Origin: Oopsacas minuta | Lineage: Eukaryota; Animalia; Porifera | DNA: 64,000 nucleotides | Direction: 5' to 3' | Assembly: GCA_024704765.1 (NCBI GenBank) | Contig: JAKMXF010000345.1 | Coordinates: forward strand, 124,001-188,000 | In this document: in pieces, positions 1 through 64,000 of the stretch | Layout: each line of letters begins with the position of its first letter | Position numbering within the stretch: the first letter of the stretch is position 1 | The notes under the pieces: model-generated | Database searches by the model: none | The model's input: only the letters and a program-made list of their open reading frames with translations | Told to the model about the DNA's origin: nothing | Made by a program: the position numbers and the translations under genes

Positions 1-1352
1 CACCACGTGTGCCGTACGGTCCTGAAAATCGCGATGAAGATAAACGTGATGATGACGAGCACGAAACACCGACTTTTTCACTCTTACTTCGTTCGACAAA
101 ACCGCAAACTCTCCCAGTACCTGAACCAATTATACAAATCGACTCTGAAAACGCAGAACTTCGCGATCATATAATGATTTCATGCGTGAATCTGTTAGCT
201 TATGATTTATCACCTTGTGCGAAATATCTCAGCCAATATTTCGCGATTTTCCAAATGTACTGTAAATTAGGCCGGCCGGAGTGTGACCATCTTTTGAAAC
301 TTGGAGTCCCAGAACTTTTTATGGCCGCGGCACTTCACGAGGGGCCTGGGCCTCCCATAATTTCACAATCCCTTGATTTAGCGAAACTTTTCTCTTTCGT
401 CGCGATTCTACTTCGGTGCTATGATATTTCGCATTTGCAACAAAGCGCAAATCGAGAAGCCCCATTGGAGAATTCGTTCAAAAACGGTGAACCATACAGT
501 ATTATGCCGGAGAATATCCAAAATAGACTTTTCTGTAAAAACTCAATAACACTACACACAAGTTATGTCAATAAAATGCTCGAAGAATGCCCAAATTCTG
601 AAGAATGTATAAGTCTTTTGAAGTTTTGCTGCTGGGAAAATTGGGATTTTTCTTTGCTGGTTATAAGCGAGGTAATTTTTGAATTAAGCAATTCGCATAA
701 TTATGAGTTACGACAGTTTATGGATTTAATGTTGAATATTTTAATGTTGGAAGATTCTTGGCAGCGAAAACGCGTGTTACTCACTCTTAGGGGAATTGCA
801 AACGATGTCGATTCGCTCTTTGATATCATCCATAACTCACGAATGCATTACCAAAAACGTGCGTATTTAGCATTGAAACTTGTCCTACAAATTGTCCAAT
901 TTTGTCCATTTACAAAGGACTTCTTGATGAATGATTACACGATAAAACGTCGGTATATGATGGCTGTTGATTGGTTGAATGATGAGTTGAGTAGGCGTAT
1001 GATGACGTCAGCTTATTCTAACTATAACAATGCATGGTCACATTCTACTTCCAATGAAACTTCGACAAATTCATTGTTCCTTGAGCGGACGAATTCAGCG
1101 CAATCGCTACTTGTGAACGCGAAATTATACTATGTACCTGACCAGGTAACACCACCACCAGTGCAAGATTCTGGGGATGAGACCAATTCTCAGGACGAGG
1201 GGGACAAACCAACTACAGTGGAGGTTCAAGAAATATTGGATGATTCTTCTCCGACATCTGTTGAGATGAATGAGCTTACTAGCCACAGCTCTCACCCGGA
1301 CAACCTCGATCAAATCGGTCAAAATTCACCACCAAAATCTCCAATAGATTAA
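1..1352 (+). CDS. USP9X: C-terminal part of ubiquitin carboxyl-terminal hydrolase FAF/USP9X-like deubiquitinase (5'-truncated by the window)
   Basis: 447-aa ORF, open from the window edge. Motifs CCWENWDFS, LEDSWQ, HYQKRAY, WLNDEL and FLERTNSAQ match the USP9X/faf C-terminal region. Ends TAA at 1350-1352. Confidence 0.85.
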   Translation, partial: PRVPYGPENRDEDKRDDDEHETPTFSLLLRSTKPQTLPVPEPIIQIDSENAELRDHIMISCVNLLAYDLSPCAKYLSQYFAIFQMYCKLGRPECDHLLKLGVPELFMAAALHEGPGPPIISQSLDLAKLFSFVAILLRCYDISHLQQSANREAPLENSFKNGEPYSIMPENIQNRLFCKNSITLHTSYVNKMLEECPNSEECISLLKFCCWENWDFSLLVISEVIFELSNSHNYELRQFMDLMLNILMLEDSWQRKRVLLTLRGIANDVDSLFDIIHNSRMHYQKRAYLALKLVLQIVQFCPFTKDFLMNDYTIKRRYMMAVDWLNDELSRRMMTSAYSNYNNAWSHSTSNETSTNSLFLERTNSAQSLLVNAKLYYVPDQVTPPPVQDSGDETNSQDEGDKPTTVEVQEILDDSSPTSVEMNELTSHSSHPDNLDQIGQNSPPKSPID

Positions 1353-1372
1353 ACAAAGGCCATTCGCCTTTA

Positions 1373-1730
1373 CCACACACACACACACACAGAACTCTTT
1401 AATACATTTAATCTTCCCCAAAATAACCTTTACTTTTTAAAATCTTCACCGAAAGATTTTGTCAAGCACAGTGGCAATGTACTTTTCCAATGCCACTCAA
1501 TATTAGTATTATTATTATTATTATTATATATTGCCGGCAAATTTTGAAATATCGAGCTACTATCTATTAGTGTGTATATATTAGATAGTAGAATTTGCTG
1601 TTTGTTTGTTTGTTTGTTTGTTGTTTAATATAATTTTAATTTCTAGTAGTGTAAAGGTATTGAGTATACAAATATTATTAGTTTATGCTCTCCAATATTA
1701 ATGTTTGTTGTTGTTGTTGTTGTTGTTTCG
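1373..1730. repeat. Microsatellite cluster (CA)n, (ATT)n, (GTTT)n, (GTT)n downstream of USP9X
   Basis: Directly visible runs near 1373-1390, 1509-1527, 1600-1622 and 1706-1727. Confidence 0.8.
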
Positions 1731-1864
1731 TAGTTATTAGTATTATTTTGTTGTTGACTTTCTTTATTCATGCTTGTTTGTTAGCAACAACAGTTAGTCA
1801 TATATACTTTTGATTCATTAAATGTATAGAGTAAAATGAAATTTGGGTTTGTTTATTTCTATTA

Positions 1865-2025
1865 CAGTGTAACTTCCACAAACGGGGAACTTCTGGAAAC
1901 GGATTCGAAAAGGAATAGAGCGAATCTCATACAAATGAACCTCAACGAACGCGGAATTTGGCAGAAACTGCGGACTAGGTAGCAATTTTCGACGTTCTTA
2001 CACAACGTTTGTGGAAGCTACACTG
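1865..2025. mobile_element. Tc1/mariner-like MITE, family A (CAGTGTAAC(C/T)TCCAC...GTGGA(G/A)G(T/C)TACACTG)
   Basis: Terminal inverted repeats flanked by TA on both sides, no coding capacity. Related copies near 6481, 11833-11988, 20691-20817, 29930-30064, 35203-35337, 42657-42736, 53026-53112, 53580-53629, 56181-56333, 57365-57490 and 59682-59849. Confidence 0.8.
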
Positions 2026-2762
2026 TATTTTGCAATGGTAATATTTCATTCGCCAACTGTCCTGCTATTTACGGTCGTCTCCATTTATTCGGATATGGGA
2101 TTCTTGCTGAAACCTTAACAAAAATCGAAATGGTGCCGATTTTCCCTGCGTGAGACTAATATACTTGCTATCACCTTTTACGAATTTCCCGTGGCTTTCA
2201 AGTCAAATCCAGATTTATCAATATTTCCAGTAACTTCACGTTTCCTCCTTATTCCAACCGAAAATGTCCATAAATATTTCCAAAAATATCCCCGAGATTA
2301 TTCAAAATGTACTTCCTCTATGGATCTATGCTAATCCGTTCACCCATTCATGAAATCGTGGAAAACTGAGAAATTTATAGTTTCTATTTCCAGAGAGATA
2401 TAACTTTACTCGAAGGTGAAGCCTATATCTTTGCCAACTGCTTTTCGTTTCAGTAATATGCTCAAATGCTTCCAAAACCGAACGTTTTATTCATTACTTT
2501 ATGAGTTTCTCATGACTGCCATAGTAGATATTCGTATAAGAGCATGGTGAGGTCTTTTGACGAATCTTTCTAATCTTATTATGAGAGGGAAACGAAATAT
2601 TATTCTTACCATTTGCTATTCGGTTGTTAATACAATAATGTATGAAGTTGCGGCGTAACGTATTGAGGTATAATTTCTAACTGACATTTCCCAGAATTTT
2701 ATGATAATTTACACTATAATATATTCTATTTTCCCCCCAAAATATCAATATTTCCCAGTCAA

Positions 2763-5700
2763 ATGACAGAAAAATCAATGCCAAGTTTACCAACCATGAC
2801 AATATCAAGACCCCGAGAAGAAAGTGACGTCACAACTCTTGCACCACCAGCTGCCTTACAAGGAGGATTATTTAAGAAACGTAAATTGCCATCAAAAGGA
2901 TGGATAAAGAGATATTTTTCTCTCCAAGATGGCATTCTGAAATATGCAGTCAATTATTCTCATTCTGCCAAGCTAAAGTACCATGGAATATATGATTTGG
3001 GTAAGTTATTAATGTTAAACATATTTTCCATTTGCATATTTACCAACAGCTTTAGTTCCCTTTAGATTTTCCATCAATTAATAGCAATTGAAGGCTATTA
3101 TTAAGGAAAAAGGCACATGAAATTGCGAATATTTCCCTGTATTCTCGAATTCTTCCCGCGCTTTGTGACGTTACTCGTTCGCTAAAACAGCCTTTGTTTA
3201 TCATCTTTTGCTAGAAATTATTATGAGGCTCTATCGCGATTTTTTTGGGAAAGTTCACGTATTTAACGATATAATATTTGCTCTCTAATATGAGACGTAA
3301 TTAGTTCATTCAGATACAGTTTTCCAAGCAAAAATATGAGAAAATTCATAACTCTTTTCCCATTTATAAATCGAATTTCCTTTATTTATACATTCACACT
3401 TTAGGACGCAGCACAATAGTATTCTACAGCCAAGCAAAACGTTTTGACATTGACAGTGACAACGGTGTATGTCATATAAAATGTAAAAATAGTAAAGAAT
3501 ATGAAGAATGGTCGTTGGCTTTACGGAAACATAGAATGTATAAATTGGGTAGTGTTTGGGGACGTGAAGATTTTATGGATGAAAATCATAAGAAGGCACT
3601 ACGTGCTCGTTCGAGTTCTATGCAGAATCATGCGTTGGCTAATTGGATTGTGAATACAGATTATTTTGTACAGGTAATTTACCATCAACTCCAGTTATAT
3701 AGAAATACCCGCTTGTATCGAATTCTTAATCTTTTGGGTGAGGCGAAGAAAATACATATTTTCTATATTAGACATAACACCAATCCGTGGTGAACTCGCT
3801 TCCATACTTTGAGTCTTTCAAGAGCTTGCCCCAAATCGTTTGTAGTGCAGCTCCTACAGGGAGATGCACTAATGGTAAGGACGATGTGTGACGTCTTACT
3901 TCCATATCCGCGGTCATTACAAACGTTACATTTTGAGGTGTAGATTTACACATATGAATATTCAATTTATTATACAACTGGATTGTAGGATTTCAAGACA
4001 ACACTCGATGAAGCTAAGTCCCAACTCAACCAAATAATGAAATCAAATTCAATAATGAGCCTACCTACTGATTCAACAGCCAGCACACCTTTAGCCAATG
4101 AGTCAAAAAACACGTATCCACGAAGTTCAAAAAAGTCCTCAGCCAAGAATAAGAATCGTAGAAGTGTATCACCTTCCAGGACTCTACCTGTTATAACTAA
4201 CTTAGATGCTGTTATTATTGATAAAGGAGGATATAGGAATTCAGTTCCTACAGATTTTGATAGTAAAGGTGAATTTATTATTATTCAAAGTTTTCGGTAG
4301 TGTGTTTAGTCACTGCGAAAATGGGAGGTATTCGAAGAAATAATTGAGAAAGGACAATTTCTAGGGTAATGCTCAAAAGAGATCAAAGAAAAGCCTTAAA
4401 TTATCTAGTGCGAATTCTCCCGATACCTTTCTATACTATTAACACTATCTACTTAGCTCCTTTCGATGTAACTTCTCTTACGTCATCACTCACTTGTTCA
4501 GATACAATACTACATGCTGGTAATGACACTACACCTGCAGTAGATTCTGTGTGTAGTAAATTGTCTGAACTGATTCATATGCTGGAGAGACAACAACAGG
4601 AATTGAAGTTCGTTTATATTGGGAATATTCGGTCGCTCGTTATTAATGAGAAACTTGTTTCAGCTCCACATGATGTTCATATACAGTTGAACTTCGTAAA
4701 TACGAATAGGGTTAATATCAATACCCGGATAAGACGAACAAATTTGTTTGTTCATTGGTGTTCGTATTAGCGAATTTCCACTTTAAGTATGCAGGCGAGC
4801 GGCAGTTCATTGTCATAATATCAGTATCTGATAATTTTCTGACATTTCATAATACAAATTCATGGAAATATTCAATGATTCTACTTGGAAATATGTTAAT
4901 TTCGTGTGTCAGAGTAGGTCTGTTAGTTTGAAGTTAAGTCACTACTTCACTCGTTAATTAGTAAATACAATGGAACCTGGTTATTACGGACAGTCAAAAT
5001 ATGTTCTTCTTATCTAGAAATTAGTATTAACGATGTTCCAATGTATTTGTTTAGCTGAATTTCACTCAGAAATTCTTGAAATTCGGACAATATTCATGCT
5101 TGCATTGGAGTTGAAACAATTTCCAACTAATAGTGATTCGAATCGTTTTTAGATTGCTTTTCCAATAGAATAGCTCTCCAACAAGAATCAGAAAAATACA
5201 CACAGCAACGTGTCGTCATCACAAACCTTAAACTCAGCTTAAACGAGGCTCTAACACAAAATACAGAGTATAGAGAGAAATTAAATAAAATTAAAGGAAT
5301 TGTTAATTCAGATAGTGATACACAGTTTGTTGAAGAGCAACCAGAAAATGATTCGAATACACTTCCTATGATTGAGGTATGGCGGAACTTCGATGATACG
5401 ATTTTCGGACATTTTCAGAGCATGATATTTACATATGCACAAATTCAGAGTCTTTTTCACACCTTTTTGTATATACTTATGTATTTGATGGCAGAGACAC
5501 AATCTTTTCAAAATATGTATCTTTTTTTAGGAAATACAAGAATGGTCTAACACACAAACATGCCCTCTTTACGAACAAAAAGAAAGTACTCCCTCTCCCC
5601 TCGAATTATCAAGACAAACCTCAGCCATTTCATCTTCAATTTTCTTCGATGCTTTCGAAGATAACAATTCTTCTATTCCTTATTACGATGCGGACCATGG

Positions 5701-8700
5701 ACAATTGTCATCTGATGAAGTCGATGAGTTTGTTGGTGATTCTGATAACGAGAATTCTGATACAGAACTTGTAAGCACCCCCACTGCAAGTAGTGCAAGT
5801 AGAGAGGGTAATTTTAATGATGACATAGTTCACAGTAAGGCAATAGGTGTAAAGAAACGCGGAATGTTACCAGCTCCACGACCTGATATTGGTAAGACGA
5901 TTTTACTCATAGTCTTATGAGAATTTGAGAACGATCTTCTAAGCCAGCTGTTCCCAACTTAGGTTCCATGGGCCCGGATTGGACACGTCCCATAGATTTG
6001 TCCAAAGTTCATAGATTTTGTTTGTGGCATGAAATTTGTGGGGACTTCTCATCTGGCAACAATGTCCACTGTTGGAGAAAGGTTGGAACAGCTGTTTTAA
6101 GCGCTCGAAAGTAGGGCCATATACAACCAATGATGATAGTTACATTCAAACAGGTGGCCTCAGTCTTTGGAGTATTCTACGTAAGAACATTGGCAAAGAT
6201 CTATCACGTATATCAATGCCAGTAGCATTGAATGAACCTCTTAGTGCTTTACAACGATTATCAGAAGAACTTGAATATTCAGAATTAATTGATAAAGCTT
6301 GCCAGTGTGAAGATGCATATGATCGTATGTTGTATATTGCTGCATTTGCATTATCACCTTATTCTACGTCATATTACCGAGCTGGACAGAAGGTTTTTAA
6401 TCCGGTTTTGGGTGAGACCTACGAGTTAATTGATGAGGAGCATAATTTCAAGTTTATTGCTGAACAGGTAAAGTTATATACAGTGTAACCTCCACGAACG
6501 GGATACCTAAGACGCCGAAAATGCTACCCCAGTTTGTGGACGTCATTTGTATGGAATTCACTTTGTTTCCAGAAGTTTCTCGTTTCCACAGGGGCCCAGT
6601 TTGTGGAGGTTTTCGTTGTATTTATACATTGAATTATCCACATCTGCCCTGTTTAATTTTCCTTGAGAAACTTCCCTTTTTCATTAAATTATACTCTATT
6701 GCAGCTTTCCCAACCTGAGATCCTCCATGAAACCCTTGATGGTCCACGGGTAACCGAAGGGTGTCTACATGATCTCAAATTTCTATTACAGTCTGTATTA
6801 TACTCAATTACTACTAGTCTTACTTATTCTAACCGTATTTAGGTATCACATCACCCTCCTGTATCAGCTTGTCATGCTGAAAGTCCTAACTTTATGTTCT
6901 GGGAAGATGCTAGACTTAAATACAAATTCTGGGGACAGTCTATGGAACTCTATCCAACTGGTTAGTAACTACAAAAATATTATTGTTAATTTGCTAGAAA
7001 ATTGTGAGGATTTAATCACTGCTATTTTTTGAATGAATTCTTTGGTTCTGAATATGTCTTTATAACAATCGCTGGCAACTTGCAATCACCCACGATCCCT
7101 ACGTATTAGCTAGAATCCACTGGAATTTATCTAATTGCACTATCTGAATAGGCTTTATATAATTCTCATCAATTTACTTTCATTTATTGAGAGAGATTCG
7201 TCTTAATCGGTAAAATGATTTGTTTTTATGCTCCTGTTATATAGTACACGGATATATCGAAATACGATTATATGAGTTATATCGATGTCTGAAATTGTAC
7301 AAATATGGCCCCAAGCCGTCAAAGTACAGTCAAAGCTCAACGGACCATATTAATTACCTCAATATATCCGTGTTCGATATCACGATAGTTGACTGTAGTA
7401 ACCTCCTTATTCTAAATACGAACACAGCAAAATTCCAGATAAGACGAACAAATTTTGATTGTCCGTTAGAAATCGTATTAAAAAGGATTCATTAGGTATT
7501 TCATCAGGGGGGGTATATCGAAATAATCATAGCGGTCTCTTAACTTCGTTATAACGTGAGTTTACTATTGTAACTATTCTAGGCAGAATAAATCTTTTGT
7601 TATCAGAGAAATCAGAACATTATACTTGGTCAAAGGTAACCACATGTGTACATAACCTGCTCAATTTCCAGAGTAGATGGATTGAAAACTATGGAGATAT
7701 GCTTGTGACGTGTACTAGCACTGGAGTAACTTGTAATATTTGTTTGTCGAAGAGTAGTTATTTCTCGAATAAGAAGTATGATATTAAAGGCAATGTTATT
7801 TCTGGTGAAGGAGAAAAGGTAAATAGATTTCGTGTTGATGAAATGCATTGCTTTTACAACAATTGGCAATGTCGCAGACAATGCTTTCAACGCCTTGTTC
7901 TTGTCATAAGTCAAAGTTCATGCCAAAGAGATCTTTTAGCTTTGTATATTGATCTGGCAACACTACCCAAAGGGCAAAAATCATTTTCTATAGTTCTTAT
8001 TATTTCTATTTCCCATTATATTGAGGCTTATTTGGTAATAATTGAAAATATCTTTGTACATATTTTGTTGCTAGGTACGTCATTTATTCGGTATGCTGAA
8101 AGAAGGTATCTATTCTGGTACTGAAAATGGAGAACATGTGTGTCTTTGGCGTCCAAACCTGATGCCTCCGAATTCCGAAACTTATTACGGGTTTTCAAAG
8201 TTTGCTATGGAATTGAATTATCTTCCTGAAGAGATGAAAGAATATTTACCTCTGTAAGTCGATAGTTATGTACGTGTTTGTCAGTTGATTAGTGATTACG
8301 ATTACAGGAAATGTTGTAATCGATTACTACCTACCTATGATTACAATCGATTACAACGAATACAATTTCGATTTTCTTTAAGATGTTACCATTGTTCCTA
8401 TTACGTCATTGATTAAATCATGTTATGTAATTGTATGTAATCGATTACAATTAACAACGGTCTTTCCTATAATCATATGTATACGATTACAATTGATTAC
8501 AAACGATTACATTTGTAAACCTTATCAGCCCGCAAGTTGATGTTAGCTATGAAATTGGCGAAAACGATCGGATTCATTATCCATGGTCCAGTCTTTCCTG
8601 AGGAACAATTTTTTCTAGATCTGATTCAAGATTCCGTACTGACCAACGTCTTCTAGAAGATGGCTATCTTCCGCAAGCTGAGGAAGATAAACTACGAATC

Positions 8701-8868
8701 GAACAAATTCAGAGAGATGTTAGAGCAAAGCGTGAAGAAGTTGGAGAAGAATGGCTCCCTAATTTTTTTGAAAAACAAGAACACAATGATTTATGGATAT
8801 ATAGACAAAATTATTTCTCAGCACGTGAGGCAAAATTCGCAGATATTCAAATACCAAAATTATGGTAA
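2763..8868 (+). CDS. OSBPL6: Oxysterol-binding protein-related protein, ORP3/6/7 subfamily (PH - FFAT - ORD), multi-exon
   Basis: Exon 1 (2763-3000) and exon 2 (3405-3673) give a PH domain ([17 protein letters not shown]...[13 protein letters not shown]...WSLAL). FFAT-like SIFFDAFED near 5636. ORD signature [40 protein letters not shown] at 6160-6280. EQ|VSHHPP across 6467/6842. Last exon ends IPKLW* at 8868. The specific paralog name is uncertain. Confidence 0.9.
8285..8512. repeat. Cluster of (TC)GATTAC(A) motifs in both orientations inside an OSBPL intron
   Basis: About ten gattac/gtaatc motifs within about 230 bp, probably subterminal repeats of a non-autonomous element. Confidence 0.5.
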
Positions 8869-9430
8869 CCACTTCATATACATGCATATATATATTTACT
8901 GTATACTGTCAGATTTAGGTGAGAAATATCCTATTGGTGATGTCATATGTTGAATACAGAATCCCAATGAATTGTTATATGTTATAACATTTTGACCACC
9001 TCTGTCCTCACCTCCTTTTTTTGCGCTTTTTACCGTTTTGTAATACGAAAATAATGAGCTGTCACATTTTGCACACCACACCTCTCCCCTTGTAGCGTTT
9101 CGCGACGTTTGACGGCTCTATAATCATTTCTCACTCTGTACGGTTGCTCATGCCCTGAATATTTTGACCAATTACTCATCTGACCCTTCCTATCCGTGAC
9201 CCATGATCCATTGTGTGACCCATTGGGGCTGTGAATGTGCCCTGCGTCCCGCGGCCCTATCCGCGCATACTTTAAAGCTACACTAATATGTAAAATGATT
9301 AAGATATGAAAATAATAGAATAAGGATAAAAAGGTATTTGTTTCGACAAATTGGATATACGTAATAGTGAATATATGTGTGTGGTCCTAACTAATAAGTA
9401 ATGAAGTTATATGAGCTGTAAGTTATCATG

Positions 9431-10768
9431 TTATAGGAGCTGCCAAACTAAGAACGACAGCAATAAGAATAGAAGGAGTATGCCTTCAGATGCCAGTTTA
9501 TTGACACCTGAACATGTAGACATGTCTGAATTCAGTGTGAATCCAGTGTTACAGGAACATGTATAGGAGCCATTTGTATTAGTACATACTTGATCACAGT
9601 TATTATCTGCTGAATTAGAACACTCATCCATGTCCACACAAGTGTCATTTTCGAATAGATATCCAGCTTCAACACATTCACAAAATGAACTGTTAAGAGT
9701 ATTAACACAAACGCTATCTGATGAACAGGTAACTGTGAAACAATTGAAGGAAGACTGATTGCAAAAGAGATAGTTTGAACTGTTAGAAATTGAATTACCA
9801 TTCGTACATGTTCCTATAATTGTCCAACCCAAATTATCTGTCACGTGATTAGTCCATGACATATCACAATCACAATTGAATGGATTACCTCTTGCATCTA
9901 TAGTATTTAGTGATTTCTGTTTTTCAAAGAATTTCTGGTCCAATGTTTGTAACTCACCATATAGTACAATTAATGTCTCAAGTTTAGGGAATGTGTAATT
10001 TAGTAGAAAATCGATAGTATCTGAATAACTAAGATCTAAAGACGTCAATTCATATAATCCAGTAAATACATTTTCTCCAAAGATTGCATTCAGTTGAATA
10101 TTGTATAGCCTGAGGGTTCTCAGCGTTGTGATATTTGCAAAGAGATTTCTGGGAAATTCTTGCAGCCCTGGACCAAATAAGTCAATTCTTTCAATACTTA
10201 TCGCATTTTCAAATGCATTTTCAGCCAACTTATACCATTCTATGTTTGAAACAAAACGTAACGATGTTAGTTGAGGTTAATTGAGCATGGAAGAGTCGAT
10301 AGTAATTAGTGAAGGGAGTTTCAAATCTAATATGTCGATGGTTGTAAGACTGGTGGTATTAAATATAGGAAACCCATTTATTGTCATTCTATTCATAAAT
10401 ATTAATTCCAAGTTGGTGAAACCGATTAGAACATCTTCAGTAACGGTTAAGGTATCGCCTTTATTGAAAAGTACATACCGAATATCTGGCGCAGGATTGT
10501 TGAAAATAAGTTCATTATTTCCATATACGTGTAAATATAAAAAAGAAACACCAGCAGGAATATCTAACATGATTGTTTGCCCTTCCATTCCCCTGATATG
10601 ATAGGTATGTGAGCTGGAGGGGGAACTCGCGTTATTGATACAATCCTGAATAAGTGAGGTAACATTTGCAGGATCACTTGTTGTAATATCACAAGTTATT
10701 TGGCTAGAGACTAGTGAGATAGTTCCGCAGAATAGCCAAAGAATGGCAGAAATACAAATGAACATCAT
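9431..10768 (-). pseudogene. Intronless LRR + LRRCT + EGF/EGF-Ca cell-surface protein, probable GPI-type C-terminus, interrupted by one in-frame TAA at 10277-10279
   Basis: Signal peptide MMFICISAILWLFCGTISLVSS at 10768. The two ORFs (10277-10846 and 9431-10228) are in the same frame, joined by SSMLN*PQLTSLRFVSNIEWYK. LRRs (LRTLRLYNIQL, LTSLDLSYS), LRRCT (GNPFNCDC), Ca-EGF (DMDECS...CDQVCTNTNGSYTCSCNTGF), hydrophobic C-terminal tail. Could be a nonsense allele or a base error rather than a fixed pseudogene. Confidence 0.7.
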
Positions 10769-11548
10769 GTTTAGATAATTTCTTTGAATACAAACAAATA
10801 TGCAATTTGATACTTTTGTTACGAATTTATAATATTCTGGAATCAAATCTGTATATTCACATGATGTCTTACGTAACTCGAACTACGATGGAAACTATGA
10901 GAACTATTGGGATTACTCTCCAACCAAAAAAATGTAAGATCCTTTCTTGTACTCCAATTGATGAGAACAGAATTTTATTATTATTTACGAATATGGAATT
11001 TCAACTGTCTTATATACCTTCAAAACGGAAATATATTCTTGAAGCAGAGGCGTAGCCAAGGTGGTCCGCACCGGTGCTTCACACCATCACCGATTTCTGA
11101 AGGGCCACCTCAGGTGGTGCATATTTTATGGTGATCCGCACCAGTGCATGTGTTGTGGGCACAATTTATGAGACTGATAAACAAATTGTTTCAAATGTTT
11201 GTTTATATTAACAAATACGCCGAGCTTTATTAACTGAAAATATTCTCTTGTGTGAATACTACATATGTAACCAGCGCACCTCCATAAGTTATATCCTTGC
11301 TACGTCACTGTCTTGATTTATATTTAAATTAGCTATTTGTTGAATATTATGAGTATAATCCCATTCATAAGTAGCTATCGATTCCAGAGACCGAACCAAA
11401 TCTAGCAACATTGTATACGCGTACACATCAAACTATCTAATACAGTGCAACATTTCTATTATATTATACGTATGTAGAATACCATCTGCACAGTTTATAG
11501 AATTTTTCAACTAACAGTTTATTTGATATTGAATAGCAATAGTACGTC

Positions 11549-14500
11549 ATGGCTCGTACCAAACAAACTGCACGTAAATCATCAGGAGGTAAAGCACCAA
11601 GGAAGCTTTTAGCCTGCAAATCACCTACGCAATTTCGTCAATACATGACCAGTCAACAAGCAGTTTCTTACCAAACTTCTAACAATGAAAATACTGCTAA
11701 AACTTCTTATCTTAACTATGAAAATGTATTTGGTTCATTTGGTTTTCCTGTTGGTGAACATATTAAGGAGACTTTCAAGCCAAAATTTGATGCAGGTATG
11801 TATTTTATTTTTACTGTGCTTTTTATCGGATACAGTGTCAGCTCCACAAACGGAGTGACAGGTACGCCGAAATTGTTATCCCCTTCCTGCTAAATCCCCC
11901 GTTTGTGAAGGGTAATTTGTATGGGATTAGGAATTCGCTCTTATATTTTTCCCTGCGTTTCCACAGGCCTCATTTGTGGAGGTTGCTGTATAAGTATTTC
12001 CTATTCCACCCAAAAATTCGAAAATATCCAGGTAGAGAAGAGAGTTGGTAATTAAATACAAATTCTATCATACATACAATTCTGCCTTTCTCAACCCTCC
12101 CATAGGCTGAAATACAAATTTTGAGATCCTGTGGATTCCCACCTGTTGTCCGTGGACTACCCCCAACTGATGTCTATCATAGTATCCCCATATCTCCTTT
12201 TAGGCTATAGCATAAATCCCGTCAATAAAACCAGTGAGCCGTGGCTTTGCATGAAGTTGAAATCAAAATTTGATGGTTCAGGCATGGAAAAGCATCACAG
12301 ACCAAATCTCAATATCGTTCTTGTCATCGATATATCTGGTAGTATGGGAACACCAATGTCTAATGAAGATGGATCAATGCTTGCTGGGGAAACTAAATTA
12401 CAAGCTGCTCAAAAGTGTATGTTAGCTATCTGTGAGAAATTCACTGATATTGATTGTGTGGGATTGATTGCATTTGATGACAGTGTGAGTAATATTTGTA
12501 TGAATACTGTGGAACCTCGTTAATATGAACACAAACATATGGCCAAAATGTGTCCGTCTTATCCAGAAATTCGTATTCGCGAAGTTCCACTGTAGTTGAG
12601 ATCTGTTGGAATACAGACAATTCACACCATAAAATTTTCGATTTTTTGTAATATGAGTTATATGACGTCACTCAATATATCCAAGAGTGTAGGCATAGAA
12701 ATAATCACAAATCCGCGATATACCATATCTTTTTGATGCCATATACCTCTTTATCCCCTGCTGAAATATCCTAAATTCGTACCATGGATAACTATTGATG
12801 TGCTAATTCGGTTATAGATATACGGTATTGACCTGTGCAGTGCTATCCTTTTCCTAGTTATCCGTGGTGCAGTCAAGTTATGGTGGAACAGGTCTGTTTC
12901 ATACTATTATGTTCTGTGTTTATATAATTTCGATATATTTATTGTGATTTTGTAGGCATCAATTGAACTTAAGCTAACAAAATGGCAGTTGATTCAGAAG
13001 GACGTTCTCAGCAATAAGATTAAAGCACTCTCAACACGAGGGATGACTGATCTATCCCTTGCTTATAGGACTGCTACTAGAATGGCAAAAGATGCTGGTA
13101 AGTATATGCACAGTGGAACCTGATATATAGAAAACATCGATTTCGACTGTATGCAAATCCTCCATATAAGTATTATGCTGTCCAATCTAGCGAGAACAAC
13201 AATTAAACAGATCAACCAAATCCACCATCCATGGTTCAATAACTAATAAGCATATATGGACCATTTTATCGAAACACGCTGGCCACCTACCGTTTAATCG
13301 CGAAAATTTGAGAATATCCATATTTCCCTCTCTCTCTTATAGGCGAGAAAGTGAACAAATACTCTCGTATAATTTTCATGACAGATCTCAACAGTACAGT
13401 AGATAGTGTTAGAGATGAAAAGAATTTATTGGCTAATATTGAGAGTAATTCGAAAATCAATATATTTACTACAGTAGTAGGTATTGGTATGGATTTTAAT
13501 GTCACTCTTGTACAGAAGATTAGTTCTACACCAGGTAAGGAATGGAGTCTTGGTAGTCTCATTTTTAGTACAGCTCCTTAAGGAGATGCCCTCCTAATGG
13601 CGTGTATGTTGTGCGGCCATGTGAAATCTAGCTGTCCGATTTATATGAAAATTGGAATTTGGGTTAGAGTATGATTAATCACCAAAAGGTTGTGAAAATT
13701 GACTTAAGAAAAAATTCATACCCCCCTGGTATGAATTTTTCTTAAGCGAATTTCCTCACCTTTTTGGTGATTTATCATTTTTCACACCTTTCTGTGTAAA
13801 TTAGAAAGAGTACTAGAGATTACATTTCAACGTGTTGTCAGGGTAATTGAGTGCGTAGATTCAGATTTTGGGGTTTTTAGAGCCGATAAGTGTCAAATTC
13901 ACAGTTTTGTCATATGATACTTGAGATTTCGTTTCGACTGCTAGACAGGGGTAATCGTGTATGTAGATTGCAAATTCACGATTTCGAATTTCTCTCTACA
14001 TGATTTATCAAATAATTCATATTTCATACTTTTTCCAATCATTCCAAGTGATGCTAGATAATTTTCGCGGTTATAGACAACCTTATTATATGTACGTATA
14101 TTCATATTTTCAGATCTTTTTATCTGTTTTAGGTGCGAATTATATCAGTGCTAGCAGCGGAAATGAGTTTGTAGAGGTAGTAGGGAAGGAGTTTAACTAC
14201 AATGTGACAATAACCGCGTTTAACATCAAAGTTGAGTTACCTAAAGCGCAAAATACTTTAGAGTTTATGAATGGGTATGGATCTCCTGAAGTATCAGATT
14301 TGAAGAAGAAAGATCATTTTACTCTATCTTCTGAGTTTGCTTCCGCTCAGAATAGAGATGGTGAAATATCTGGTGGGGTATTGCTGTTCAAGCTTAAGCA
14401 GTTGAAGAAAGGTGATTTGTTGTTGATATTTTCCTATAGATGTAATGACCAAATAAGGAATTTCGGGGGAAACCCAATTAGCCATCTCTTACCTTTCCTG

Positions 14501-17113
14501 GAAATGTTGCCAGATGATGGATGTGTTCACAAAGTTCATGGCACAAACTTGAAGGTTCATGCCGTATGCCATTTTCTTACCAAAAAACAATTCATTCCAA
14601 AACTAAAAGTTTGTGCCAAAGTTCTTGGTACATGTCAAGTTGATGCCAAAAGTCAAAAGTTCATCCCAAATTCATGCTATAATCAATAACTTAAGTCCAA
14701 AGTCAAAATTCGCGCCAAAGTCCAAGCCAGAGCCAAAAATCTATGAACTTTATTTATAATCTTGCAGTACTGAACGCTTGCTACTCAGCTGATAATACAC
14801 ATTTCCTTTTAGGTACAACTCTCAAGATCAAACTAAGTTTCAATGACATATACACTTCAAATCACACAACATTAAACTTCACTGTACAATTAGAAGATAC
14901 AATAACTGACATAGCTTTACGTAAAGCTATTCTATTGAAGCATTTTGTTGATCTGCATAATGATTATGTTATGGAAAAGAAGGGAGTTATACATTTGGAG
15001 AGATTTCAGTCTTTTAAGAAACATTTGATGCAAGAGATGGAAGATGTCAAGGATAATTCTCTTCTTTATAATAATGCAGGTATATTTATACATAACATTA
15101 AAGGAGCGCAGTCCATATTTGTAGGACGCACACGCTGGAGCACGCTCCTATTTAATTGCAAAGAATTTACAAATTTCATCGTTATTCTGCATGAATTCAG
15201 TATTCTTGCTATAAAAAGTGACTGCTATGACACTTTTGTATAATTCACAATTTATTGAAAGGTTTGACTTTGCACATTTAGTAATTTCCCGAATGTACAA
15301 TGGTTAATTCAATCCTGATTACTTAAAATACAAATCTAATGAAAATCTGAAAGAATGAAAAGGAGCGGATTGGAGCGTGCTCCTTTTTTTCTGGAGTTCG
15401 ATCCGGAGCGCACTCCTTTTCTGAGCGGAGGTGGGAGCGCCTCTCCTTTACAGGGCTGGAGCGTGCTCCAAAAATGAGGAGCACTTAATGCTCTATGTTT
15501 ATGCCAAATATTGTACAATGGAAGCTGGTTATAACAACCTCCTTATGAGTAGCAATGTGTTCTTATGACCGGAATCCAGTGTTTACAGGTTACTCTGAAT
15601 AACGGATACTGCAGGATAGGGCCTGTGAAATCGCTGATAGAAAGAACTTTATATTGACATTATATTTTGGCATTTATTCCTATTTTGATGGGCCAGATTT
15701 TTGCCCTTTTCTGCCTTGTCCTTTCGAGTCGTATTTTGCACGGATTTCCCAAGCTAATACGCGAAATTATGTTTATGTCCCTGAAAAAACTTGCTAATAG
15801 GCGAACGTACTGGATTATATTTCAATTCTAGTTTACATGGAGATGACTGATAAGATAATTGATCTTGAATTAAAGCACCAGAAGAACCCTTCATCATCAA
15901 AAGTTTCTATACCAGGTGTTAATACCAGTAAATTCAGGCCTTCTTTCTCTCTATCTCCTCCTGCCAGCACTTTAAAGGGGAAAACTAAGAATAAGGTAAT
16001 TATCAAAAATCACAATAGTCAAGTCCTGTTGTAACGAACATGGATATATCAAATCCCACGAAGTCTGAAATTGTACAAATATGGTCACAAACCCTCAAAA
16101 ATACCATAAATCTCATCGGCTATATCGAACTCTGCTTGTGACGGCGTAATTATCGCGGTTCCTTGAGTTCCTTCTATATTCTGGAAGCATATTTAAGGGG
16201 CCGTTTAGACCTCAAGTAATGCTTTCAATGATGAATCGTTTTGTATTGAAATAGACTTCACATTGGGAGAGGCTTATATACAGGAATTTAGCTTTTTTAC
16301 GAAACCTTTGAACTTGTCCTAAAATTTAGTTTCTTATGGAAAAACTAAAGGTATGGATAATTCAAATGCCTTACGAGTAAGTTCCTGAGGCGTAACCATG
16401 GTGGCGAAACCTCACTTCTAGTGCTGGCTCTTCCCCTCAAGTAACATTACATTTATACTATATGTACATTTTCATAGGCCCCGAAGCGAATTACAGCATC
16501 GAAAGGTAGAAAAACTAAAAAGGCAACTCCAGTCAAAGCAACCAAGAAACCCACACTAATAAAGCCCAAAGTTACTTTCAAAATCGAGCCGATCAAAGTA
16601 GAACCACCTGACACGAAACCTGTACTTCCTACACGAGTTTCTACTAGAAAGAGATCTGCTCCAATGGATTATATGGCTATAAGTCCAAATAAGAAAATGT
16701 AAGTAGTTTTATTTAGAAATGATGACGTGATATATGAAGGCATTAAAATTTGATAATTATTTGTGGTAAAGCCAGACGTATGCAGTTCAGACTCATGAAC
16801 CTAATTGAGCCAATGAGTTGATGCCATTTGTCCTATTTACCTGCATATTTGATGAAATACCAAAGCATCCAATAATACATTATTTTATGCAATTCTATTC
16901 TTCAGGAAAATAGCTATAAAAGCTAAGTCGCCAGTAAAGAAATTGGCAAAAAGAAATACAGTTAAAGTGCCCGTCAAAAAGTTAGCTAAGAAAACTTCAG
17001 CAAAAGCAGCAGCCACAAAGTTGACTGGTGCAAGGAAAAAAGTTGATAAAAATGTAAAAATTGGCGTGAAAAGGATTCCCAACAAGGATAGAATTCGAAA
17101 GAGGATATATTGA
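11549..17113 (+). CDS. Histone H3 N-terminal-tail / vWA (MIDAS) / histone-H1-like basic tail fusion protein, 9 exons, about 666 aa
   Basis: Exons 11549-11795, 12204-12484, 12956-13097, 13343-13534, 14133-14411, 14813-15079, 15832-15995, 16478-16698 and 16906-17113. All are GT-AG with matching phases, total 2001 nt. Starts MARTKQTARKSSGGKAPRKLLACK. vWA motifs: NLNIVLVIDISGSM, GLIAFDD, RGMTDL, RIIFMTD, TTVVGIGMDFN. Lys/Ala/Pro-rich C-terminus. Confidence 0.8.
13678..13772. repeat. Foldback inverted repeat (about 45-bp arms) in intron 4 of the H3-vWA gene
   Basis: atcaccaaaagg...cttaagaaaaaattcatacc / ggtatgaatttttcttaag...cctttttggtgat are near reverse complements. Confidence 0.7.
15103..15486. 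repeat. Repeated quasi-palindromic GGAGCG(T/C)(G/A)CTCC motifs in intron 6 of the H3-vWA gene
   Basis: About seven copies (for example near 15103, 15137, 15372, 15405, 15435 and 15458), forming a GC-rich patch in AT-rich DNA. Confidence 0.6.
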
Positions 17114-17678
17114 ATGAAGTGCCTTGAATCCTTGCATGCGAGTTTTATACTTTACTTATCAGTTTTAGATTTTTCACATTTATTTTCTATTTTTTGTGGC
17201 TAGTTTTGATGCCTTTATTTTCGATAATTCCTTACTTTTGTTGAAAAACTGACTACAAATGTCTGTCTTCTTGAATTTGATATTATTTATATAACATTCA
17301 GTTTCGGATATGTTAACATTTCCTCTATACTCTTAAATACTGGGAAACCTCGATAATTATTAAAAAAACGGTTAATTCTAATTTCCGTGGAAAAACTGGC
17401 AAATATTACACAAAATCCTACAACGATGGTTATTCAATAGGTATTATTCCGGATAAAGTGAACACATTTTGATCGTTCATTCGTGTTCATATTTACGATA
17501 TTCCATTAAATATGTCATAACTAACAATGCAAGAAGATAATATATGAGTTGTCTCTTCCATTTTGTTTTTTGGACAAATTACAAGTTGATTCACGAATGA
17601 ATATTTAAGTCATATGCTTGTTCATGAGTTGCATGATTATAAACTAGAGAAATCCTGTGAAATTGTCGCTATAATCCT

Positions 17679-20627
17679 ATGGGCCTTACCAGAAGGAAGA
17701 AGAAACGAACTCATATTTCTACTGAACCAGGCAAGAAGGGTGATGTTGGAGAACGTGCTGGTAACGTCCTTCCTGATTCTGTGAAGAAACCGCCAGCATG
17801 CTTCATAATTGGTGAGTAAATATAATTATACTTATATGACAGGTTTGGGTATGCACTATGCTGATATTTTTTGACAATTTCCTCTGCAGTTTTACAAATG
17901 TTTGGTCGCTTTACACTTCCTCATAAATTTGCGTTGAATTTTTCAGAGTGCTTCCAGACCACATTGGCGTTACTTACAATATACAATATATAAATTGTTC
18001 GAACATTTGATTATGCCTTGAAAAAATGTAATTCCCACTTTATTTCGCCTATTAGGTAGAGGTCAACTGAACATATATCTCCAACAACTAATATCAGATC
18101 TGAAATTTGTCTACGAACCAAATACTGCATCAAATTTGAAAACTACGAAAAAGAATTCTCTACGAGATTTCCTACATGTTGCTGGCCCTTTGGGTGTCTC
18201 ACATTGCATTGTACTTAACTTCTCAGGAAATGCGCCTACAATACGCTTCGCAAGATTCCCACATGGCCCAACGGTAACCTTTAAAGTTCTAGAATATTCT
18301 TTAATGAGAGATGTTGTGTCGTCACAAAAACGGCCGAAAATTATTCAAGATCTTCATTTAAATTCTCCTCTATTAGTATTGAGTCAGTTTAATGAGCAAA
18401 TTGTGACGGAGAATGAAGGTAAGTTCATTTTTCTATTGAAACTGAGGTTTTCGGGAATTTGTTGGCGGGCACGTGCCGTTTGCGAAATTCCAGCATTCTT
18501 CGAAATATTTCCTGGATCTTCAAGTTTTAGATACATAAATAGCAATATCAAGGCTAATATTTAGGAGAAAGTACATATGTTTGCGACTATTTCTCTGGAT
18601 TCTTGTAAATTCCCGTGATAATCCATCGATCGCGCCCATTTTTCGGAGGATATTTATTTCTCCGAGCGTAAATTTCATATAAATTAATTCTTCTACAGAC
18701 TCAATAGAACCAGATTCTGTAAAGCAAATTACTCCACGTTGCCTCAAACTATTATCTACAATGCTACAGAATATGTTCCCTTCCCTCAACGTACATAATG
18801 TAAAACTGAAGCAGGTTTGTGTGTAATGTACGTGTTGAATATAGTTACAATCTGTGCCGCGGCCGGAAAGTATATAAATGGCAATATACGATATAATTTT
18901 AGCTCCAACGCACTTAGTGCCTAGAATTTATAGTGCCATTTTAAATACATTTAATTAACATTCAAGACAGTTGGTACAGATTATACATTTGTTTGGCTCA
19001 ACCATAATGTTGAAAATACACTTAGTGCCTAGAATTAAGTGCCATTTTAAGTAAATTTAATTAATACTCTAAGCTGTCCGCACAGATTATTAAGTTTTTG
19101 CTCAACCATAATACAAACATACACTTAGTGCCTAGAATTTATAGTGCCATTTTAAGAATTTAATTAATACTCTAAGCTGTCAGCACAGATTGTAAATTTA
19201 GACTTTTCAAAAAATGGAAGTTTTTAAGAAGTTTGCATAGTAATTATTGATACAATTATGGTGGCGTCATTATTATCATGGCCAATCCATTCCACTTGAA
19301 TTACACTTCACAGGTAAAGCGATGTGTTCTATTCCATTACGATGCCGCCTCCAATCAAATCCATCTACGTCACTACTGTATTAAAACTAGTCCTCAAGGC
19401 ATACGTAAACAGGTTGATAGGCTAGCTAGACATAAGATACCGTCTCTAGCCAAGTATGATGATATTAGTGATTATCTTATGAGGGAGAATCTGTCTGAGA
19501 GCGAGCCTGACGATTTACCAGAGGCTCAGGTTAGTTTTAGAATATGTATTCCTACTCCCAAGAGGCAATATAGATTGGTCCGCACCATGAAAATACACCT
19601 TTTCTAGGTTATACTACCACAATCTTTACCTGGAGCTGGAAACAAAATATCTCAGAGAAGTAAAATACGTCTCTACGAGTTAGGCCCACGATTAACTCTA
19701 TCTCTGATTAAAATACAAGATTCTTTGTTTGATGGGGAAGTTCTCTACCACATGTATGTTCATAAATCTAAAGAAGAGATTGCTTTCATGAGGAAGGAGA
19801 AGGCAAGGATCATAAATGAAAAGGTATAATATATGGATCACAGTTCTATTGCTTTCGTAAGATTACAATCTGTGCCGACAGCATAATGCATCAAATGCTA
19901 TACTATGCTGTAGGCACAGTTTGTAATTTTTTACTCAAAATGCATAGCAAAAATCTTGTACGTTGAAATGTGCAAATTGCCTTGGAATTTATAAATATTT
20001 TCTTCTTTGTAATTATAGACAAGACGACGTAAATTACAAGAAGCTAATGTTAGACGTAAAGAAGAAGAAAAACAGATACACCGTAAGAGAACTTTAGCAG
20101 GAATGCGAGCACATAATCAGAAGGATACAGAGTATAGTAGTGATGATGACTTTGAGTATTATAGACAAGAAGTTGGTGAGGATCCTAGCAATGAGTTGTT
20201 ACTTTCCAAAGCTAAACGAGTGAAATTTGATACAAATAATGGAGATTTTTCTGATGATGAACAAAGTAAAAGACCTAATTTCCGCAGCGGAAAGTCAAGT
20301 TTTCGAGGTGGAAAGCGAGATTTTGGTGGTGCAGAGCGAAAGTTCCATGGCGGTAACAAACGAAATTTTCACGAAAATGGCAAAGTTGGGAGAATTGATA
20401 GACATCGAGGTTTTAAAAAATCAGAAAATGGTTCTCAATTTCGCGCGAAGAGTTATTTTCAAGGCCGTGAAGGATCAAATTTTAGAGATAGAAAGGGTAG
20501 AAATAATTTCACAGACAGTAGTGCACGGGGAGGAAAATTCGGGAACAGTAATAGTGCGAAAGAAAAGTACAGCAAACCACGGAAGGCACCAGGCGGTAGA
20601 GTCTTTAGAGTTAGAAAACGAAATTAA
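17679..20627 (+). CDS. PPAN: Peter Pan / Suppressor of SWI4 (Ssf1) Brix-domain ribosome biogenesis protein, multi-exon
   Basis: Start MGLTRRKKKRTH at 17679. Motifs YEPNTASNLKTTKKNSLRDFLHVAGPLGVSH, RFPHGPTVTFKVLEYSLMRDV and ELGPRLTLSLIKIQDSLFDGEVLYH. Basic Gly/Arg/Phe-rich C-terminus ends at 20627. Confidence 0.93.
18911..19195. repeat. Minisatellite, about 2.7 copies of a 103-108 bp unit, in a PPAN intron
   Basis: cacttagtgcctagaatt...gtgccattttaa recurs at about 18911, 19019 and 19122, and the intervening sequences are also similar. Confidence 0.85.
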
Positions 20628-20829
20628 TTGATGATACAATTATAGCGATATTTCTCAATTTATAGCTTTCAATTGAAATTCCACATTCTATAGTGTAACC
20701 TCCACAACGGGCAACTTCTGGAAACGGAGTGAAAAGTAATAGAGCGAATTCCTAGCCTCATACAAACAGAGTACCATTTTCGGCGGCCCTGACACTCCGT
20801 TTGTGGAGATTACACTGTTTTAGATTTCA

Positions 20830-22413
20830 ATGCAATTAGCCATGAATTCCTTAGAATTCATACTATTAATTACATGCATACAATTGGCCGAACCACAAAT
20901 GCTCGTTGTAAACACATGGCCGTTTAAGGACGCCACTAAAACTGCAGGTTATCATCTATCAATGCTTTCTACAGCTATAAACGCTGTTGTATATGGCTGT
21001 AGTGTTTGTGAAGTTGAGCAGTGTGATCATACTGTTGGTTATGGAGGTAGCCCTGATGAGAAGGGAGAGACTACGCTTGATGCTATGGTTATGGATGGTG
21101 ATACTCTTAATGTTGGTGAGTATGCGAAGATTTTATTTCAGCTCCTATAGGGAGATGCCTAAACAACCGTATGCACAACCGTGCGAATTCTAACATTCCG
21201 TTTTTGACAGATTTATCATATGATTAATCATGTTTCACACCTTATTGCATATTTCCCAATGATCATGAAATTCCGTTTCAACTGTGAGTCAGGGTAATCG
21301 AGTACTTAGATTCCAATTTTGATATTTCAAATATATATATATTTACGCATATATTATTTCACACTGTCTACTATACAGGTGCAGTTGGAGATCTACGTAA
21401 CATTAAAAACGCGATACAAGTTGCCCGTGCTGTACTAGAGCATACAAACCATACTTTACTAGCTGGTGAATCTGCTACGAACTTTGCTGTAGAATCGTTA
21501 GGATTACAAAAGACCAACTTGACAACGGAATACTCTTCAAAAATGTGGAAAAATTGGTTGGAAGCTGATTGCCAACCTAACTATTGGTATAATGTTTATC
21601 CAGATAGCAAAAAGTCATGTGGTCCTTATTCTATACAGAAATCTTATTCCAATAACCTCAAAAAATCGAAAGGTATGTAATTCATACATTGGTAAGGTCC
21701 CTTTTGATGAGAAACTTGTTTCAGCTCCACATGATGTTCATCGAAGCATGCGAGGCGGAGTTTTATTATCATATCGATTATCGGACAAATTATCGGAAAT
21801 ATTGAAGCAATATAAAAAATGTCGAAAATTCTAATTTCCTAATACTTCGATATTTTCCTAATTTCAGAAATATCGAACCGATATCGATATTTGCCAAACC
21901 TTTGCTGAACCAAGTTTTCAACATAATAGATGTATTTTCTATATTTCTATAGAACATATGCCAAAAGGCGAGCAACCTATTTCCCATGACACTATAGGAA
22001 TGATTGCAATTGACTCCAAAGGAAAAATCGCCACGGGAACAACTACTAACGGTCTCATCCACAAGATACCCGGACGAGTCGGCGACAGTCCTATAATGGG
22101 TGCAGGGGCATACGCGGATTCGAGTGTAGGCGCAGCTGTCGCTACAGGCGATGGTGACGTCATGATGCGGTTTTTACCCACGTTTCTTATTGTAGAGTTA
22201 ATGCGTGGAGGTGTGTCACCACAATCTGCATGTGATACTGCAATCGAACGGATTCGTGTGAAATATCCTAAATTCCAGGGGGCTGTACTTGCTGTTGGGA
22301 AGGATTTGAGTGTTGGTGCGGCTACTTGGGGCTTTAACCCATTCACTTATACACAATATAATTTCACTGATGGATTGCCTTATACAGTTAAAATATATCC
22401 TAAAGAATCGTAG
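20830..22413 (+). CDS. AGA: N(4)-(beta-N-acetylglucosaminyl)-L-asparaginase (aspartylglucosaminidase), 3 exons
   Basis: Exons 20830-21115, 21379-21672 and 21953-22413 with matching phases. Signal peptide, [28 protein letters not shown], catalytic HD|[29 protein letters not shown]. Confidence 0.95.
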
Positions 22414-23009
22414 TTATATATTTGCTGTTTATTTGGGATAATGGTATATATTATTTATTATTTTGGCAATTGAAATTTAACCATAATTTAGGCTTGTTTC
22501 AGCTCCACTACCCGCATGAATATTGTCATTAATAGAATTACAGTCAGCTCACATTATATCGAAGTTCAAGGGACAGCAATAATTCCTTCGATATATCTGT
22601 GTTGATATTACGGGCAGTTTACTGTATTATAATTATTTCACCATTGAAATTACTAACTAATGGGTGGATATTAATGATTTCATCTCAGCAAAGATTTTCC
22701 ATGAATTAGCCACTCAATGCCAACGTCACAACATTGTCTTTTCAACAAATATTAATTTCGAGTTAAAGAGCATTATAATTTAATATACTGAGTCAGAGGT
22801 TGATTTGCTTGGTTTTATCTTGTGTCATGGAAACACTCATAATCCAAATTCAACATTTTTATACCATAAATTCATCCATGTATGTATTCTAAGAACCATT
22901 TTACCGAATTTCGTAATCAATATTAACGATTATATCATTCAGAATATAACTTCAAAATTCCATATATAGCATTTGGTATAAATAGATTTTTAGGCATAAT
23001 TTCGTGAAA

Positions 23010-23873
23010 ATGGACATGTTATTTTTTCGCGTTTTTATTCCGTTTTGTTTCTTTCAAATTGTCCAAAGCTGTACAGTTAATATTCTCTGGGACTCAACGT
23101 ATATTCATGGTATTTCTACTATTCCTAATGGAATGATTTTGCCACCAAATTCATCAACTTGCGCTTTTCACATAGGCTGGAGAATTATATTAAATACTAC
23201 GAAGGATGGACAGTTTGAAAGGTTGTGGCTTGTTGATAGTTATGCGCATTTTCGCGTTTGTAACACCACAAATGCGATTATTTTCGAGGAGTTTACAGGC
23301 GTTTATGAGTTCTCTCTCTCGCCTGGAATATTCTCATTTGATTCTGTGTATTACTTTTTCTCCACTTCGAATGAACCGAATTTTACTGCGGACTTTTGCA
23401 AACTGAAACTATCATTTTTGCTAAAACCGGTTTCTTCTGTCTGCAATTTGCAACCAGAATGCGATTCAAGTAGTTTAGTAATAATACAAACAGCAACAAA
23501 CAACATCACAAGCATTCCTACGATCTTTCAAATTGATTATTTCAATTTGACAACGTTACAACTCTTCGTAATAGTAGCTATAGGGATTGTTGGGATATTT
23601 GCATTTTGCATGTGTTTGATTCCAATGGCGATATACGTGTATTTCCACCGTGAAAAACGTATTGATGAAGAAATCTCGATAGATTTTGAAGATGAAATCG
23701 GTTTGGAGGAATATTTGAAAAGATTTTTGATACTAGAAGATGATTTTCAAGTCGATAAATATTCAGAGCCGAATTCGCCGTTCAAAGATTCAGCATTGAC
23801 TGTTACTATTCCTCAATCTAGTGTATTGTCATGTAATAATATCTATAGAGCACCTTCTGTTACAACAGTTTGA
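23010..23873 (+). CDS. Ephrin-like (cupredoxin-fold) single-pass membrane protein 1, most divergent copy
   Basis: Intronless. Signal peptide, VNILWD, FERLWLV...FRVCN, YYFFSTSN, TM segment, tail ending SVTTV*. Confidence 0.6.
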   Translation: MDMLFFRVFIPFCFFQIVQSCTVNILWDSTYIHGISTIPNGMILPPNSSTCAFHIGWRIILNTTKDGQFERLWLVDSYAHFRVCNTTNAIIFEEFTGVYEFSLSPGIFSFDSVYYFFSTSNEPNFTADFCKLKLSFLLKPVSSVCNLQPECDSSSLVIIQTATNNITSIPTIFQIDYFNLTTLQLFVIVAIGIVGIFAFCMCLIPMAIYVYFHREKRIDEEISIDFEDEIGLEEYLKRFLILEDDFQVDKYSEPNSPFKDSALTVTIPQSSVLSCNNIYRAPSVTTV

Positions 23874-24792
23874 TATTTTTGTGTAAATTCGTGACTTATT
23901 TGTATTTTTTCTAATTAGGAATATATTTATGAAGGTTGCTTTGGGTTCTCCCTCACTGCTAGATCCCATTCATCACCGTTGCTCACCTAATAGCAAGTTT
24001 ATTCAGGGGAGTCAATTTTGTGATGGAAATAATTCCTCTAATAGCATTTCGCGTATTATTATCAAGGAAATTCGTGCAAAATACGACTTGCTAATGGGCG
24101 AACTCCATTTTAGGGAATTTGTTGTCGGAAAAGTTTAGGAAATTTTGATTATCCAAAAGGTGTCAAATTCGATAATTTTCTGTTAGAATTTTGTGAACAC
24201 GGTCTCAAAAATTCAGGTTCATTCCGCATTGCTCTCGTAGCATATAGTAAAGAAACAGTTCAGAAGGGTTTGCCCCACAATATCGAAAATAATTCAAAAT
24301 ATTTTTGAGATAGAATTCCAAGTTTTACCAGGCATTTGAACCATCAAAACTCTGAAAAGACATCACAATATCAGTTCACAGATGTAATTTCAAATGTAGC
24401 CATTTTAGAGTATAAGTTACCATGGATAACTACAAAAAATGAACTTTCTTTGTTCGTTACCACAACATTATTCTTTCTATGTAATTTTCTGGTGTAAGCA
24501 GTTAGTTCCATCTTTTTCCAAGTTCAAATTCTCACCTCTTTATTGTCACCAATTTTACAATTGAATATAAATTCCGGCGCCATATCTCCTCACCATAGCA
24601 ATAGAATAGTTCAATTGGCATTCATGTTATAGATTTAGCGCTTTAGACATTTCTATGAAATTAGGGTTTCGTGAACACACCAATGAACAGTTATTGAATT
24701 CTGGTTTGGAAAACTTATCTTTGCATTTGATAGTGATTCTCTTTGAGGAAATTTCTATTTATTTGTATTCAAATTGTAATTATTATTCCAGC

Positions 24793-25668
24793 ATGAAATT
24801 CGATATAATTATCTTGATATTGAGTTTTAGAATATCTGTGGTAGAATTACGAGTTTGGAATGTTCTCTGGGAACGAGACTTTTGTTCACAAGCTCTCCCC
24901 GATACATTTATATATCCGTTTAACACGAATTGTAGTTTGTGTACATCTGATCAATTGCGGTTACACACACCAAATATTGGCAATTATGAAAATGTTTATC
25001 GCGTCGAAACTGAGCAAGAAATGTTAGCTTGTAATGCAACAAATGCATTGAACACTTCACCACTGATTTTTAATACAGAAACAGTATTTACGCTTATTAA
25101 CAGTGGATCTAGTGATAATGCTTTCAACTTTTACCTTGGACAATGGATATATTTGATTTCCACAAGCAATGGGACTAAACACAGTGCAAGGAATGATGTC
25201 ACGCGGCCTGTTAATTCGTGCCTACAATTCTCGTTTGTATTGTTAACGTTTGGGCAGAATTGCGGAAATTTTGACACGACGTGTAGTATGACGAGCGTTT
25301 TCACTGATAACTCGAGTCGAATAGGCTGTGAATCAGCTATCATTTCGGAAATTGTAACAGAATTAAATTCCACAGAAAATTCCACAAATTCTACAACAAA
25401 ATATCATACAAATAATTACACTATCTCTTCGCCGTTTATGTTAAAAACAGTTTTGAGAAGTTCAATTGCTTTCATCTCAATTGGAATTTTCATTTTTCTT
25501 TTCATACTTACTTGCTTCATTCTAAGCCTGATAATCACATATCGTGTGGTGAAATGCAACAAATCAAAACGCCTATTGCAAATCCACTATCAGCTAGAAC
25601 AAAATAACCTTGATGGAGAAGACAAGGAATCAAGAAGAAATAGTTTCGAATTTGTTGAACCAGTTTGA
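24793..25668 (+). CDS. Ephrin-like single-pass membrane protein 2
   Basis: Intronless, start MKFDIIILILSF at 24793. Motifs WNVLWERDFC, YENVYRV...MLACN, WIYLISTSNGT, NSCLQ. TM segment, tail ending EFVEPV*. Confidence 0.65.
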   Translation: MKFDIIILILSFRISVVELRVWNVLWERDFCSQALPDTFIYPFNTNCSLCTSDQLRLHTPNIGNYENVYRVETEQEMLACNATNALNTSPLIFNTETVFTLINSGSSDNAFNFYLGQWIYLISTSNGTKHSARNDVTRPVNSCLQFSFVLLTFGQNCGNFDTTCSMTSVFTDNSSRIGCESAIISEIVTELNSTENSTNSTTKYHTNNYTISSPFMLKTVLRSSIAFISIGIFIFLFILTCFILSLIITYRVVKCNKSKRLLQIHYQLEQNNLDGEDKESRRNSFEFVEPV

Positions 25669-26692
25669 TAAATTGTAATTAAATTCCTAGTAAAAAATTA
25701 TATTTTCTAATAACCACCTTTCTTCCAGGGCTTATGCTTACTGTTAGGTTTCTTTTTGTATTCCTTGGTTAATCTTATCTTCATAGCTTTGTATGCATTG
25801 GGTATAATTACTGGTAGTTCATTTTCTCTCTACACATATTTATATGCATTATTATCGCATAATTATCTGTTTTGAATTGTGTTTATTGGAGCTAGTGAAT
25901 TTACACAATTCCATGAGTTTATTGTGTGTTACTTTTCATCTGGAAATACTATTTGTTGTCGTATATTCCCTAGTCCAGATGTGTATAAGAGATAGCTCTA
26001 GGTGTGTTGTAGATTTTTACGTCACTTTTGGGTGTGAAAAATCGGTTTAATTAATCATTTTGTGAAATGACCTTTGCATACACATTGAGTTAATTTTCAA
26101 TTTAACTTTAACTTTATTCCCAGTAGATTTTGGAGGTTGTCATATTTATCAACTTCTTTTACAAATTTCTCAGAATTTCACGTCATTCCCCCTATTACAC
26201 CAGAAAATATCCAGAAATATTACAAAAATGGAAACCGGGATAATCCAGTGATACAAGATTGGCAAGTATGGTATTTGTGCGTTGGACAACCAAATATACA
26301 TATGTGTTTTCAAATACTATACAGCAGAAGTGGGGAAGGTTGGCTGGGCAGGTGAATCTCCGTTGATAACCCCCGAGTCAATTTTTATAGCCACTTCCTC
26401 CAACGAATGTTTTTACATACAATATTCGATTATTATAATATGCCCTAAGGTTGTTGGTTGGATATGCAATTGGTAACAAATTTCTTCTGGGAAACCCAAA
26501 AATTCTATTCATCAAAGCGATAAATACAATGTTTTTTCCAAACTTAGCACAGAAATTGATTATTCAAGAAATTTATCGTAGAATCTTCTAGAGGTTCGTT
26601 TTTATGAAAATGAATAAAGGTGTACCAAATTTGTCCAGCTTATAGAGTTTGCACTGTAATTTGTAATATTAATTAAATTATATTTAGTATAA

Positions 26693-27676
26693 ATGTTCCT
26701 CTACTCATTTCTCATCTTATGCTTCACACATGTCTGCCTCCCTGCTACCAATTACGATATAATCTGGGATCAAAACTATTGTAATGAAAAAGACAGATAT
26801 AATAACTATCTACTGCCACATAACTCTCCTTGTTCATTCTGTTTTGGTGACGTCATAACATTGCATATAAACTCTACGTCTGTGACATATGAGAATCTTT
26901 ATCGTGTACCCACAGCCACGGATATGATCAATTGTAATGCAACTGTCAATGATAATACTCAATCTATTGTGTTCAATGACAGACAAGAAATAACTATACG
27001 AGCAGGTGGTAGTGAAGCAGCTTTGTCTTTCCAATTACAACCTGATGCTTATTACTTTATTTCTACAAGTAATGGAACACAATTTTCCGCTGATAATGAT
27101 GTAATACAATCACCTAATTCATGTCTTCAATTGGCATTTACCGTTTTATTAGATAATAATGCAGGTTGCGGTAATTACACTGCAAATTGTGTCTTTAATT
27201 CCGTATTTACTGATCCTTCATCTTCGTTATTTTGCTCAAACACTTGGACTACTAATTCTGGTACTATGACAACGATGGGAACCACCAGCACGACGCCGTT
27301 TCCCACCACGAATACAACAACACAAACAACAGCAACACCAATTTCTACGGTGGGACTTTCAATAATTTTCTATGTCAACACGACAGATTCACCAGATCTA
27401 ATTGCAGGGCTATATGCATTACTCGCAATCTGTATTATTTTTATATTTATATTTTTCATATTCGGAATTGTATGCCTACCTTTATTCTGGTTTGGCAAAA
27501 TTCCAGATCCATGCTCTTCAACTTTCATTCTCAACCCCAAAAGGAGACGAAAACATAGACTTTCCAATTTTTCCTATAAAGAAAGAACAGGAGTAATCGA
27601 AATAGGACACCCTCAGGCCCAGCCAAATAATGAAGAATCGCCATACGTCAATTTAGAACAAATGACAATACAATAA
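26693..27676 (+). CDS. Ephrin-like single-pass membrane protein 3
   Basis: Intronless, 327 aa. Signal peptide, YDIIWDQNYC, GDVITLHIN, YENLYRV...MINCN, YYFISTSNGT, NSCLQL. Thr-rich stalk, TM, tail with PYVNL. Confidence 0.7.
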   Translation: MFLYSFLILCFTHVCLPATNYDIIWDQNYCNEKDRYNNYLLPHNSPCSFCFGDVITLHINSTSVTYENLYRVPTATDMINCNATVNDNTQSIVFNDRQEITIRAGGSEAALSFQLQPDAYYFISTSNGTQFSADNDVIQSPNSCLQLAFTVLLDNNAGCGNYTANCVFNSVFTDPSSSLFCSNTWTTNSGTMTTMGTTSTTPFPTTNTTTQTTATPISTVGLSIIFYVNTTDSPDLIAGLYALLAICIIFIFIFFIFGIVCLPLFWFGKIPDPCSSTFILNPKRRRKHRLSNFSYKERTGVIEIGHPQAQPNNEESPYVNLEQMTIQ

Positions 27677-27996
27677 AAATATTATCACTTAATTTTCATC
27701 AAAATAGTTATTATATTAGTTAGACTAACCTTATACACTTTTGATTGAAATACATTTGTGCATAATTACTGACTATTTTGAAGTATTTATGCATCTTCCT
27801 CATATTCTATATCTCTGCTCTTTCCCAGCAATATTACGCTTTTGATAACTAGATTTCTAGTGAATATTTCTGACTATGTCGTTGCTAGGGTGGAACAACC
27901 AGGAGCGTGTCCTGAGGGCATATTATTGTTCGAAACTCTAATCCCTCGGGTTTCACCCGTTGACACTATATCTATCTCAACATATTCTGTTAACCC

Positions 27997-28132
27997 CTCC
28001 CATAGACTGTAATACAAATTCTGAGATCCTGTGGACTCCCTAGTGTTTTACGTGAAACACCAAAGGTGGCAAGGGGCCATCAGTTCCCTAGGGTGCACAG
28101 GATCTCAAAATTTGTATTGCAGCCTATGGGAG
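27997..28132. mobile_element. MITE with about 35-bp TIRs (CCCATAG(A/G)CTG(T/C)AATACAAATT...GAGATCCTGTG)
   Basis: Both ends are reverse complements. Related ends occur at about 12098-12140 and 48636-48670. Confidence 0.7.
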
Positions 28133-28229
28133 GAGGTCCTTAGAATTGTTAAAATTGATCCACTGGTGGAGGTTTAAAATTGGTGTTCTAGCCAATATGT
28201 AATCATTTTACGATATAATTAGCTCAATT

Positions 28230-29174
28230 ATGAATTATCTAAAATCTTTTCTAATTCTGTGCTTCACACATGTCTGCCTCCCTGCTACCAATTATAACAT
28301 AATCTGGGATCGAAACTATTGTAATGAAAAAGACAGATATAATAACTATCTACTGCCACATAACTCTCCCTGTTCATTCTGTTTTGATGACGTCATAACA
28401 TTATATGTAAACTCTACAGCTGATACATATGAGAATCTTTATCGTGTACCCACAGCAACGGATATGGTAAATTGTAATGCAACTGTCAATGATAATACTC
28501 AATCTATTGTGTTCAATGACAGACAAGAAATAACTATACGAGCAGGTGGTAGTGAAGCAGCTTTGTCTTTCCAATTACAACCTGATGCTTATTACTTTAT
28601 TTCTACAAGTAATGGAACACAATTTTCCGCTGAAAACGATGTAATACAATCACCTAATTCATGTCTTCAATTGGCATTTACCGTTTTATTAAATAATAAT
28701 GCAGATTGCGGCAATTACTTTGCGAATTGTAACTATACTTCCGTAATAACTGATCCTACATCTTCGTTATCTTGCTTGGGCTTTTCAAATGCTACAAATA
28801 CCACAAAAGTTAATGTGACTAACACATCACCAACTATGACGTCACCAGCAACAATGATGACGTCAGCTAGCCCAGTTTATCTTATAATAACATTCTATAG
28901 CTACACATCACATCCTACAGGTTTAATAGTATTTCTTTACATTTTACTGACATGTGTTGTATTTGCTATTATTTTGTATCTAATCTTTGGTAGCATTTCT
29001 ATACCTCTATTCTGGATATGTTCTGGATCCAAAGGTCAATATACACCGAAATTCAAAAACACAGTTTCACAAGAAACTTCACAAGAAACTTCGCAAGAAA
29101 CTTCGCAAGAAACTCCACCGATTTATAAATCAGGTGACAAATTTCAACGAAAGATTTACCCATATAATTCGTGA
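28230..29174 (+). CDS. Ephrin-like single-pass membrane protein 4
   Basis: Intronless, 314 aa. Ectodomain close to copy 3. Tail carries (SQET)4 from a 12-bp tandem repeat. Confidence 0.7.
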   Translation: MNYLKSFLILCFTHVCLPATNYNIIWDRNYCNEKDRYNNYLLPHNSPCSFCFDDVITLYVNSTADTYENLYRVPTATDMVNCNATVNDNTQSIVFNDRQEITIRAGGSEAALSFQLQPDAYYFISTSNGTQFSAENDVIQSPNSCLQLAFTVLLNNNADCGNYFANCNYTSVITDPTSSLSCLGFSNATNTTKVNVTNTSPTMTSPATMMTSASPVYLIITFYSYTSHPTGLIVFLYILLTCVVFAIILYLIFGSISIPLFWICSGSKGQYTPKFKNTVSQETSQETSQETSQETPPIYKSGDKFQRKIYPYNS

Positions 29175-30140
29175 TTAATATATTCCAAATATTTTTAATA
29201 ACCTTTTACTAATTACGATGTCTTATGATAACCTTTTTTGGCCGTATTTATCACTTTTTATGTTTCACATATTATTTATAATTCTTATACCATTACATGG
29301 GACTGTTGATAATGACAATTTCAAGGGACTGGGGAAAGGTCCTGTTATGTAGAATTGCCTTGCGGTCTAGCTTGGAAGCCCAAACCATGAACGGGGTTCG
29401 TATCGTGCTTGCGATGGACTTGTAACATCTTGCAGAAACAGTCCATACTTACCAATTTTCCCTGGGTTTTCGAAATTTCGTGAATTTCCCAGTTTTTCAT
29501 ACATAAATAGCGAATTCATACAATTATTCATAGAAAAATCCCCTAAAATTTCCATAAATTCATGAATTCTAGTTTTTCACATAATTCCAAATTTCTTACA
29601 ATACTTTACTCATTATTGCAAATTTCTGCTACAAATACATAAATACATTAGCTTGTATGTTCTAATTAAATTTATAACAAATCTAATATTTTGATTCCTT
29701 AAATATATGTATTTTACGAAACTTCATGCTTACATATTTTCAAGTTATTTTAGAGAAGATGCACTGTAAATGCATCCAAACTAATGATCACATTGAGTAA
29801 GCCATTTTCTGTTAATTGGAGGTTAAAGTGTTGTAGCACTATTTCCTTTTATGGAAAAAGTGAAATTTTTCTTAGAATATTTCTTGTCATTATGTATTCC
29901 ATTAAATTGAGGATTAATTGAATACGTATACAGTGGATCAGGCCTGTGGAAACTGGGAAATTCTGGAACGGAGTGAGAAAGATATAGAGCGAATTCATAG
30001 TCCCTTATAAATGATCCTCCACAAACAGGGTAGAATTTTCGGCGTGTTTGTGAGGGTTACACTGATATAATTTACAAATGTATTTTACCGTAATTTTGTA
30101 GTAAAATTTTCGTTTAGTTATCTCGCAAAAATAGCTTAAA

Positions 30141-31142
30141 ATGTTTAGATTTTCATTTCTCATCTTATGCTTCACACATGTCTGCCTCCCTGCTACCAAT
30201 TACGATATAATCTGGGATCAAAACTATTGTAATGAAAAAGACAGATATAATAACTATCTACTGCCACATAACTCTCCTTGTTCATTCTGTTTTGGTGACG
30301 TCATAACATTGCATATAAACTCTACGTCTGTGACATATGAGAATCTTTATCGTGTACCCACAGCCACGGATATGATCAATTGTAATGCAACTGTCAATGA
30401 TAATACTCAATCTATTGTGTTCAATAATAAACGAGAAATAACTATACGAGCAGGTGGTAGTGAAGCAGCTTTGTCTTTCCAATTACAACCTGATGCTTAT
30501 TACTTTATTTCTACAAGTAATGGAACACAATTTTCCGCTGATAATGATGTAATACAATCACCTAATTCATGTCTTCAATTGGCATTTACCGTTTTATTAG
30601 ATAATAATGCAGGTTGCGGTAATTACACTGCAAATTGTGTCTTTAATTCCGTATTTACTGATCCTTCATCTTCGTTATTTTGTCCTCTTCCAACTACGAC
30701 ACCCATGATAACAATAGCTCCTACAACAATAACTCCTACAGCAACGAATTCATCGTCAATGAATGATACCACTCAATCAGCAGGTACTACGTCATCAAAT
30801 GGACCTTTAGTAATAATTTTTGAAGTTTTCGTTCCAGCTCAAATGGAAGCAGTCATTGCTATTAGTACACTAATTGCTATTACTATTTTCCTAATAATTT
30901 GCATTCCTTTAGTTGCAATTCCGCTATTGATTCTATACGCATTAGGCAAAATTGGCTGTGATTGTAATACTCTAAAATTTAAACATCTTTCCGAACCGTC
31001 TTCTCCAATCAGTCCAGTAACTAACCTTAGAAGCAGTCTAGATGGCATGTCTCAATCGAACGAATATGATTTGCAAGGGAAGCCACAGGATAAAATTGAT
31101 AATGAATTGTATATTCCACCCCACCAACCAGATGATGCGTAA
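30141..31142 (+). CDS. Ephrin-like single-pass membrane protein 5
   Basis: Intronless, 333 aa. Ectodomain DNA nearly identical to copy 3, while stalk, TM and tail are unrelated. Confidence 0.7.
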   Translation: MFRFSFLILCFTHVCLPATNYDIIWDQNYCNEKDRYNNYLLPHNSPCSFCFGDVITLHINSTSVTYENLYRVPTATDMINCNATVNDNTQSIVFNNKREITIRAGGSEAALSFQLQPDAYYFISTSNGTQFSADNDVIQSPNSCLQLAFTVLLDNNAGCGNYTANCVFNSVFTDPSSSLFCPLPTTTPMITIAPTTITPTATNSSSMNDTTQSAGTTSSNGPLVIIFEVFVPAQMEAVIAISTLIAITIFLIICIPLVAIPLLILYALGKIGCDCNTLKFKHLSEPSSPISPVTNLRSSLDGMSQSNEYDLQGKPQDKIDNELYIPPHQPDDA

Positions 31143-31543
31143 GGAATTTAGCCAACGTTCCTCTTTACCTAATTCGTATATTCATTTTGAATTTAGTATA
31201 TAGAGATTTTTCATATATTGAGTGAGTTTTACATATTGTGTTTGTATATATTTCTGATGTATTGATAATCTGGTTTCGCAGGAATTGTCATGTTTTTAAT
31301 TATTAATTAGGAATTGTTGAGTTTTTGAGTGTCAGTTTAATAAATTGTTGTTGTTTTGATGGGTTTAATGAGGGAGGAGGTAATTAACTGTTTTCATTGG
31401 TTGGCGTCGCATGAGACGAAATTTTTCTGTATTTAGCTTTTGCAATTTGGTGCCTCATAATCACTTTTTTAGTTCCCGGCTGCCTTATCAGACAGTTGAC
31501 AAGTTCCTTAAATCTATATACATATACTGATATTAGCTCAACG

Positions 31544-32413
31544 ATGTATTTCCATTCCTTCATTCTTCTCAGCTATTTATGTATATGCTTCGCCATCAAT
31601 TACGATATAATCTGGGATCAAAACTATTGTAGCGAAATGGACAGATATCCAAGTAGTTACTTACTACCCACAAACTCTCCGTGTTCATTTTGCTTTGGTG
31701 ACGTCATAACACTACGTATAAACTCTACGTCTGTGACATATGAGAATCTTTATCGCGTACCCACAGCCACGGATATGATCAATTGTAATGCAACTGTCAA
31801 TGAAAATACTCAATCTATTGTGTTCAATGATAAACGAGAAATAACTATACGAGCAGGTGGTAGTGAAGCAGCTTTGTCTTTCCAATTGCAACCTGATGCT
31901 TATTACTTTATTTCTACAAGTGATGGAACACAAAATTCAGCTGAAAACGATTTATTACAATCACTTAATTCATGTCTTCAATTAACATTTTATGTTCTAT
32001 TGAATGAAAATCCGATTTGTGGGAATTATGAAGCGAATTGTGCTAGTGGATCTGTATTTACTGATCCAAACTCTTCACTATTTTGTAGTTCTCCAACTCC
32101 AACCCCAACTCCAACTCCAACTCCAACTCCAACTCCAACTCCAACTCCAACTCCAACTATGTCAACAATGCCGATGTCAACAACCGCAATTCCACCATCT
32201 AATGACAATCAATCGTCTATCGTTTTCTATATATTTGTACCCGATCCAATTGCTACAGTAGTAATACTTTCTATTCTAACTGCATTCATTGCTTTCCTAA
32301 TTATAGCTGTTCTCGTTATCGGAATAACTCTACTGGTTTTCTATGGACTGGGCAGAAATATCTGCCCGTGTGTTGTTAAAGCCGAACCCTCCTATGAATT
32401 TGCGGAAAAGTAG
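31544..32413 (+). CDS. Ephrin-like single-pass membrane protein 6
   Basis: Intronless, likely start MYFHSFILL at 31544. Same ectodomain motifs (YYFISTSDGT), (PT)n stalk encoded by (CCAACT)n near 32093-32158, TM, short tail SYEFAEK*. Confidence 0.7.
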   Translation: MYFHSFILLSYLCICFAINYDIIWDQNYCSEMDRYPSSYLLPTNSPCSFCFGDVITLRINSTSVTYENLYRVPTATDMINCNATVNENTQSIVFNDKREITIRAGGSEAALSFQLQPDAYYFISTSDGTQNSAENDLLQSLNSCLQLTFYVLLNENPICGNYEANCASGSVFTDPNSSLFCSSPTPTPTPTPTPTPTPTPTPTPTMSTMPMSTTAIPPSNDNQSSIVFYIFVPDPIATVVILSILTAFIAFLIIAVLVIGITLLVFYGLGRNICPCVVKAEPSYEFAEK

Positions 32414-32828
32414 CTATAGACTGTGATAAATTACCCAACAAATATTTCGTATATTCGCTCTTTATGGCAAAATTAATAAATCACTTTTTGTAATATTATC
32501 TGTGTATATGTTGAGCTATTACATCTCTACTGAAATGTCCGCGGAGAATTGTCCCCACAGTAAATTACACCCTCTGTTATACTCCTATGGTGAGATGTAT
32601 GTTTAATGTTTTAGATTGAAATATTGCAGAAATTCTTTTTTTTGCTGTCGGCACAGGTAATTTGGATTTTATGCGCGCACTCTGCTCGCATATTCAAATA
32701 GTCATGTGTATGCATCTATGGGTGTCTATTTTCACTTGATATCCTTCAAGTGTATATTTTTAATACTTTTGGCGATGTTTCATATTTTCACACCTTTTCA
32801 AAGATCATTTAGATTAGATTAGATTCAT

Positions 32829-35800
32829 ATGGCTGAAAAAGATTTATATTTTCAAGGATTAAGCATTCTATTTATCAATTCAGGGCTTATTAAAGCAAGA
32901 GCGAACATTCTTAAGAAACAACTAGAAAAATTTGGCGGTACTTTCTCATCAAAATACATACCATCAGCCACTACACACATCCTTACAGTACCAAATATAA
33001 CAAAAAGTTCATTTGAAAAGGAATTAGAATTAAAAATTGATGAAATAAAATGCCCAATTTTGAATGTTGAATGGTTAAGTGTGTGCTTAACAAAATCAAA
33101 ATTACATACAGAAGCAGGATTTTTGCATGATTTTAAGTCAGAATTAAACAACGAAAAAACTCACACACCCGCGGTTCCTGTAAAAAATGTTACAATTCCG
33201 AAGCCAGTGGAAGCGCCCCCTGAATTGTACCCACAGGGAGAAACCGTGTTGGGTATGAAGCGGAAATTATATGATAGTGATGATGATTCTAAAGATTCTG
33301 TGGATTTTAATACGAACACTAAGAAGTATCTTTATCCACAAGTTGTGAGAGGGAAAAATACAGCGGGTATGTTGAGAATTTAAAATCTGGAGGGACAGAG
33401 CCAGGTTTATAAAATAATTTGTAATAAATCATATGACTCATATCCCTTGTTCTGGTATTCTTACAACTTAACACCGGTATCTATCACTTTTCACATTTTC
33501 ACTTTGTATCTCAATATGTTATTGTTACATACCACAGGTAGATGGAAGCAAAACAAACCAAGTTATTCAAATTCAGAACAGAAATCGACTATTATTGATC
33601 AATTGGATTCTGATAGTGATTATAATACTACCACTGATGATGATGATGATGTCAGAGGGAATGTGAATTTTACATTTGGCGATAATCAACTAGAAAAAGG
33701 GAAGCAGATTGAATATTCACCCCCGAAGCGAAAATTGGTAATAATACACAGTGGATGCTGGCTGAATGAACACCCTTGGGAGTAGCAATATATACTCTTA
33801 TAACCAGCATAAATATACATGAATATATGCAACTGTTTTTCAGGGCATAGTTCTTATAACCTGCATCCACTGATATATGTATATGTGACGTATTATCTTA
33901 AGTACAGTGGAGTTCGTCTATTAACAATCGTATTTTCCTTGCTAAATGCGCGAATTTGCGATTATGCGAAATATATGCAAAATACACTATATGTTCATGA
34001 ATAGGCAGATTTTAGATCTACGTTTATCTGCTTGCTTATTTTTTAAAGAATCTACTGTATTTTTTAGAAAGGCTTCTCTTGTATGACTGGGAAATCACAA
34101 CTTCCTACTAACTACAACAAACACATTACAGATAAATTAGAAGAATTAGCCGTGTTATATAAAGCGCGAGGAGAGAATTGGAAAGAGAGAAGTTATTCAA
34201 AAGCTGTAGCCGTGTTAAAGAAACATCCAAAGGAGGTTACGTCATGGGAGGAGGCTAAGAATTTACCATGCATTGGTAGGCTAGAATAGTTTGTGTTAAT
34301 TTTCGCCGCTGATAACGAGTTTCATACCTGAAAAGTTAAAACTGATAGAAAATGATAACTTTTAAAAATCTGCGAATATACATGCAAAATGTCAGTGGCG
34401 AGTATTCGCGAAATTTACCATTTATCAAGTCGAATCCTCGCAATTACACGGTTTAGAAATTCGCATGAAATATCACTCTAAATCAGGGACGGTCCCACTG
34501 TAATCGGTTAATAGGGTGCCGGTTAATTTGGTCACTTGTCCTAAACAGACCCATGTAAATAGGATCAAATTGCAACGTTTAATCGGGGCAAAATTCCTGA
34601 TCCCAAGCGAAGCATGGTCTACTGTATTACAAATGTATTTGACATTATTGTATTTAGGAGAAAGTTTAGCTGACAAAGTTTGGGAAATTATATCAAGTGG
34701 GAGATTAAGGAAACTCGACCACTTGTCAGAAGATAAAGATACCAGCTCAATATCTCTATTCTCTAACCTATGGGGAGCTGGGCTTGTGACTGCTAATAAA
34801 TGGTTTGCACAAGGTTATCGAACTTTAGATGATATCAGAGAGAAGGCTGAGCTAACAAGGTAAGTAATTAGAATATACAATAAACTCCCGTTATGTCGAA
34901 GCTCAAGGGACCGCGAAAGTTACTTCGATATAACCGATGTAATATATGCTACTTTGACTGTTTGGGACCATATTTGTATAATTACAGACTTCGATATATC
35001 CGTGTTCGTTATAACTGGGGTGTATACAATATTTACAATGAATAATATTGAGATAAAATTTCCTATTTTTTTGGCTATTTTCTGATATATTTTTGTGGGA
35101 ATTTCTTAACATATTATATTCAGATTTTAGAGATTAGGCAATGGATATTCATGAAATAGCTTAAACGGTTGTGTTAATTGGATTTTCCTGTAATTATATA
35201 TACAGCGAATCTCTACAAATGTGGCCTGTGGCAACGGAGTGAAAATACAAGGAACGAATTCCTAGTGCCACAAAGTGCACCTCCCAAAACGGAAACGGGG
35301 AGCATTTGCGGCGTCCCCGTTTATGGAGGTTACACTGTATTTACATAATTCACAAATGGAAATGCCAGCTAGAAATTCCTTTTTCCTAACACTATTCCCA
35401 GGCAACAACAAGTTGGTATGAAGTATTACGAAGAATTTATTGAAAGAATCCCACGTGTAGAAGTAATAGAAATAGAGGATATTGTTAAGGAAGTAATCCA
35501 TGGCATAAATCCTGGTCTAATCCTTGTTACTTGTGGTTCATTTCGTAGAGGGAAAAGTACGTGTGGTGACGTAGATTGTCTGATATCACATCCTGATGGT
35601 AAATCACATAAGGGAGTATTTCAACAGGTATATTTGATGTTTTATTGGCATTTATAGTGTATTTGAGTATTTCTTAATTGATGCACCTTGTCGATTAATA
35701 ACATACTTATTAATACAAAACGGACACTCCGAGAAGTGGACAATCCCTCTACAACGGACAAACCTCCTGGAATGAATTAGCAATCATATATGTAATACTT

Positions 35801-37359
35801 TAGCAGTCTCCGAGAAGCGGACAACTCTCTAAAACGGACAGAAGAGATGTCCTCAGCGTACCCGTTATTCGGAGACCCTACTGCATATCAAAAATTCCCC
35901 TTGTGTAGTTCAATTATATTCTCACAATATCATTGAACTTTTCAAATCAGATAAAATTAAATTTTTCACAAGTCCTCAATAGCATAATCTCGTCTCAGGA
36001 ACATCCGTCTATTTCTAAGCAATTTCCTACTCAAGTATGACACAATTGCATTTATCATAAGAGTTTCACAGTTGTTGCATAGTTAACACTTTCAATATGT
36101 TGGTATACATGCAGCAGCCAAATTTTAACACCGCAATCATTTGATATTTTTATTTATACACACAACATATATGTTTACTACGTATGCCACACATGGTTTG
36201 ACACTGATATAAGATCTCAGACGTTTCCTCACATCACATCATCAGTGGTGTTTGTTTACAAAAGACTTTTTGGATTTATCCAGAATGATTAGATATGACG
36301 TAATACCATTATTATTATTATTATTATCATAGACTATAAATATTATGAAAATTTATATTTCCTGTCACAGAGTTTGAATTTATTTATTCAAATTGTTTTG
36401 GGATATCTATGACATTCCTTCTCGTTGCTATTTCACGTTTTCCCCCTATTCCTGAAATACAGTAAATGCTGTTTCAACGACTATTCTGGGGTAATCGAGT
36501 ATGCTGAAGCCGAATATGGGATTGTAAACAATATATTGTGAATATTTGTTTACTTTATCTACCTAAAAGTAAACAAATATTCACAATATCTTGTTTACAA
36601 TATCATATTTGGACTCAGCATGCTCGATTACCCCAGGATAGTCGTTATAAGACCCCCCTTGGGGGAAGCAATACATGTTGTTATAACCGGAATACATTGT
36701 AATATTCATTGAAATGAATTTGTACTTCATTTTCGTATCCATAGATATTACAGAAAGGTCATGACATGGACTTCTTAACAGATGATCTATCTATCCATGA
36801 TGGAGGAGATCACAATCAATCAAAGTATTTAGGTGTATGTTTACTGAAGGGAGATAACCGTAAGCATAGGAGACTTGATATTATTGTTGTGCCTTATGCT
36901 CAATGGGCTTGTGCTATACTATATTTCACTGGTTCTGCTCACTTTAATCGATCTTTGAGGCTTTATGCACAGAAGCAAGGTATGTAATGTATGATATATA
37001 ATCGGGTTTATTTCCTGATTTATACACTCATAATTCAGTGTTGCCAGATGGTTTGCTCTGAAATTTCAATTCTTGACATAAGTCAAAAGTGCTTGCCAAA
37101 GCGAAAATCTATGAACTTTGCTCCTGACCTGGTAACACTGATCCTGATTATAGTAAATACCCCAATACTCGAAGGTTTCGGAAACAATTTCATTTATCCT
37201 ATAGGAATGCATCTATCAGAACACCATCTCTGCACAGATGTAATGCGTAAAGGCACAACGATAATACACGAAGGCACAATACTACCCACATTCACTGAGC
37301 AAGATATATTCCTGCATTTGGGTTTGGATTATCTAGAACCACATGATCGGGATAAATAG
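32829..37359 (+). CDS. POLL: DNA polymerase lambda (family X; BRCT - Ser/Pro-rich - 8 kDa lyase - catalytic core), multi-exon
   Basis: N-terminal BRCT ([13 protein letters not shown]...THIL...[10 protein letters not shown]). Motifs [63 protein letters not shown] and [20 protein letters not shown]. Confidence 0.95.
36476..36646. repeat. Long near-perfect hairpin (about 80-bp arms, about 8-nt loop) in a POLL intron
   Basis: Left arm acgactattctggggtaatcgag...gtttacttt pairs with aaagtaaac...ctcgattaccccaggatagtcgt with about 8 non-Watson-Crick positions. The ggggtaatcgag end also occurs at about 13841, 13948 and 21294. Confidence 0.85.
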
Positions 37360-37799
37360 TAGCTGTAAATATAATTCATAGTTTTTGTACATCCGTGATT
37401 TAAGGGATTTGTGTATTTATCAAAGGTTTGTTAAGAATATTCTTTATGATTGTTCATGCTGAATTCTTTTCATTTTAGTTTACATGACGTAATACTATTT
37501 CATACTTACCAACCACTTACATTAATTTCCCCTGAGTTTCAGGTCTCTCACGATTTCGGGCCTACTAATACTGCAAAGTCCCTGGTCCTTACACAAAACT
37601 CTAATACTAAATAGACATCTCACGATAGAATCGTGCCAAATGCCGCGAAAAGTGCCAATATACATTGGAACCTTATTAATACGAATACTCAAATTTGTTT
37701 GCTTCATCCATAGTTCGTATTAACGAGATTCTACCGTTAAAGCAGTTTATAAATATTCTATTTCTATGAGAACTAGCTTATAATAATATTTCTATGAAT

Positions 37800-39763
37800 A
37801 TGAGTTTACATCCAAGAGATAGAGATATTTTCCTACAACTTGAAAATGATCATTTTCGTGATATCAGCGAAATTGAGATCATAAGTCGCGAAGTCAAACA
37901 TGAATTCGATAAATTTCACAAAGAATTGACCCAGAAAGAATATGATATTGTGAGAGAAATTAACAAAATCCGCGATAAAATTGTTGAAGATTTTAACCAA
38001 AAAAAGAACCGTTTATTTGATACTACAAACCAATATCGCGAAATTCAACACGATTTAGGAGTATCTACACATGTGAACATTTTGTGGAAGAAAAACGGTT
38101 TGGCGATAAATGATATCTGCGAAATACAGTCCTCACAGAGACGGCGATCACACTCAATTTCCTCAGCAACAAATCCTTATGGCGACCTCATAATAATGTT
38201 AAATTCCGCTCGTCAGGTTCAAAGTTCAATCCAAGCAATTGCAATGGAATATCCACCGGAAATGCACTCAACAGCAAGACAGCTGATCCACAACAAACAA
38301 CATAAATATCATATCCTACCTGTTTATGAGCTGATACAACATAATTTGAAATGTAATACGAAGATGGTTGATATACAAGATGGACTGCACTCTTTGTCAA
38401 AGTATGTGATTTGTTTGTTCTTTGATCCAAGCAGGACTATCTTTCATACGATACAGGTAAGTGTTTTTGTTATTTCTCTTACCTTTGTGACTAATAAATA
38501 CATTCTGAGATGGCATTATTTCTTACAGGGACTCTGTTACCAACTCCCTATATTTCTTTTCCGACAATTTCCCTGAATTCCAAGTTTTACATTAATAGCG
38601 ATTTCAGGTTTTTATTTTTGGAAAACAAGCGCATGAATTGCAATTTTTCATGGATTCTCAAGTTTTTTAATGAGACCCTCTGAGAGGGGGCCAGTAGATC
38701 CATTTGGCTTCAAAAACATTTCATCGTATGACCATATTAGGGTATTATATATTCATTTGGGGAAGATAGCAAAATGACTTGGCCTCTACGATCCTGTCAG
38801 AGTCAATCCGCGGGAAGGTTTGGCAAATATACTCACTACGCTCCCGTAAAATGTTTATTGTTAAATATCTAATAAGCATTTTGAGCGGACAATTTTCGTC
38901 ATAACAGCCCCTATGAAGTGCAACTGCTATATGCAAAAATATGTTATCTAATTGTGTTCTTATTCATATAGACTGACTCAGAATACCACAGAACTCTTAT
39001 TTCAAACAAAATAGTAGGCTACGATAAAATTCTACACAGAATTGATTACCAATACAATCACACTACCCAATTCTATACAATCGACCAACATCTACTGTCT
39101 ACTCCTCAATATCTTCATAAACTAGCTTCCATCTGCTGTGAACTTCTATTAGCTGTTGAGGAATTGAGATATTTTCAGGAGAACACCGATCTGAATCGTC
39201 TCGATCTTCTGACCTACTTTTCACCACCCCCCTTAGTTCATGACTTTGAAATAAACGCATCGGTATGTCCAATAACAGCCTTAGATGTTTGCGCTTCAGG
39301 TCGTGATGCAAGCCTTTTATCACAGAATAGTGATTCATTTGGTTCTCCGATACAATCATTAAACTATCAACGTTCAAAAGCTAAACTCTATTCCGATAAT
39401 GATACACCAAATTCCAGTGTATCTGATACGCAATACAATAGTCGTACATCAAATTGTAGTGGCGATATTCTCCAGTCACGTGATAGATATGACGTAGTTG
39501 AACCAGCTCCCACTGTTACGCAGGATAAATTCACCTCAACAGCCTTTAATTTAATCGAAGATACGAATCTATACTCAATCTCTGATCCTGGAAATAATGA
39601 TATGGCTAAACAAGATCGCGGAAATCCACGCGGTTTATTACAGAATCCACCCAGGAAAGTTGATTCTAGTCCAAGTATTGGTTGTAAAATTTGCCCTAAA
39701 TGTAACAAAGAGACATCTATTTCATATTTAGCTTGTGAATGGTGTCGTGCTTATGTCTCTTAA
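37800..39763 (+). CDS. Coiled-coil + PUB-like + C4 zinc-ribbon protein (cluster gene A), 2 exons, about 482 aa
   Basis: Exons 37800-38456 and 38972-39763, phase 0. PUB-like IQDGLHSLSKYVICLFF...FHTIQ|TDSEYHRTLISNKIVGYDKILHRIDY...LASICCELLLAVEEL. Ends CPKC...CEWCRAYVS*. Confidence 0.75.
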
Positions 39764-40149
39764 TTCTTGTAATTTATTTATATTTCAAACTTTTGATATA
39801 ATTCATGTTTGTTTTCCTATTTTCTTCTGTTCTGAATGATAATTATTAATATAAGGATTTTCATATGATTTCTATAGGGAAATATTTTATTGAGCTGTTT
39901 TATGCGAAATAGACCATGGACCATGTGTACTGTTATAAGAAGAGTTGTCCTCCTATATCTTATCGAATATTTAACCACGGATGTTGGATTTCGTATTTCT
40001 CCTTGAATGTTATTCAAAAGCTATTTCGAGATATTCCCTCTTTCTTGGTTTGGGTAGTTCACATGGATTATTGGCTATGCAGGCTTGGATGTTGTTCAAG
40101 GATATTTTGATGAGGTGATTTTCTATAATACATAATATATACGAAATCC

Positions 40150-40390
40150 ACCATCCATTGTTAAATATCTAATAGGAGGAACCATTTTTGTCAAACTGTA
40201 CTCGGGTTAAAACTATGTTTTGGCTAAATGCTGTTCCTATATGCTTATTAGCCATTTAACCATGGATGGTTTATTTAGCATATTTTGTGTCCTATACAAA
40301 TCACCCTTCCAATGAAGCGAAGAGTGCTTCAAAATGACGTTGAACAACTTCCAAGCAGATATCACCATCCATGGTTAAATAGCTAATAAT
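40150..40390. repeat. Interspersed repeat with inverted taaccatggatgg / ccatccatggtta ends
   Basis: A related copy lies in opposite orientation at about 44740-44900, with a fragment near 47620-47765. Confidence 0.55.
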
Positions 40391-40583
40391 CATATAGGAG
40401 AGAATTTTCTTCTTAACAAGATCATTGGACCATGGATCATACTGTAGAACTCTTTCGGATATATCGAAATGATTCTTTCCCCAATATAGCGTGAAATAAA
40501 TTGATCCATGGTTCAAATATGATTCTCCATTGGGTATATATTTCAATTTATTTGAGTGAATAAAGGTTATTTCTTGATAACTA

Positions 40584-41348
40584 ATGGCTATGGAGATTGA
40601 AGGAACATTTGATGGCAAAATTTCATTCAAAATACGTATACAAAATGCTAGAGATGAAATACAATCCAAATACCTAGAATTTCATTCACAATTGACAAAA
40701 GAAGAATCGCGGCTTATAACAAGACTTGATGACATTGAATCTGAGGTCTTAGAAACTTTCGAGAAATATAGCACATCTCTAAATGAAATTACGAAAGCGA
40801 GAGAACAAATACTCTCAATTTTCAAGACAAATACCACAAATCGTGATCTGCTTAGAAACAATTTGGAAATATACGACAAAGAAATACAAGCTATAAAAGA
40901 AAACACGAAAATTGAAAATATTATCAATTTAGAGTGGGATATCAAACCGATTGAGATTAATTGCCTGATCCAAACTAAAAATTGCCCTCCACAAACGACA
41001 CAGCACGCCATACCGCAATTATTGAAGCAAGTGTCGTCACCCTTACCAAATACTCTCGATTCGAAGTACCAACGTTTGAATTCATACCAGGGAAATGCCC
41101 CTCGTAAACATTTTATGAAAATGCCGAAACAAACTGAATGGGAATGTCCACATTGTACAACTTTGAATTCTATGAGCAACCACTATTGTGAAATTTGTTA
41201 TAAGACCCCGCGTTATAAGATTGACAAGCAAAGTGGAAAGCCGAATATTCCACATGGAACGAAGTATTGTCGTCGTTGTAACCAGGCTAATCGCTATCAG
41301 GACCAGATATGTGCTTATTGTGGACTATGGTTGGTACATATGAATTAG
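40584..41348 (+). CDS. Coiled-coil + NZF/RanBP2-type zinc finger + C4 zinc ribbon protein (cluster gene B), intronless, 254 aa
   Basis: Heptad-rich N-terminus. EWECPHCTTLN-x6-CEIC followed by CRRC-x10-CAYC. Confidence 0.8.
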   Translation: MAMEIEGTFDGKISFKIRIQNARDEIQSKYLEFHSQLTKEESRLITRLDDIESEVLETFEKYSTSLNEITKAREQILSIFKTNTTNRDLLRNNLEIYDKEIQAIKENTKIENIINLEWDIKPIEINCLIQTKNCPPQTTQHAIPQLLKQVSSPLPNTLDSKYQRLNSYQGNAPRKHFMKMPKQTEWECPHCTTLNSMSNHYCEICYKTPRYKIDKQSGKPNIPHGTKYCRRCNQANRYQDQICAYCGLWLVHMN

Positions 41349-41722
41349 TTGGTGTGGGTATTTTGAGTTGGATTTTGTTTCATATATTTTTGTGAATATT
41401 TAGCCAAATGTTTGTCTCTCGTTGGGGGTGTACAGGTCCATTTGTATACTTTCATAGGTCATCAGGGCTCTCAACTTGGAAACTTCAAAATCTCACGATT
41501 CTATCTTGGGATATGCAATTTAGTATTATTTTCTATTATTACAATACCCAATTCTTCTGCAGTATTTGTAGACCCGAAATGGTGAGCGTTGAGAGCCCAG
41601 GTTATCTAGAACTCCGCATAAGTCGAAGGTATTATTGCTGTCCCTTGAGTTTCGATGTAACGGGAGTTGAGTGTATTTTGAGTACATATTTCTATGTTAA
41701 TTTTAGAATTCTAGCTTTGACC

Positions 41723-42472
41723 ATGGCTCAATCTCCACAAATTTCCGAAACGACATTACAAACTATTACAGAATTTCAAACACGAATACAATCATACAGA
41801 GCTGAAATCAAAAACAAAATTTCACAAATCATCGGTCAACTCAAAAACGAGGAAAATCAACTTTTATCGAAACTCGATGATATTGAAAAGGAAGTTCTCG
41901 ATAAATACAAAATAGCCAGTTCGACATTAGCCGAAATTACCAAAGCCAGAGAACATATACTCGGTGTATTGAAGAGTAATACCACTAGTACTTTACTGAA
42001 AAATAACTTAGAATTGTATGATAAAGAGATTGAAAATATCAAGAAAAATTCGATAATTTCTTCTACGAACATTCAGTTAAAATGGAATATTAATAATATT
42101 GAAAATATTTGTGTAATTTCGAAATTGATTGATGAAAACCGTGAAAATATTATAAATTCTAAGTGTGTAGAAACTGATAAAAGATCCGTAGTCTATACTG
42201 AATATCTTAAGCCTCTAAAACCGAAATTTCAAGTGCCTGAACCCAATTGTCAAAACAAAAATTTATTAAAATTAAACAGACATTTAGTAAACCTAGAAGA
42301 TAACATATTCTCTCCAGATTACTCTACTGACAAGCCCAATAATACGATTACAGAACCACAATATACTAATTTATCCTTGAAAAGAGAATGGGTATGTCCT
42401 AATTGCACATATTATAATGATCCTAGCCTTACAAAATGTGGAATGTGTTCATACCTTAGACAGAACTACTAA
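41723..42472 (+). CDS. Coiled-coil + single NZF zinc finger protein (cluster gene C), intronless, about 249 aa
   Basis: Start MAQSPQ at 41723. Coiled coil paralogous to gene B (ITKAREHIL, LLKNNLELYDKEI). C-terminal EWVCPNCTYYNDPSLTKCGMC. Confidence 0.8.
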   Translation: MAQSPQISETTLQTITEFQTRIQSYRAEIKNKISQIIGQLKNEENQLLSKLDDIEKEVLDKYKIASSTLAEITKAREHILGVLKSNTTSTLLKNNLELYDKEIENIKKNSIISSTNIQLKWNINNIENICVISKLIDENRENIINSKCVETDKRSVVYTEYLKPLKPKFQVPEPNCQNKNLLKLNRHLVNLEDNIFSPDYSTDKPNNTITEPQYTNLSLKREWVCPNCTYYNDPSLTKCGMCSYLRQNY

Positions 42473-42867
42473 TTAAGTTTGTGTATATTTTATTAACTAT
42501 AGTTGTGATGACGTAACTTTGTTATTATATTAGAGAATATTATTATCACCAAATTATATTTTTATAATAACAAATACTTATATTTCATTAAGAACCGATG
42601 CTAACTTGGCAGAGTTCGATATATTAGTGAATCTTTCCAATTATTCTTTGATAGAATATAACCTCCACGAACGGGGGATTTGACAGATACCAGGGATTTT
42701 CGACGTCCCTGGTACACTGTTTGTGGAGGTTACACGCGAAATATTGCCCCGACTGCCGCGTCACCTTCCACCGAATACATATATTGTTTGTAGTTAACTA
42801 TAAATTTTGATAACAGAACCATGGATAACTAATTCCATTCAAATTATATTATTAGCATAGAGTACGC

Positions 42868-45800
42868 ATGACTGGCTACACAGATCCAACAATCAAAGAT
42901 GAAACTTTTAGAATCCTGAGAGATCTTGAACGTGCTATCACTGATGATTCAAAGCGAACACGTGAAATCGTAAAAACAGAATTCACCGAGTTGAAACGAA
43001 AAGTTACAGAATTTGAATTAGAAAAATTGGACTATATAAATCAAATTGAATCCGAGAAGAAAGCTCAAATATCAACCATTCGTTCTCAGCATGATGGCTT
43101 GAAAATGGCTCAATCATTTTCCGCGCAAAATAACCCAGAAATCACCAAAAAATTCAGTGAATTGGAAAAAGACCTCAATCGATTACGTAACAGTATGATG
43201 AGTAAGCAAATTAACATAGACATCAATAAAGTTGAAGTATTCGATCAATTGCAACTTTTCTGCAACACAAACTATGGAGTGCCACCAGGGACGCAAACAA
43301 TCCCCCCACCCTATGCTGTCCCACAACAGAAACTCATCATACAAGAAACGCTGGATAAAGTCCACTCAGAAAGCCGAATGCCAGCCGAAAAATTAGAATC
43401 CATCGAGGGATTTATCCGGTTTGTCCTTACATTTAAATCCTCCGAATATAAGCCAACGCTTACTAGTAATATTCCCATTGAAATAGCAAACGAGGCTAAA
43501 AGGTACGTTAAAGTCGAAAATAAATATACTATGGCTAATTTCTATGATATTATGCTGCGTACTATGAAGGAAGGTAAGTCAATGAAGAATATCTGTGCTG
43601 GTTTTGAGAATTTGGCGAAGATGTGTAATTGTGTTTATTTTGATTCTCACAGTGATGAAACTAAAATTATTAAGGTAAGTGAAGACCAAAGTCCATGATT
43701 CATGTCAAAATTCATTGCAAATTCTTGTCATAAGGGAAAGGTCAAAATCTATGAACTCTGTTTATTATCTGGCATGAACCAAACAGAAAATCGTCGATTT
43801 TGGACCAGGGATTGCAGAAACGGAGTTTTGAATTATGCAGTTCTACAATTATGTAATACTTTAGCAAGCCAAATGCCCTTTTTAGCAGTTTACTAATTAC
43901 AAATAATAATCGCGGCCGTATCCCTAGTCCAATCCACAATTTCCTATGTAAAGTAGCTAATCGCTTGTCAAAAACATGTCCATATATGGTAGTGATATAT
44001 TTTATATACTTTTAGGTTGATGGCCCATTTTATAAACAAGGCATAAGCAATAACCTCTGCTCTACAGATGATATACTACGTCTCCTCGGCTATGAAAATA
44101 GGATACAATTTTGGCAATTTAACAAGCCTCAAAATGTAAAGAAATTCGAAGCACAGATTGAGCGTTTGTTTTGTGAATTGTGTATTCTTGTACAAGAATC
44201 TATTGCCATAGAAAAGCAGATAAAAAAGGAGAAATATAACGAATATATTTTACAGAAGATAGATACACAGGTTGTACCGAATTTACCAACACCGGTAGGG
44301 ATGGTAAAACCGGTCGCGCCGGATCCAGTTGAAAAACCAAATCCGGTTGAAGGAGCAAGACCTGTCTCTCCAGAAGATGACGAGGAGCAATACGCATTTT
44401 CAGAGTTATTAGTCGCGATCGATGCTCTGGGGACACAAGACCAAAAATACACTACGTCACTCGCAGAGGCTAATCCAGACGAATTCCTTGAATTAGCCAA
44501 AAAATGCATAAATCTACCTGTACAAAAGAAATACCAGAATATCGACATGTATAAGGTTATACATGGTAATGTATTGAACCATAAGCAAGTTGGAGAGATT
44601 AAGATAGGATTGGTGGGTGTATTTAAGTATGCATTAAACCAATACGTTGATGCACAATTACCTGAAATTCAATTACTTTTGGTAAGCTATATAACTGCTT
44701 GTTATGACCAAATGGCCCCTCTATATGCTTATTAGTTATGTAACCATGGATGGCGGTTTTAGTTTATCTGCTTGAATGTTGTTCTAAGTCATTTTGAGGC
44801 ACTCTGCTTGATCGGAAGGGAGAATTTGCATGGAATTTATAAATATCCTAAATTCACCATCCATGGTTAAATATCTAATAAGCATATAGACAAAAATTTT
44901 GTCAAACAGCATAAAATGACCCTATAAGGAGAGGTGGTCTCAGGATCTGGATACCCGCGGCAAATCATCAGTTTACCACTGCGACCGTGCCATTACCAGT
45001 CTGCTGTATATATGATTATACGTATGCAGCCAACTCCCATTATATTTAACACGGATATCTCGGAATACCCGCTTATATCAAAGTCTGAAATTGTACAAAT
45101 ATGGTGCCAACTGTCAAAAGTCACATATATTTCATGGGTTTTATCGAAGTAATTTAGCGATCCCTTGAGCTGTTTTTGTATTTATATAATCAATATTTAT
45201 TGGTTGTGCATTTCCTATAGTATGATAAAGATCCTTTTCATTCACTTGTCTCGAGTAAGATGATAAACTCGGAAGAAATTTTCCTGAAGCTAGGCTATCT
45301 CAAAATGTCAGAAGGACAAGGAATGCAGCTCAAGGAGGCTGTTGATGATAGAACCACACGTTTGCATAATGTATCTCTTATTTGCTGTGAGCTTTTAATT
45401 GCAATACAGGAATTGTCAGAATTTGGAAATACTGATCAGAATCCGTTGAAATATTTTGATACTAATAAGGATCAAAGTGTTAAATCTTCAATTCCAGAAC
45501 CAGCACCACGAAAATCAATGCCAAATATTCTACCACCACCAGCACAAGGGTTTGGTCCAATTCAAAGTATCCCTAAACAAGGATCTGGTCCAATTCAAAG
45601 TATCCCTAAACAAGGATCTGGTCCAATATCAAATATACCACCACCCCTAGAACTTGGCCAAATGGTGAATATTCCACAATCACAATCACAAGGATATGGT
45701 CCAGTACAAAATATTCCCCCTAAGGAAGGATTAGAGCCAATACATCCATCACGGCCACAACAAGGATCTGGTCCCATACAATTTATTCCACAACCAATAG

Positions 45801-47328
45801 GACCTGGTCAAATGCCGAATATGCCCCAATCACAATCACAAGGTTCTGGCCAAATTCAAAATATCGATCCACAACAACAACAATGGATGAGCCAGTTGCC
45901 TCAGCGATCTCTACAACAACAGAATGCTCCCCCTCCACAAAATTTTGGCCCATTCCATTCTTTTCAAGGCCCGCACCCTTCTTTGAATTTACTTCAGGGA
46001 TTTGAGAAACTTCGTGAAACTTTATCAAATTTCAAGCTTCAAACTGCAATACCCTCGCATTTAATTGACCTTGCGCGTGCTTGTCTGCCTCTTTCAGCAA
46101 AGGATAAATACGCACTTGGTATCATTTGTGAAATAGTTTTGCAAAATCTGAAGCATAATACACCAATTGTTCAAATTCGTGAAGGTATAGAATGGCTTGC
46201 CAAATATTGTATTTGTATATTTCTTCGTGTATCAGATAGAGAAGTACTCACCCTAAAGGTTTGTGTTTTTATATTTTATGTATTTTTATAGCAAAATTCA
46301 GAAAATTTAGTGCACATTTCTGAAAGATGCCAAAATCAAAGTTTTCGCCAATTTCAGTAGGAAAGCCAAAAAATACAAAGGAATTTGCATTTTCAGAAAT
46401 GTACACAATTTCTTTGAATAATTATTTATTCTTAATATGAAAATTCAATATTTTCGGCACATGAATTTGTTAGCCAAAATATTTTGGGGTCTGCACAGAT
46501 CTAACTTTTATATTTCTATATGTATTTATTTAGGAAAGTGGGTCTCTTTTCTTTCGAGAGATTTGTGCACGGATCAAGATAACAAATAATATATTCACGC
46601 ATCTTGGTTATGAGTATTTAGAAACAGATAGATCTTTTTACCTAAAAGCGGAATTATTTGAAAATCCAGCCAACTTAAATAGATTAATAGAAACTGGATG
46701 TGATTGCCTTCTTGCCATGCAGGATTTAATTGCTTATGAACATATTGGACATGGCAAATTCATTGAGTTTTTCCAACAGTATACCCCCAATCCAACTCAC
46801 GAAAATATGCCAGCTGAAATGCCAACACAATCTCGCCAATATGCTGAACCACCCACTGAAAATTTGCCCGCCAAAAATCTATCTTTTGCCGACCTATCAG
46901 GCCCAATACCTCCACCACATCCAACACAATCATATTCGTCGAATCCACCAAGGGACCAGAGTTTTAGTATTCCTGTGCAGTCGCAGCCTCCATATAGTTC
47001 AGTATACGATCATAACAGGCCATACCAAGAACTCCCTTATGATCAAAGTGTAAATTCCCAATATTATCAACAGCAAAAGCAACAACAACTCCAAAAGCCA
47101 TACCCAAGGTCAATTGCTGGTCAACAACGTTGGCAATGTCCGCACTGTACAAGCTTCAATCCTATTAATATATCTTTCTGTGAAGTGTGCTACAAAACGC
47201 CTGACTACAGGCTTGATACCGAATCACCTCCACGTACAAATCCTAGCACGAAGTTATGTCCCCGGTGTAGACAACCAAATCGTATGCAGGATATTAGCTG
47301 TACTGGATGTGGTGCTAATTTTATGTGA
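42868..47328 (+). CDS. Coiled-coil + 3x PUB-like + Pro/Gln/Gly-rich linkers + NZF + C4 zinc ribbon protein (cluster gene D), 4 exons, about 1101 aa
   Basis: Exons 42868-43674, 44016-44681, 45221-46258 and 46534-47328, all phase 0, total 3306 nt. This joins four ORFs of the track into one frame. Three repeats of a helical PUB-like unit. C-terminal WQCPHCTSFN-x6-CEVCYKTP...CPRC-x10-CTGC. Confidence 0.75.
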
Positions 47329-48307
47329 TGCCATCTTTCAGACCTATAATATATATTTGTAAAAACTCGTTGTTTGTGTGTACTTTACGACTTTTCTTTA
47401 TTTCTTCTGTTTAGACTTTTTAGCTTTGTACACAAACTTGTACTTTGCTTATTAATATATAGAATGACTCTGATAGCAGATTTTCACAAAATTGTGTGTT
47501 GACTTTTTGAGTGTATATTCTTGTATTTTCACTGTAAGCAAGCTTTATTCATGTTATGGATCTGTTTTATTTATTATTAGATTTACAGTAAAGAGGGCTA
47601 TCGAAATTTATGTTACGTATGTGCTTATTATTTAACAATGGATGGTGGGTTTTGTTAATTATTTTCTTGTATGTTGTTCTAGGTCATTTTGAGACAGTCC
47701 TCGCTTGGTTAATACGTACAGGGAAATATGTATTTTAAGTTATATTAAATCCGCCATCCATGGTACAATTACGAATAATCACAGAGGGGATAATTCTCGC
47801 CAGAATAACCTGAAATTTGAATACCGTAAACTGGGGCTACTTTGGTCCACTGGGTTGTTTAACCCAAATATTAAAGTTTCAAAGAAACTAGATTAGATTC
47901 AGTATTATACTTGAAAATGACTTGCAAATTTTTAACGAATTTTCAAATATCGGTAGACAACTCGAATACAAATACAATATCTATTCGATACGTAAGCAAA
48001 TTTCAATATTTGGGCCAAAGTAGCCCCAGTTTACGGTAGTAGAGTTGCTCGATGCACTATTAAGTAGACAACTAAATATTCTATGGCCACAATGGCTTGT
48101 AAACTAATCGGAAAATGCAATTGTTATCATCACATAAATATGTCTTGAAATCAACATGCCTAATGTAGTATATGGTTACCATGCATACGTATCCAATTTG
48201 ACTTAATGTTATCATATCAATTCATTAATCTTAACCATTGGCTTACATATATACATGTATACAAGTAAATTGTAGATAGTTGTTTTGGAGAGTATAGTTG
48301 ATTTTCG

Positions 48308-51300
48308 ATGTCTTTGCTGACTATTGAGCGGCCTACTTCAGCCGCAAGTTCAATTGAACAAGTGCAGGTAAGAATTTATTTGTTTTTATTAATTTGACTC
48401 TGGTTAATCGGGTTGCTTATGTCCAGAAACAGGGGTCGTGTAATAATACAGTGGAAACTCGTTAATACGAACACCAATGGACTGTCAAAATGTGTTTGCT
48501 TTATCCAGAGTAATACTGGTTGAAAACAATTGTGAGAACTTGATTTCATGTAAATATTTGTTCATCTTATTCGGAAACACGGTTAATTCGAATCTTAAGA
48601 CGGACAAATATTTACGAAATCATGAATTTGACCGATTTTGAGATCCTGTGGACTCCAGGTTGGGAACCGGTGTTATAATGCATACAAGGAATCGAAACCC
48701 TTACATAATCCACGAGAGAGCTACTACGTTAATATTTCTACAATATAGGACGAGACAGATTCAGATACAGTATCTCAATCTAGTTATGATGGTTTCTATG
48801 CTAATAAACATTTAGCCCTGGCTATTCCTCATATGGTTAGGAGAGTTAGTATTGTAAGCACAAACAGCTATAATATTATTGGTGAGTTTTTGATTTTACT
48901 TGAGGCCACTTTTGGTTGAAAAACTTGGAAACTTGTTTCAGCTCCACCGCCCGAATCAAGTTTACCTGCCGTATGAATATTGTCATTATTTCACCATTTT
49001 ATCAGTGGAATACACTACACACAATATATTTACTAACTAGCAGGTGAATAGTAGTGATTTTATCTTCACAGACCGCCTTTAATACGTTTAATAGAAGTAC
49101 ATAACTTAATGAGATAATTCTTATGAAATGCCGTGTGGAGCTGAAACAAGTTTCTCATTAACAGGGGTCTGATTGGAAGAAAATATTGTATTTCCTAGGA
49201 TAGTAGCCTCCCCATGAACGCGGTTAAATGGGATTCTCCATTCAATGAAATTTCCAATACAAATACGCATATGTATAACTTTGTATTGTCATAATGATGA
49301 TAATAGCATTACATTGTATGATACACTCATCCATCGGCGCTATCCTTAAATATATGCTGTCCATATTCTGGTTTCACTGATTAATTTAAGTCTTCTACAA
49401 ATGCGTAGTTTGCTAATATTATAATTCTTCAATACGGTCACGATGATACTATCCAGATCTTGTATAGGCAATTACGTAAATTCTGTAAACCAACATCCAT
49501 CTCTGGTTACACCGAAGCTCAAGGGACCGCGTTAATTACTTCGATATAACCAATGAAGTTATGTTCTTTGGCTGTTTGGGACCATATTTATACACAAAAT
49601 GTACAGTTTTAGACTTGATATAAGCGGGAATGTTGATTTATCGTGTTCGCAAAAACCAGAGTTGACTTTATCAACTACTTCTAATATGCGAATTGACACT
49701 AAAATGTGTGATGTTGAGCCAATTGGGCAAACTGACACATTCCCCTCCCCCAAAAGATCTCCGATCCCCACGAATATCTTACAAGGCACCTTAGTTACCA
49801 GAAAATATGCACTTTTCAAGCACATTGCAAATCAAATCGCTACATCAAGCTAACAATACAATATTATATCATTGGCATAACACATTCATAGTACAATTCT
49901 ATGGTATATTACTGTATCACTATAAAAAGGAGAATTTCTTTCGAAAACTAACTGAGCTTTGAAATAATTTTCCAAACACAAAAACAATTTTTACTCTTTT
50001 GTAATTTTCTGATTTAAAATGGGTGTTCTATCAAGAAGAACTCGTTTATTGTTACTTGGAGGTAACTCAAGAATTGCAAGTAAAAGTAAGACATTTTGTT
50101 GTTGTTTATTTGTGTACTTTTTGCAGGGAAATTATGCAAATTGGAGTATAGAAATCCAAAATCGAGCCGATCAAACAAATATAGAACTGTACTATGATGA
50201 AAATATTTTTTTTGGATTTTCACTTTTCTATGAACAGTAAAATTCTTATTTTTGCAAATTTCCTTGTACAGAAAACCTCCAAAAGATGAACACCTTGTCT
50301 CGGTCCCAAATGTTTTCCATTGTTACGCACAATGTCATGAAAAGTAAACACCTCTCGTATGTGAACATTTTAGCTGGTCCCCAGAGTATTCCTTTACTTA
50401 AGGTTTGACTGTATCTCAATTCTCCAATACACGTAATTTGAATAAAACCATCTATATGCACTTATCAACAGTCAAATTGACCGAATATTTTAATGTAATT
50501 TCCCATTTAATTAAGAATCCAATAAGTATTTCTTTATGACGACGATTTGTCTGCACTCATATTGTTGTGGTTATATGTTTACATCATTTATAATTCTCAA
50601 TGACTTTCATCATATGGTGATGAGAGTATATTTGTTTATTAATTAGCACATATAATATCACGCATTTGTCCGTAATATCGTATTCTGAACAACACTTTAC
50701 TGAAACCTTACTTTCCAACTGTCTGTCCCGATTATTAGTTTAACACATTCTGTGAACGCCTGCTGTCGTCCGTGGACCACCAATGGTCCATAGACCCCAG
50801 GTTGGGAACCACTGGCTACAGTGAAACCTCCACAAACACGGAATCTGGTGAAACGGGAAAGGGATAGCATTTTGCACCCGCTAATATTCCTACATTTTTT
50901 CTCCATCAATGCAAAGTATGCCAGTGACTATATGCAATACATGTAATTACACTGATATATTTGTTGGATAATTCTCAATAAATATTAATTAGCATGTAGT
51001 GTATTACCATGTACAGATCTCGGTGTAATCAGGTGCTGGTATTAACAGTTTCATTTACAGTTGGTATCATATACAGCTGTTATCATCGATATATTGGATT
51101 CGCGATAATACCGAATACCAAATTTATGTGTATTTGACAGTAGCATATTCTTACTAAATACCACAATTTAAGTTTTCATATGATACTAATCTATCTGGCT
51201 TGACCTTTCTATGCAAACATATGTAACATATTTTCATAGAATACACTGGTTCCCAACCAAACCCTTACGTATATACAGTAGAACTCGGATAAGACGTACC

Positions 51301-54300
51301 CCCTCGGGAAACAGAAATTAGTACGACTTAACCGAGTGTACGTCTTATCCGAATATGTTTGCATTACAAATAATGATGACTTATATTTGGGGATATAAGA
51401 AATAGTACGTCTTAAGCCGAGTTCTACTGTACCACTAAAACAGCTCTTACAGTATTTGAAAGTTGGATTATTTAATTCATTCTAAGTCTATTGTTTATAA
51501 TAAAAATTGCTTATTGATAGTATTGAATATTAATTATTTGTGGTGCTAATTGAGCTCAATATGCCATGTCTGGTCTCTTTCAAGTGCCATATATGTATTT
51601 TCATGATAAGACGAATATTAATGTAATTATAGTTACGATTGTACAGTTCTTTTGATAACGATTATAACAGTAGTGCCATATGCGAATATTTGCAATAACT
51701 TGTTATTCGTATTTGTGAAATAATTCAGCAAATATTGAGACTGAGCAATATTATGTGGACCATTTTTGGTTGACATGACGTGATCTTTGCTCACCCAGAC
51801 TCCTATGGTTTGGGTCGTAGTCCAATCTATAAGAAATATTATTGATAATCAGTTCTTATGTATGAAGCTTGTTACTGGTATTATAACTTCCATATACGGA
51901 TATTTTGAGAATATGATAGCACAGTAAAAACTCGTTTTTCTAATGCAATGCCATCAATTGGCAGGCATTCATATGTTTAGTTATAATATTGTAATATATA
52001 TTTTGCATTTTCTAATAGAATTACTATCCCACGTGCTTAATTAGCTAATTTGCAATGATATATTATGTTTAGCTTAATATTGACCAAAATAGCACTAAAA
52101 ATTCTGAAATTTGTAATATAATGCGATTTCTACTAATAATCATTTGATAATTCTTGTTATACTTTTTATCACAAGTCTGAACTAACTGATAAGTTTGTAA
52201 TAACAACAGATATATCATGGCAAAATATAGTTTACACATTTTTACTTATTTGGCTATTTGTCATATCTGCAAGCATACGCACCGCAATTAACACAGATTT
52301 AATATACGTAATTTCTACTAAATTCATAGTTTCACTTTCAATACAGGATTGTGCTAGTTTTGAGACTTTTTGCATATTTCAGTTCTTGTACAGTTAAACA
52401 GGGTTTTAGCTGCTGTTTGCTCTGAATTTTCATGGCAATTGTTTTTCAATTTTTGAAGACACAAAAGATTTTGGAAAAGTATTATCCTAATTAAAGGTCA
52501 AATGTGACGTAAATTTCAACAGAATTCTTCTAGAGGGTGGCGACGAATTGTTATCGCCATTTTTGCGTTTTCTAGACCCCTGTGCGTATTCAGGGAAATA
52601 CTGTATTCACTGAGCGACCATTAAAATGCTATTAAGATTGTCTTTAACAATTCCAAAGCCGTAAATAAGGGAAAAGGGTTTCAAAACAAATTTCCTTATA
52701 TGGGAATTTATGTCTCGAATTTTTTCTATAAAAATGCTATTATTAAGCGGAAAGGGGTTTGTTTATGATGAATATTTGCCGGTTTTTAATGAAGAAAAGT
52801 TATATTTTCAATTTCTCCTATTTACATTTGAGTTATCAACATTCATTCTCTACAGGAGATTTACAACATCATTTACACCAGTTGATGTCTATTATGCGGC
52901 CGAGAGAGAGAATTGATATGGTAAGTTGTTTGTATTTATTGACAACCATTTTCTGATATATTATTACTTGTTTCGCCAACTTGAACGTGAGTTACATAAT
53001 ATCAAGGAAAAACACGATTAAAATTCAGTGTAACCTCCACAAACGGGGAATTTGGCAGAAACGCGGTAGCATTTTCGGCGTCTCTGGCACCCTGTTTGTG
53101 GAAGTCACACTGCATATTATATCCAATTAGCGTATTTATTATTAACTTAAATTCGCTTACATATTTTGCTCATGCCTGATGGGCGAATCAATACATTATG
53201 TAGGCAACTGAAAACTCTCAATAATATTGTCTACGTATTCTACGTATGATCTTATGATTATTCATGTATTGTGATTCTTATCTACTCGCTACTAGAAATG
53301 CTTTTTATTCTTGGAAACTGTATTTCTTGTTTGTATGTGGATTTATTGCCTATGAGGTCAAATTTTTGGCATCGTCATTATTGATTAAGTTGTAGTTTTA
53401 CTAGCTTTTGGGTAGCTAATTGGCCTCGTTAATACAACACAGTTAATACGAATCTCTGGATAAGAAGAACAAATACTGGCACATAATCAGTTCCCTAGAG
53501 TGGAAATCCAATTGGCATTACTCCGGATAAAGCGAACAGATCTTGACCGTTCGTTAGCGTTCGTATTCGTCAATAGTTAGGAATGCTTCCCTGTTTCTGT
53601 CAAATCCCCCGTTTACAGAAGTTACACTGTAGGATAATTACAAATTTGCTTTTAGGTAGTAGCATTAGAACAAGCTAATCCTAGTAAAACCAAATACTTG
53701 ATATTAGTAACAGCATATGGTAATGAAGATACAGAGGAGAGCTGTTTGCTTGGGACTGAATCTGTGAATCAAGAGTAAGTCTATTCATAGTTAACAGTAG
53801 CCGCCGAACTTTCTAACTTGAACGATCCGGCGGGGCTCGCACATATATTTTGTACTTGCTCTATCAATTGGTACCTGTGTATTCTATAGGTTCAGAATTG
53901 TATTGGTAATCCCTCTATGGAAGAATACTGTATTAAAATATTTTGGAGACGGGTAAGTGATAATGTATAAGTACAGTGCTGTTCGCCTAATAGCAAGCTT
54001 TTTCAGAGATATTTTGTATTGGAGTCTTTACACACTATAGCTACTCCGCTTATAGCTAAATGAAACAGGGGCCCAGAGCACCTCGTTATATCGAGAGTTC
54101 TCTGTAAATTCCTCTAAAGCAATTTTGCGTATAGCAAGTGAAATTAGTGCAAAATACGACTTGAAAATAGGCGAACTCTACTGTATTCTACCATCCGAAA
54201 ATTTTATTCATTTACGCTATTTTTAGAGGATTTAAATTGACATCAGGGTATGATGCTTATGTATTCAAGACGTCATCAGTGCCTTGTATGTGGGCAGCAT

Positions 54301-57300
54301 CTAATGCTATATGTACAGCAGTAGAGAATGCTAGAGATCTCAATTATTATTCTGGAGGCACAAGTCATACGTGGGTTCCTTATTATAAAGACAAATTAAC
54401 TGATAATAGACAGAGCTTACATGAATGGTAAGTTGAAGTTTGTCGGTCAAATATGTTGGTGCACTTGTTCCAAGCCCTGAATTGGCCAAGCAGTGTTGCT
54501 AGGTGATGTGATCCCAAAGTTCATGCCAAGTCCTTGAAAGTTCATTCCAAGGTTCATAGTTCATACCACAAGTCAAAAGTTCATATCTCCTGCCAAATCT
54601 AAAAAACGCGTCCATGATATCACATTACTGTGGCGAAGTGACCTTATTTATTCAATTAGCCCAGGGGTGAGCATTATTTCTACAAATTTCAGTACCAATT
54701 GCATAATCGTTAGAGTTATTATTGGATAGGAATTGTTACTTATTTTCTTTCAACTTTGGACCTTACATGATCATAATTTCATGAATAACTACACTTCCCC
54801 CACAATCTAACATATTCGATTACAACCTTGTAATTGTAATTGGCTTTTGATAATATAATGTGTGTGTTTTGTGAAGGTATATGATGGATGAAGTGACGTC
54901 ATTTTTCAGGCCAGATTCTCCTATCTTCTCAATAGAAGAAGAGTAAGTAATTTGTGACTTTTAAAATTTGATTATTTCCCCTAATAACTACAGCCAACTC
55001 CCGGTTATATCGAAGCTCAAGAGACCGCAATACTTGCTTCCACATAACCAATGGAATATATGTTACTTTAAAGGTTTGAGACCACATTTGTACAATTTAA
55101 GACTTCGATATAAGCGGGTATTTCTATATATCCGTATTCTATATAACGGGAGATTACTGTATTTATGTTCATATGTATTTTAGTCCAATTGATGACGAAA
55201 CAACTTTTAAGCGTGCGTTGATATCCCAGCTTAGAGAGGTATGTGAATTGATAATTATCTTTTTTGGGTGTTATTGTTTATATATTCTCGTTGCCTTTAT
55301 AGAATATGAGTCATACAGATTTAGAAAATGTTACAAGTCGTGATGTAAGTACTTACCTTCACATTTAAAAATTTAATTATAATTTCCGCGTTTTTTTTGC
55401 GATTTTTTCTGATTTTTTATCGATAAAATTTTGAGTTTTTATAGTGAAATTTTACATGTTTTTGATCGTTAATTTTTCCACTTTTTATTGTGAATTTTTC
55501 TATTTTTAGTTAAGATTACAGTTAGAAGCTCAGTTCAATCGTCCACTCAAGAGTTACCTTAGTTTCCTAGATGAACAGATGCTATTCATATTTGGACAAA
55601 TGAAGAAACCATCTGAAATATTATCTTTCTTATATCTGGTGGGTTTATGCATAAATTCTGTGAATAACGTAACAGCAAAAATTGCGATTTAATTTCGCTT
55701 TTCAATATTTATTTTAGTTGTTTATGATAATACAAGTTTATTGTAATTTTCTTTAGGGTTCCGAATGGAATGCTTCAAATCTATCTGAACTAAGACAATT
55801 AGGGTCAGTTTCTTATATGCTATTTACTACAATCTCCTCTATATTACACCCAGGTCGTGTCCAGAAAAATTGTCCTGGGTATCAAATTTGGTATGACAGT
55901 CCTCTGGTATACCAGGGCCAGCGCCGTACCATAATTTCAAAGCCGGGGTAAATGTTCCTTTGTCCGCCCCTAGGACGCCCCTTATAGCATGTATGTAATA
56001 TTGAATAATCCCACTTTATATGCTTCAATTCATTTATAGGGTTGGTTATATCATCAATATCTCAAGAGAAGTTGATAACTTTTTCCCAGATACTTTCAAG
56101 TATTTACCTATCAGGTAAGAACCTTGGATATTGTCAATAAATAATATGACGTCACTCAAAATGATTTGCAAATTTGACTACTTTGTAATCTCCCAAACGG
56201 CGGGCCTCGGACGTCGAAAATATTTCCCAGTTTGTGGAGGTTCATTTGTATGGGACTAGGAATTCGGCTTGTTTTTCACTCCGTTTCCAGAAGTTCCCGT
56301 TTCCAACCGGCCCCATTTGTGAAGATTACACTGTATCTAATCATTTATTCATAGAGTATACGATCAAGAGACTTCGGATCTTATGCGACACTGGGAGAGT
56401 ACTTTCAAATTTATAAGTGAAGCAAGGTTAGTACATTCAATTCTACATTGTAGTTCATGGAAAATTGTTTATTTATTTTCTAATTTGTGTAGAGATAATA
56501 ACAGTAAAGTATTGGTACATTGTAAGATGGGAGTAAGCAGATCTGCATCAACAGTGAGTATTTGTTTGATAATTATAAATACACCTATGCTAGCTGGGGT
56601 GAATAAAATAGCAAAATTGTCAGATAGGGAGGTAGTATCTGATGATCAATATATGTCCGAAATTGCGACTTCTCAGCCAAAACAGCAACCAAGTATGCTT
56701 ATAGAAATAGCTCATTGGAATTTCTCCAGGGTCCAAATATCATACATTGCAGTATTTACTTGCTAATGAGACGAATCACAATGATTACTTCTAAATTAAT
56801 AGATTTTTAACATTTTTGTCATTCATAGGTAATCGCGTTTCTAATGAAAGAACTCAATATGAGTTTAGAGAGTGGAATAAGCCACGTAAAAGAACGACGT
56901 AACTGTATTAAACCGAATAAAGGATTTCTGGAACAATTGAAAACATATGAAGGCATTTTGAATGCAAGGTAGTGCAGATTAGTAAATCTGACATTTATGT
57001 TAACGAATTAAATGGTCGTATTACATAGGGCAATCCTTACGTATTGAATTATAATGAAAACTTTCAAAGCTAAATTGATTACTTTGTTAAGTCTTTTTTG
57101 CTCAGAAATTTCATGAAAACTTAGAGCAATTTTGAGCACATTTTTGTGTGATAACAATGATATTTTTAGAAATAATTCCTATTAATATTTTCATTAGTAC
57201 AAAATTAACTAAAATGGTGAATATGTTAAGAAATTGATTATTACTATATATGGGCATTTTACGCTTATAAAACAGATTACATCATCTCTATTAACTTCTA

Positions 57301-59127
57301 ATATAGTGTTGTATACACGTTTAGTTTTTTATCAATTTGAATTTCTATTACTTGATTATTAATACAGTGAAACCTGTGGAAACAGCGAACTTCTTGAAAC
57401 TGAGTGAAAAATAATTCTTAGTCCCATTCAAATGAACCTCCACGAACGTGGATAAGGGCAGAAATGGGTAGCATTATTCAGAGGTTGCATTTTATATAAA
57501 TTCTTGTGATTAGACATAAAACCTTCTGGTCTGCAAAGATAGAAAAGAAATCCCATTTACTCCGCTGTCGTTCAGAAACTAGTTTAATACAAGATATCCA
57601 TTTCCCAAAGCAAGCACCAGAACTCTGTCTATCATATTCAACTTCAAATTTAACACCAAAATCATGGCGTAATGAATTGAATACTGAACAAATCTCAGCG
57701 AATGATTCTCAAACTACAAGTGATATTGAGCCTTTTGATTCTTCTGATACAGGATCTCCTGTGAGTTCTTCTCCGATGTCACAGCCTGATGAAACTCTGT
57801 TACAGGTAAATTATAATCCTCATTGTCAGATCCTGGGAATTCAAATTTTCCCCTGCATAAGACTTAAAGTCTCGGCGGGAGTATGACCACTTGTAATAAT
57901 TTCCTGAGATTTTATTTGCCAAATATCTAAATTAAAATTTGCAAATATTTCTTGTAAATTACCGAGATAATCCAGGGATCCTTGGGAGGGATGCAAGGAT
58001 CAAAATGACAATTTTTGACTAATATTTATTCGTAGATGATGTCAGAAGGTAGTGATCTTCCAATAACTCAACTCTCCTCTGATATTGCACAAGCTAAACG
58101 TGAAAAAATGGAAAGAGAAAATCAACAAAAAACAAAACATTTAACCATATGCGACATAAATGTATCAGAAAAATCTGCATTCCAACCGGTTGCTAAGCGA
58201 CAGAAAATATCCACCAGTTTGAAAACTAGGCCAAAATCAGCTGTTTCAAGTTCATCATACAAATCACAATCTTTGGACGGAAACTTTGCGTATTACCTTG
58301 AATTGCCTAGATCCATGCCAAATTCACCTGGCTTGAAAAAGGCCAATCGAATGTCAATATCACCAACCAAATTATCTCCACTTTTAGAAACGAGCTATAC
58401 AAATACGTCAATTTTACGACCGCATTCTGCGCCGAAAAGTAACAGTGAAAACCGACCGACAAGCGAAGTTCTAGAACGAACACTATCAACGCCAGACTTA
58501 TGCGAATTAAGTGGAACGAAACGTCACACAATTACCGAATCGATTTCTCCAAATGATTCCGTACAGTTGCATGTACAAAACTTTGAATCACTTTCCCTAC
58601 AGAATATACGTACAGCTTGCGACTCGTTGAGCTCATCACCACCATTAAACGATTACTCAATTGACCTACATGGATCTTCTTGGAGTAAAGAAAGACATTC
58701 AGTCTCAATTGAGAATTTAAGTTCACATTCCTCGCATCAGCTGGGTAGCAACAAATCACGGATTGGTTTGAATAAAAACTCAAACAATGCGAACCATCTT
58801 TCGCCATCATTAAGAAACACTGATAACGAACGGCTAATTGAAAATGTACAAGCATATATACAGAGACTAGAATCAATGGAAAAAGACCGAGATGAAGTAC
58901 TAGCAAGTTCGCCACGTAAAATGCCTTGTACATTGCCTGAACAGGAAAATACAGTTAGTGCTATGAAGAAAATATTTGAGAAGGATGATGACATTGAAAA
59001 ATTCGAGGATCAAATAGAATTTCTGAATTCAAACTCGAATAATAATAATAATAATAATAATACTACCATGGACACAGAATTTATGATTTTTCCGTATATT
59101 ATGGAGAGCCAAGAAACAGATTGTTAG
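48308..59127 (+). CDS. SSH: Slingshot (SSH) cofilin phosphatase, dual-specificity phosphatase, multi-exon
   Basis: Exon 1 (48308-48367) MSLLTIERPTSAASS, exon 2 48749-48881. 52856-52920 GDLQHHLHQLMSIMRP; about 53657 DTEESCLLG; about 54227 FKTSSVPCMWAA...HTWVPYY. DSP motif VLVHCKMGVSRSAST near 56510, IKPNKGFLEQLKTYEGILNA near 56910. Long Ser-rich last exon 58036-59127. Confidence 0.9.
48930..49165. mobile_element. MITE with (TAATGA)GAAACTTGTTTCAGCTCCAC inverted ends
   Basis: Inverted termini here. The same terminus also occurs at about 4645, 21706 and 22494. Confidence 0.6.
51276..51429. mobile_element. pogo/Tigger-like MITE, about 24-bp TIRs CAGTAGAACTCGG..TAAGACGTAC, TA target duplication
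   Basis: TA|CAGTAGAACTCGGATAAGACGTAC ... GTACGTCTTAAGCCGAGTTCTACTG|TA. Confidence 0.85.
54990..55160. mobile_element. Tigger-like MITE family (...ATATCGAAGCTCAAG(G/A)GACCGC...GACTTCGATATA...)
   Basis: Related copies at about 7250-7400, 16030-16170, 34879-35020, 45040-45160 and 49510-49630. Confidence 0.6.
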
Positions 59128-60026
59128 CAACTTTCAATGCATAATTGCACACAATTAAACTGTGAAACCAAGCTTTAATACATATTTTTTAGTTGAAATT
59201 CAATGCACAAACACTGCATTTTAGCTGTATATATAATAATTATTGTCACACTAATATATATCAACATTGTACTTTAAAATTACACATTACGTTTATATGC
59301 ATATATGATAGATGAACATTTGAATGCCAACTAGTAAGAATTATTTATCATTGATTTGATGGTCATATTGATGGAAAGATCTGCTATTAAATTCATTTAT
59401 TTATTAACATATATTCTTTATGTTAAGGCTATGGGGTAATTGAGAGATGTTTGTGCAGGGCAGTTTTCAACTGTTAACTGGAGTGCTGAGTCCACTGTAT
59501 TTACGTATCACGATTTGACACGAAATGTACCATGGATAAATGGATCAGGAACACATTGGAGTATGCCTTGCAAACGTTCTGTTCAGTGTGTTCGCTTTGT
59601 GCTATCTACTCTATCTTATTCAAAATGTAGATTCCCGATAGGCAAAGATATTGCCTACAAATGTGAATGCAATTCTTTTTACAGTAACTTGCACGAAAGT
59701 GGTGGGAGGGACGCCGAAAATGCTACCACGTTAACCGTTATTGCCAAATTCCCCGCTTGGTGGAGGTTCATTTGTATGAAACTAGGAATTCATTTTATTT
59801 ATTTTCACTCCGTTCCCGATTCCACCGCTCATTTGTGGAGGTTATACTGGAATGATATTATGAAAAATTCGGATTTCTAGTTAGAATGTGGGTAGCACAA
59901 TGTTCTCGCCAAAGAATTCCAAAGACTAAACACCATCAGACATTTAATATTAAAGCAAACTAAGAAATTATACACAATATTATATACATACATATAGAGG
60001 GGTCATCTTGTGATGCAATAGTATTG

Positions 60027-63000
60027 TTAGATTGTAGTTGAACAGTACTCATTGACTAGAGCGAAGCAAGATAGGAAATGATTCTAAAATAGAGAATAAA
60101 AGTAAATGGAATGTAATCCTATTAATATAATAATCCCTCGATTCAAGGTTTTACGAATATCAATACGTCGGGGATATCTCAGTTATTGATAAATAATGCT
60201 ATATTTGTTTTAAATATCGAAAATATTGGGAAAAATGAGAATTATCGGAAATTGTTTTTCGATATTTCCGACATTTTTCGAAAATCCCGATACCGATAAT
60301 TCCGATAAATATCCGAATTTCCGATAGTTTTGATATTCTTCCAACTCGATATATGTATATCGATGTAATTCCTTCCTAGACTTACCAAGGTAGGCACGAA
60401 GTGCATCCTCTCGCTCCTCAATCCTTTGATAACATGGAAGATATCAATAGCATCTTTATTGTTAATATGCTCAATAATCTTGTAGGTAGTCAGCAATACT
60501 CCTGTACGTCCTATACCATCACTACAATGGACTATTATGGGTAAATTCGGGTTTTCTTGCCTGTACTTTTGCATAGTCTGTATCAGTAAAAGAATACTTT
60601 TAATATCTGTAGCTTCGCCTTTGTCGTTCCAAGCTAGTAATATTAACTGCGTAACGGAATGCGACATACCATCTTCATTGTTTTCTATGATCAAACTTTG
60701 CTTTATTATAGTAGAGACTTTCTCAGAGTGCGTATTCCTGACTGTAAATGGGTTGATATGAGTGCATTCATCTGTTTTGCCCCAATAAGAGGCACGTTTT
60801 GACCTTTTCCCTTCGATTTCACCCTTTTCCTTTCTCGTAGTTAGCATTATAACTAGAGACGAGGCTGTTTGTGTTACCATTTGAAGGAAATCGGCCATTG
60901 TGTGTGTATTTGGGTGCACAGTCGCAATAAAATTTAAATTCGAAATGTATGACGCGTTTATATAATCGTTCATGTCGGTCAATGGAATCAAGACAACGCG
61001 GTTATCGTCGTATGGAACGATTTTAGCGACAGGGTTCTTTTTCGCATTTTGAGGATCACTTCCTGTTTCGTATGGTAACTCAATTATTTCATCAGTTTGG
61101 AAGTTGAGCTCGTTAAATTGTTGGTAGAGAATAGATTCATAACCTTCGATATCCGTTTCTAGATATTGCTTGTATGTAGATGTGAATTCGCTTGCTTCGA
61201 TTGACGTATCTTGGAAGAGAAGCTCTGAAACTGAAAGATAAATGAATTTATATTGGCGAAAGGTTTGCACCATTTGTGGACGACTTTCCCTCATCTCGTA
61301 GACAACTTTGTATATGCTTATAGGTTGTGATTTTTCAATAGCAGATAGGATATTGAATAGTGTTATGAAAGTCCCAGTTCGACCCACCCCCGCGGAACAG
61401 TGCACTAGTATATGGGATTTGGTATCTTTGACGTCATTATGGACTTTTTGTGTGAAATTTAGGAGTTCATCGTAGACGATTGGTACATCCTGATCAGGCC
61501 AGGCTGTGAAATGGAAATGCTTGATTTTCTGTGTTTTCTCCCCGTTGCTGGCTTGGAAAATCCTCACAATATATCCGAGGAATGTTTCCGCGTGGATTTG
61601 CTGGATTTTGAATTTCCCAAACTGCTCAGGTGTCCGACTATCTAACGGAAAATACATCTCACATTTCTTTCGATTGCCTTCAATAATATTCGAAAGCATA
61701 ACAATATTCGTGACGTCACTCTCCATGATCATTCGCCAGAAATCTACAACAGTTTCCTCCTTAGGCGCCTGAGCTGCAATGAATTTCTCCGTACAATACA
61801 ACCCTGGTATATAGCTAGCGTTTATGTACGTAGTCATGTAATCACCGTCTAACGGTGTAAGTATAACACGTGATTTGTCATATGGGAAAATCATTTTGTA
61901 TTTATTCTTTTGCTTGTTGTGGGCCATTACCGCGTTTTCGCAGGGATATTTTAATGTTACACCACCCAAACTCTTAAATTCTTCTTCAAATAAACCAGTG
62001 TTTTTTATGAGTTTTGTTAGATGCTGTTTGTATAGGTCTAGTTTAATCGGTTCCATTTTGGGGTCTACGAATTCTGTGATATCTTCATAGTACAATTTCA
62101 TTTTGGGCTGCGATTTACTTGGCAAGTTGATGTAGTTTGAAGAGTATATTGATTCTGGGATTTCTATGTTCGAATCTTCCAAAGTTTCCATCAATTCTTT
62201 TTCAGTTATGTCAATTCCTGGAATCACGTCTTTCAAAAATTCATAGTTCTTTCTATCATTTTTCTGTTTACACTGCCTTACGCTTGGAGGGGGAATTGCT
62301 GCAGTTAGACTGTTAGAGTATTTGATTTTGCTTAAGTATTGATATTCCTTGGGTTTTCTCTTGCGTATACAGATTATAATAATAATAAATATTATTATTA
62401 TCATGACTATGATACAGGCTGTGAGAACTACAAAACCAACAACTGCTCCGATTGCGATTACTGTTATTGAAATTCCTTCTGGAGTTAGCGTACTATTTGT
62501 TTGTATCATTGATACTGATACACTTTCTGTTGTACCTACAGATTTTGAAGCAGATATGTATACAGTAGACTCCAGCTTAATAGAGCGACCGGTTGGTCAC
62601 TTTGCCAGATACAGAACCATACAAATAGTGTTAAATTACTCCTATTAATTGGATCAATATGTCCTGGTCCCGATGTGACCTTATTAAGCGAAGTATACTG
62701 TAATTATTTATGTGGAACTATCATTTGATTTGGAATTTTGAAGCGAAAATGCCTTAGAAATTTTACGAAATTTTTTGTTGTTGTTAATGAAGAGGATTAT
62801 CTAGCTACCTGTTGTTGCTGGTATAGTAGTCTGGGCTCCCGTAGTAGTTGTAGTGTATATTTGTTCAGCTCCACCGCTCGTGACATGACATCTATACGAT
62901 CCATTCTTATTAATTGCCAATTCGCTGATTCCATTTTCGCTAGTATCGGCATTCATAGAGTTCCATACATTACTTCTTGTAGCTTTATACTCCCATGAGA

Positions 63001-63595
63001 TTGTTCTATTACTCTGAGGATATGTATCAGTTCTACAGGCTAGAATTGTAGGTAATATACTACTGTTAGTGATGGCGTCATTGGTGATGGTTTGATATTG
63101 CTCATTTTCTCTGATAGCAAATGCACTACCTACGAACAAAACTAACTTAAGCTAGAGTCCTAATTAGCTAATTCTAGATTAGTTTTGTGTACTTATTAAG
63201 TTATTACAGTATTCAAGATCATCGAATGTTCATGACATTACTTACCTGGTTTTCTACAAATGCGGTGTATGTCCATACTACTACTACAAGGGGCAGATCT
63301 CCATGCACCATAACCATTAATCCCAATACATCCGTCTGGATCGTTTATTATAGGCACCTTGGTATATGTTAGTGGATTACCATCTTCCCAATTTGATAAT
63401 TCATTGTAACTCGAATAATTCAATCCAATCCATGCAAGTGTACCCAATGAATTTCCAGGATAATTCTTTACAAGATTTTGTAACATTTCATCCTCATTTT
63501 CTGAATTTATACTTGTTAGATGTCCTCCTCTTGTAATGCAATTTTGTCTAGAATTCTCCCACGAAAGATCAAGCTCTGAGATATAAATGAAACAA
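60027..63595 (-). CDS. Receptor-type protein tyrosine phosphatase: C-type lectin - Ig-like - Ser/Thr stalk - TM - PTP D1 - PTP D2 (5' end beyond the window)
   Basis: Exons on minus: 63595-63246 (CTLD: SWENSRQNC..RGGHLTSI..AWIGL..WEDG..C..W...C), 63129-62809 (Ig-like, C...W...GSYRC), 62535-60386 (TM, D1, D2) and 60083-60027 (NHFLSCFALVNEYCSTTI*). D1 has KNKY, WPD, HCSAGVGRTG and VQT. D2 has HCSDGIGRTG. Confidence 0.88.
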
Positions 63596-63721
63596 CTATT
63601 GTTGTAGAATACATCACAATTAGTTCCAAAATCTAATATTCATAAGAAAATCCACATTATTATTAGAAACGGGTATCTCTCCCATTTTATTTAACTTATT
63701 TACTCAATCCAATATTGTGGT

Positions 63722-63828
63722 TAGCGGTTCCCAAACTGGGCCTATGGAGACTGTGATCAGCATGGGGTTCACAGGATCTGTTAATATTGGTATAGCGGGT
63801 CTACAGGTGAAAGGTTTGGGAACCCCTG
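63722..63828. mobile_element. hAT-like MITE (CAG(G/T/C)GGTTCCCAA...TTGGGAACC(C/A)CTG termini)
   Basis: Inverted ends agcggttcccaaac / gtttgggaacccctg. Related termini at about 5944, 50795-50815 and 51245. No clear 8-bp TSD seen. Confidence 0.5.
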
Positions 63829-64000
63829 ATGATAGAATAATCCCTTACCTATACTTAGTGCAGAACATCTTAACACACAAATAATCTCCAAGATAAATAC
63901 AAAATGAATCTTACTGAAATACATTGTCAATGTTGAAAATTCTATCTTTTCTCTCTCAAACAATTTCTTCCATAATTTATACTCTCAAACTCGGATAATT

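Follow-up and report, generated by a model that had tools for sequence, protein, structure and literature searches.

The sponge Oopsacas minuta encodes a non-histone protein that begins with a complete histone H3 tail, and in the family to which it belongs this tail is conserved above the family's own MIDAS domain block. With a probability of roughly 0.5, we interpret the gene as encoding a nuclear adaptor directed to chromatin, from an old family of eukaryotic proteins in which the H3 tail would act as a portable handle to H3 readers and writers. To our knowledge, histone mimicry is known just from short motifs (3-6 residues) of viral and a few cellular proteins, and our literature search for an H3-tailed vWA family found no paper describing it.

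The gene lies on the forward (+) strand of the window, a 64,000-nucleotide stretch of O. minuta DNA analyzed here. An earlier note on this DNA had proposed a single exon that runs from an H3-like tail into a vWA protein, followed by a chain of nine exons. Indeed, exon 1 (11549-11795) is continuous in frame, and the nine-exon model codes for 666 amino acids that match the NCBI O. minuta protein P0173 at every residue. Exon 1 is opened by an ATG (11549-11551, context gtcATGg), which is the first ATG of an abundant mRNA, and a GT donor follows position 11795. The tail core, A1-R17 in H3 numbering (11552-11602), equals H3 except for T11S and continues into an H3-like K18-K23 stretch (11603-11620), which reads KLLACK here and KQLATK in H3 and most relatives. 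The reading frame passes from the tail into SYLNYENVFGSF before the GT donor. The remainder of the exon (11621-11795), with the motifs FRQYMTSQQ and KTSYLNYENVFGSFGF, forms the start of an N-domain according to family alignments and an AF2 model (helix 26-35, pLDDT 78-95); in alignments and Atlas structural matches, this domain has its counterpart in the N-domain of YfbK-type proteins from bacteria. Exon 2 (12204-12484), placed by a spliced contig of an RNA-like run termed X4 (11795>12204) and by Pfam VWA_2, carries the MIDAS motif DISGS with D125, S127 and S129 (12329-12343). The vWA domain extends through exon 3 (12956-13097; X4 joint and loose ends, in agreement with P0173) and exon 4 (13343-13534; X4 joints 13098>13345 and 13534>14133) and ends in exon 5 (14133-14411), where a beta-sandwich starts. 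Exon 6 (14813-15079) contributes to the beta-sandwich and a helical bundle, and a disordered basic C-terminal region begins within exon 7 (15832-15995) at about 15912 (residue 497); exons 5-7 are supported by X4 data and AF2. Exon 8 (16478-16698) is rich in Lys, Pro and Thr, and exon 9 (16906-17113) codes for an H1-like Lys/Ala tail with an SPVK motif and then the stop codon, both from the gene model matching P0173. The exon 8 donor overlaps ATG|TAAGT, and retention of intron 8 would thus give an immediate stop.

Translated from 11549, the N-terminus is identical to canonical H3 (taken from match P0116) at 20 of 23 residues, with exactly the differences noted before (T11S, Q19L, T22C). The K27/S28 and K36 regions of H3 are absent from the Oopsacas protein, and a full-length Pfam scan of P0173 returned just VWA, VWA_2 and VWA_3 and no histone fold (PF00125), in agreement with the earlier note. 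The protein is thus not a nucleosome component. Its H3 likeness is not due to chance, because a profile search with exon 1, run over 1.84 billion representatives, recovered 129 proteins at E<1e-10, including dozens of full-length proteins with the tail at residue 1. Residues 1-5 (M-A-R-T-K) fit the M-Z-R-X-K rule, in which Z is permissive for Met removal, as described in the portion of Chen et al. (2021, PMC8166343) considered here. With Ala next to the initiator Met, removal of this Met should expose a free A1 end like that of H3.

The expression and splicing of the gene can be read directly from X4. Depth is 270 up to 11512, rises to 644 (11513-26), 3295 (11527-40) and 9355 (11541-54), and by about 11555 reaches a plateau of 16,000-25,000 that is held across the tail codons at full exon depth. 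The steps define a transcription start zone and a very short 5' UTR (11513-11548, roughly 5-35 nt), and a TATA-like TTTATAG is located at about 11495. The exon 1-2 splice joint is present in X4 contigs, no joint entering exon 1 was found in this run, and in-frame TAG stops are located at 11540-42 and 11534-36, 9 and 15 nt upstream of the ATG. Together, the plateau, the joint and the upstream stops place 11549 in the spliced mRNA as the start codon. Since the 5' UTR is so short, some leaky initiation at Met33 (11645) may occur. The gene is highly expressed by contig depth (16,000-25,000 versus about 270 upstream), which is a poor measure of expression. At the DNA level, contigs from runs X1 (11227-13250) and X2 (11201-12568) cross the tail/vWA junction with zero mismatches, arguing against the chimeric assembly about which the earlier note had cautioned.

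The same tail starts more than 80 full-length relatives from sponges, bdelloid rotifers, early fungi, a green alga, chlorarachniophytes and many marine protist transcripts. An additional 22 exon-1 ORFs from other assemblies, which are ENA metagenome-type assemblies in the accessions sampled, open with it as well. The H3-tailed vWA proteins are thus a pan-eukaryotic family, which the earlier note could not see. Essentially every complete eukaryotic relative carries the tail, and no other part of the protein is as well conserved; it is absent from bacterial-type relatives. In an alignment of 83 relatives, conservation of residues 1-18 is directly seen to be 97%, versus 42-53% for each block of the folded body, the MIDAS domain block included. 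No substitution occurs at R2, Q5, T6, A7, R8, G12 or G13, and T3, K4 and S10 each persist in 82 of the 83 proteins; these residues make up the epitope that is engaged by H3 readers dependent on the N-terminus. A15 is likewise kept in 82 of the 83. K9 and K14 accept substitutions and are the least conserved positions within A1-R17, so that the tail falls short of a complete functional H3 copy. The match to H3 extends through K18 in most relatives and through A24-R26 in many, with positions K18-K23 being H3-like in the majority, yet variable. As A1-R8 are held while K9 and K14 vary, the family represents a natural experiment on which tail parts are constrained outside the nucleosome.

Could the tail be an artefact or a neutral accident, generated by mis-assembly, by a wrong start or by capture of an H3 fragment that drifts or is held by gene conversion? 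One relative (P0194) indeed matches H3 up to about residue 43, as might result from recurrent exchange with H3 genes or from an original fusion that was longer. However, both DNA and RNA contigs cross the junction, and lineages with differing intron positions have the same tail. Between lineages, 12-15 of the 17 tail codons differ at the third position, whereas 0-2 differ at positions 1 and 2; amino acids are thus held while synonymous sites are saturated, and the tail is therefore maintained by selection on the protein. When the tail is left out of tree building, one gain suffices to fit the rows that bear it, and the sponges group together as a clade. We consider an accidental origin highly improbable and reject the mis-assembly and neutral H3-fragment readings. 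The earlier note's proposal that an intracellular vWA protein with a MIDAS carries a near full-length endogenous mimic of the H3 tail is thus supported: the three outcomes it had listed as counterevidence were a downstream start, a chimeric junction and tail-less orthologs beside a neutrally evolving copy, and we found none of them.

The domain architecture of the body is directly apparent from Pfam matches to VWA (PF00092; 51.4 bits, cut-off 23.8) and VWA_2 (PF13519; 53.3 bits, cut-off 27), both at residues 119-299 of P0173. The MIDAS residues D125, S127, S129, T207 and D238 are invariant in the 83 relatives (alignment A4). In single-exon Pfam scans, exon 1 gave a sub-threshold match to a PAF histone-like domain (E 0.006), and exons 3-6 gave no match. 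The AF2 model of the Oopsacas protein comprises the vWA domain, the beta-sandwich and the helical bundle. The best structural matches, covering residues 55-486, are E. coli YfbK (Foldseek E 1.6e-21, TM 0.44/0.51), Synechocystis sll0103 and ITIH/VWA5A proteins (ITIH4, E 1e-17), and Atlas rows carrying PF12450 and PF12034 align with TM 0.52-0.55 by query. Neither vWF_A (PF12450) nor YfbK_C (PF12034) was detected by Pfam at E<=0.01 in P0173 or five relatives. The body is a vWA module of the YfbK/ITIH type whose MIDAS residues do not vary. The shared layout consists of an N-domain, a MIDAS vWA, a beta-sandwich and a helical region; YfbK-type bacterial and ITIH proteins differ in being secreted or membrane-anchored and in having no H3 tail, U-box or RING.

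In AF2 models of two members sharing about 31% identity, residues 1-10 have low confidence (pLDDT 56 and 49), which is consistent with a free N-terminus. Residues 11-40 are modeled with pLDDT of 81-95 in both, with the same helices at 18-21 and 26-35. The models would leave as free just the first 10-17 residues and, because confidence is high at residues 11-35, packing against the body may involve over half of the H3-like stretch. The conservation of G12-R17 is unaccounted for by a pure free-tail model. The H3-like segment might accordingly be an internal ligand that docks on its own body in a structural or autoinhibitory role, possibly to be released by modification, with the H3 likeness past residues 1-8 serving the docking. 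The recurrence of the same helices in the two members fits this idea, as do Atlas models of the bacterial YfbK type, which align from query residues 8-24 onward. The bacterial relatives, however, have the N-domain without any H3-like sequence, and the N-domain fold thus does not require one. Identity to H3 over 17 residues in distant eukaryotes is also hard to explain by packing alone, and we regard internal docking as rather improbable.

The C-terminal modules were classed with purpose-built HMMs, the U-box HMM being derived from 30 motif-confirmed U-boxes. A U-box ends 45 of the 83 relatives and a RING ends 20, together accounting for 65. Neither a U-box (PF04564) nor a RING was found in the Oopsacas protein or in any of the five sponge copies; the Oopsacas protein is thus a ligase-less member of a mostly-ligase family, and ubiquitination cannot be the function common to the family. 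All five sponge copies instead end in a lysine-rich, H1-like tail. Residues 497-666 of the Oopsacas protein contain 24% K (31% K+R) and three S/T-P-x-K/R sites and are disordered (AF2 pLDDT <50). They resemble linker histone H1 in composition (disordered, rich in K, A, P and T, with S/TPxK sites), a purely compositional likeness that is shared by all five sponge sequences and certain other ligase-less relatives, and by no further members; no winged-helix globular domain (PF00538) was matched by Pfam in P0173.

Importins (Kap123/Imp4) are known to bind the H3 tail, and the Oopsacas protein is basic at both ends. The tail could thus have been kept as a nuclear import signal and chaperone-binding element (H3 1-28) that gives access to the histone import route. 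Yet classical basic, NLS-like clusters already end most family members. In the Kap123-H3 complex, the importin pockets reportedly hold K14 and K23, but among the 83 relatives 14 have another residue in place of K14, and just 22 retain K23. The uncharged T6, A7, G12 and G13, by contrast, never vary, and T3, S10 and A15 hardly do (kept in 82/83). We find an import handle improbable, and an NLS-only reading was rejected on the same evidence.

Lys-to-Met changes in H3 trap SET-domain enzymes. Some relatives carry K9M or K14M, the depth of X4 over the gene is very high, and the sponge copies function without a ligase domain, all of which would suit a decoy or pseudosubstrate. As such, the protein would supply plentiful H3 tails, soluble or bound to DNA, to titrate or inhibit readers and writers without recruiting anything. 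However, K-to-M variants are a small minority (1/83 at K9, 4/83 at K14), and contig depth reports expression poorly. A decoy would moreover need neither an invariant MIDAS nor a ligase domain, and both are conserved. We consider a decoy role unlikely. It lies near our best explanation and points in the opposite direction.

If the Oopsacas protein is a chromatin-directed adaptor, as we favor, its processed N-terminus would present a genuine copy of the H3 tail from A1 to about R17/K18. This tail would be recognized by PHD, WD40, chromo and ADD-type H3 readers and would probably be modified by enzymes acting on K4, R2, T3 and S10, with the body supplying a vWA binding module whose metal-dependent site (MIDAS) is intact. 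In U-box and RING members, ubiquitin-ligase activity would be brought to H3-tail-binding complexes or, alternatively, the ligase would be controlled by the H3-modifying machinery. The H1-like tail of the sponge proteins should bind DNA, and the Oopsacas protein would thus equip chromatin with a MIDAS domain and with an additional H3 tail that belongs to no nucleosome. We infer the nuclear location, the binding of readers and writers, and any targets of the ligase or MIDAS domain from this architecture.

A broader and more tentative proposal is that the H3 tail is an ancient mobile module. It would have been fused once, possibly in the common ancestor of the major eukaryotic groups, onto a bacterial-type MIDAS-vWA scaffold with a ubiquitin-ligase domain. 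The resulting ligases would be read and written as if they were H3, coupling the state or activity of H3 readers and writers to ubiquitination, and H3-tail-binding proteins are an example of what they would mark; in sponges, the coupling would go to linker-DNA binding instead. Should this hold, the histone code would act on a non-histone protein across eukaryotes, unnoticed so far, and antibodies against H3 modifications would cross-react with a protein of about 70-80 kDa. The family raises the questions of whether the H3 machinery normally acts on a non-nucleosomal substrate and what a ligase would gain from likeness to H3. In organisms that carry it, H3K4, K9 and S10 antibodies and mass spectrometry peptides may also report the tail-vWA protein.

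We compared the family to other proteins with related features. Oopsacas shares A1-R17 with H3 apart from T11S, but the histone fold and the later tail belong to H3 alone, and K9 and K14 are not strictly retained across the tail-vWA family. Short mimics include the ARSK motif of influenza NS1, ARKS of SARS-CoV-2 ORF8, ARKT of G9a and the automethylation loops of SETDB1 and EZH2. The principle is the same, in that a copy of the H3 tail gives entry to the reader/writer network; these mimics, however, comprise 4-6 residues, are mostly internal or C-terminal and are often recent, whereas the tail-vWA family carries the whole tail at a true N-terminus and is ancient and cellular. The plant WAV3/WAVH/EDA40 proteins combine a RING E3 with a vWA of the same structural type (Foldseek E about 2e-15, ~13% identity). 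Their domain order is reversed, with an N-terminal RING and no H3 tail, judging from the aligned segment of WAV3 (271-677) and general knowledge of these proteins. In the portion of Chen et al. (2021, PMC8166343) considered, human H3TMs (VRK1, PCLAF/PAF15, BCL11B, MEF2C and others) have processed N-termini that fit M-Z-R-X-K and that bind PHD fingers/H3K4 readers and NuRD in vitro. Like the Oopsacas protein, whose exon 1 has the weak PAF histone-like match given above, these are non-histone proteins with an H3-like processed N-terminus, but they share 4-5 residues with H3, compared with 17-26 in the tail-vWA family, where they are kept nearly unchanged across distant eukaryotic groups. The vWA/E3 scaffold is not named among the H3TMs in that portion of the paper.

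A viral origin of the fusion, or viral copies of it, were rejected, as none of 44 giant-virus loci with an H3 tail is a vWA fusion. Complete H3 genes account for 41 of these loci, and one is ended by the contig end. Two giant-virus loci, L014 and L047, represent other H3-tail fusions.

We compared the N-terminus encoded from position 11549 of the window with that of canonical histone H3 (reference P0116). The earlier note had reported a near-complete H3 tail on a non-histone vWA protein, and 20 of the 23 residues encoded at 11549-11620 are indeed identical, with the same three differences (T11S, Q19L and T22C; H3 numbering is protein residue minus 1). The frame stays open within exon 1 through the family motif KTSYLNYENVFGSFGF, with a GT donor after 11795. 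Two in-frame TAG codons, 9 and 15 nt 5' of the ATG at 11549 (context gtcATGg), make a longer N-terminus impossible. Reading frames and GT-AG sites, combined with spliced contigs, yielded an exon model that upheld the proposed nine-exon chain (11549-11795, 12204-12484, 12956-13097, 13343-13534, 14133-14411, 14813-15079, 15832-15995, 16478-16698 and 16906-17113, all on the forward strand). Its 666-residue product equals the NCBI protein P0173 of Oopsacas minuta at every residue, which assigns the window to this glass sponge, and the NCBI annotation has the same gene model with no mention of the H3 tail. The intron 8 donor overlaps ATG/TAAGT (16696-16701), so that retention of this intron would place a stop directly after a Met and shorten the H1-like tail by its last 69 residues. 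Directly 3' of the gene lies a Brix-domain gene (18136-18564, +). In L002, a related sponge-like contig with an oxysterol-binding-protein gene upstream of its vWA gene, a Brix-domain gene (12873-13292) is likewise found just downstream, and local gene order is thus partly conserved. Upstream in the window, a minus-strand neighbor (9431-10846, -), whose 5' end is about 700 bp away from the start of the vWA gene, contains ORF pieces of leucine-rich-repeat and calcium-binding EGF-like type.

The locus is present in four sequencing runs, all from one sample. Three of them (X1-X3) are DNA-like, with even depth and contigs continuing through introns, and two DNA contigs (X1, 11227-13250; X2, 11201-12568) cross the junction between tail and body with no mismatch, revealing no chimeric assembly. 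Intronic repeats at 15150-15400 and 16000-16150 reach 10-40 times the local DNA contig depth, have many alternative joints in X1-X3 and are probably dispersed repeats or transposon fragments. The fourth run, X4, is RNA-like: depth, a rough figure derived from assembler contigs of the same sample as the DNA, is 6,000-25,000 in exon-containing bins versus 0-14 in wholly intronic bins. Spliced contigs join 11795 to 12204 and 13534 to 14133, and the other exon boundaries have joints or loose ends. Around the start, X4 depth rises from 270 (up to 11512) over 644 (11513-11526) and 3295 (11527-11540) to 9355 (11541-11554), and it forms a plateau of 16,000-25,000 across all tail codons, with no splice joint into exon 1 in this run. 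The tail codons are therefore part of an abundant mature mRNA, of which 11549 is the first ATG. With only about 5-35 nt, the 5' UTR is short, and some leaky scanning to Met-33 (11645) may occur.

We investigated the constraint on the tail by aligning 83 full-length proteins that carry it; their bodies are just 25-41% identical to that of the Oopsacas protein. Three sets of positions are invariant: tail residues M1, R3, Q6, T7, A8, R9, G13 and G14 (R2, Q5, T6, A7, R8, G12 and G13 in H3 numbering, used below for the tail), the MIDAS residues D125, S127, S129, T207 and D238, and a dozen positions scattered over the folded body. Measured as the share of sequences that have the majority residue, conservation is 0.97 for the H3 tail core (protein residues 1-18), 0.53 for the stretch resembling K18-R26 (19-27), 0.49 for the vWA domain (119-300), 0.42-0.43 for the beta-sandwich and helical region (301-496) and 0.16 for the C-terminal region (497-666). 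T3, K4 and S10 are each retained in 82 of the 83 proteins, and A15, P16 and R17 in 79-82. Position 9 is Lys in 72, Arg in seven, Gln in three and Met in one, and position 14 is Lys in 69 and otherwise Met, His, Arg, Ser, Leu, Cys, Ala or Tyr. K18-R26 are H3-like in the majority only and are followed by the family's own motif, F-R-x-Y-M-T-S-Q-Q. A comparison of codons 2-18 between four lineages shows third-position differences in 8-15 of these 17 tail codons (12-15 in five of six pairs) and just 1-3 differences at first and second positions combined; over the next 16 codons, distant lineages show 5-8 first-position and 5-8 second-position differences. The tail has thus been kept by selection on its amino acids, not by recent copying, and with an intact junction in genomic contigs an artefact or neutral capture of an H3 fragment is effectively excluded.

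How much of the tail is free was assessed with AF2 models of two members sharing ~31% identity, P0173 and the U-box protein P0045. Their pLDDT values are 56 and 49 for residues 1-10, 85 and 84 for residues 11-20, and 94 and 95 for residues 21-30, with helices at 18-21 and 26-35 in both. Taken at face value, the models suggest that only A1 to roughly S10-R17 protrudes and that K18-R26 lie within the N-domain. Such a protrusion fits the strongest invariance at A1-R8, and it would only partly explain the invariance of G12-R17; an internal docking function of the tail seems to us quite unlikely. In the ESM Atlas, models of bacterial proteins with PF12450 and PF12034 start to align at query residues 8-24, and the helix after the tail thus belongs to an inherited N-domain.

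Pfam places the VWA domain of the Oopsacas protein at residues 119-299. Its AF2 model with the family alignment (mean pLDDT 77, pTM 0.75) comprises an N-domain, a Rossmann-like vWA domain, a beta-sandwich and then, ending at residue 496, a helical bundle; the remainder is disordered. The best Foldseek match is Escherichia coli YfbK (E 1.6e-21, query 55-486), followed by sll0103, ITIH heavy chains, VWA5A and the plant RING-vWA ligases WAV3, WAVH2 and EDA40. The leading PDB matches are archaeal ArnA/B, a Catenulispora vWA protein and ITIH1; Sec23/24 rank lower. Among the 83 relatives, 45 carry a U-box, 20 a RING and 18 neither; every one of the five sponge sequences is in the last group, as are a few truncated models. 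Basic clusters are found at the C-terminal end of most members, and the Oopsacas C-tail (497-666) contains 24% Lys, 31% Lys plus Arg and three S/T-P-x-K/R sites. With basic sequence already at the other end of the protein, a role of the H3 tail as an import or chaperone handle appears quite unlikely.

An exon-1-only search of other assemblies returned 22 exon-1-like ORFs (45-84% identity), all starting with the tail (..GGKAP). An intron follows KTSYL immediately in some of them and is missing from others, so these ORFs come from lineages with different gene structures. A profile of the exon-1 sequences gave 129 matches at E<1e-10 among 1.84 billion representatives, dozens of them being full-length proteins of 570-975 residues in which the match to the profile lies at residue 1. 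Taxon names came from two more searches, run with full-length members: sponges of three classes (Oopsacas, Sycon, Oscarella and Corticium), bdelloid rotifers (Adineta and Rotaria), fungi (Endogone, Jimgerdemannia and Cladochytrium), the green alga Cymbomonas and chlorarachniophytes (Amorphochlora, Bigelowiella and Chlorarachnion), along with a haptophyte-rich ESM Atlas cluster and many marine transcript-sized contigs. In all sources they are annotated as hypothetical or as generic vWA proteins. The tail is present at nearly every complete N-terminus; where it is missing, the sequence is mostly a call cut back to the internal Met of MTSQQ or a fragment limited by its contig. Bacterial-type relatives have signal-peptide or membrane-anchor N-termini without the tail, and a small eukaryote-like group with the same vWA body (P0240-P0243) starts with MGCAASG, which resembles a lipidation signal.

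In a tree of 95 rows trimmed to the body by taking off tail and C-terminus (IQ-TREE, quick search), all five sponge sequences fall into a single clade (97) and the tail-less rows, with the exception of one Logan protein, into another (96), and P0240-P0243 make up a long separate branch. The tail label requires two changes, which could be a gain and a loss were the tree rooted on the bacterial branch; the root itself is not established. In the U-box member P0194 (EukProt 557752_1), H3 identity extends as far as KPHRYR at about residue 43; an acidic linker comes next, and the usual FRxYMTSQQ motif is absent. This protein may preserve a longer fusion as originally formed, or may have undergone a second exchange with an H3 gene. 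The RING member P0071 (EukProt GILJ01004994) carries a second copy of H3-tail sequence at its C-terminal end, in the form of three tandem KQTARK units. Together, these two proteins indicate that further exchange with H3 sequence may have occurred.

The true N-terminus of this family of MIDAS-containing vWA proteins, which usually have a ubiquitin-ligase domain, is an H3 tail that is expressed, spliced and strongly conserved. Ala at position 2 permits Met removal, and PHD, ADD, WD40 (WDR5, RbAp46/48) and BIR readers need a free A1-R2-T3-K4 end. We give a probability of about 0.5 to the tail serving as a handle by which the protein joins the H3 reader/writer network; that this end acts as a titrating decoy on an abundantly transcribed protein is possible but unlikely. 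As a handle, the tail would couple this network to a U-box or RING domain in most lineages and to an H1-like DNA-binding tail in sponges, and the MIDAS site may provide a second, metal-dependent binding surface. An M-Z-R-X-K rule for such H3 N-terminal mimics was examined in vitro with human proteins (PMC8166343). The family is a case of histone mimicry, a known phenomenon, and is unusual in the length of the tail (17-26 residues), in its age and spread, and in its attachment to ligases. Full-text literature with few subscription papers yielded the known short histone mimics and the H3TM concept, and no family of vWA, U-box or RING proteins headed by an H3 tail; an earlier mention in print is possible.

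H3 tails were also seen on other proteins. P0148 (657 residues, from an AT-rich organism) carries H3 tail residues 1-26 on another non-histone architecture with no detectable vWA domain. Among 44 giant-virus loci with an H3 tail in IMG/VR, none is a vWA fusion; 41 are complete H3 genes and one further locus is a true H3 ended by the contig end. Two giant-virus ORFs are non-histone: in L014:4001-4438 (145 residues) the tail is followed by coiled-coil-like sequence, and in L047:4001-4936 (311 residues) by repeats with AT-hook-like RGRPKG motifs.

Follow-up and report, generated by a model that had tools for sequence, protein, structure and literature searches.

What do four adjacent genes of the glass sponge Oopsacas minuta (GCA_024704765.1) encode, if their products combine PUB-like helical units with zinc fingers in a different way in each case? 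The genes lie on the plus strand at 37794-47328 of the window, i.e. the whole stretch of 64,000 nucleotides that was analysed, and all features given below are on the same strand. A first-pass annotation had read them as a LUBAC-like ubiquitin adaptor module without a ligase. The known PUB domains form a small, well-studied set (PNGase, UBXD1, HOIP, SPATA2), and in mammals the SPATA2 family recruits the deubiquitinase CYLD to signalling complexes of the immune system. As set out here, the cluster is an expanded, previously unannotated branch of the SPATA2 family.

Gene models and domain layout

Gene A (LOD99_8873) comprises two exons (37794..38456 and 38972..39763) encoding 484 aa, and the spliced model is identical to the GenBank protein (P0003). 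The intervening intron, 38457-38971, is in phase 0 with GT..AG borders read in the sequence. Gene B (40584..41348) is a single exon of 254 aa and gene C (41723..42472) encodes 249 aa. Gene D (LOD99_8875) has four exons (42868..43674, 44016..44681, 45221..46258, and 46534..47328) encoding 1101 aa, again identical to the GenBank protein (P0011). The arrangement first described, four adjacent plus-strand genes, is borne out by these models, and the reading frames are intact in all four. In GenBank, LOD99_8873 and LOD99_8875 are both labelled hypothetical, and B and C are fused into a single 525-aa model. The fusion explains why an exact database look-up of B returned no record.

All three D introns are supported by RNA contigs with exon-only depth in run X4, one through a joint (43672->44014) and two through loose ends (44681/45220 and 46259/46532). 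RNA depth in the same run reveals clear expression of C and D, and 81% of the words sampled from B, the spacer, and C are present in it, which fits expression of B. The junctions of D have thus held in RNA; for B and C, the two-gene model is provisional and differs from the GenBank fusion.

The protein of A consists of a predicted coiled coil, one PUB, a disordered linker in which short motifs are conserved, and a C4 zinc ribbon. In B, the predicted coiled coil is followed by a RanBP2-type finger and a C4 zinc ribbon, and in C by an NZF whose motif is Thr-Tyr. D carries three PUB units between its predicted coiled coil and a RanBP2-type finger followed by a C4 zinc ribbon. The architectures proposed at first pass stand as regards the PUB of A, the three PUBs of D, and the zinc modules of all four proteins, but a strict NZF is found in C only. 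Likewise, the claim that a RING/RBR is lacking agrees with the Pfam searches, in which RING, IBR, RBR, and UBA had no match in any of the four proteins; neither a B-box nor a RING is present in them, and no such exon occurs upstream.

The N-terminal modules are stretches of approximately 100 residues almost without Pro or Gly and with heptad contrast. In A the module spans 37851..38129 (aa ~20-112) and terminates in a W...ICEI motif. The A-type and B/C-type N-termini are homologous by hhalign (probability 86%, E 5e-6). Pfam returns a weak ARA70 match and a weak CALCOCO1 match and, together with the language-model neighbours, the scarcity of Pro and Gly, and the heptad contrast, these suggest a coiled coil. 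For the N-terminus of D, hhalign demonstrated no homology to the A or B/C module (probability <=9%), and we therefore treat its membership of the common module as probable only. The earlier statement that each gene opens with a coiled coil is accordingly sound with respect to the shared module of A, B, and C, but for D it is weaker, and the coiled coil itself is a prediction.

The PUB units and their pocket

The helical unit of A lies at 38241..39184 (aa ~150-292) and is split by the intron 38457-38971. In D, hmmsearch finds exactly three units: D1 at 43468..44228 (aa 201-340; 45 bits), D2 at 44472..45430 (aa 422-561; 59 bits, from a profile that included no D sequence), and D3 at 46043..46740 (aa 766-906; 68 bits), split by the introns 43675-44015, 44682-45220, and 46259-46533, respectively. 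The Pfam models PUB (PF09409) and SPATA2_PUB-like (PF21388) match neither A nor D, nor single units or exon pieces, even at E up to 10, and when single exons were compared with PDB sequences by phmmer, only chance matches resulted. A profile made only from the cluster units and their orthologues finds the PUBs of SPATA2 (5LJM; E 1.9e-6) and UBXD1 (6SAP; E 2.6e-4); adding kin to the profile brings these to 4e-8 and 8.5e-6, respectively, and the HOIP PUB then appears at E 0.11. A "permuted" profile mixing half-domains was dropped because MAFFT misaligned it.

Structure prediction leads to the same family, whose fold is a mainly helical core that includes a small beta-sheet. The AF2 model of the A unit (pLDDT 86.6) has 5LJM as its best Foldseek match (TM 0.64, rmsd 2.9), as does that of D1, the most divergent unit of D (pLDDT 85.8; E 5.5e-4), for which HOIP PUBs come next. 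For these two models, the best 31 matches in the PDB are all PUB domains, with 5LJM leading (TM 0.63-0.64). In AFDB Swiss-Prot, the best matches of the A unit are SPATA2, tamozhennic, and SPATA2L, and the Atlas structural match is a SPATA2-like cluster. Judged by profile and modelled fold, the repeated unit is indeed an extended PUB of the SPATA2/HOIP type, in agreement with the first-pass assignment. In view of the hypothetical label in GenBank and the failure of Pfam to detect the PUBs, this is a real gain in the annotation of an early-branching animal.

The first-pass annotation had envisaged recruitment of deubiquitinases or p97. PIM binding requires the motif YxxN(x)9Y, together with an Asn by which the carboxylate of the PIM is held (PMC6995525), and the PIMs of p97, OTULIN, and SPATA2 all need this canonical pocket (PMC6995525, PMC5031558). 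We read the pocket residues from the alignment of the cluster units mapped onto the UBXD1 alignment. Each of the four units departs from the motif (A, Y..C..F; D1, M..C..T; D2, Y..N..I; D3, Y..C..V). The first Tyr is kept in A, D2, and D3, and D2 additionally keeps the Asn, which reads Cys in the other three units and also in the L002 orthologue of D2. The second Asn, which would hold the carboxylate, is replaced by Ser in A, Gly in D1, Lys in D2, and Gly in D3. Since no unit has a complete motif, docking of p97 or OTULIN through the canonical pocket is unlikely. The SPATA2 PUB, for its part, does not bind PIMs, and its residues Y114 and T115 contribute to CYLD binding (PMC5031558). At these positions A has D/S, D1 has D/G, D2 has D/K, and D3 has S/G (F/S in the relative LOD99_6040, see below). 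With Y114/T115 kept in no unit, CYLD is not predicted as a client from the sequence. In the linker of A, approximately 130 aa past the PUB, a short motif (NLYS) recurs as [NE][LF][YF]S[IL] across five A-type sequences. SPATA2 has an internal PIM (Asp-Leu-Tyr-Thr) by which it docks into the HOIP PUB; in the motif of A, the Asp and Tyr of such a PIM are not invariant, and a reading as an LIR-type motif or a strict PIM was not adopted because key residues vary.

Zinc modules, relatives, and lineage range

The C4 zinc ribbon of A (39683..39745; aa 459-479) has four Cys that are invariant across three orthologues and kept in five A-type sequences, and it weakly resembles the second finger of D. In B, a RanBP2-type finger (41139-41198) with Thr-Thr replacing Thr-Phe is followed by a C4 ribbon (41268-41321), and this C-terminal module shares 49% identity with its counterpart in D (47131..47310), which consists of a finger with Thr-Ser replacing Thr-Phe (47131-47190) and a ribbon (47257-47310). 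The NZF of C (42389-42448) scores 26.6 bits with the Pfam RanBP zinc finger, the cut-off being 27. The finger profile matches RanBP2, the Npl4 NZF (5.6e-7), and the NZFs of HOIL-1L, HOIP, TAB2/3, and TRABID, and the positions that define the NZF family are invariant in 10 of 10 aligned fingers. According to a passage in PMC11372445, which also counts 15 human NZF domains, NZFs contact Ile44 of ubiquitin through a Thr-Phe/Tyr motif and a hydrophobic side chain within the second CxxC. Only C has the motif (Thr-Tyr, with Met as the hydrophobic residue); B and D keep the hydrophobic residue. Strictly, the fingers of B and D are on alignment RanBP2-like rather than NZF. As these two lack the aromatic residue, the proposed sensing of ubiquitin chains depends on C alone, although a shifted Phe in D might compensate.

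The nearest kin of the cluster, by sequence comparison, is LOD99_6040 (KAI6650363.1), encoded on another O. minuta contig and consisting of a PUB, repeats, an NZF, and a zinc ribbon. It passes the Pfam SPATA2_PUB-like model PF21388 (31.8-34.3 bits; cut-off 27). Its PUB unit and the A unit share 42% identity (E 4e-39), its sole intron (phase 0) interrupts the PUB at the point where the units A, D1, D2, and D3 are split, and its finger-plus-ribbon module is alignable with those of B and D. Common descent of the cluster and LOD99_6040 is shown by these comparisons. Unlike the cluster proteins, LOD99_6040 lacks an N-terminal coiled coil and carries long repeat arrays; it has only one PUB, and its NZF bears Thr-Tyr. 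With this protein as closest relative, the cluster is better described as SPATA2-like than as LUBAC-like, and this part of the first-pass annotation is not supported.

Its proposal of a lineage-specific family fared better: among 1.84 billion representatives, the homologues are hexactinellid sequences only. Word-indexed homologue searches, within a limited length window, gave only ORF fragments from other hexactinellid contigs, and a search of this kind with the finger-plus-ribbon module of LOD99_6040 gave nothing outside sponges. In two other hexactinellid contigs A adjoins a Pol X gene, and the number of B/C-like genes is variable, B/C-type duplications being species-specific. The D-like reading frame of L002 continues into a B-like part in which the finger is lost and the ribbon truncated. 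With overall identity between species at only 40-50%, conservation still extends to the zinc ligands, the core of the PUB, and several short motifs of the linker. In the literature we found nothing tying O. minuta to SPATA2, CYLD, or LUBAC.

Possible function and comparison with known systems

We consider the cluster to be a glass-sponge-specific expansion of the SPATA2/tamozhennic family that produces coiled-coil-linked, non-catalytic scaffolds, with a probability of roughly 0.6. The ancestral layout of extended PUB, long disordered region, NZF, and C4 zinc ribbon may survive in LOD99_6040, its modules having been recombined in the cluster downstream of a common N-terminal coiled-coil module of ~110-130 aa. 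The coiled coils may form homo- or hetero-oligomers. The PUB units are predicted not to be PIM readers of the p97/OTULIN type and may dock a protein partner without a PIM, by analogy with the SPATA2 PUB on the USP domain of CYLD. The finger of C would bind the Ile44 patch of ubiquitin, and the TF-less fingers of B and D could bind another target, such as a helical partner, as proposed for the TF-less HOIP ZnF. The whole set would then carry a PUB client to ubiquitinated complexes as non-catalytic scaffolds. An immune or NF-kB role is pure conjecture. One more daring possibility, which we hold to be rather doubtful, is a "split SPATA2" toolkit, in which A provides PUB docking only, C ubiquitin reading only, B a TF-less finger, and D many PUBs, and in which mixed oligomers form through one shared coiled-coil module such that the choice of subunits sets valency and clients. 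This would be a sponge-specific counterpart of the LUBAC/SPATA2/CYLD bridges between deubiquitinases and ubiquitin chains in vertebrates, and the fast birth and death of B/C-type genes from species to species would reflect an immune-type arms race.

Other readings can be set against the scaffold expansion. The PUB fold is common to HOIP, PNGase, and UBXD1, and the partial retention of the first Tyr and, in D2, the Asn might point to canonical PUB adaptors that act as a LUBAC accessory module, recruiting to ubiquitin chains p97, OTULIN, or another protein with a PIM. With the essential motif (PMC6995525) incomplete throughout, the Asn of D2 replaced in L002, and SPATA2, the nearest solved relative, not binding PIMs (PMC5031558), we find this improbable. 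We are equally sceptical of nuclear-transport or Ran-linked adaptors, the fingers of which would bind Ran or nucleoporin-type partners and not ubiquitin (cf. tamozhennic and Dorsal import). Over whole sequences, the finger profile scores best with RanBP2/Nup358 and Nup153, tamozhennic is among the structural neighbours of the PUB, and the TF motif is missing in B and D; however, the RanBP2 score is high as the sum of eight repeats, the best single finger is the Npl4 NZF (32.8 bits), and in all three cluster fingers the Thr is retained, as is the hydrophobic residue of the second CxxC, where RanBP2 fingers have Leu-Val.

Two further explanations can be considered. A language model places the B module and A residues 1-300 mostly next to B-box/RING clusters and NCOA4/ARA70, and these neighbours, like the weak ARA70 and CALCOCO1 matches, would be expected of TRIM-derived decoys, i.e. 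antiparallel TRIM-type coiled coils without RING/B-box that pair with TRIM ligases and so have their ligase in trans. The scores do not exceed 0.86, few features are shared, and the tool itself grades such neighbours as leads only; neither profile nor fold supports the idea, and a B-box/RING exon is absent from the gene models and upstream, making this a long shot as well. Least credible of all are decaying duplicates without function, as suggested by the different modules lost from the copies and by the truncated B-like part in L002, against which stand the four intact reading frames, strong expression and correct splicing of C and D, and the conservation of zinc ligands, PUB core, and linker motifs between species.

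We know of no characterised protein with several PUBs in one chain or with a PUB after a coiled coil. To our knowledge, vertebrate SPATA2 has no NZF, and the literature that we searched contains nothing on any zinc finger in it. If so, the NZF and zinc ribbon kept by LOD99_6040 raise the possibility that ancestral SPATA2 read ubiquitin directly, which would bear on the evolutionary assembly of the CYLD/LUBAC axis. The differences in pocket residues also yield testable predictions on which PUBs still bind PIM peptides: none is expected to do so, except perhaps D2, and then weakly.

The cluster is reminiscent of several known systems. HOIP/RNF31 similarly has an extended PUB and RanBP2/NZF fingers in one chain, but the sponge proteins lack its UBA, its RBR-LDD, and the cornerstone Asn102. 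TAB2/TAB3 resemble B and C in the succession of coiled coil and C-terminal NZF; the sponge proteins are without a CUE, their coiled coil has no detectable homology to that of TAB2/TAB3, and the TF motif is missing from B. Drosophila tamozhennic (Tamo), which a passage in PMC5413910 (its reference 100) links to nuclear import of Dorsal, has a SPATA2-family PUB and is a structural neighbour (TM 0.69), but neither a coiled-coil nor a multi-PUB layout is reported for it. SPATA2/SPATA2L come closest, with the same extended non-canonical PUB fold. The sponge proteins differ in the added N-terminal coiled coil and C-terminal zinc fingers, the three PUBs of D, the change of pocket Asn to Cys in three of four units, the altered Y114/T115 positions, and the absence of a clear DLYT-type PIM, to which the partly conserved linker motif of A is only loosely similar. 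The second pocket Tyr is missing in SPATA2 and likewise in the sponge units, which fits a PIM-independent pocket, and the sponge proteins are probably non-catalytic adaptors, as SPATA2 is.

Gene models, splicing and expression of the cluster

Four neighbouring plus-strand genes, A to D, occupy positions 37794-47328 of a window with a G+C content of about 35%. The window contains spliced genes, and the four models were assembled from splice sites in its sequence: A (37794..38456 + 38972..39763; 484 aa), B (40584..41348; 254 aa), C (41723..42472; 249 aa) and D (42868..43674, 44016..44681, 45221..46258 and 46534..47328; 1101 aa). The four-gene cluster described in the first-pass annotation is borne out by these models, two of which, A and D, are each 100% identical to a known protein in a search of 1.84 billion representatives. 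The full-length match to A is 'hypothetical protein LOD99_8873 [Oopsacas minuta]' (contig JAKMXF010000345.1, GCA_024704765.1), and D is LOD99_8875.

Four public sequencing runs of one sample were used, three DNA-like and one RNA-like (X4). Over the exons of C and D, X4 depth reaches thousands, against ~0-20 between C and D and within introns 1 and 3 of D. All three D introns are backed by joint or loose ends in X4, and the exon joining proposed for this gene is thus upheld by RNA. Depth in intron 2 exceeds that of introns 1 and 3, and a high-copy repeat is located there (44722-45105). The repeat, likely a dispersed mobile element or MITE, raises word depth from ~70-170 to 1,000-4,300 in each of the three DNA runs and shows many loose ends at 44848-44889 and 45064-45105. 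The RNA departs from the window at 46586 (G for A) and 47062 (C for T), each in one X4 contig, 32-35 letters from the contig end, and with no variant in the three DNA runs; the differences may reflect an allele, an error or RNA editing.

The GenBank annotation presents 40584-42472 as one 525-aa product. This looks like a merge of two genes, because B has its own stop codon downstream of a complete finger-plus-ribbon module, C opens with a separate ATG and a complete N-terminal module, and the B/C-like genes of two related hexactinellid contigs from ENA assemblies (L001 and L002) are separate reading frames.

PUB domains of SPATA2 type

Profiles and predicted structures identify the repeated helical unit of A and D as a PUB domain, the fold proposed in the first-pass annotation. 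Pfam detected no PUB, whether given pieces of exons, entire proteins or isolated units, and single exons had no match among PDB sequences. A profile drawn solely from units of the cluster and halves of their orthologues matches the PUB domains of SPATA2 (5LJM, E 1.9e-6) and UBXD1 (6SAP, E 2.6e-4); adding kin brings these values to 4.2e-8 and 8.5e-6, and a group of HOIP/RNF31 PUB entries comes next at 0.11. An AlphaFold2 model of A 140-300 (pLDDT 86.6, pTM 0.82) has 5LJM as its best PDB match (TM 0.64, rmsd 2.9 A over 144 columns), then the UBXD1, HOIP and PNGase PUBs, all of the 31 top matches being PUB domains. In AFDB Swiss-Prot, SPATA2 from four vertebrates, tamozhennic and SPATA2L come out on top. 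D holds exactly three full-length units, D1 to D3 (aa 201-340, 422-561 and 766-906), at 45-68 bits each with an HMM built without any D sequence. Even the most divergent, D1 (modelled as residues 165-350 of P0011, a record identical to D; pLDDT 85.8), matches 5LJM first (E 5.5e-4) and HOIP PUBs next. Language-model and ESM-structure neighbours also back the PUB identity.

The same representative search returned LOD99_6040 (KAI6650363.1, 1248 aa), encoded on another contig of O. minuta; this protein carries a PUB at its N-terminus, an NZF plus C4 ribbon at its C-terminus, and long repeat arrays. It passes Pfam PF21388, SPATA2_PUB-like (31.8-34.3 bits against a cut-off of 27), the PUBs of LOD99_6040 and A share 42% identity (E 4e-39), and the finger-plus-ribbon modules of B and D align with its own. 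Its sole intron, in phase 0, lies exactly where the PUBs of A, D1, D2 and D3 are split. The cluster units and LOD99_6040 thus descend from one intron-bearing ancestor, and the triple PUB of D arose by genomic duplication of a segment including the intron. Given this kinship and the SPATA2 PUB matches, the earlier label "LUBAC-like" gives way to SPATA2-like.

Predicted partners of the PUBs, fingers and linkers

PIM peptides (p97, OTULIN, SPATA2) dock in canonical PUB pockets, and their binding by PNGase, UBXD1 and HOIP requires the signature YxxN(x)9Y plus one additional Asn (PMC6995525); Asn102 of HOIP is a "cornerstone" residue (PMC5031558). Pocket residues were mapped by aligning the units onto UBXD1 and SPATA2 alignments, a procedure supported by its recovery of the published Tyr-to-Val change in SPATA2 (V..N..F). 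The pockets read Y..C..F in A and in LOD99_6040, M..C..T in D1, Y..N..I in D2 and Y..C..V in D3, and the orthologue of D2 has Cys in place of the Asn. The canonical motif is complete in none of the four cluster units, which makes p97/OTULIN-type docking unlikely and speaks against the recruitment suggested earlier. At the positions of Y114/T115, residues important to SPATA2 for binding CYLD, A, D1, D2 and D3 have D/S, D/G, D/K and S/G, respectively, and LOD99_6040 has F/S. A PIM-independent protein partner is expected.

In B, C and D, the first finger shows the hallmarks of the RanBP2/NZF fold, namely an invariant Trp, four Cys and an Asn, and its profile matches RanBP2, Npl4 NZF (the best single finger; 32.8 bits, E 5.6e-7), HOIL-1L, HOIP, TAB2/3 and TRABID. 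An NZF proper is defined by a Thr-(Phe/Tyr) motif together with, in its second CxxC, a hydrophobic residue (PMC11372445). This pair is Thr-Tyr and Met in C, and Thr-Tyr and Ile in LOD99_6040; B (Thr-Thr) and D (Thr-Ser) keep the hydrophobic residue. Of the three fingers, C alone is thus predicted to read ubiquitin by the standard mode, which narrows the role earlier ascribed to them. The second C4 element, present in A, B and D, is a zinc ribbon whose ligands are conserved. Pfam detected no RING, RBR or UBA in the four proteins, in keeping with the ligase-free module first described.

The N-terminal ~100 residues of all four proteins are almost devoid of Pro and Gly, ~40% charged and show heptad contrast. 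A-type and B/C-type modules are homologous (hhalign probability 86%, E 5e-6) and have a terminal W...ICE motif in common; homology of the D module to them is no more than probable. In language-model comparisons most neighbours belong to B-box/TRIM and NCOA4 clusters, a resemblance we regard as a lead, not a result.

The A-type linker (39200-39680) is otherwise disordered around conserved short motifs. Five hexactinellid sequences (~45% overall identity) carry CPITD..D.CAS.RDA, DTPNSSLSDTQY, F..AF and [NE][LF][YF]S[IL], the last loosely PIM-like; such motifs may serve in docking or as phosphorylation sites. A Pro/Gln-rich linker of D contains a 33-bp tandem repeat (45544-45633; 2.7 copies, 94% matches) encoding GSGPIQSIPKQ, with several looser G-x-G-P-[IV]-Q-x-I-P copies.

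Relatives in glass sponges

Directly upstream of A (~32800-37359) lies a Pol X family polymerase of 587 aa with BRCT, HHH_8, lambda fingers, palm and thumb, and the Pol X - A neighbourhood is kept on L001 and L002. On L001, the A orthologue is followed by six tandem B/C-like genes (11259-20761). Two copies (13885-14703 and 16936-17703) are near-identical, the latter with an ENDIL-type peptide repeat in place of the finger. The array suggests that copies are gained and lost rapidly, and in a tree of the B/C-type module the duplications are species-specific. L002 carries a D-like gene with two PUBs, then a C-like gene. Here the exon with the second half of PUB2 reads through, with no stop codon, into a B-type coiled-coil part (13073-14164), in which the RanBP2-type finger is lost and the ribbon truncated at the end; this is either a natural fusion of cluster members or a decaying copy.

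A profile of A exon 2 matched no non-sponge sequence among the 1.84 billion representatives at E 1e-3. The claim of a lineage-specific family is therefore sustained, and the cluster family is so far restricted to glass sponges. What is new is the combination of coiled coil and PUB, and the triple PUB, within the known SPATA2-like family. The cluster has the PUB fold in common with LUBAC but differs from it in having no RBR and in its non-canonical pockets. The SPATA2 PUB (5LJM) is its best match by both profile and fold, although the positions of Y114/T115 differ in the cluster.
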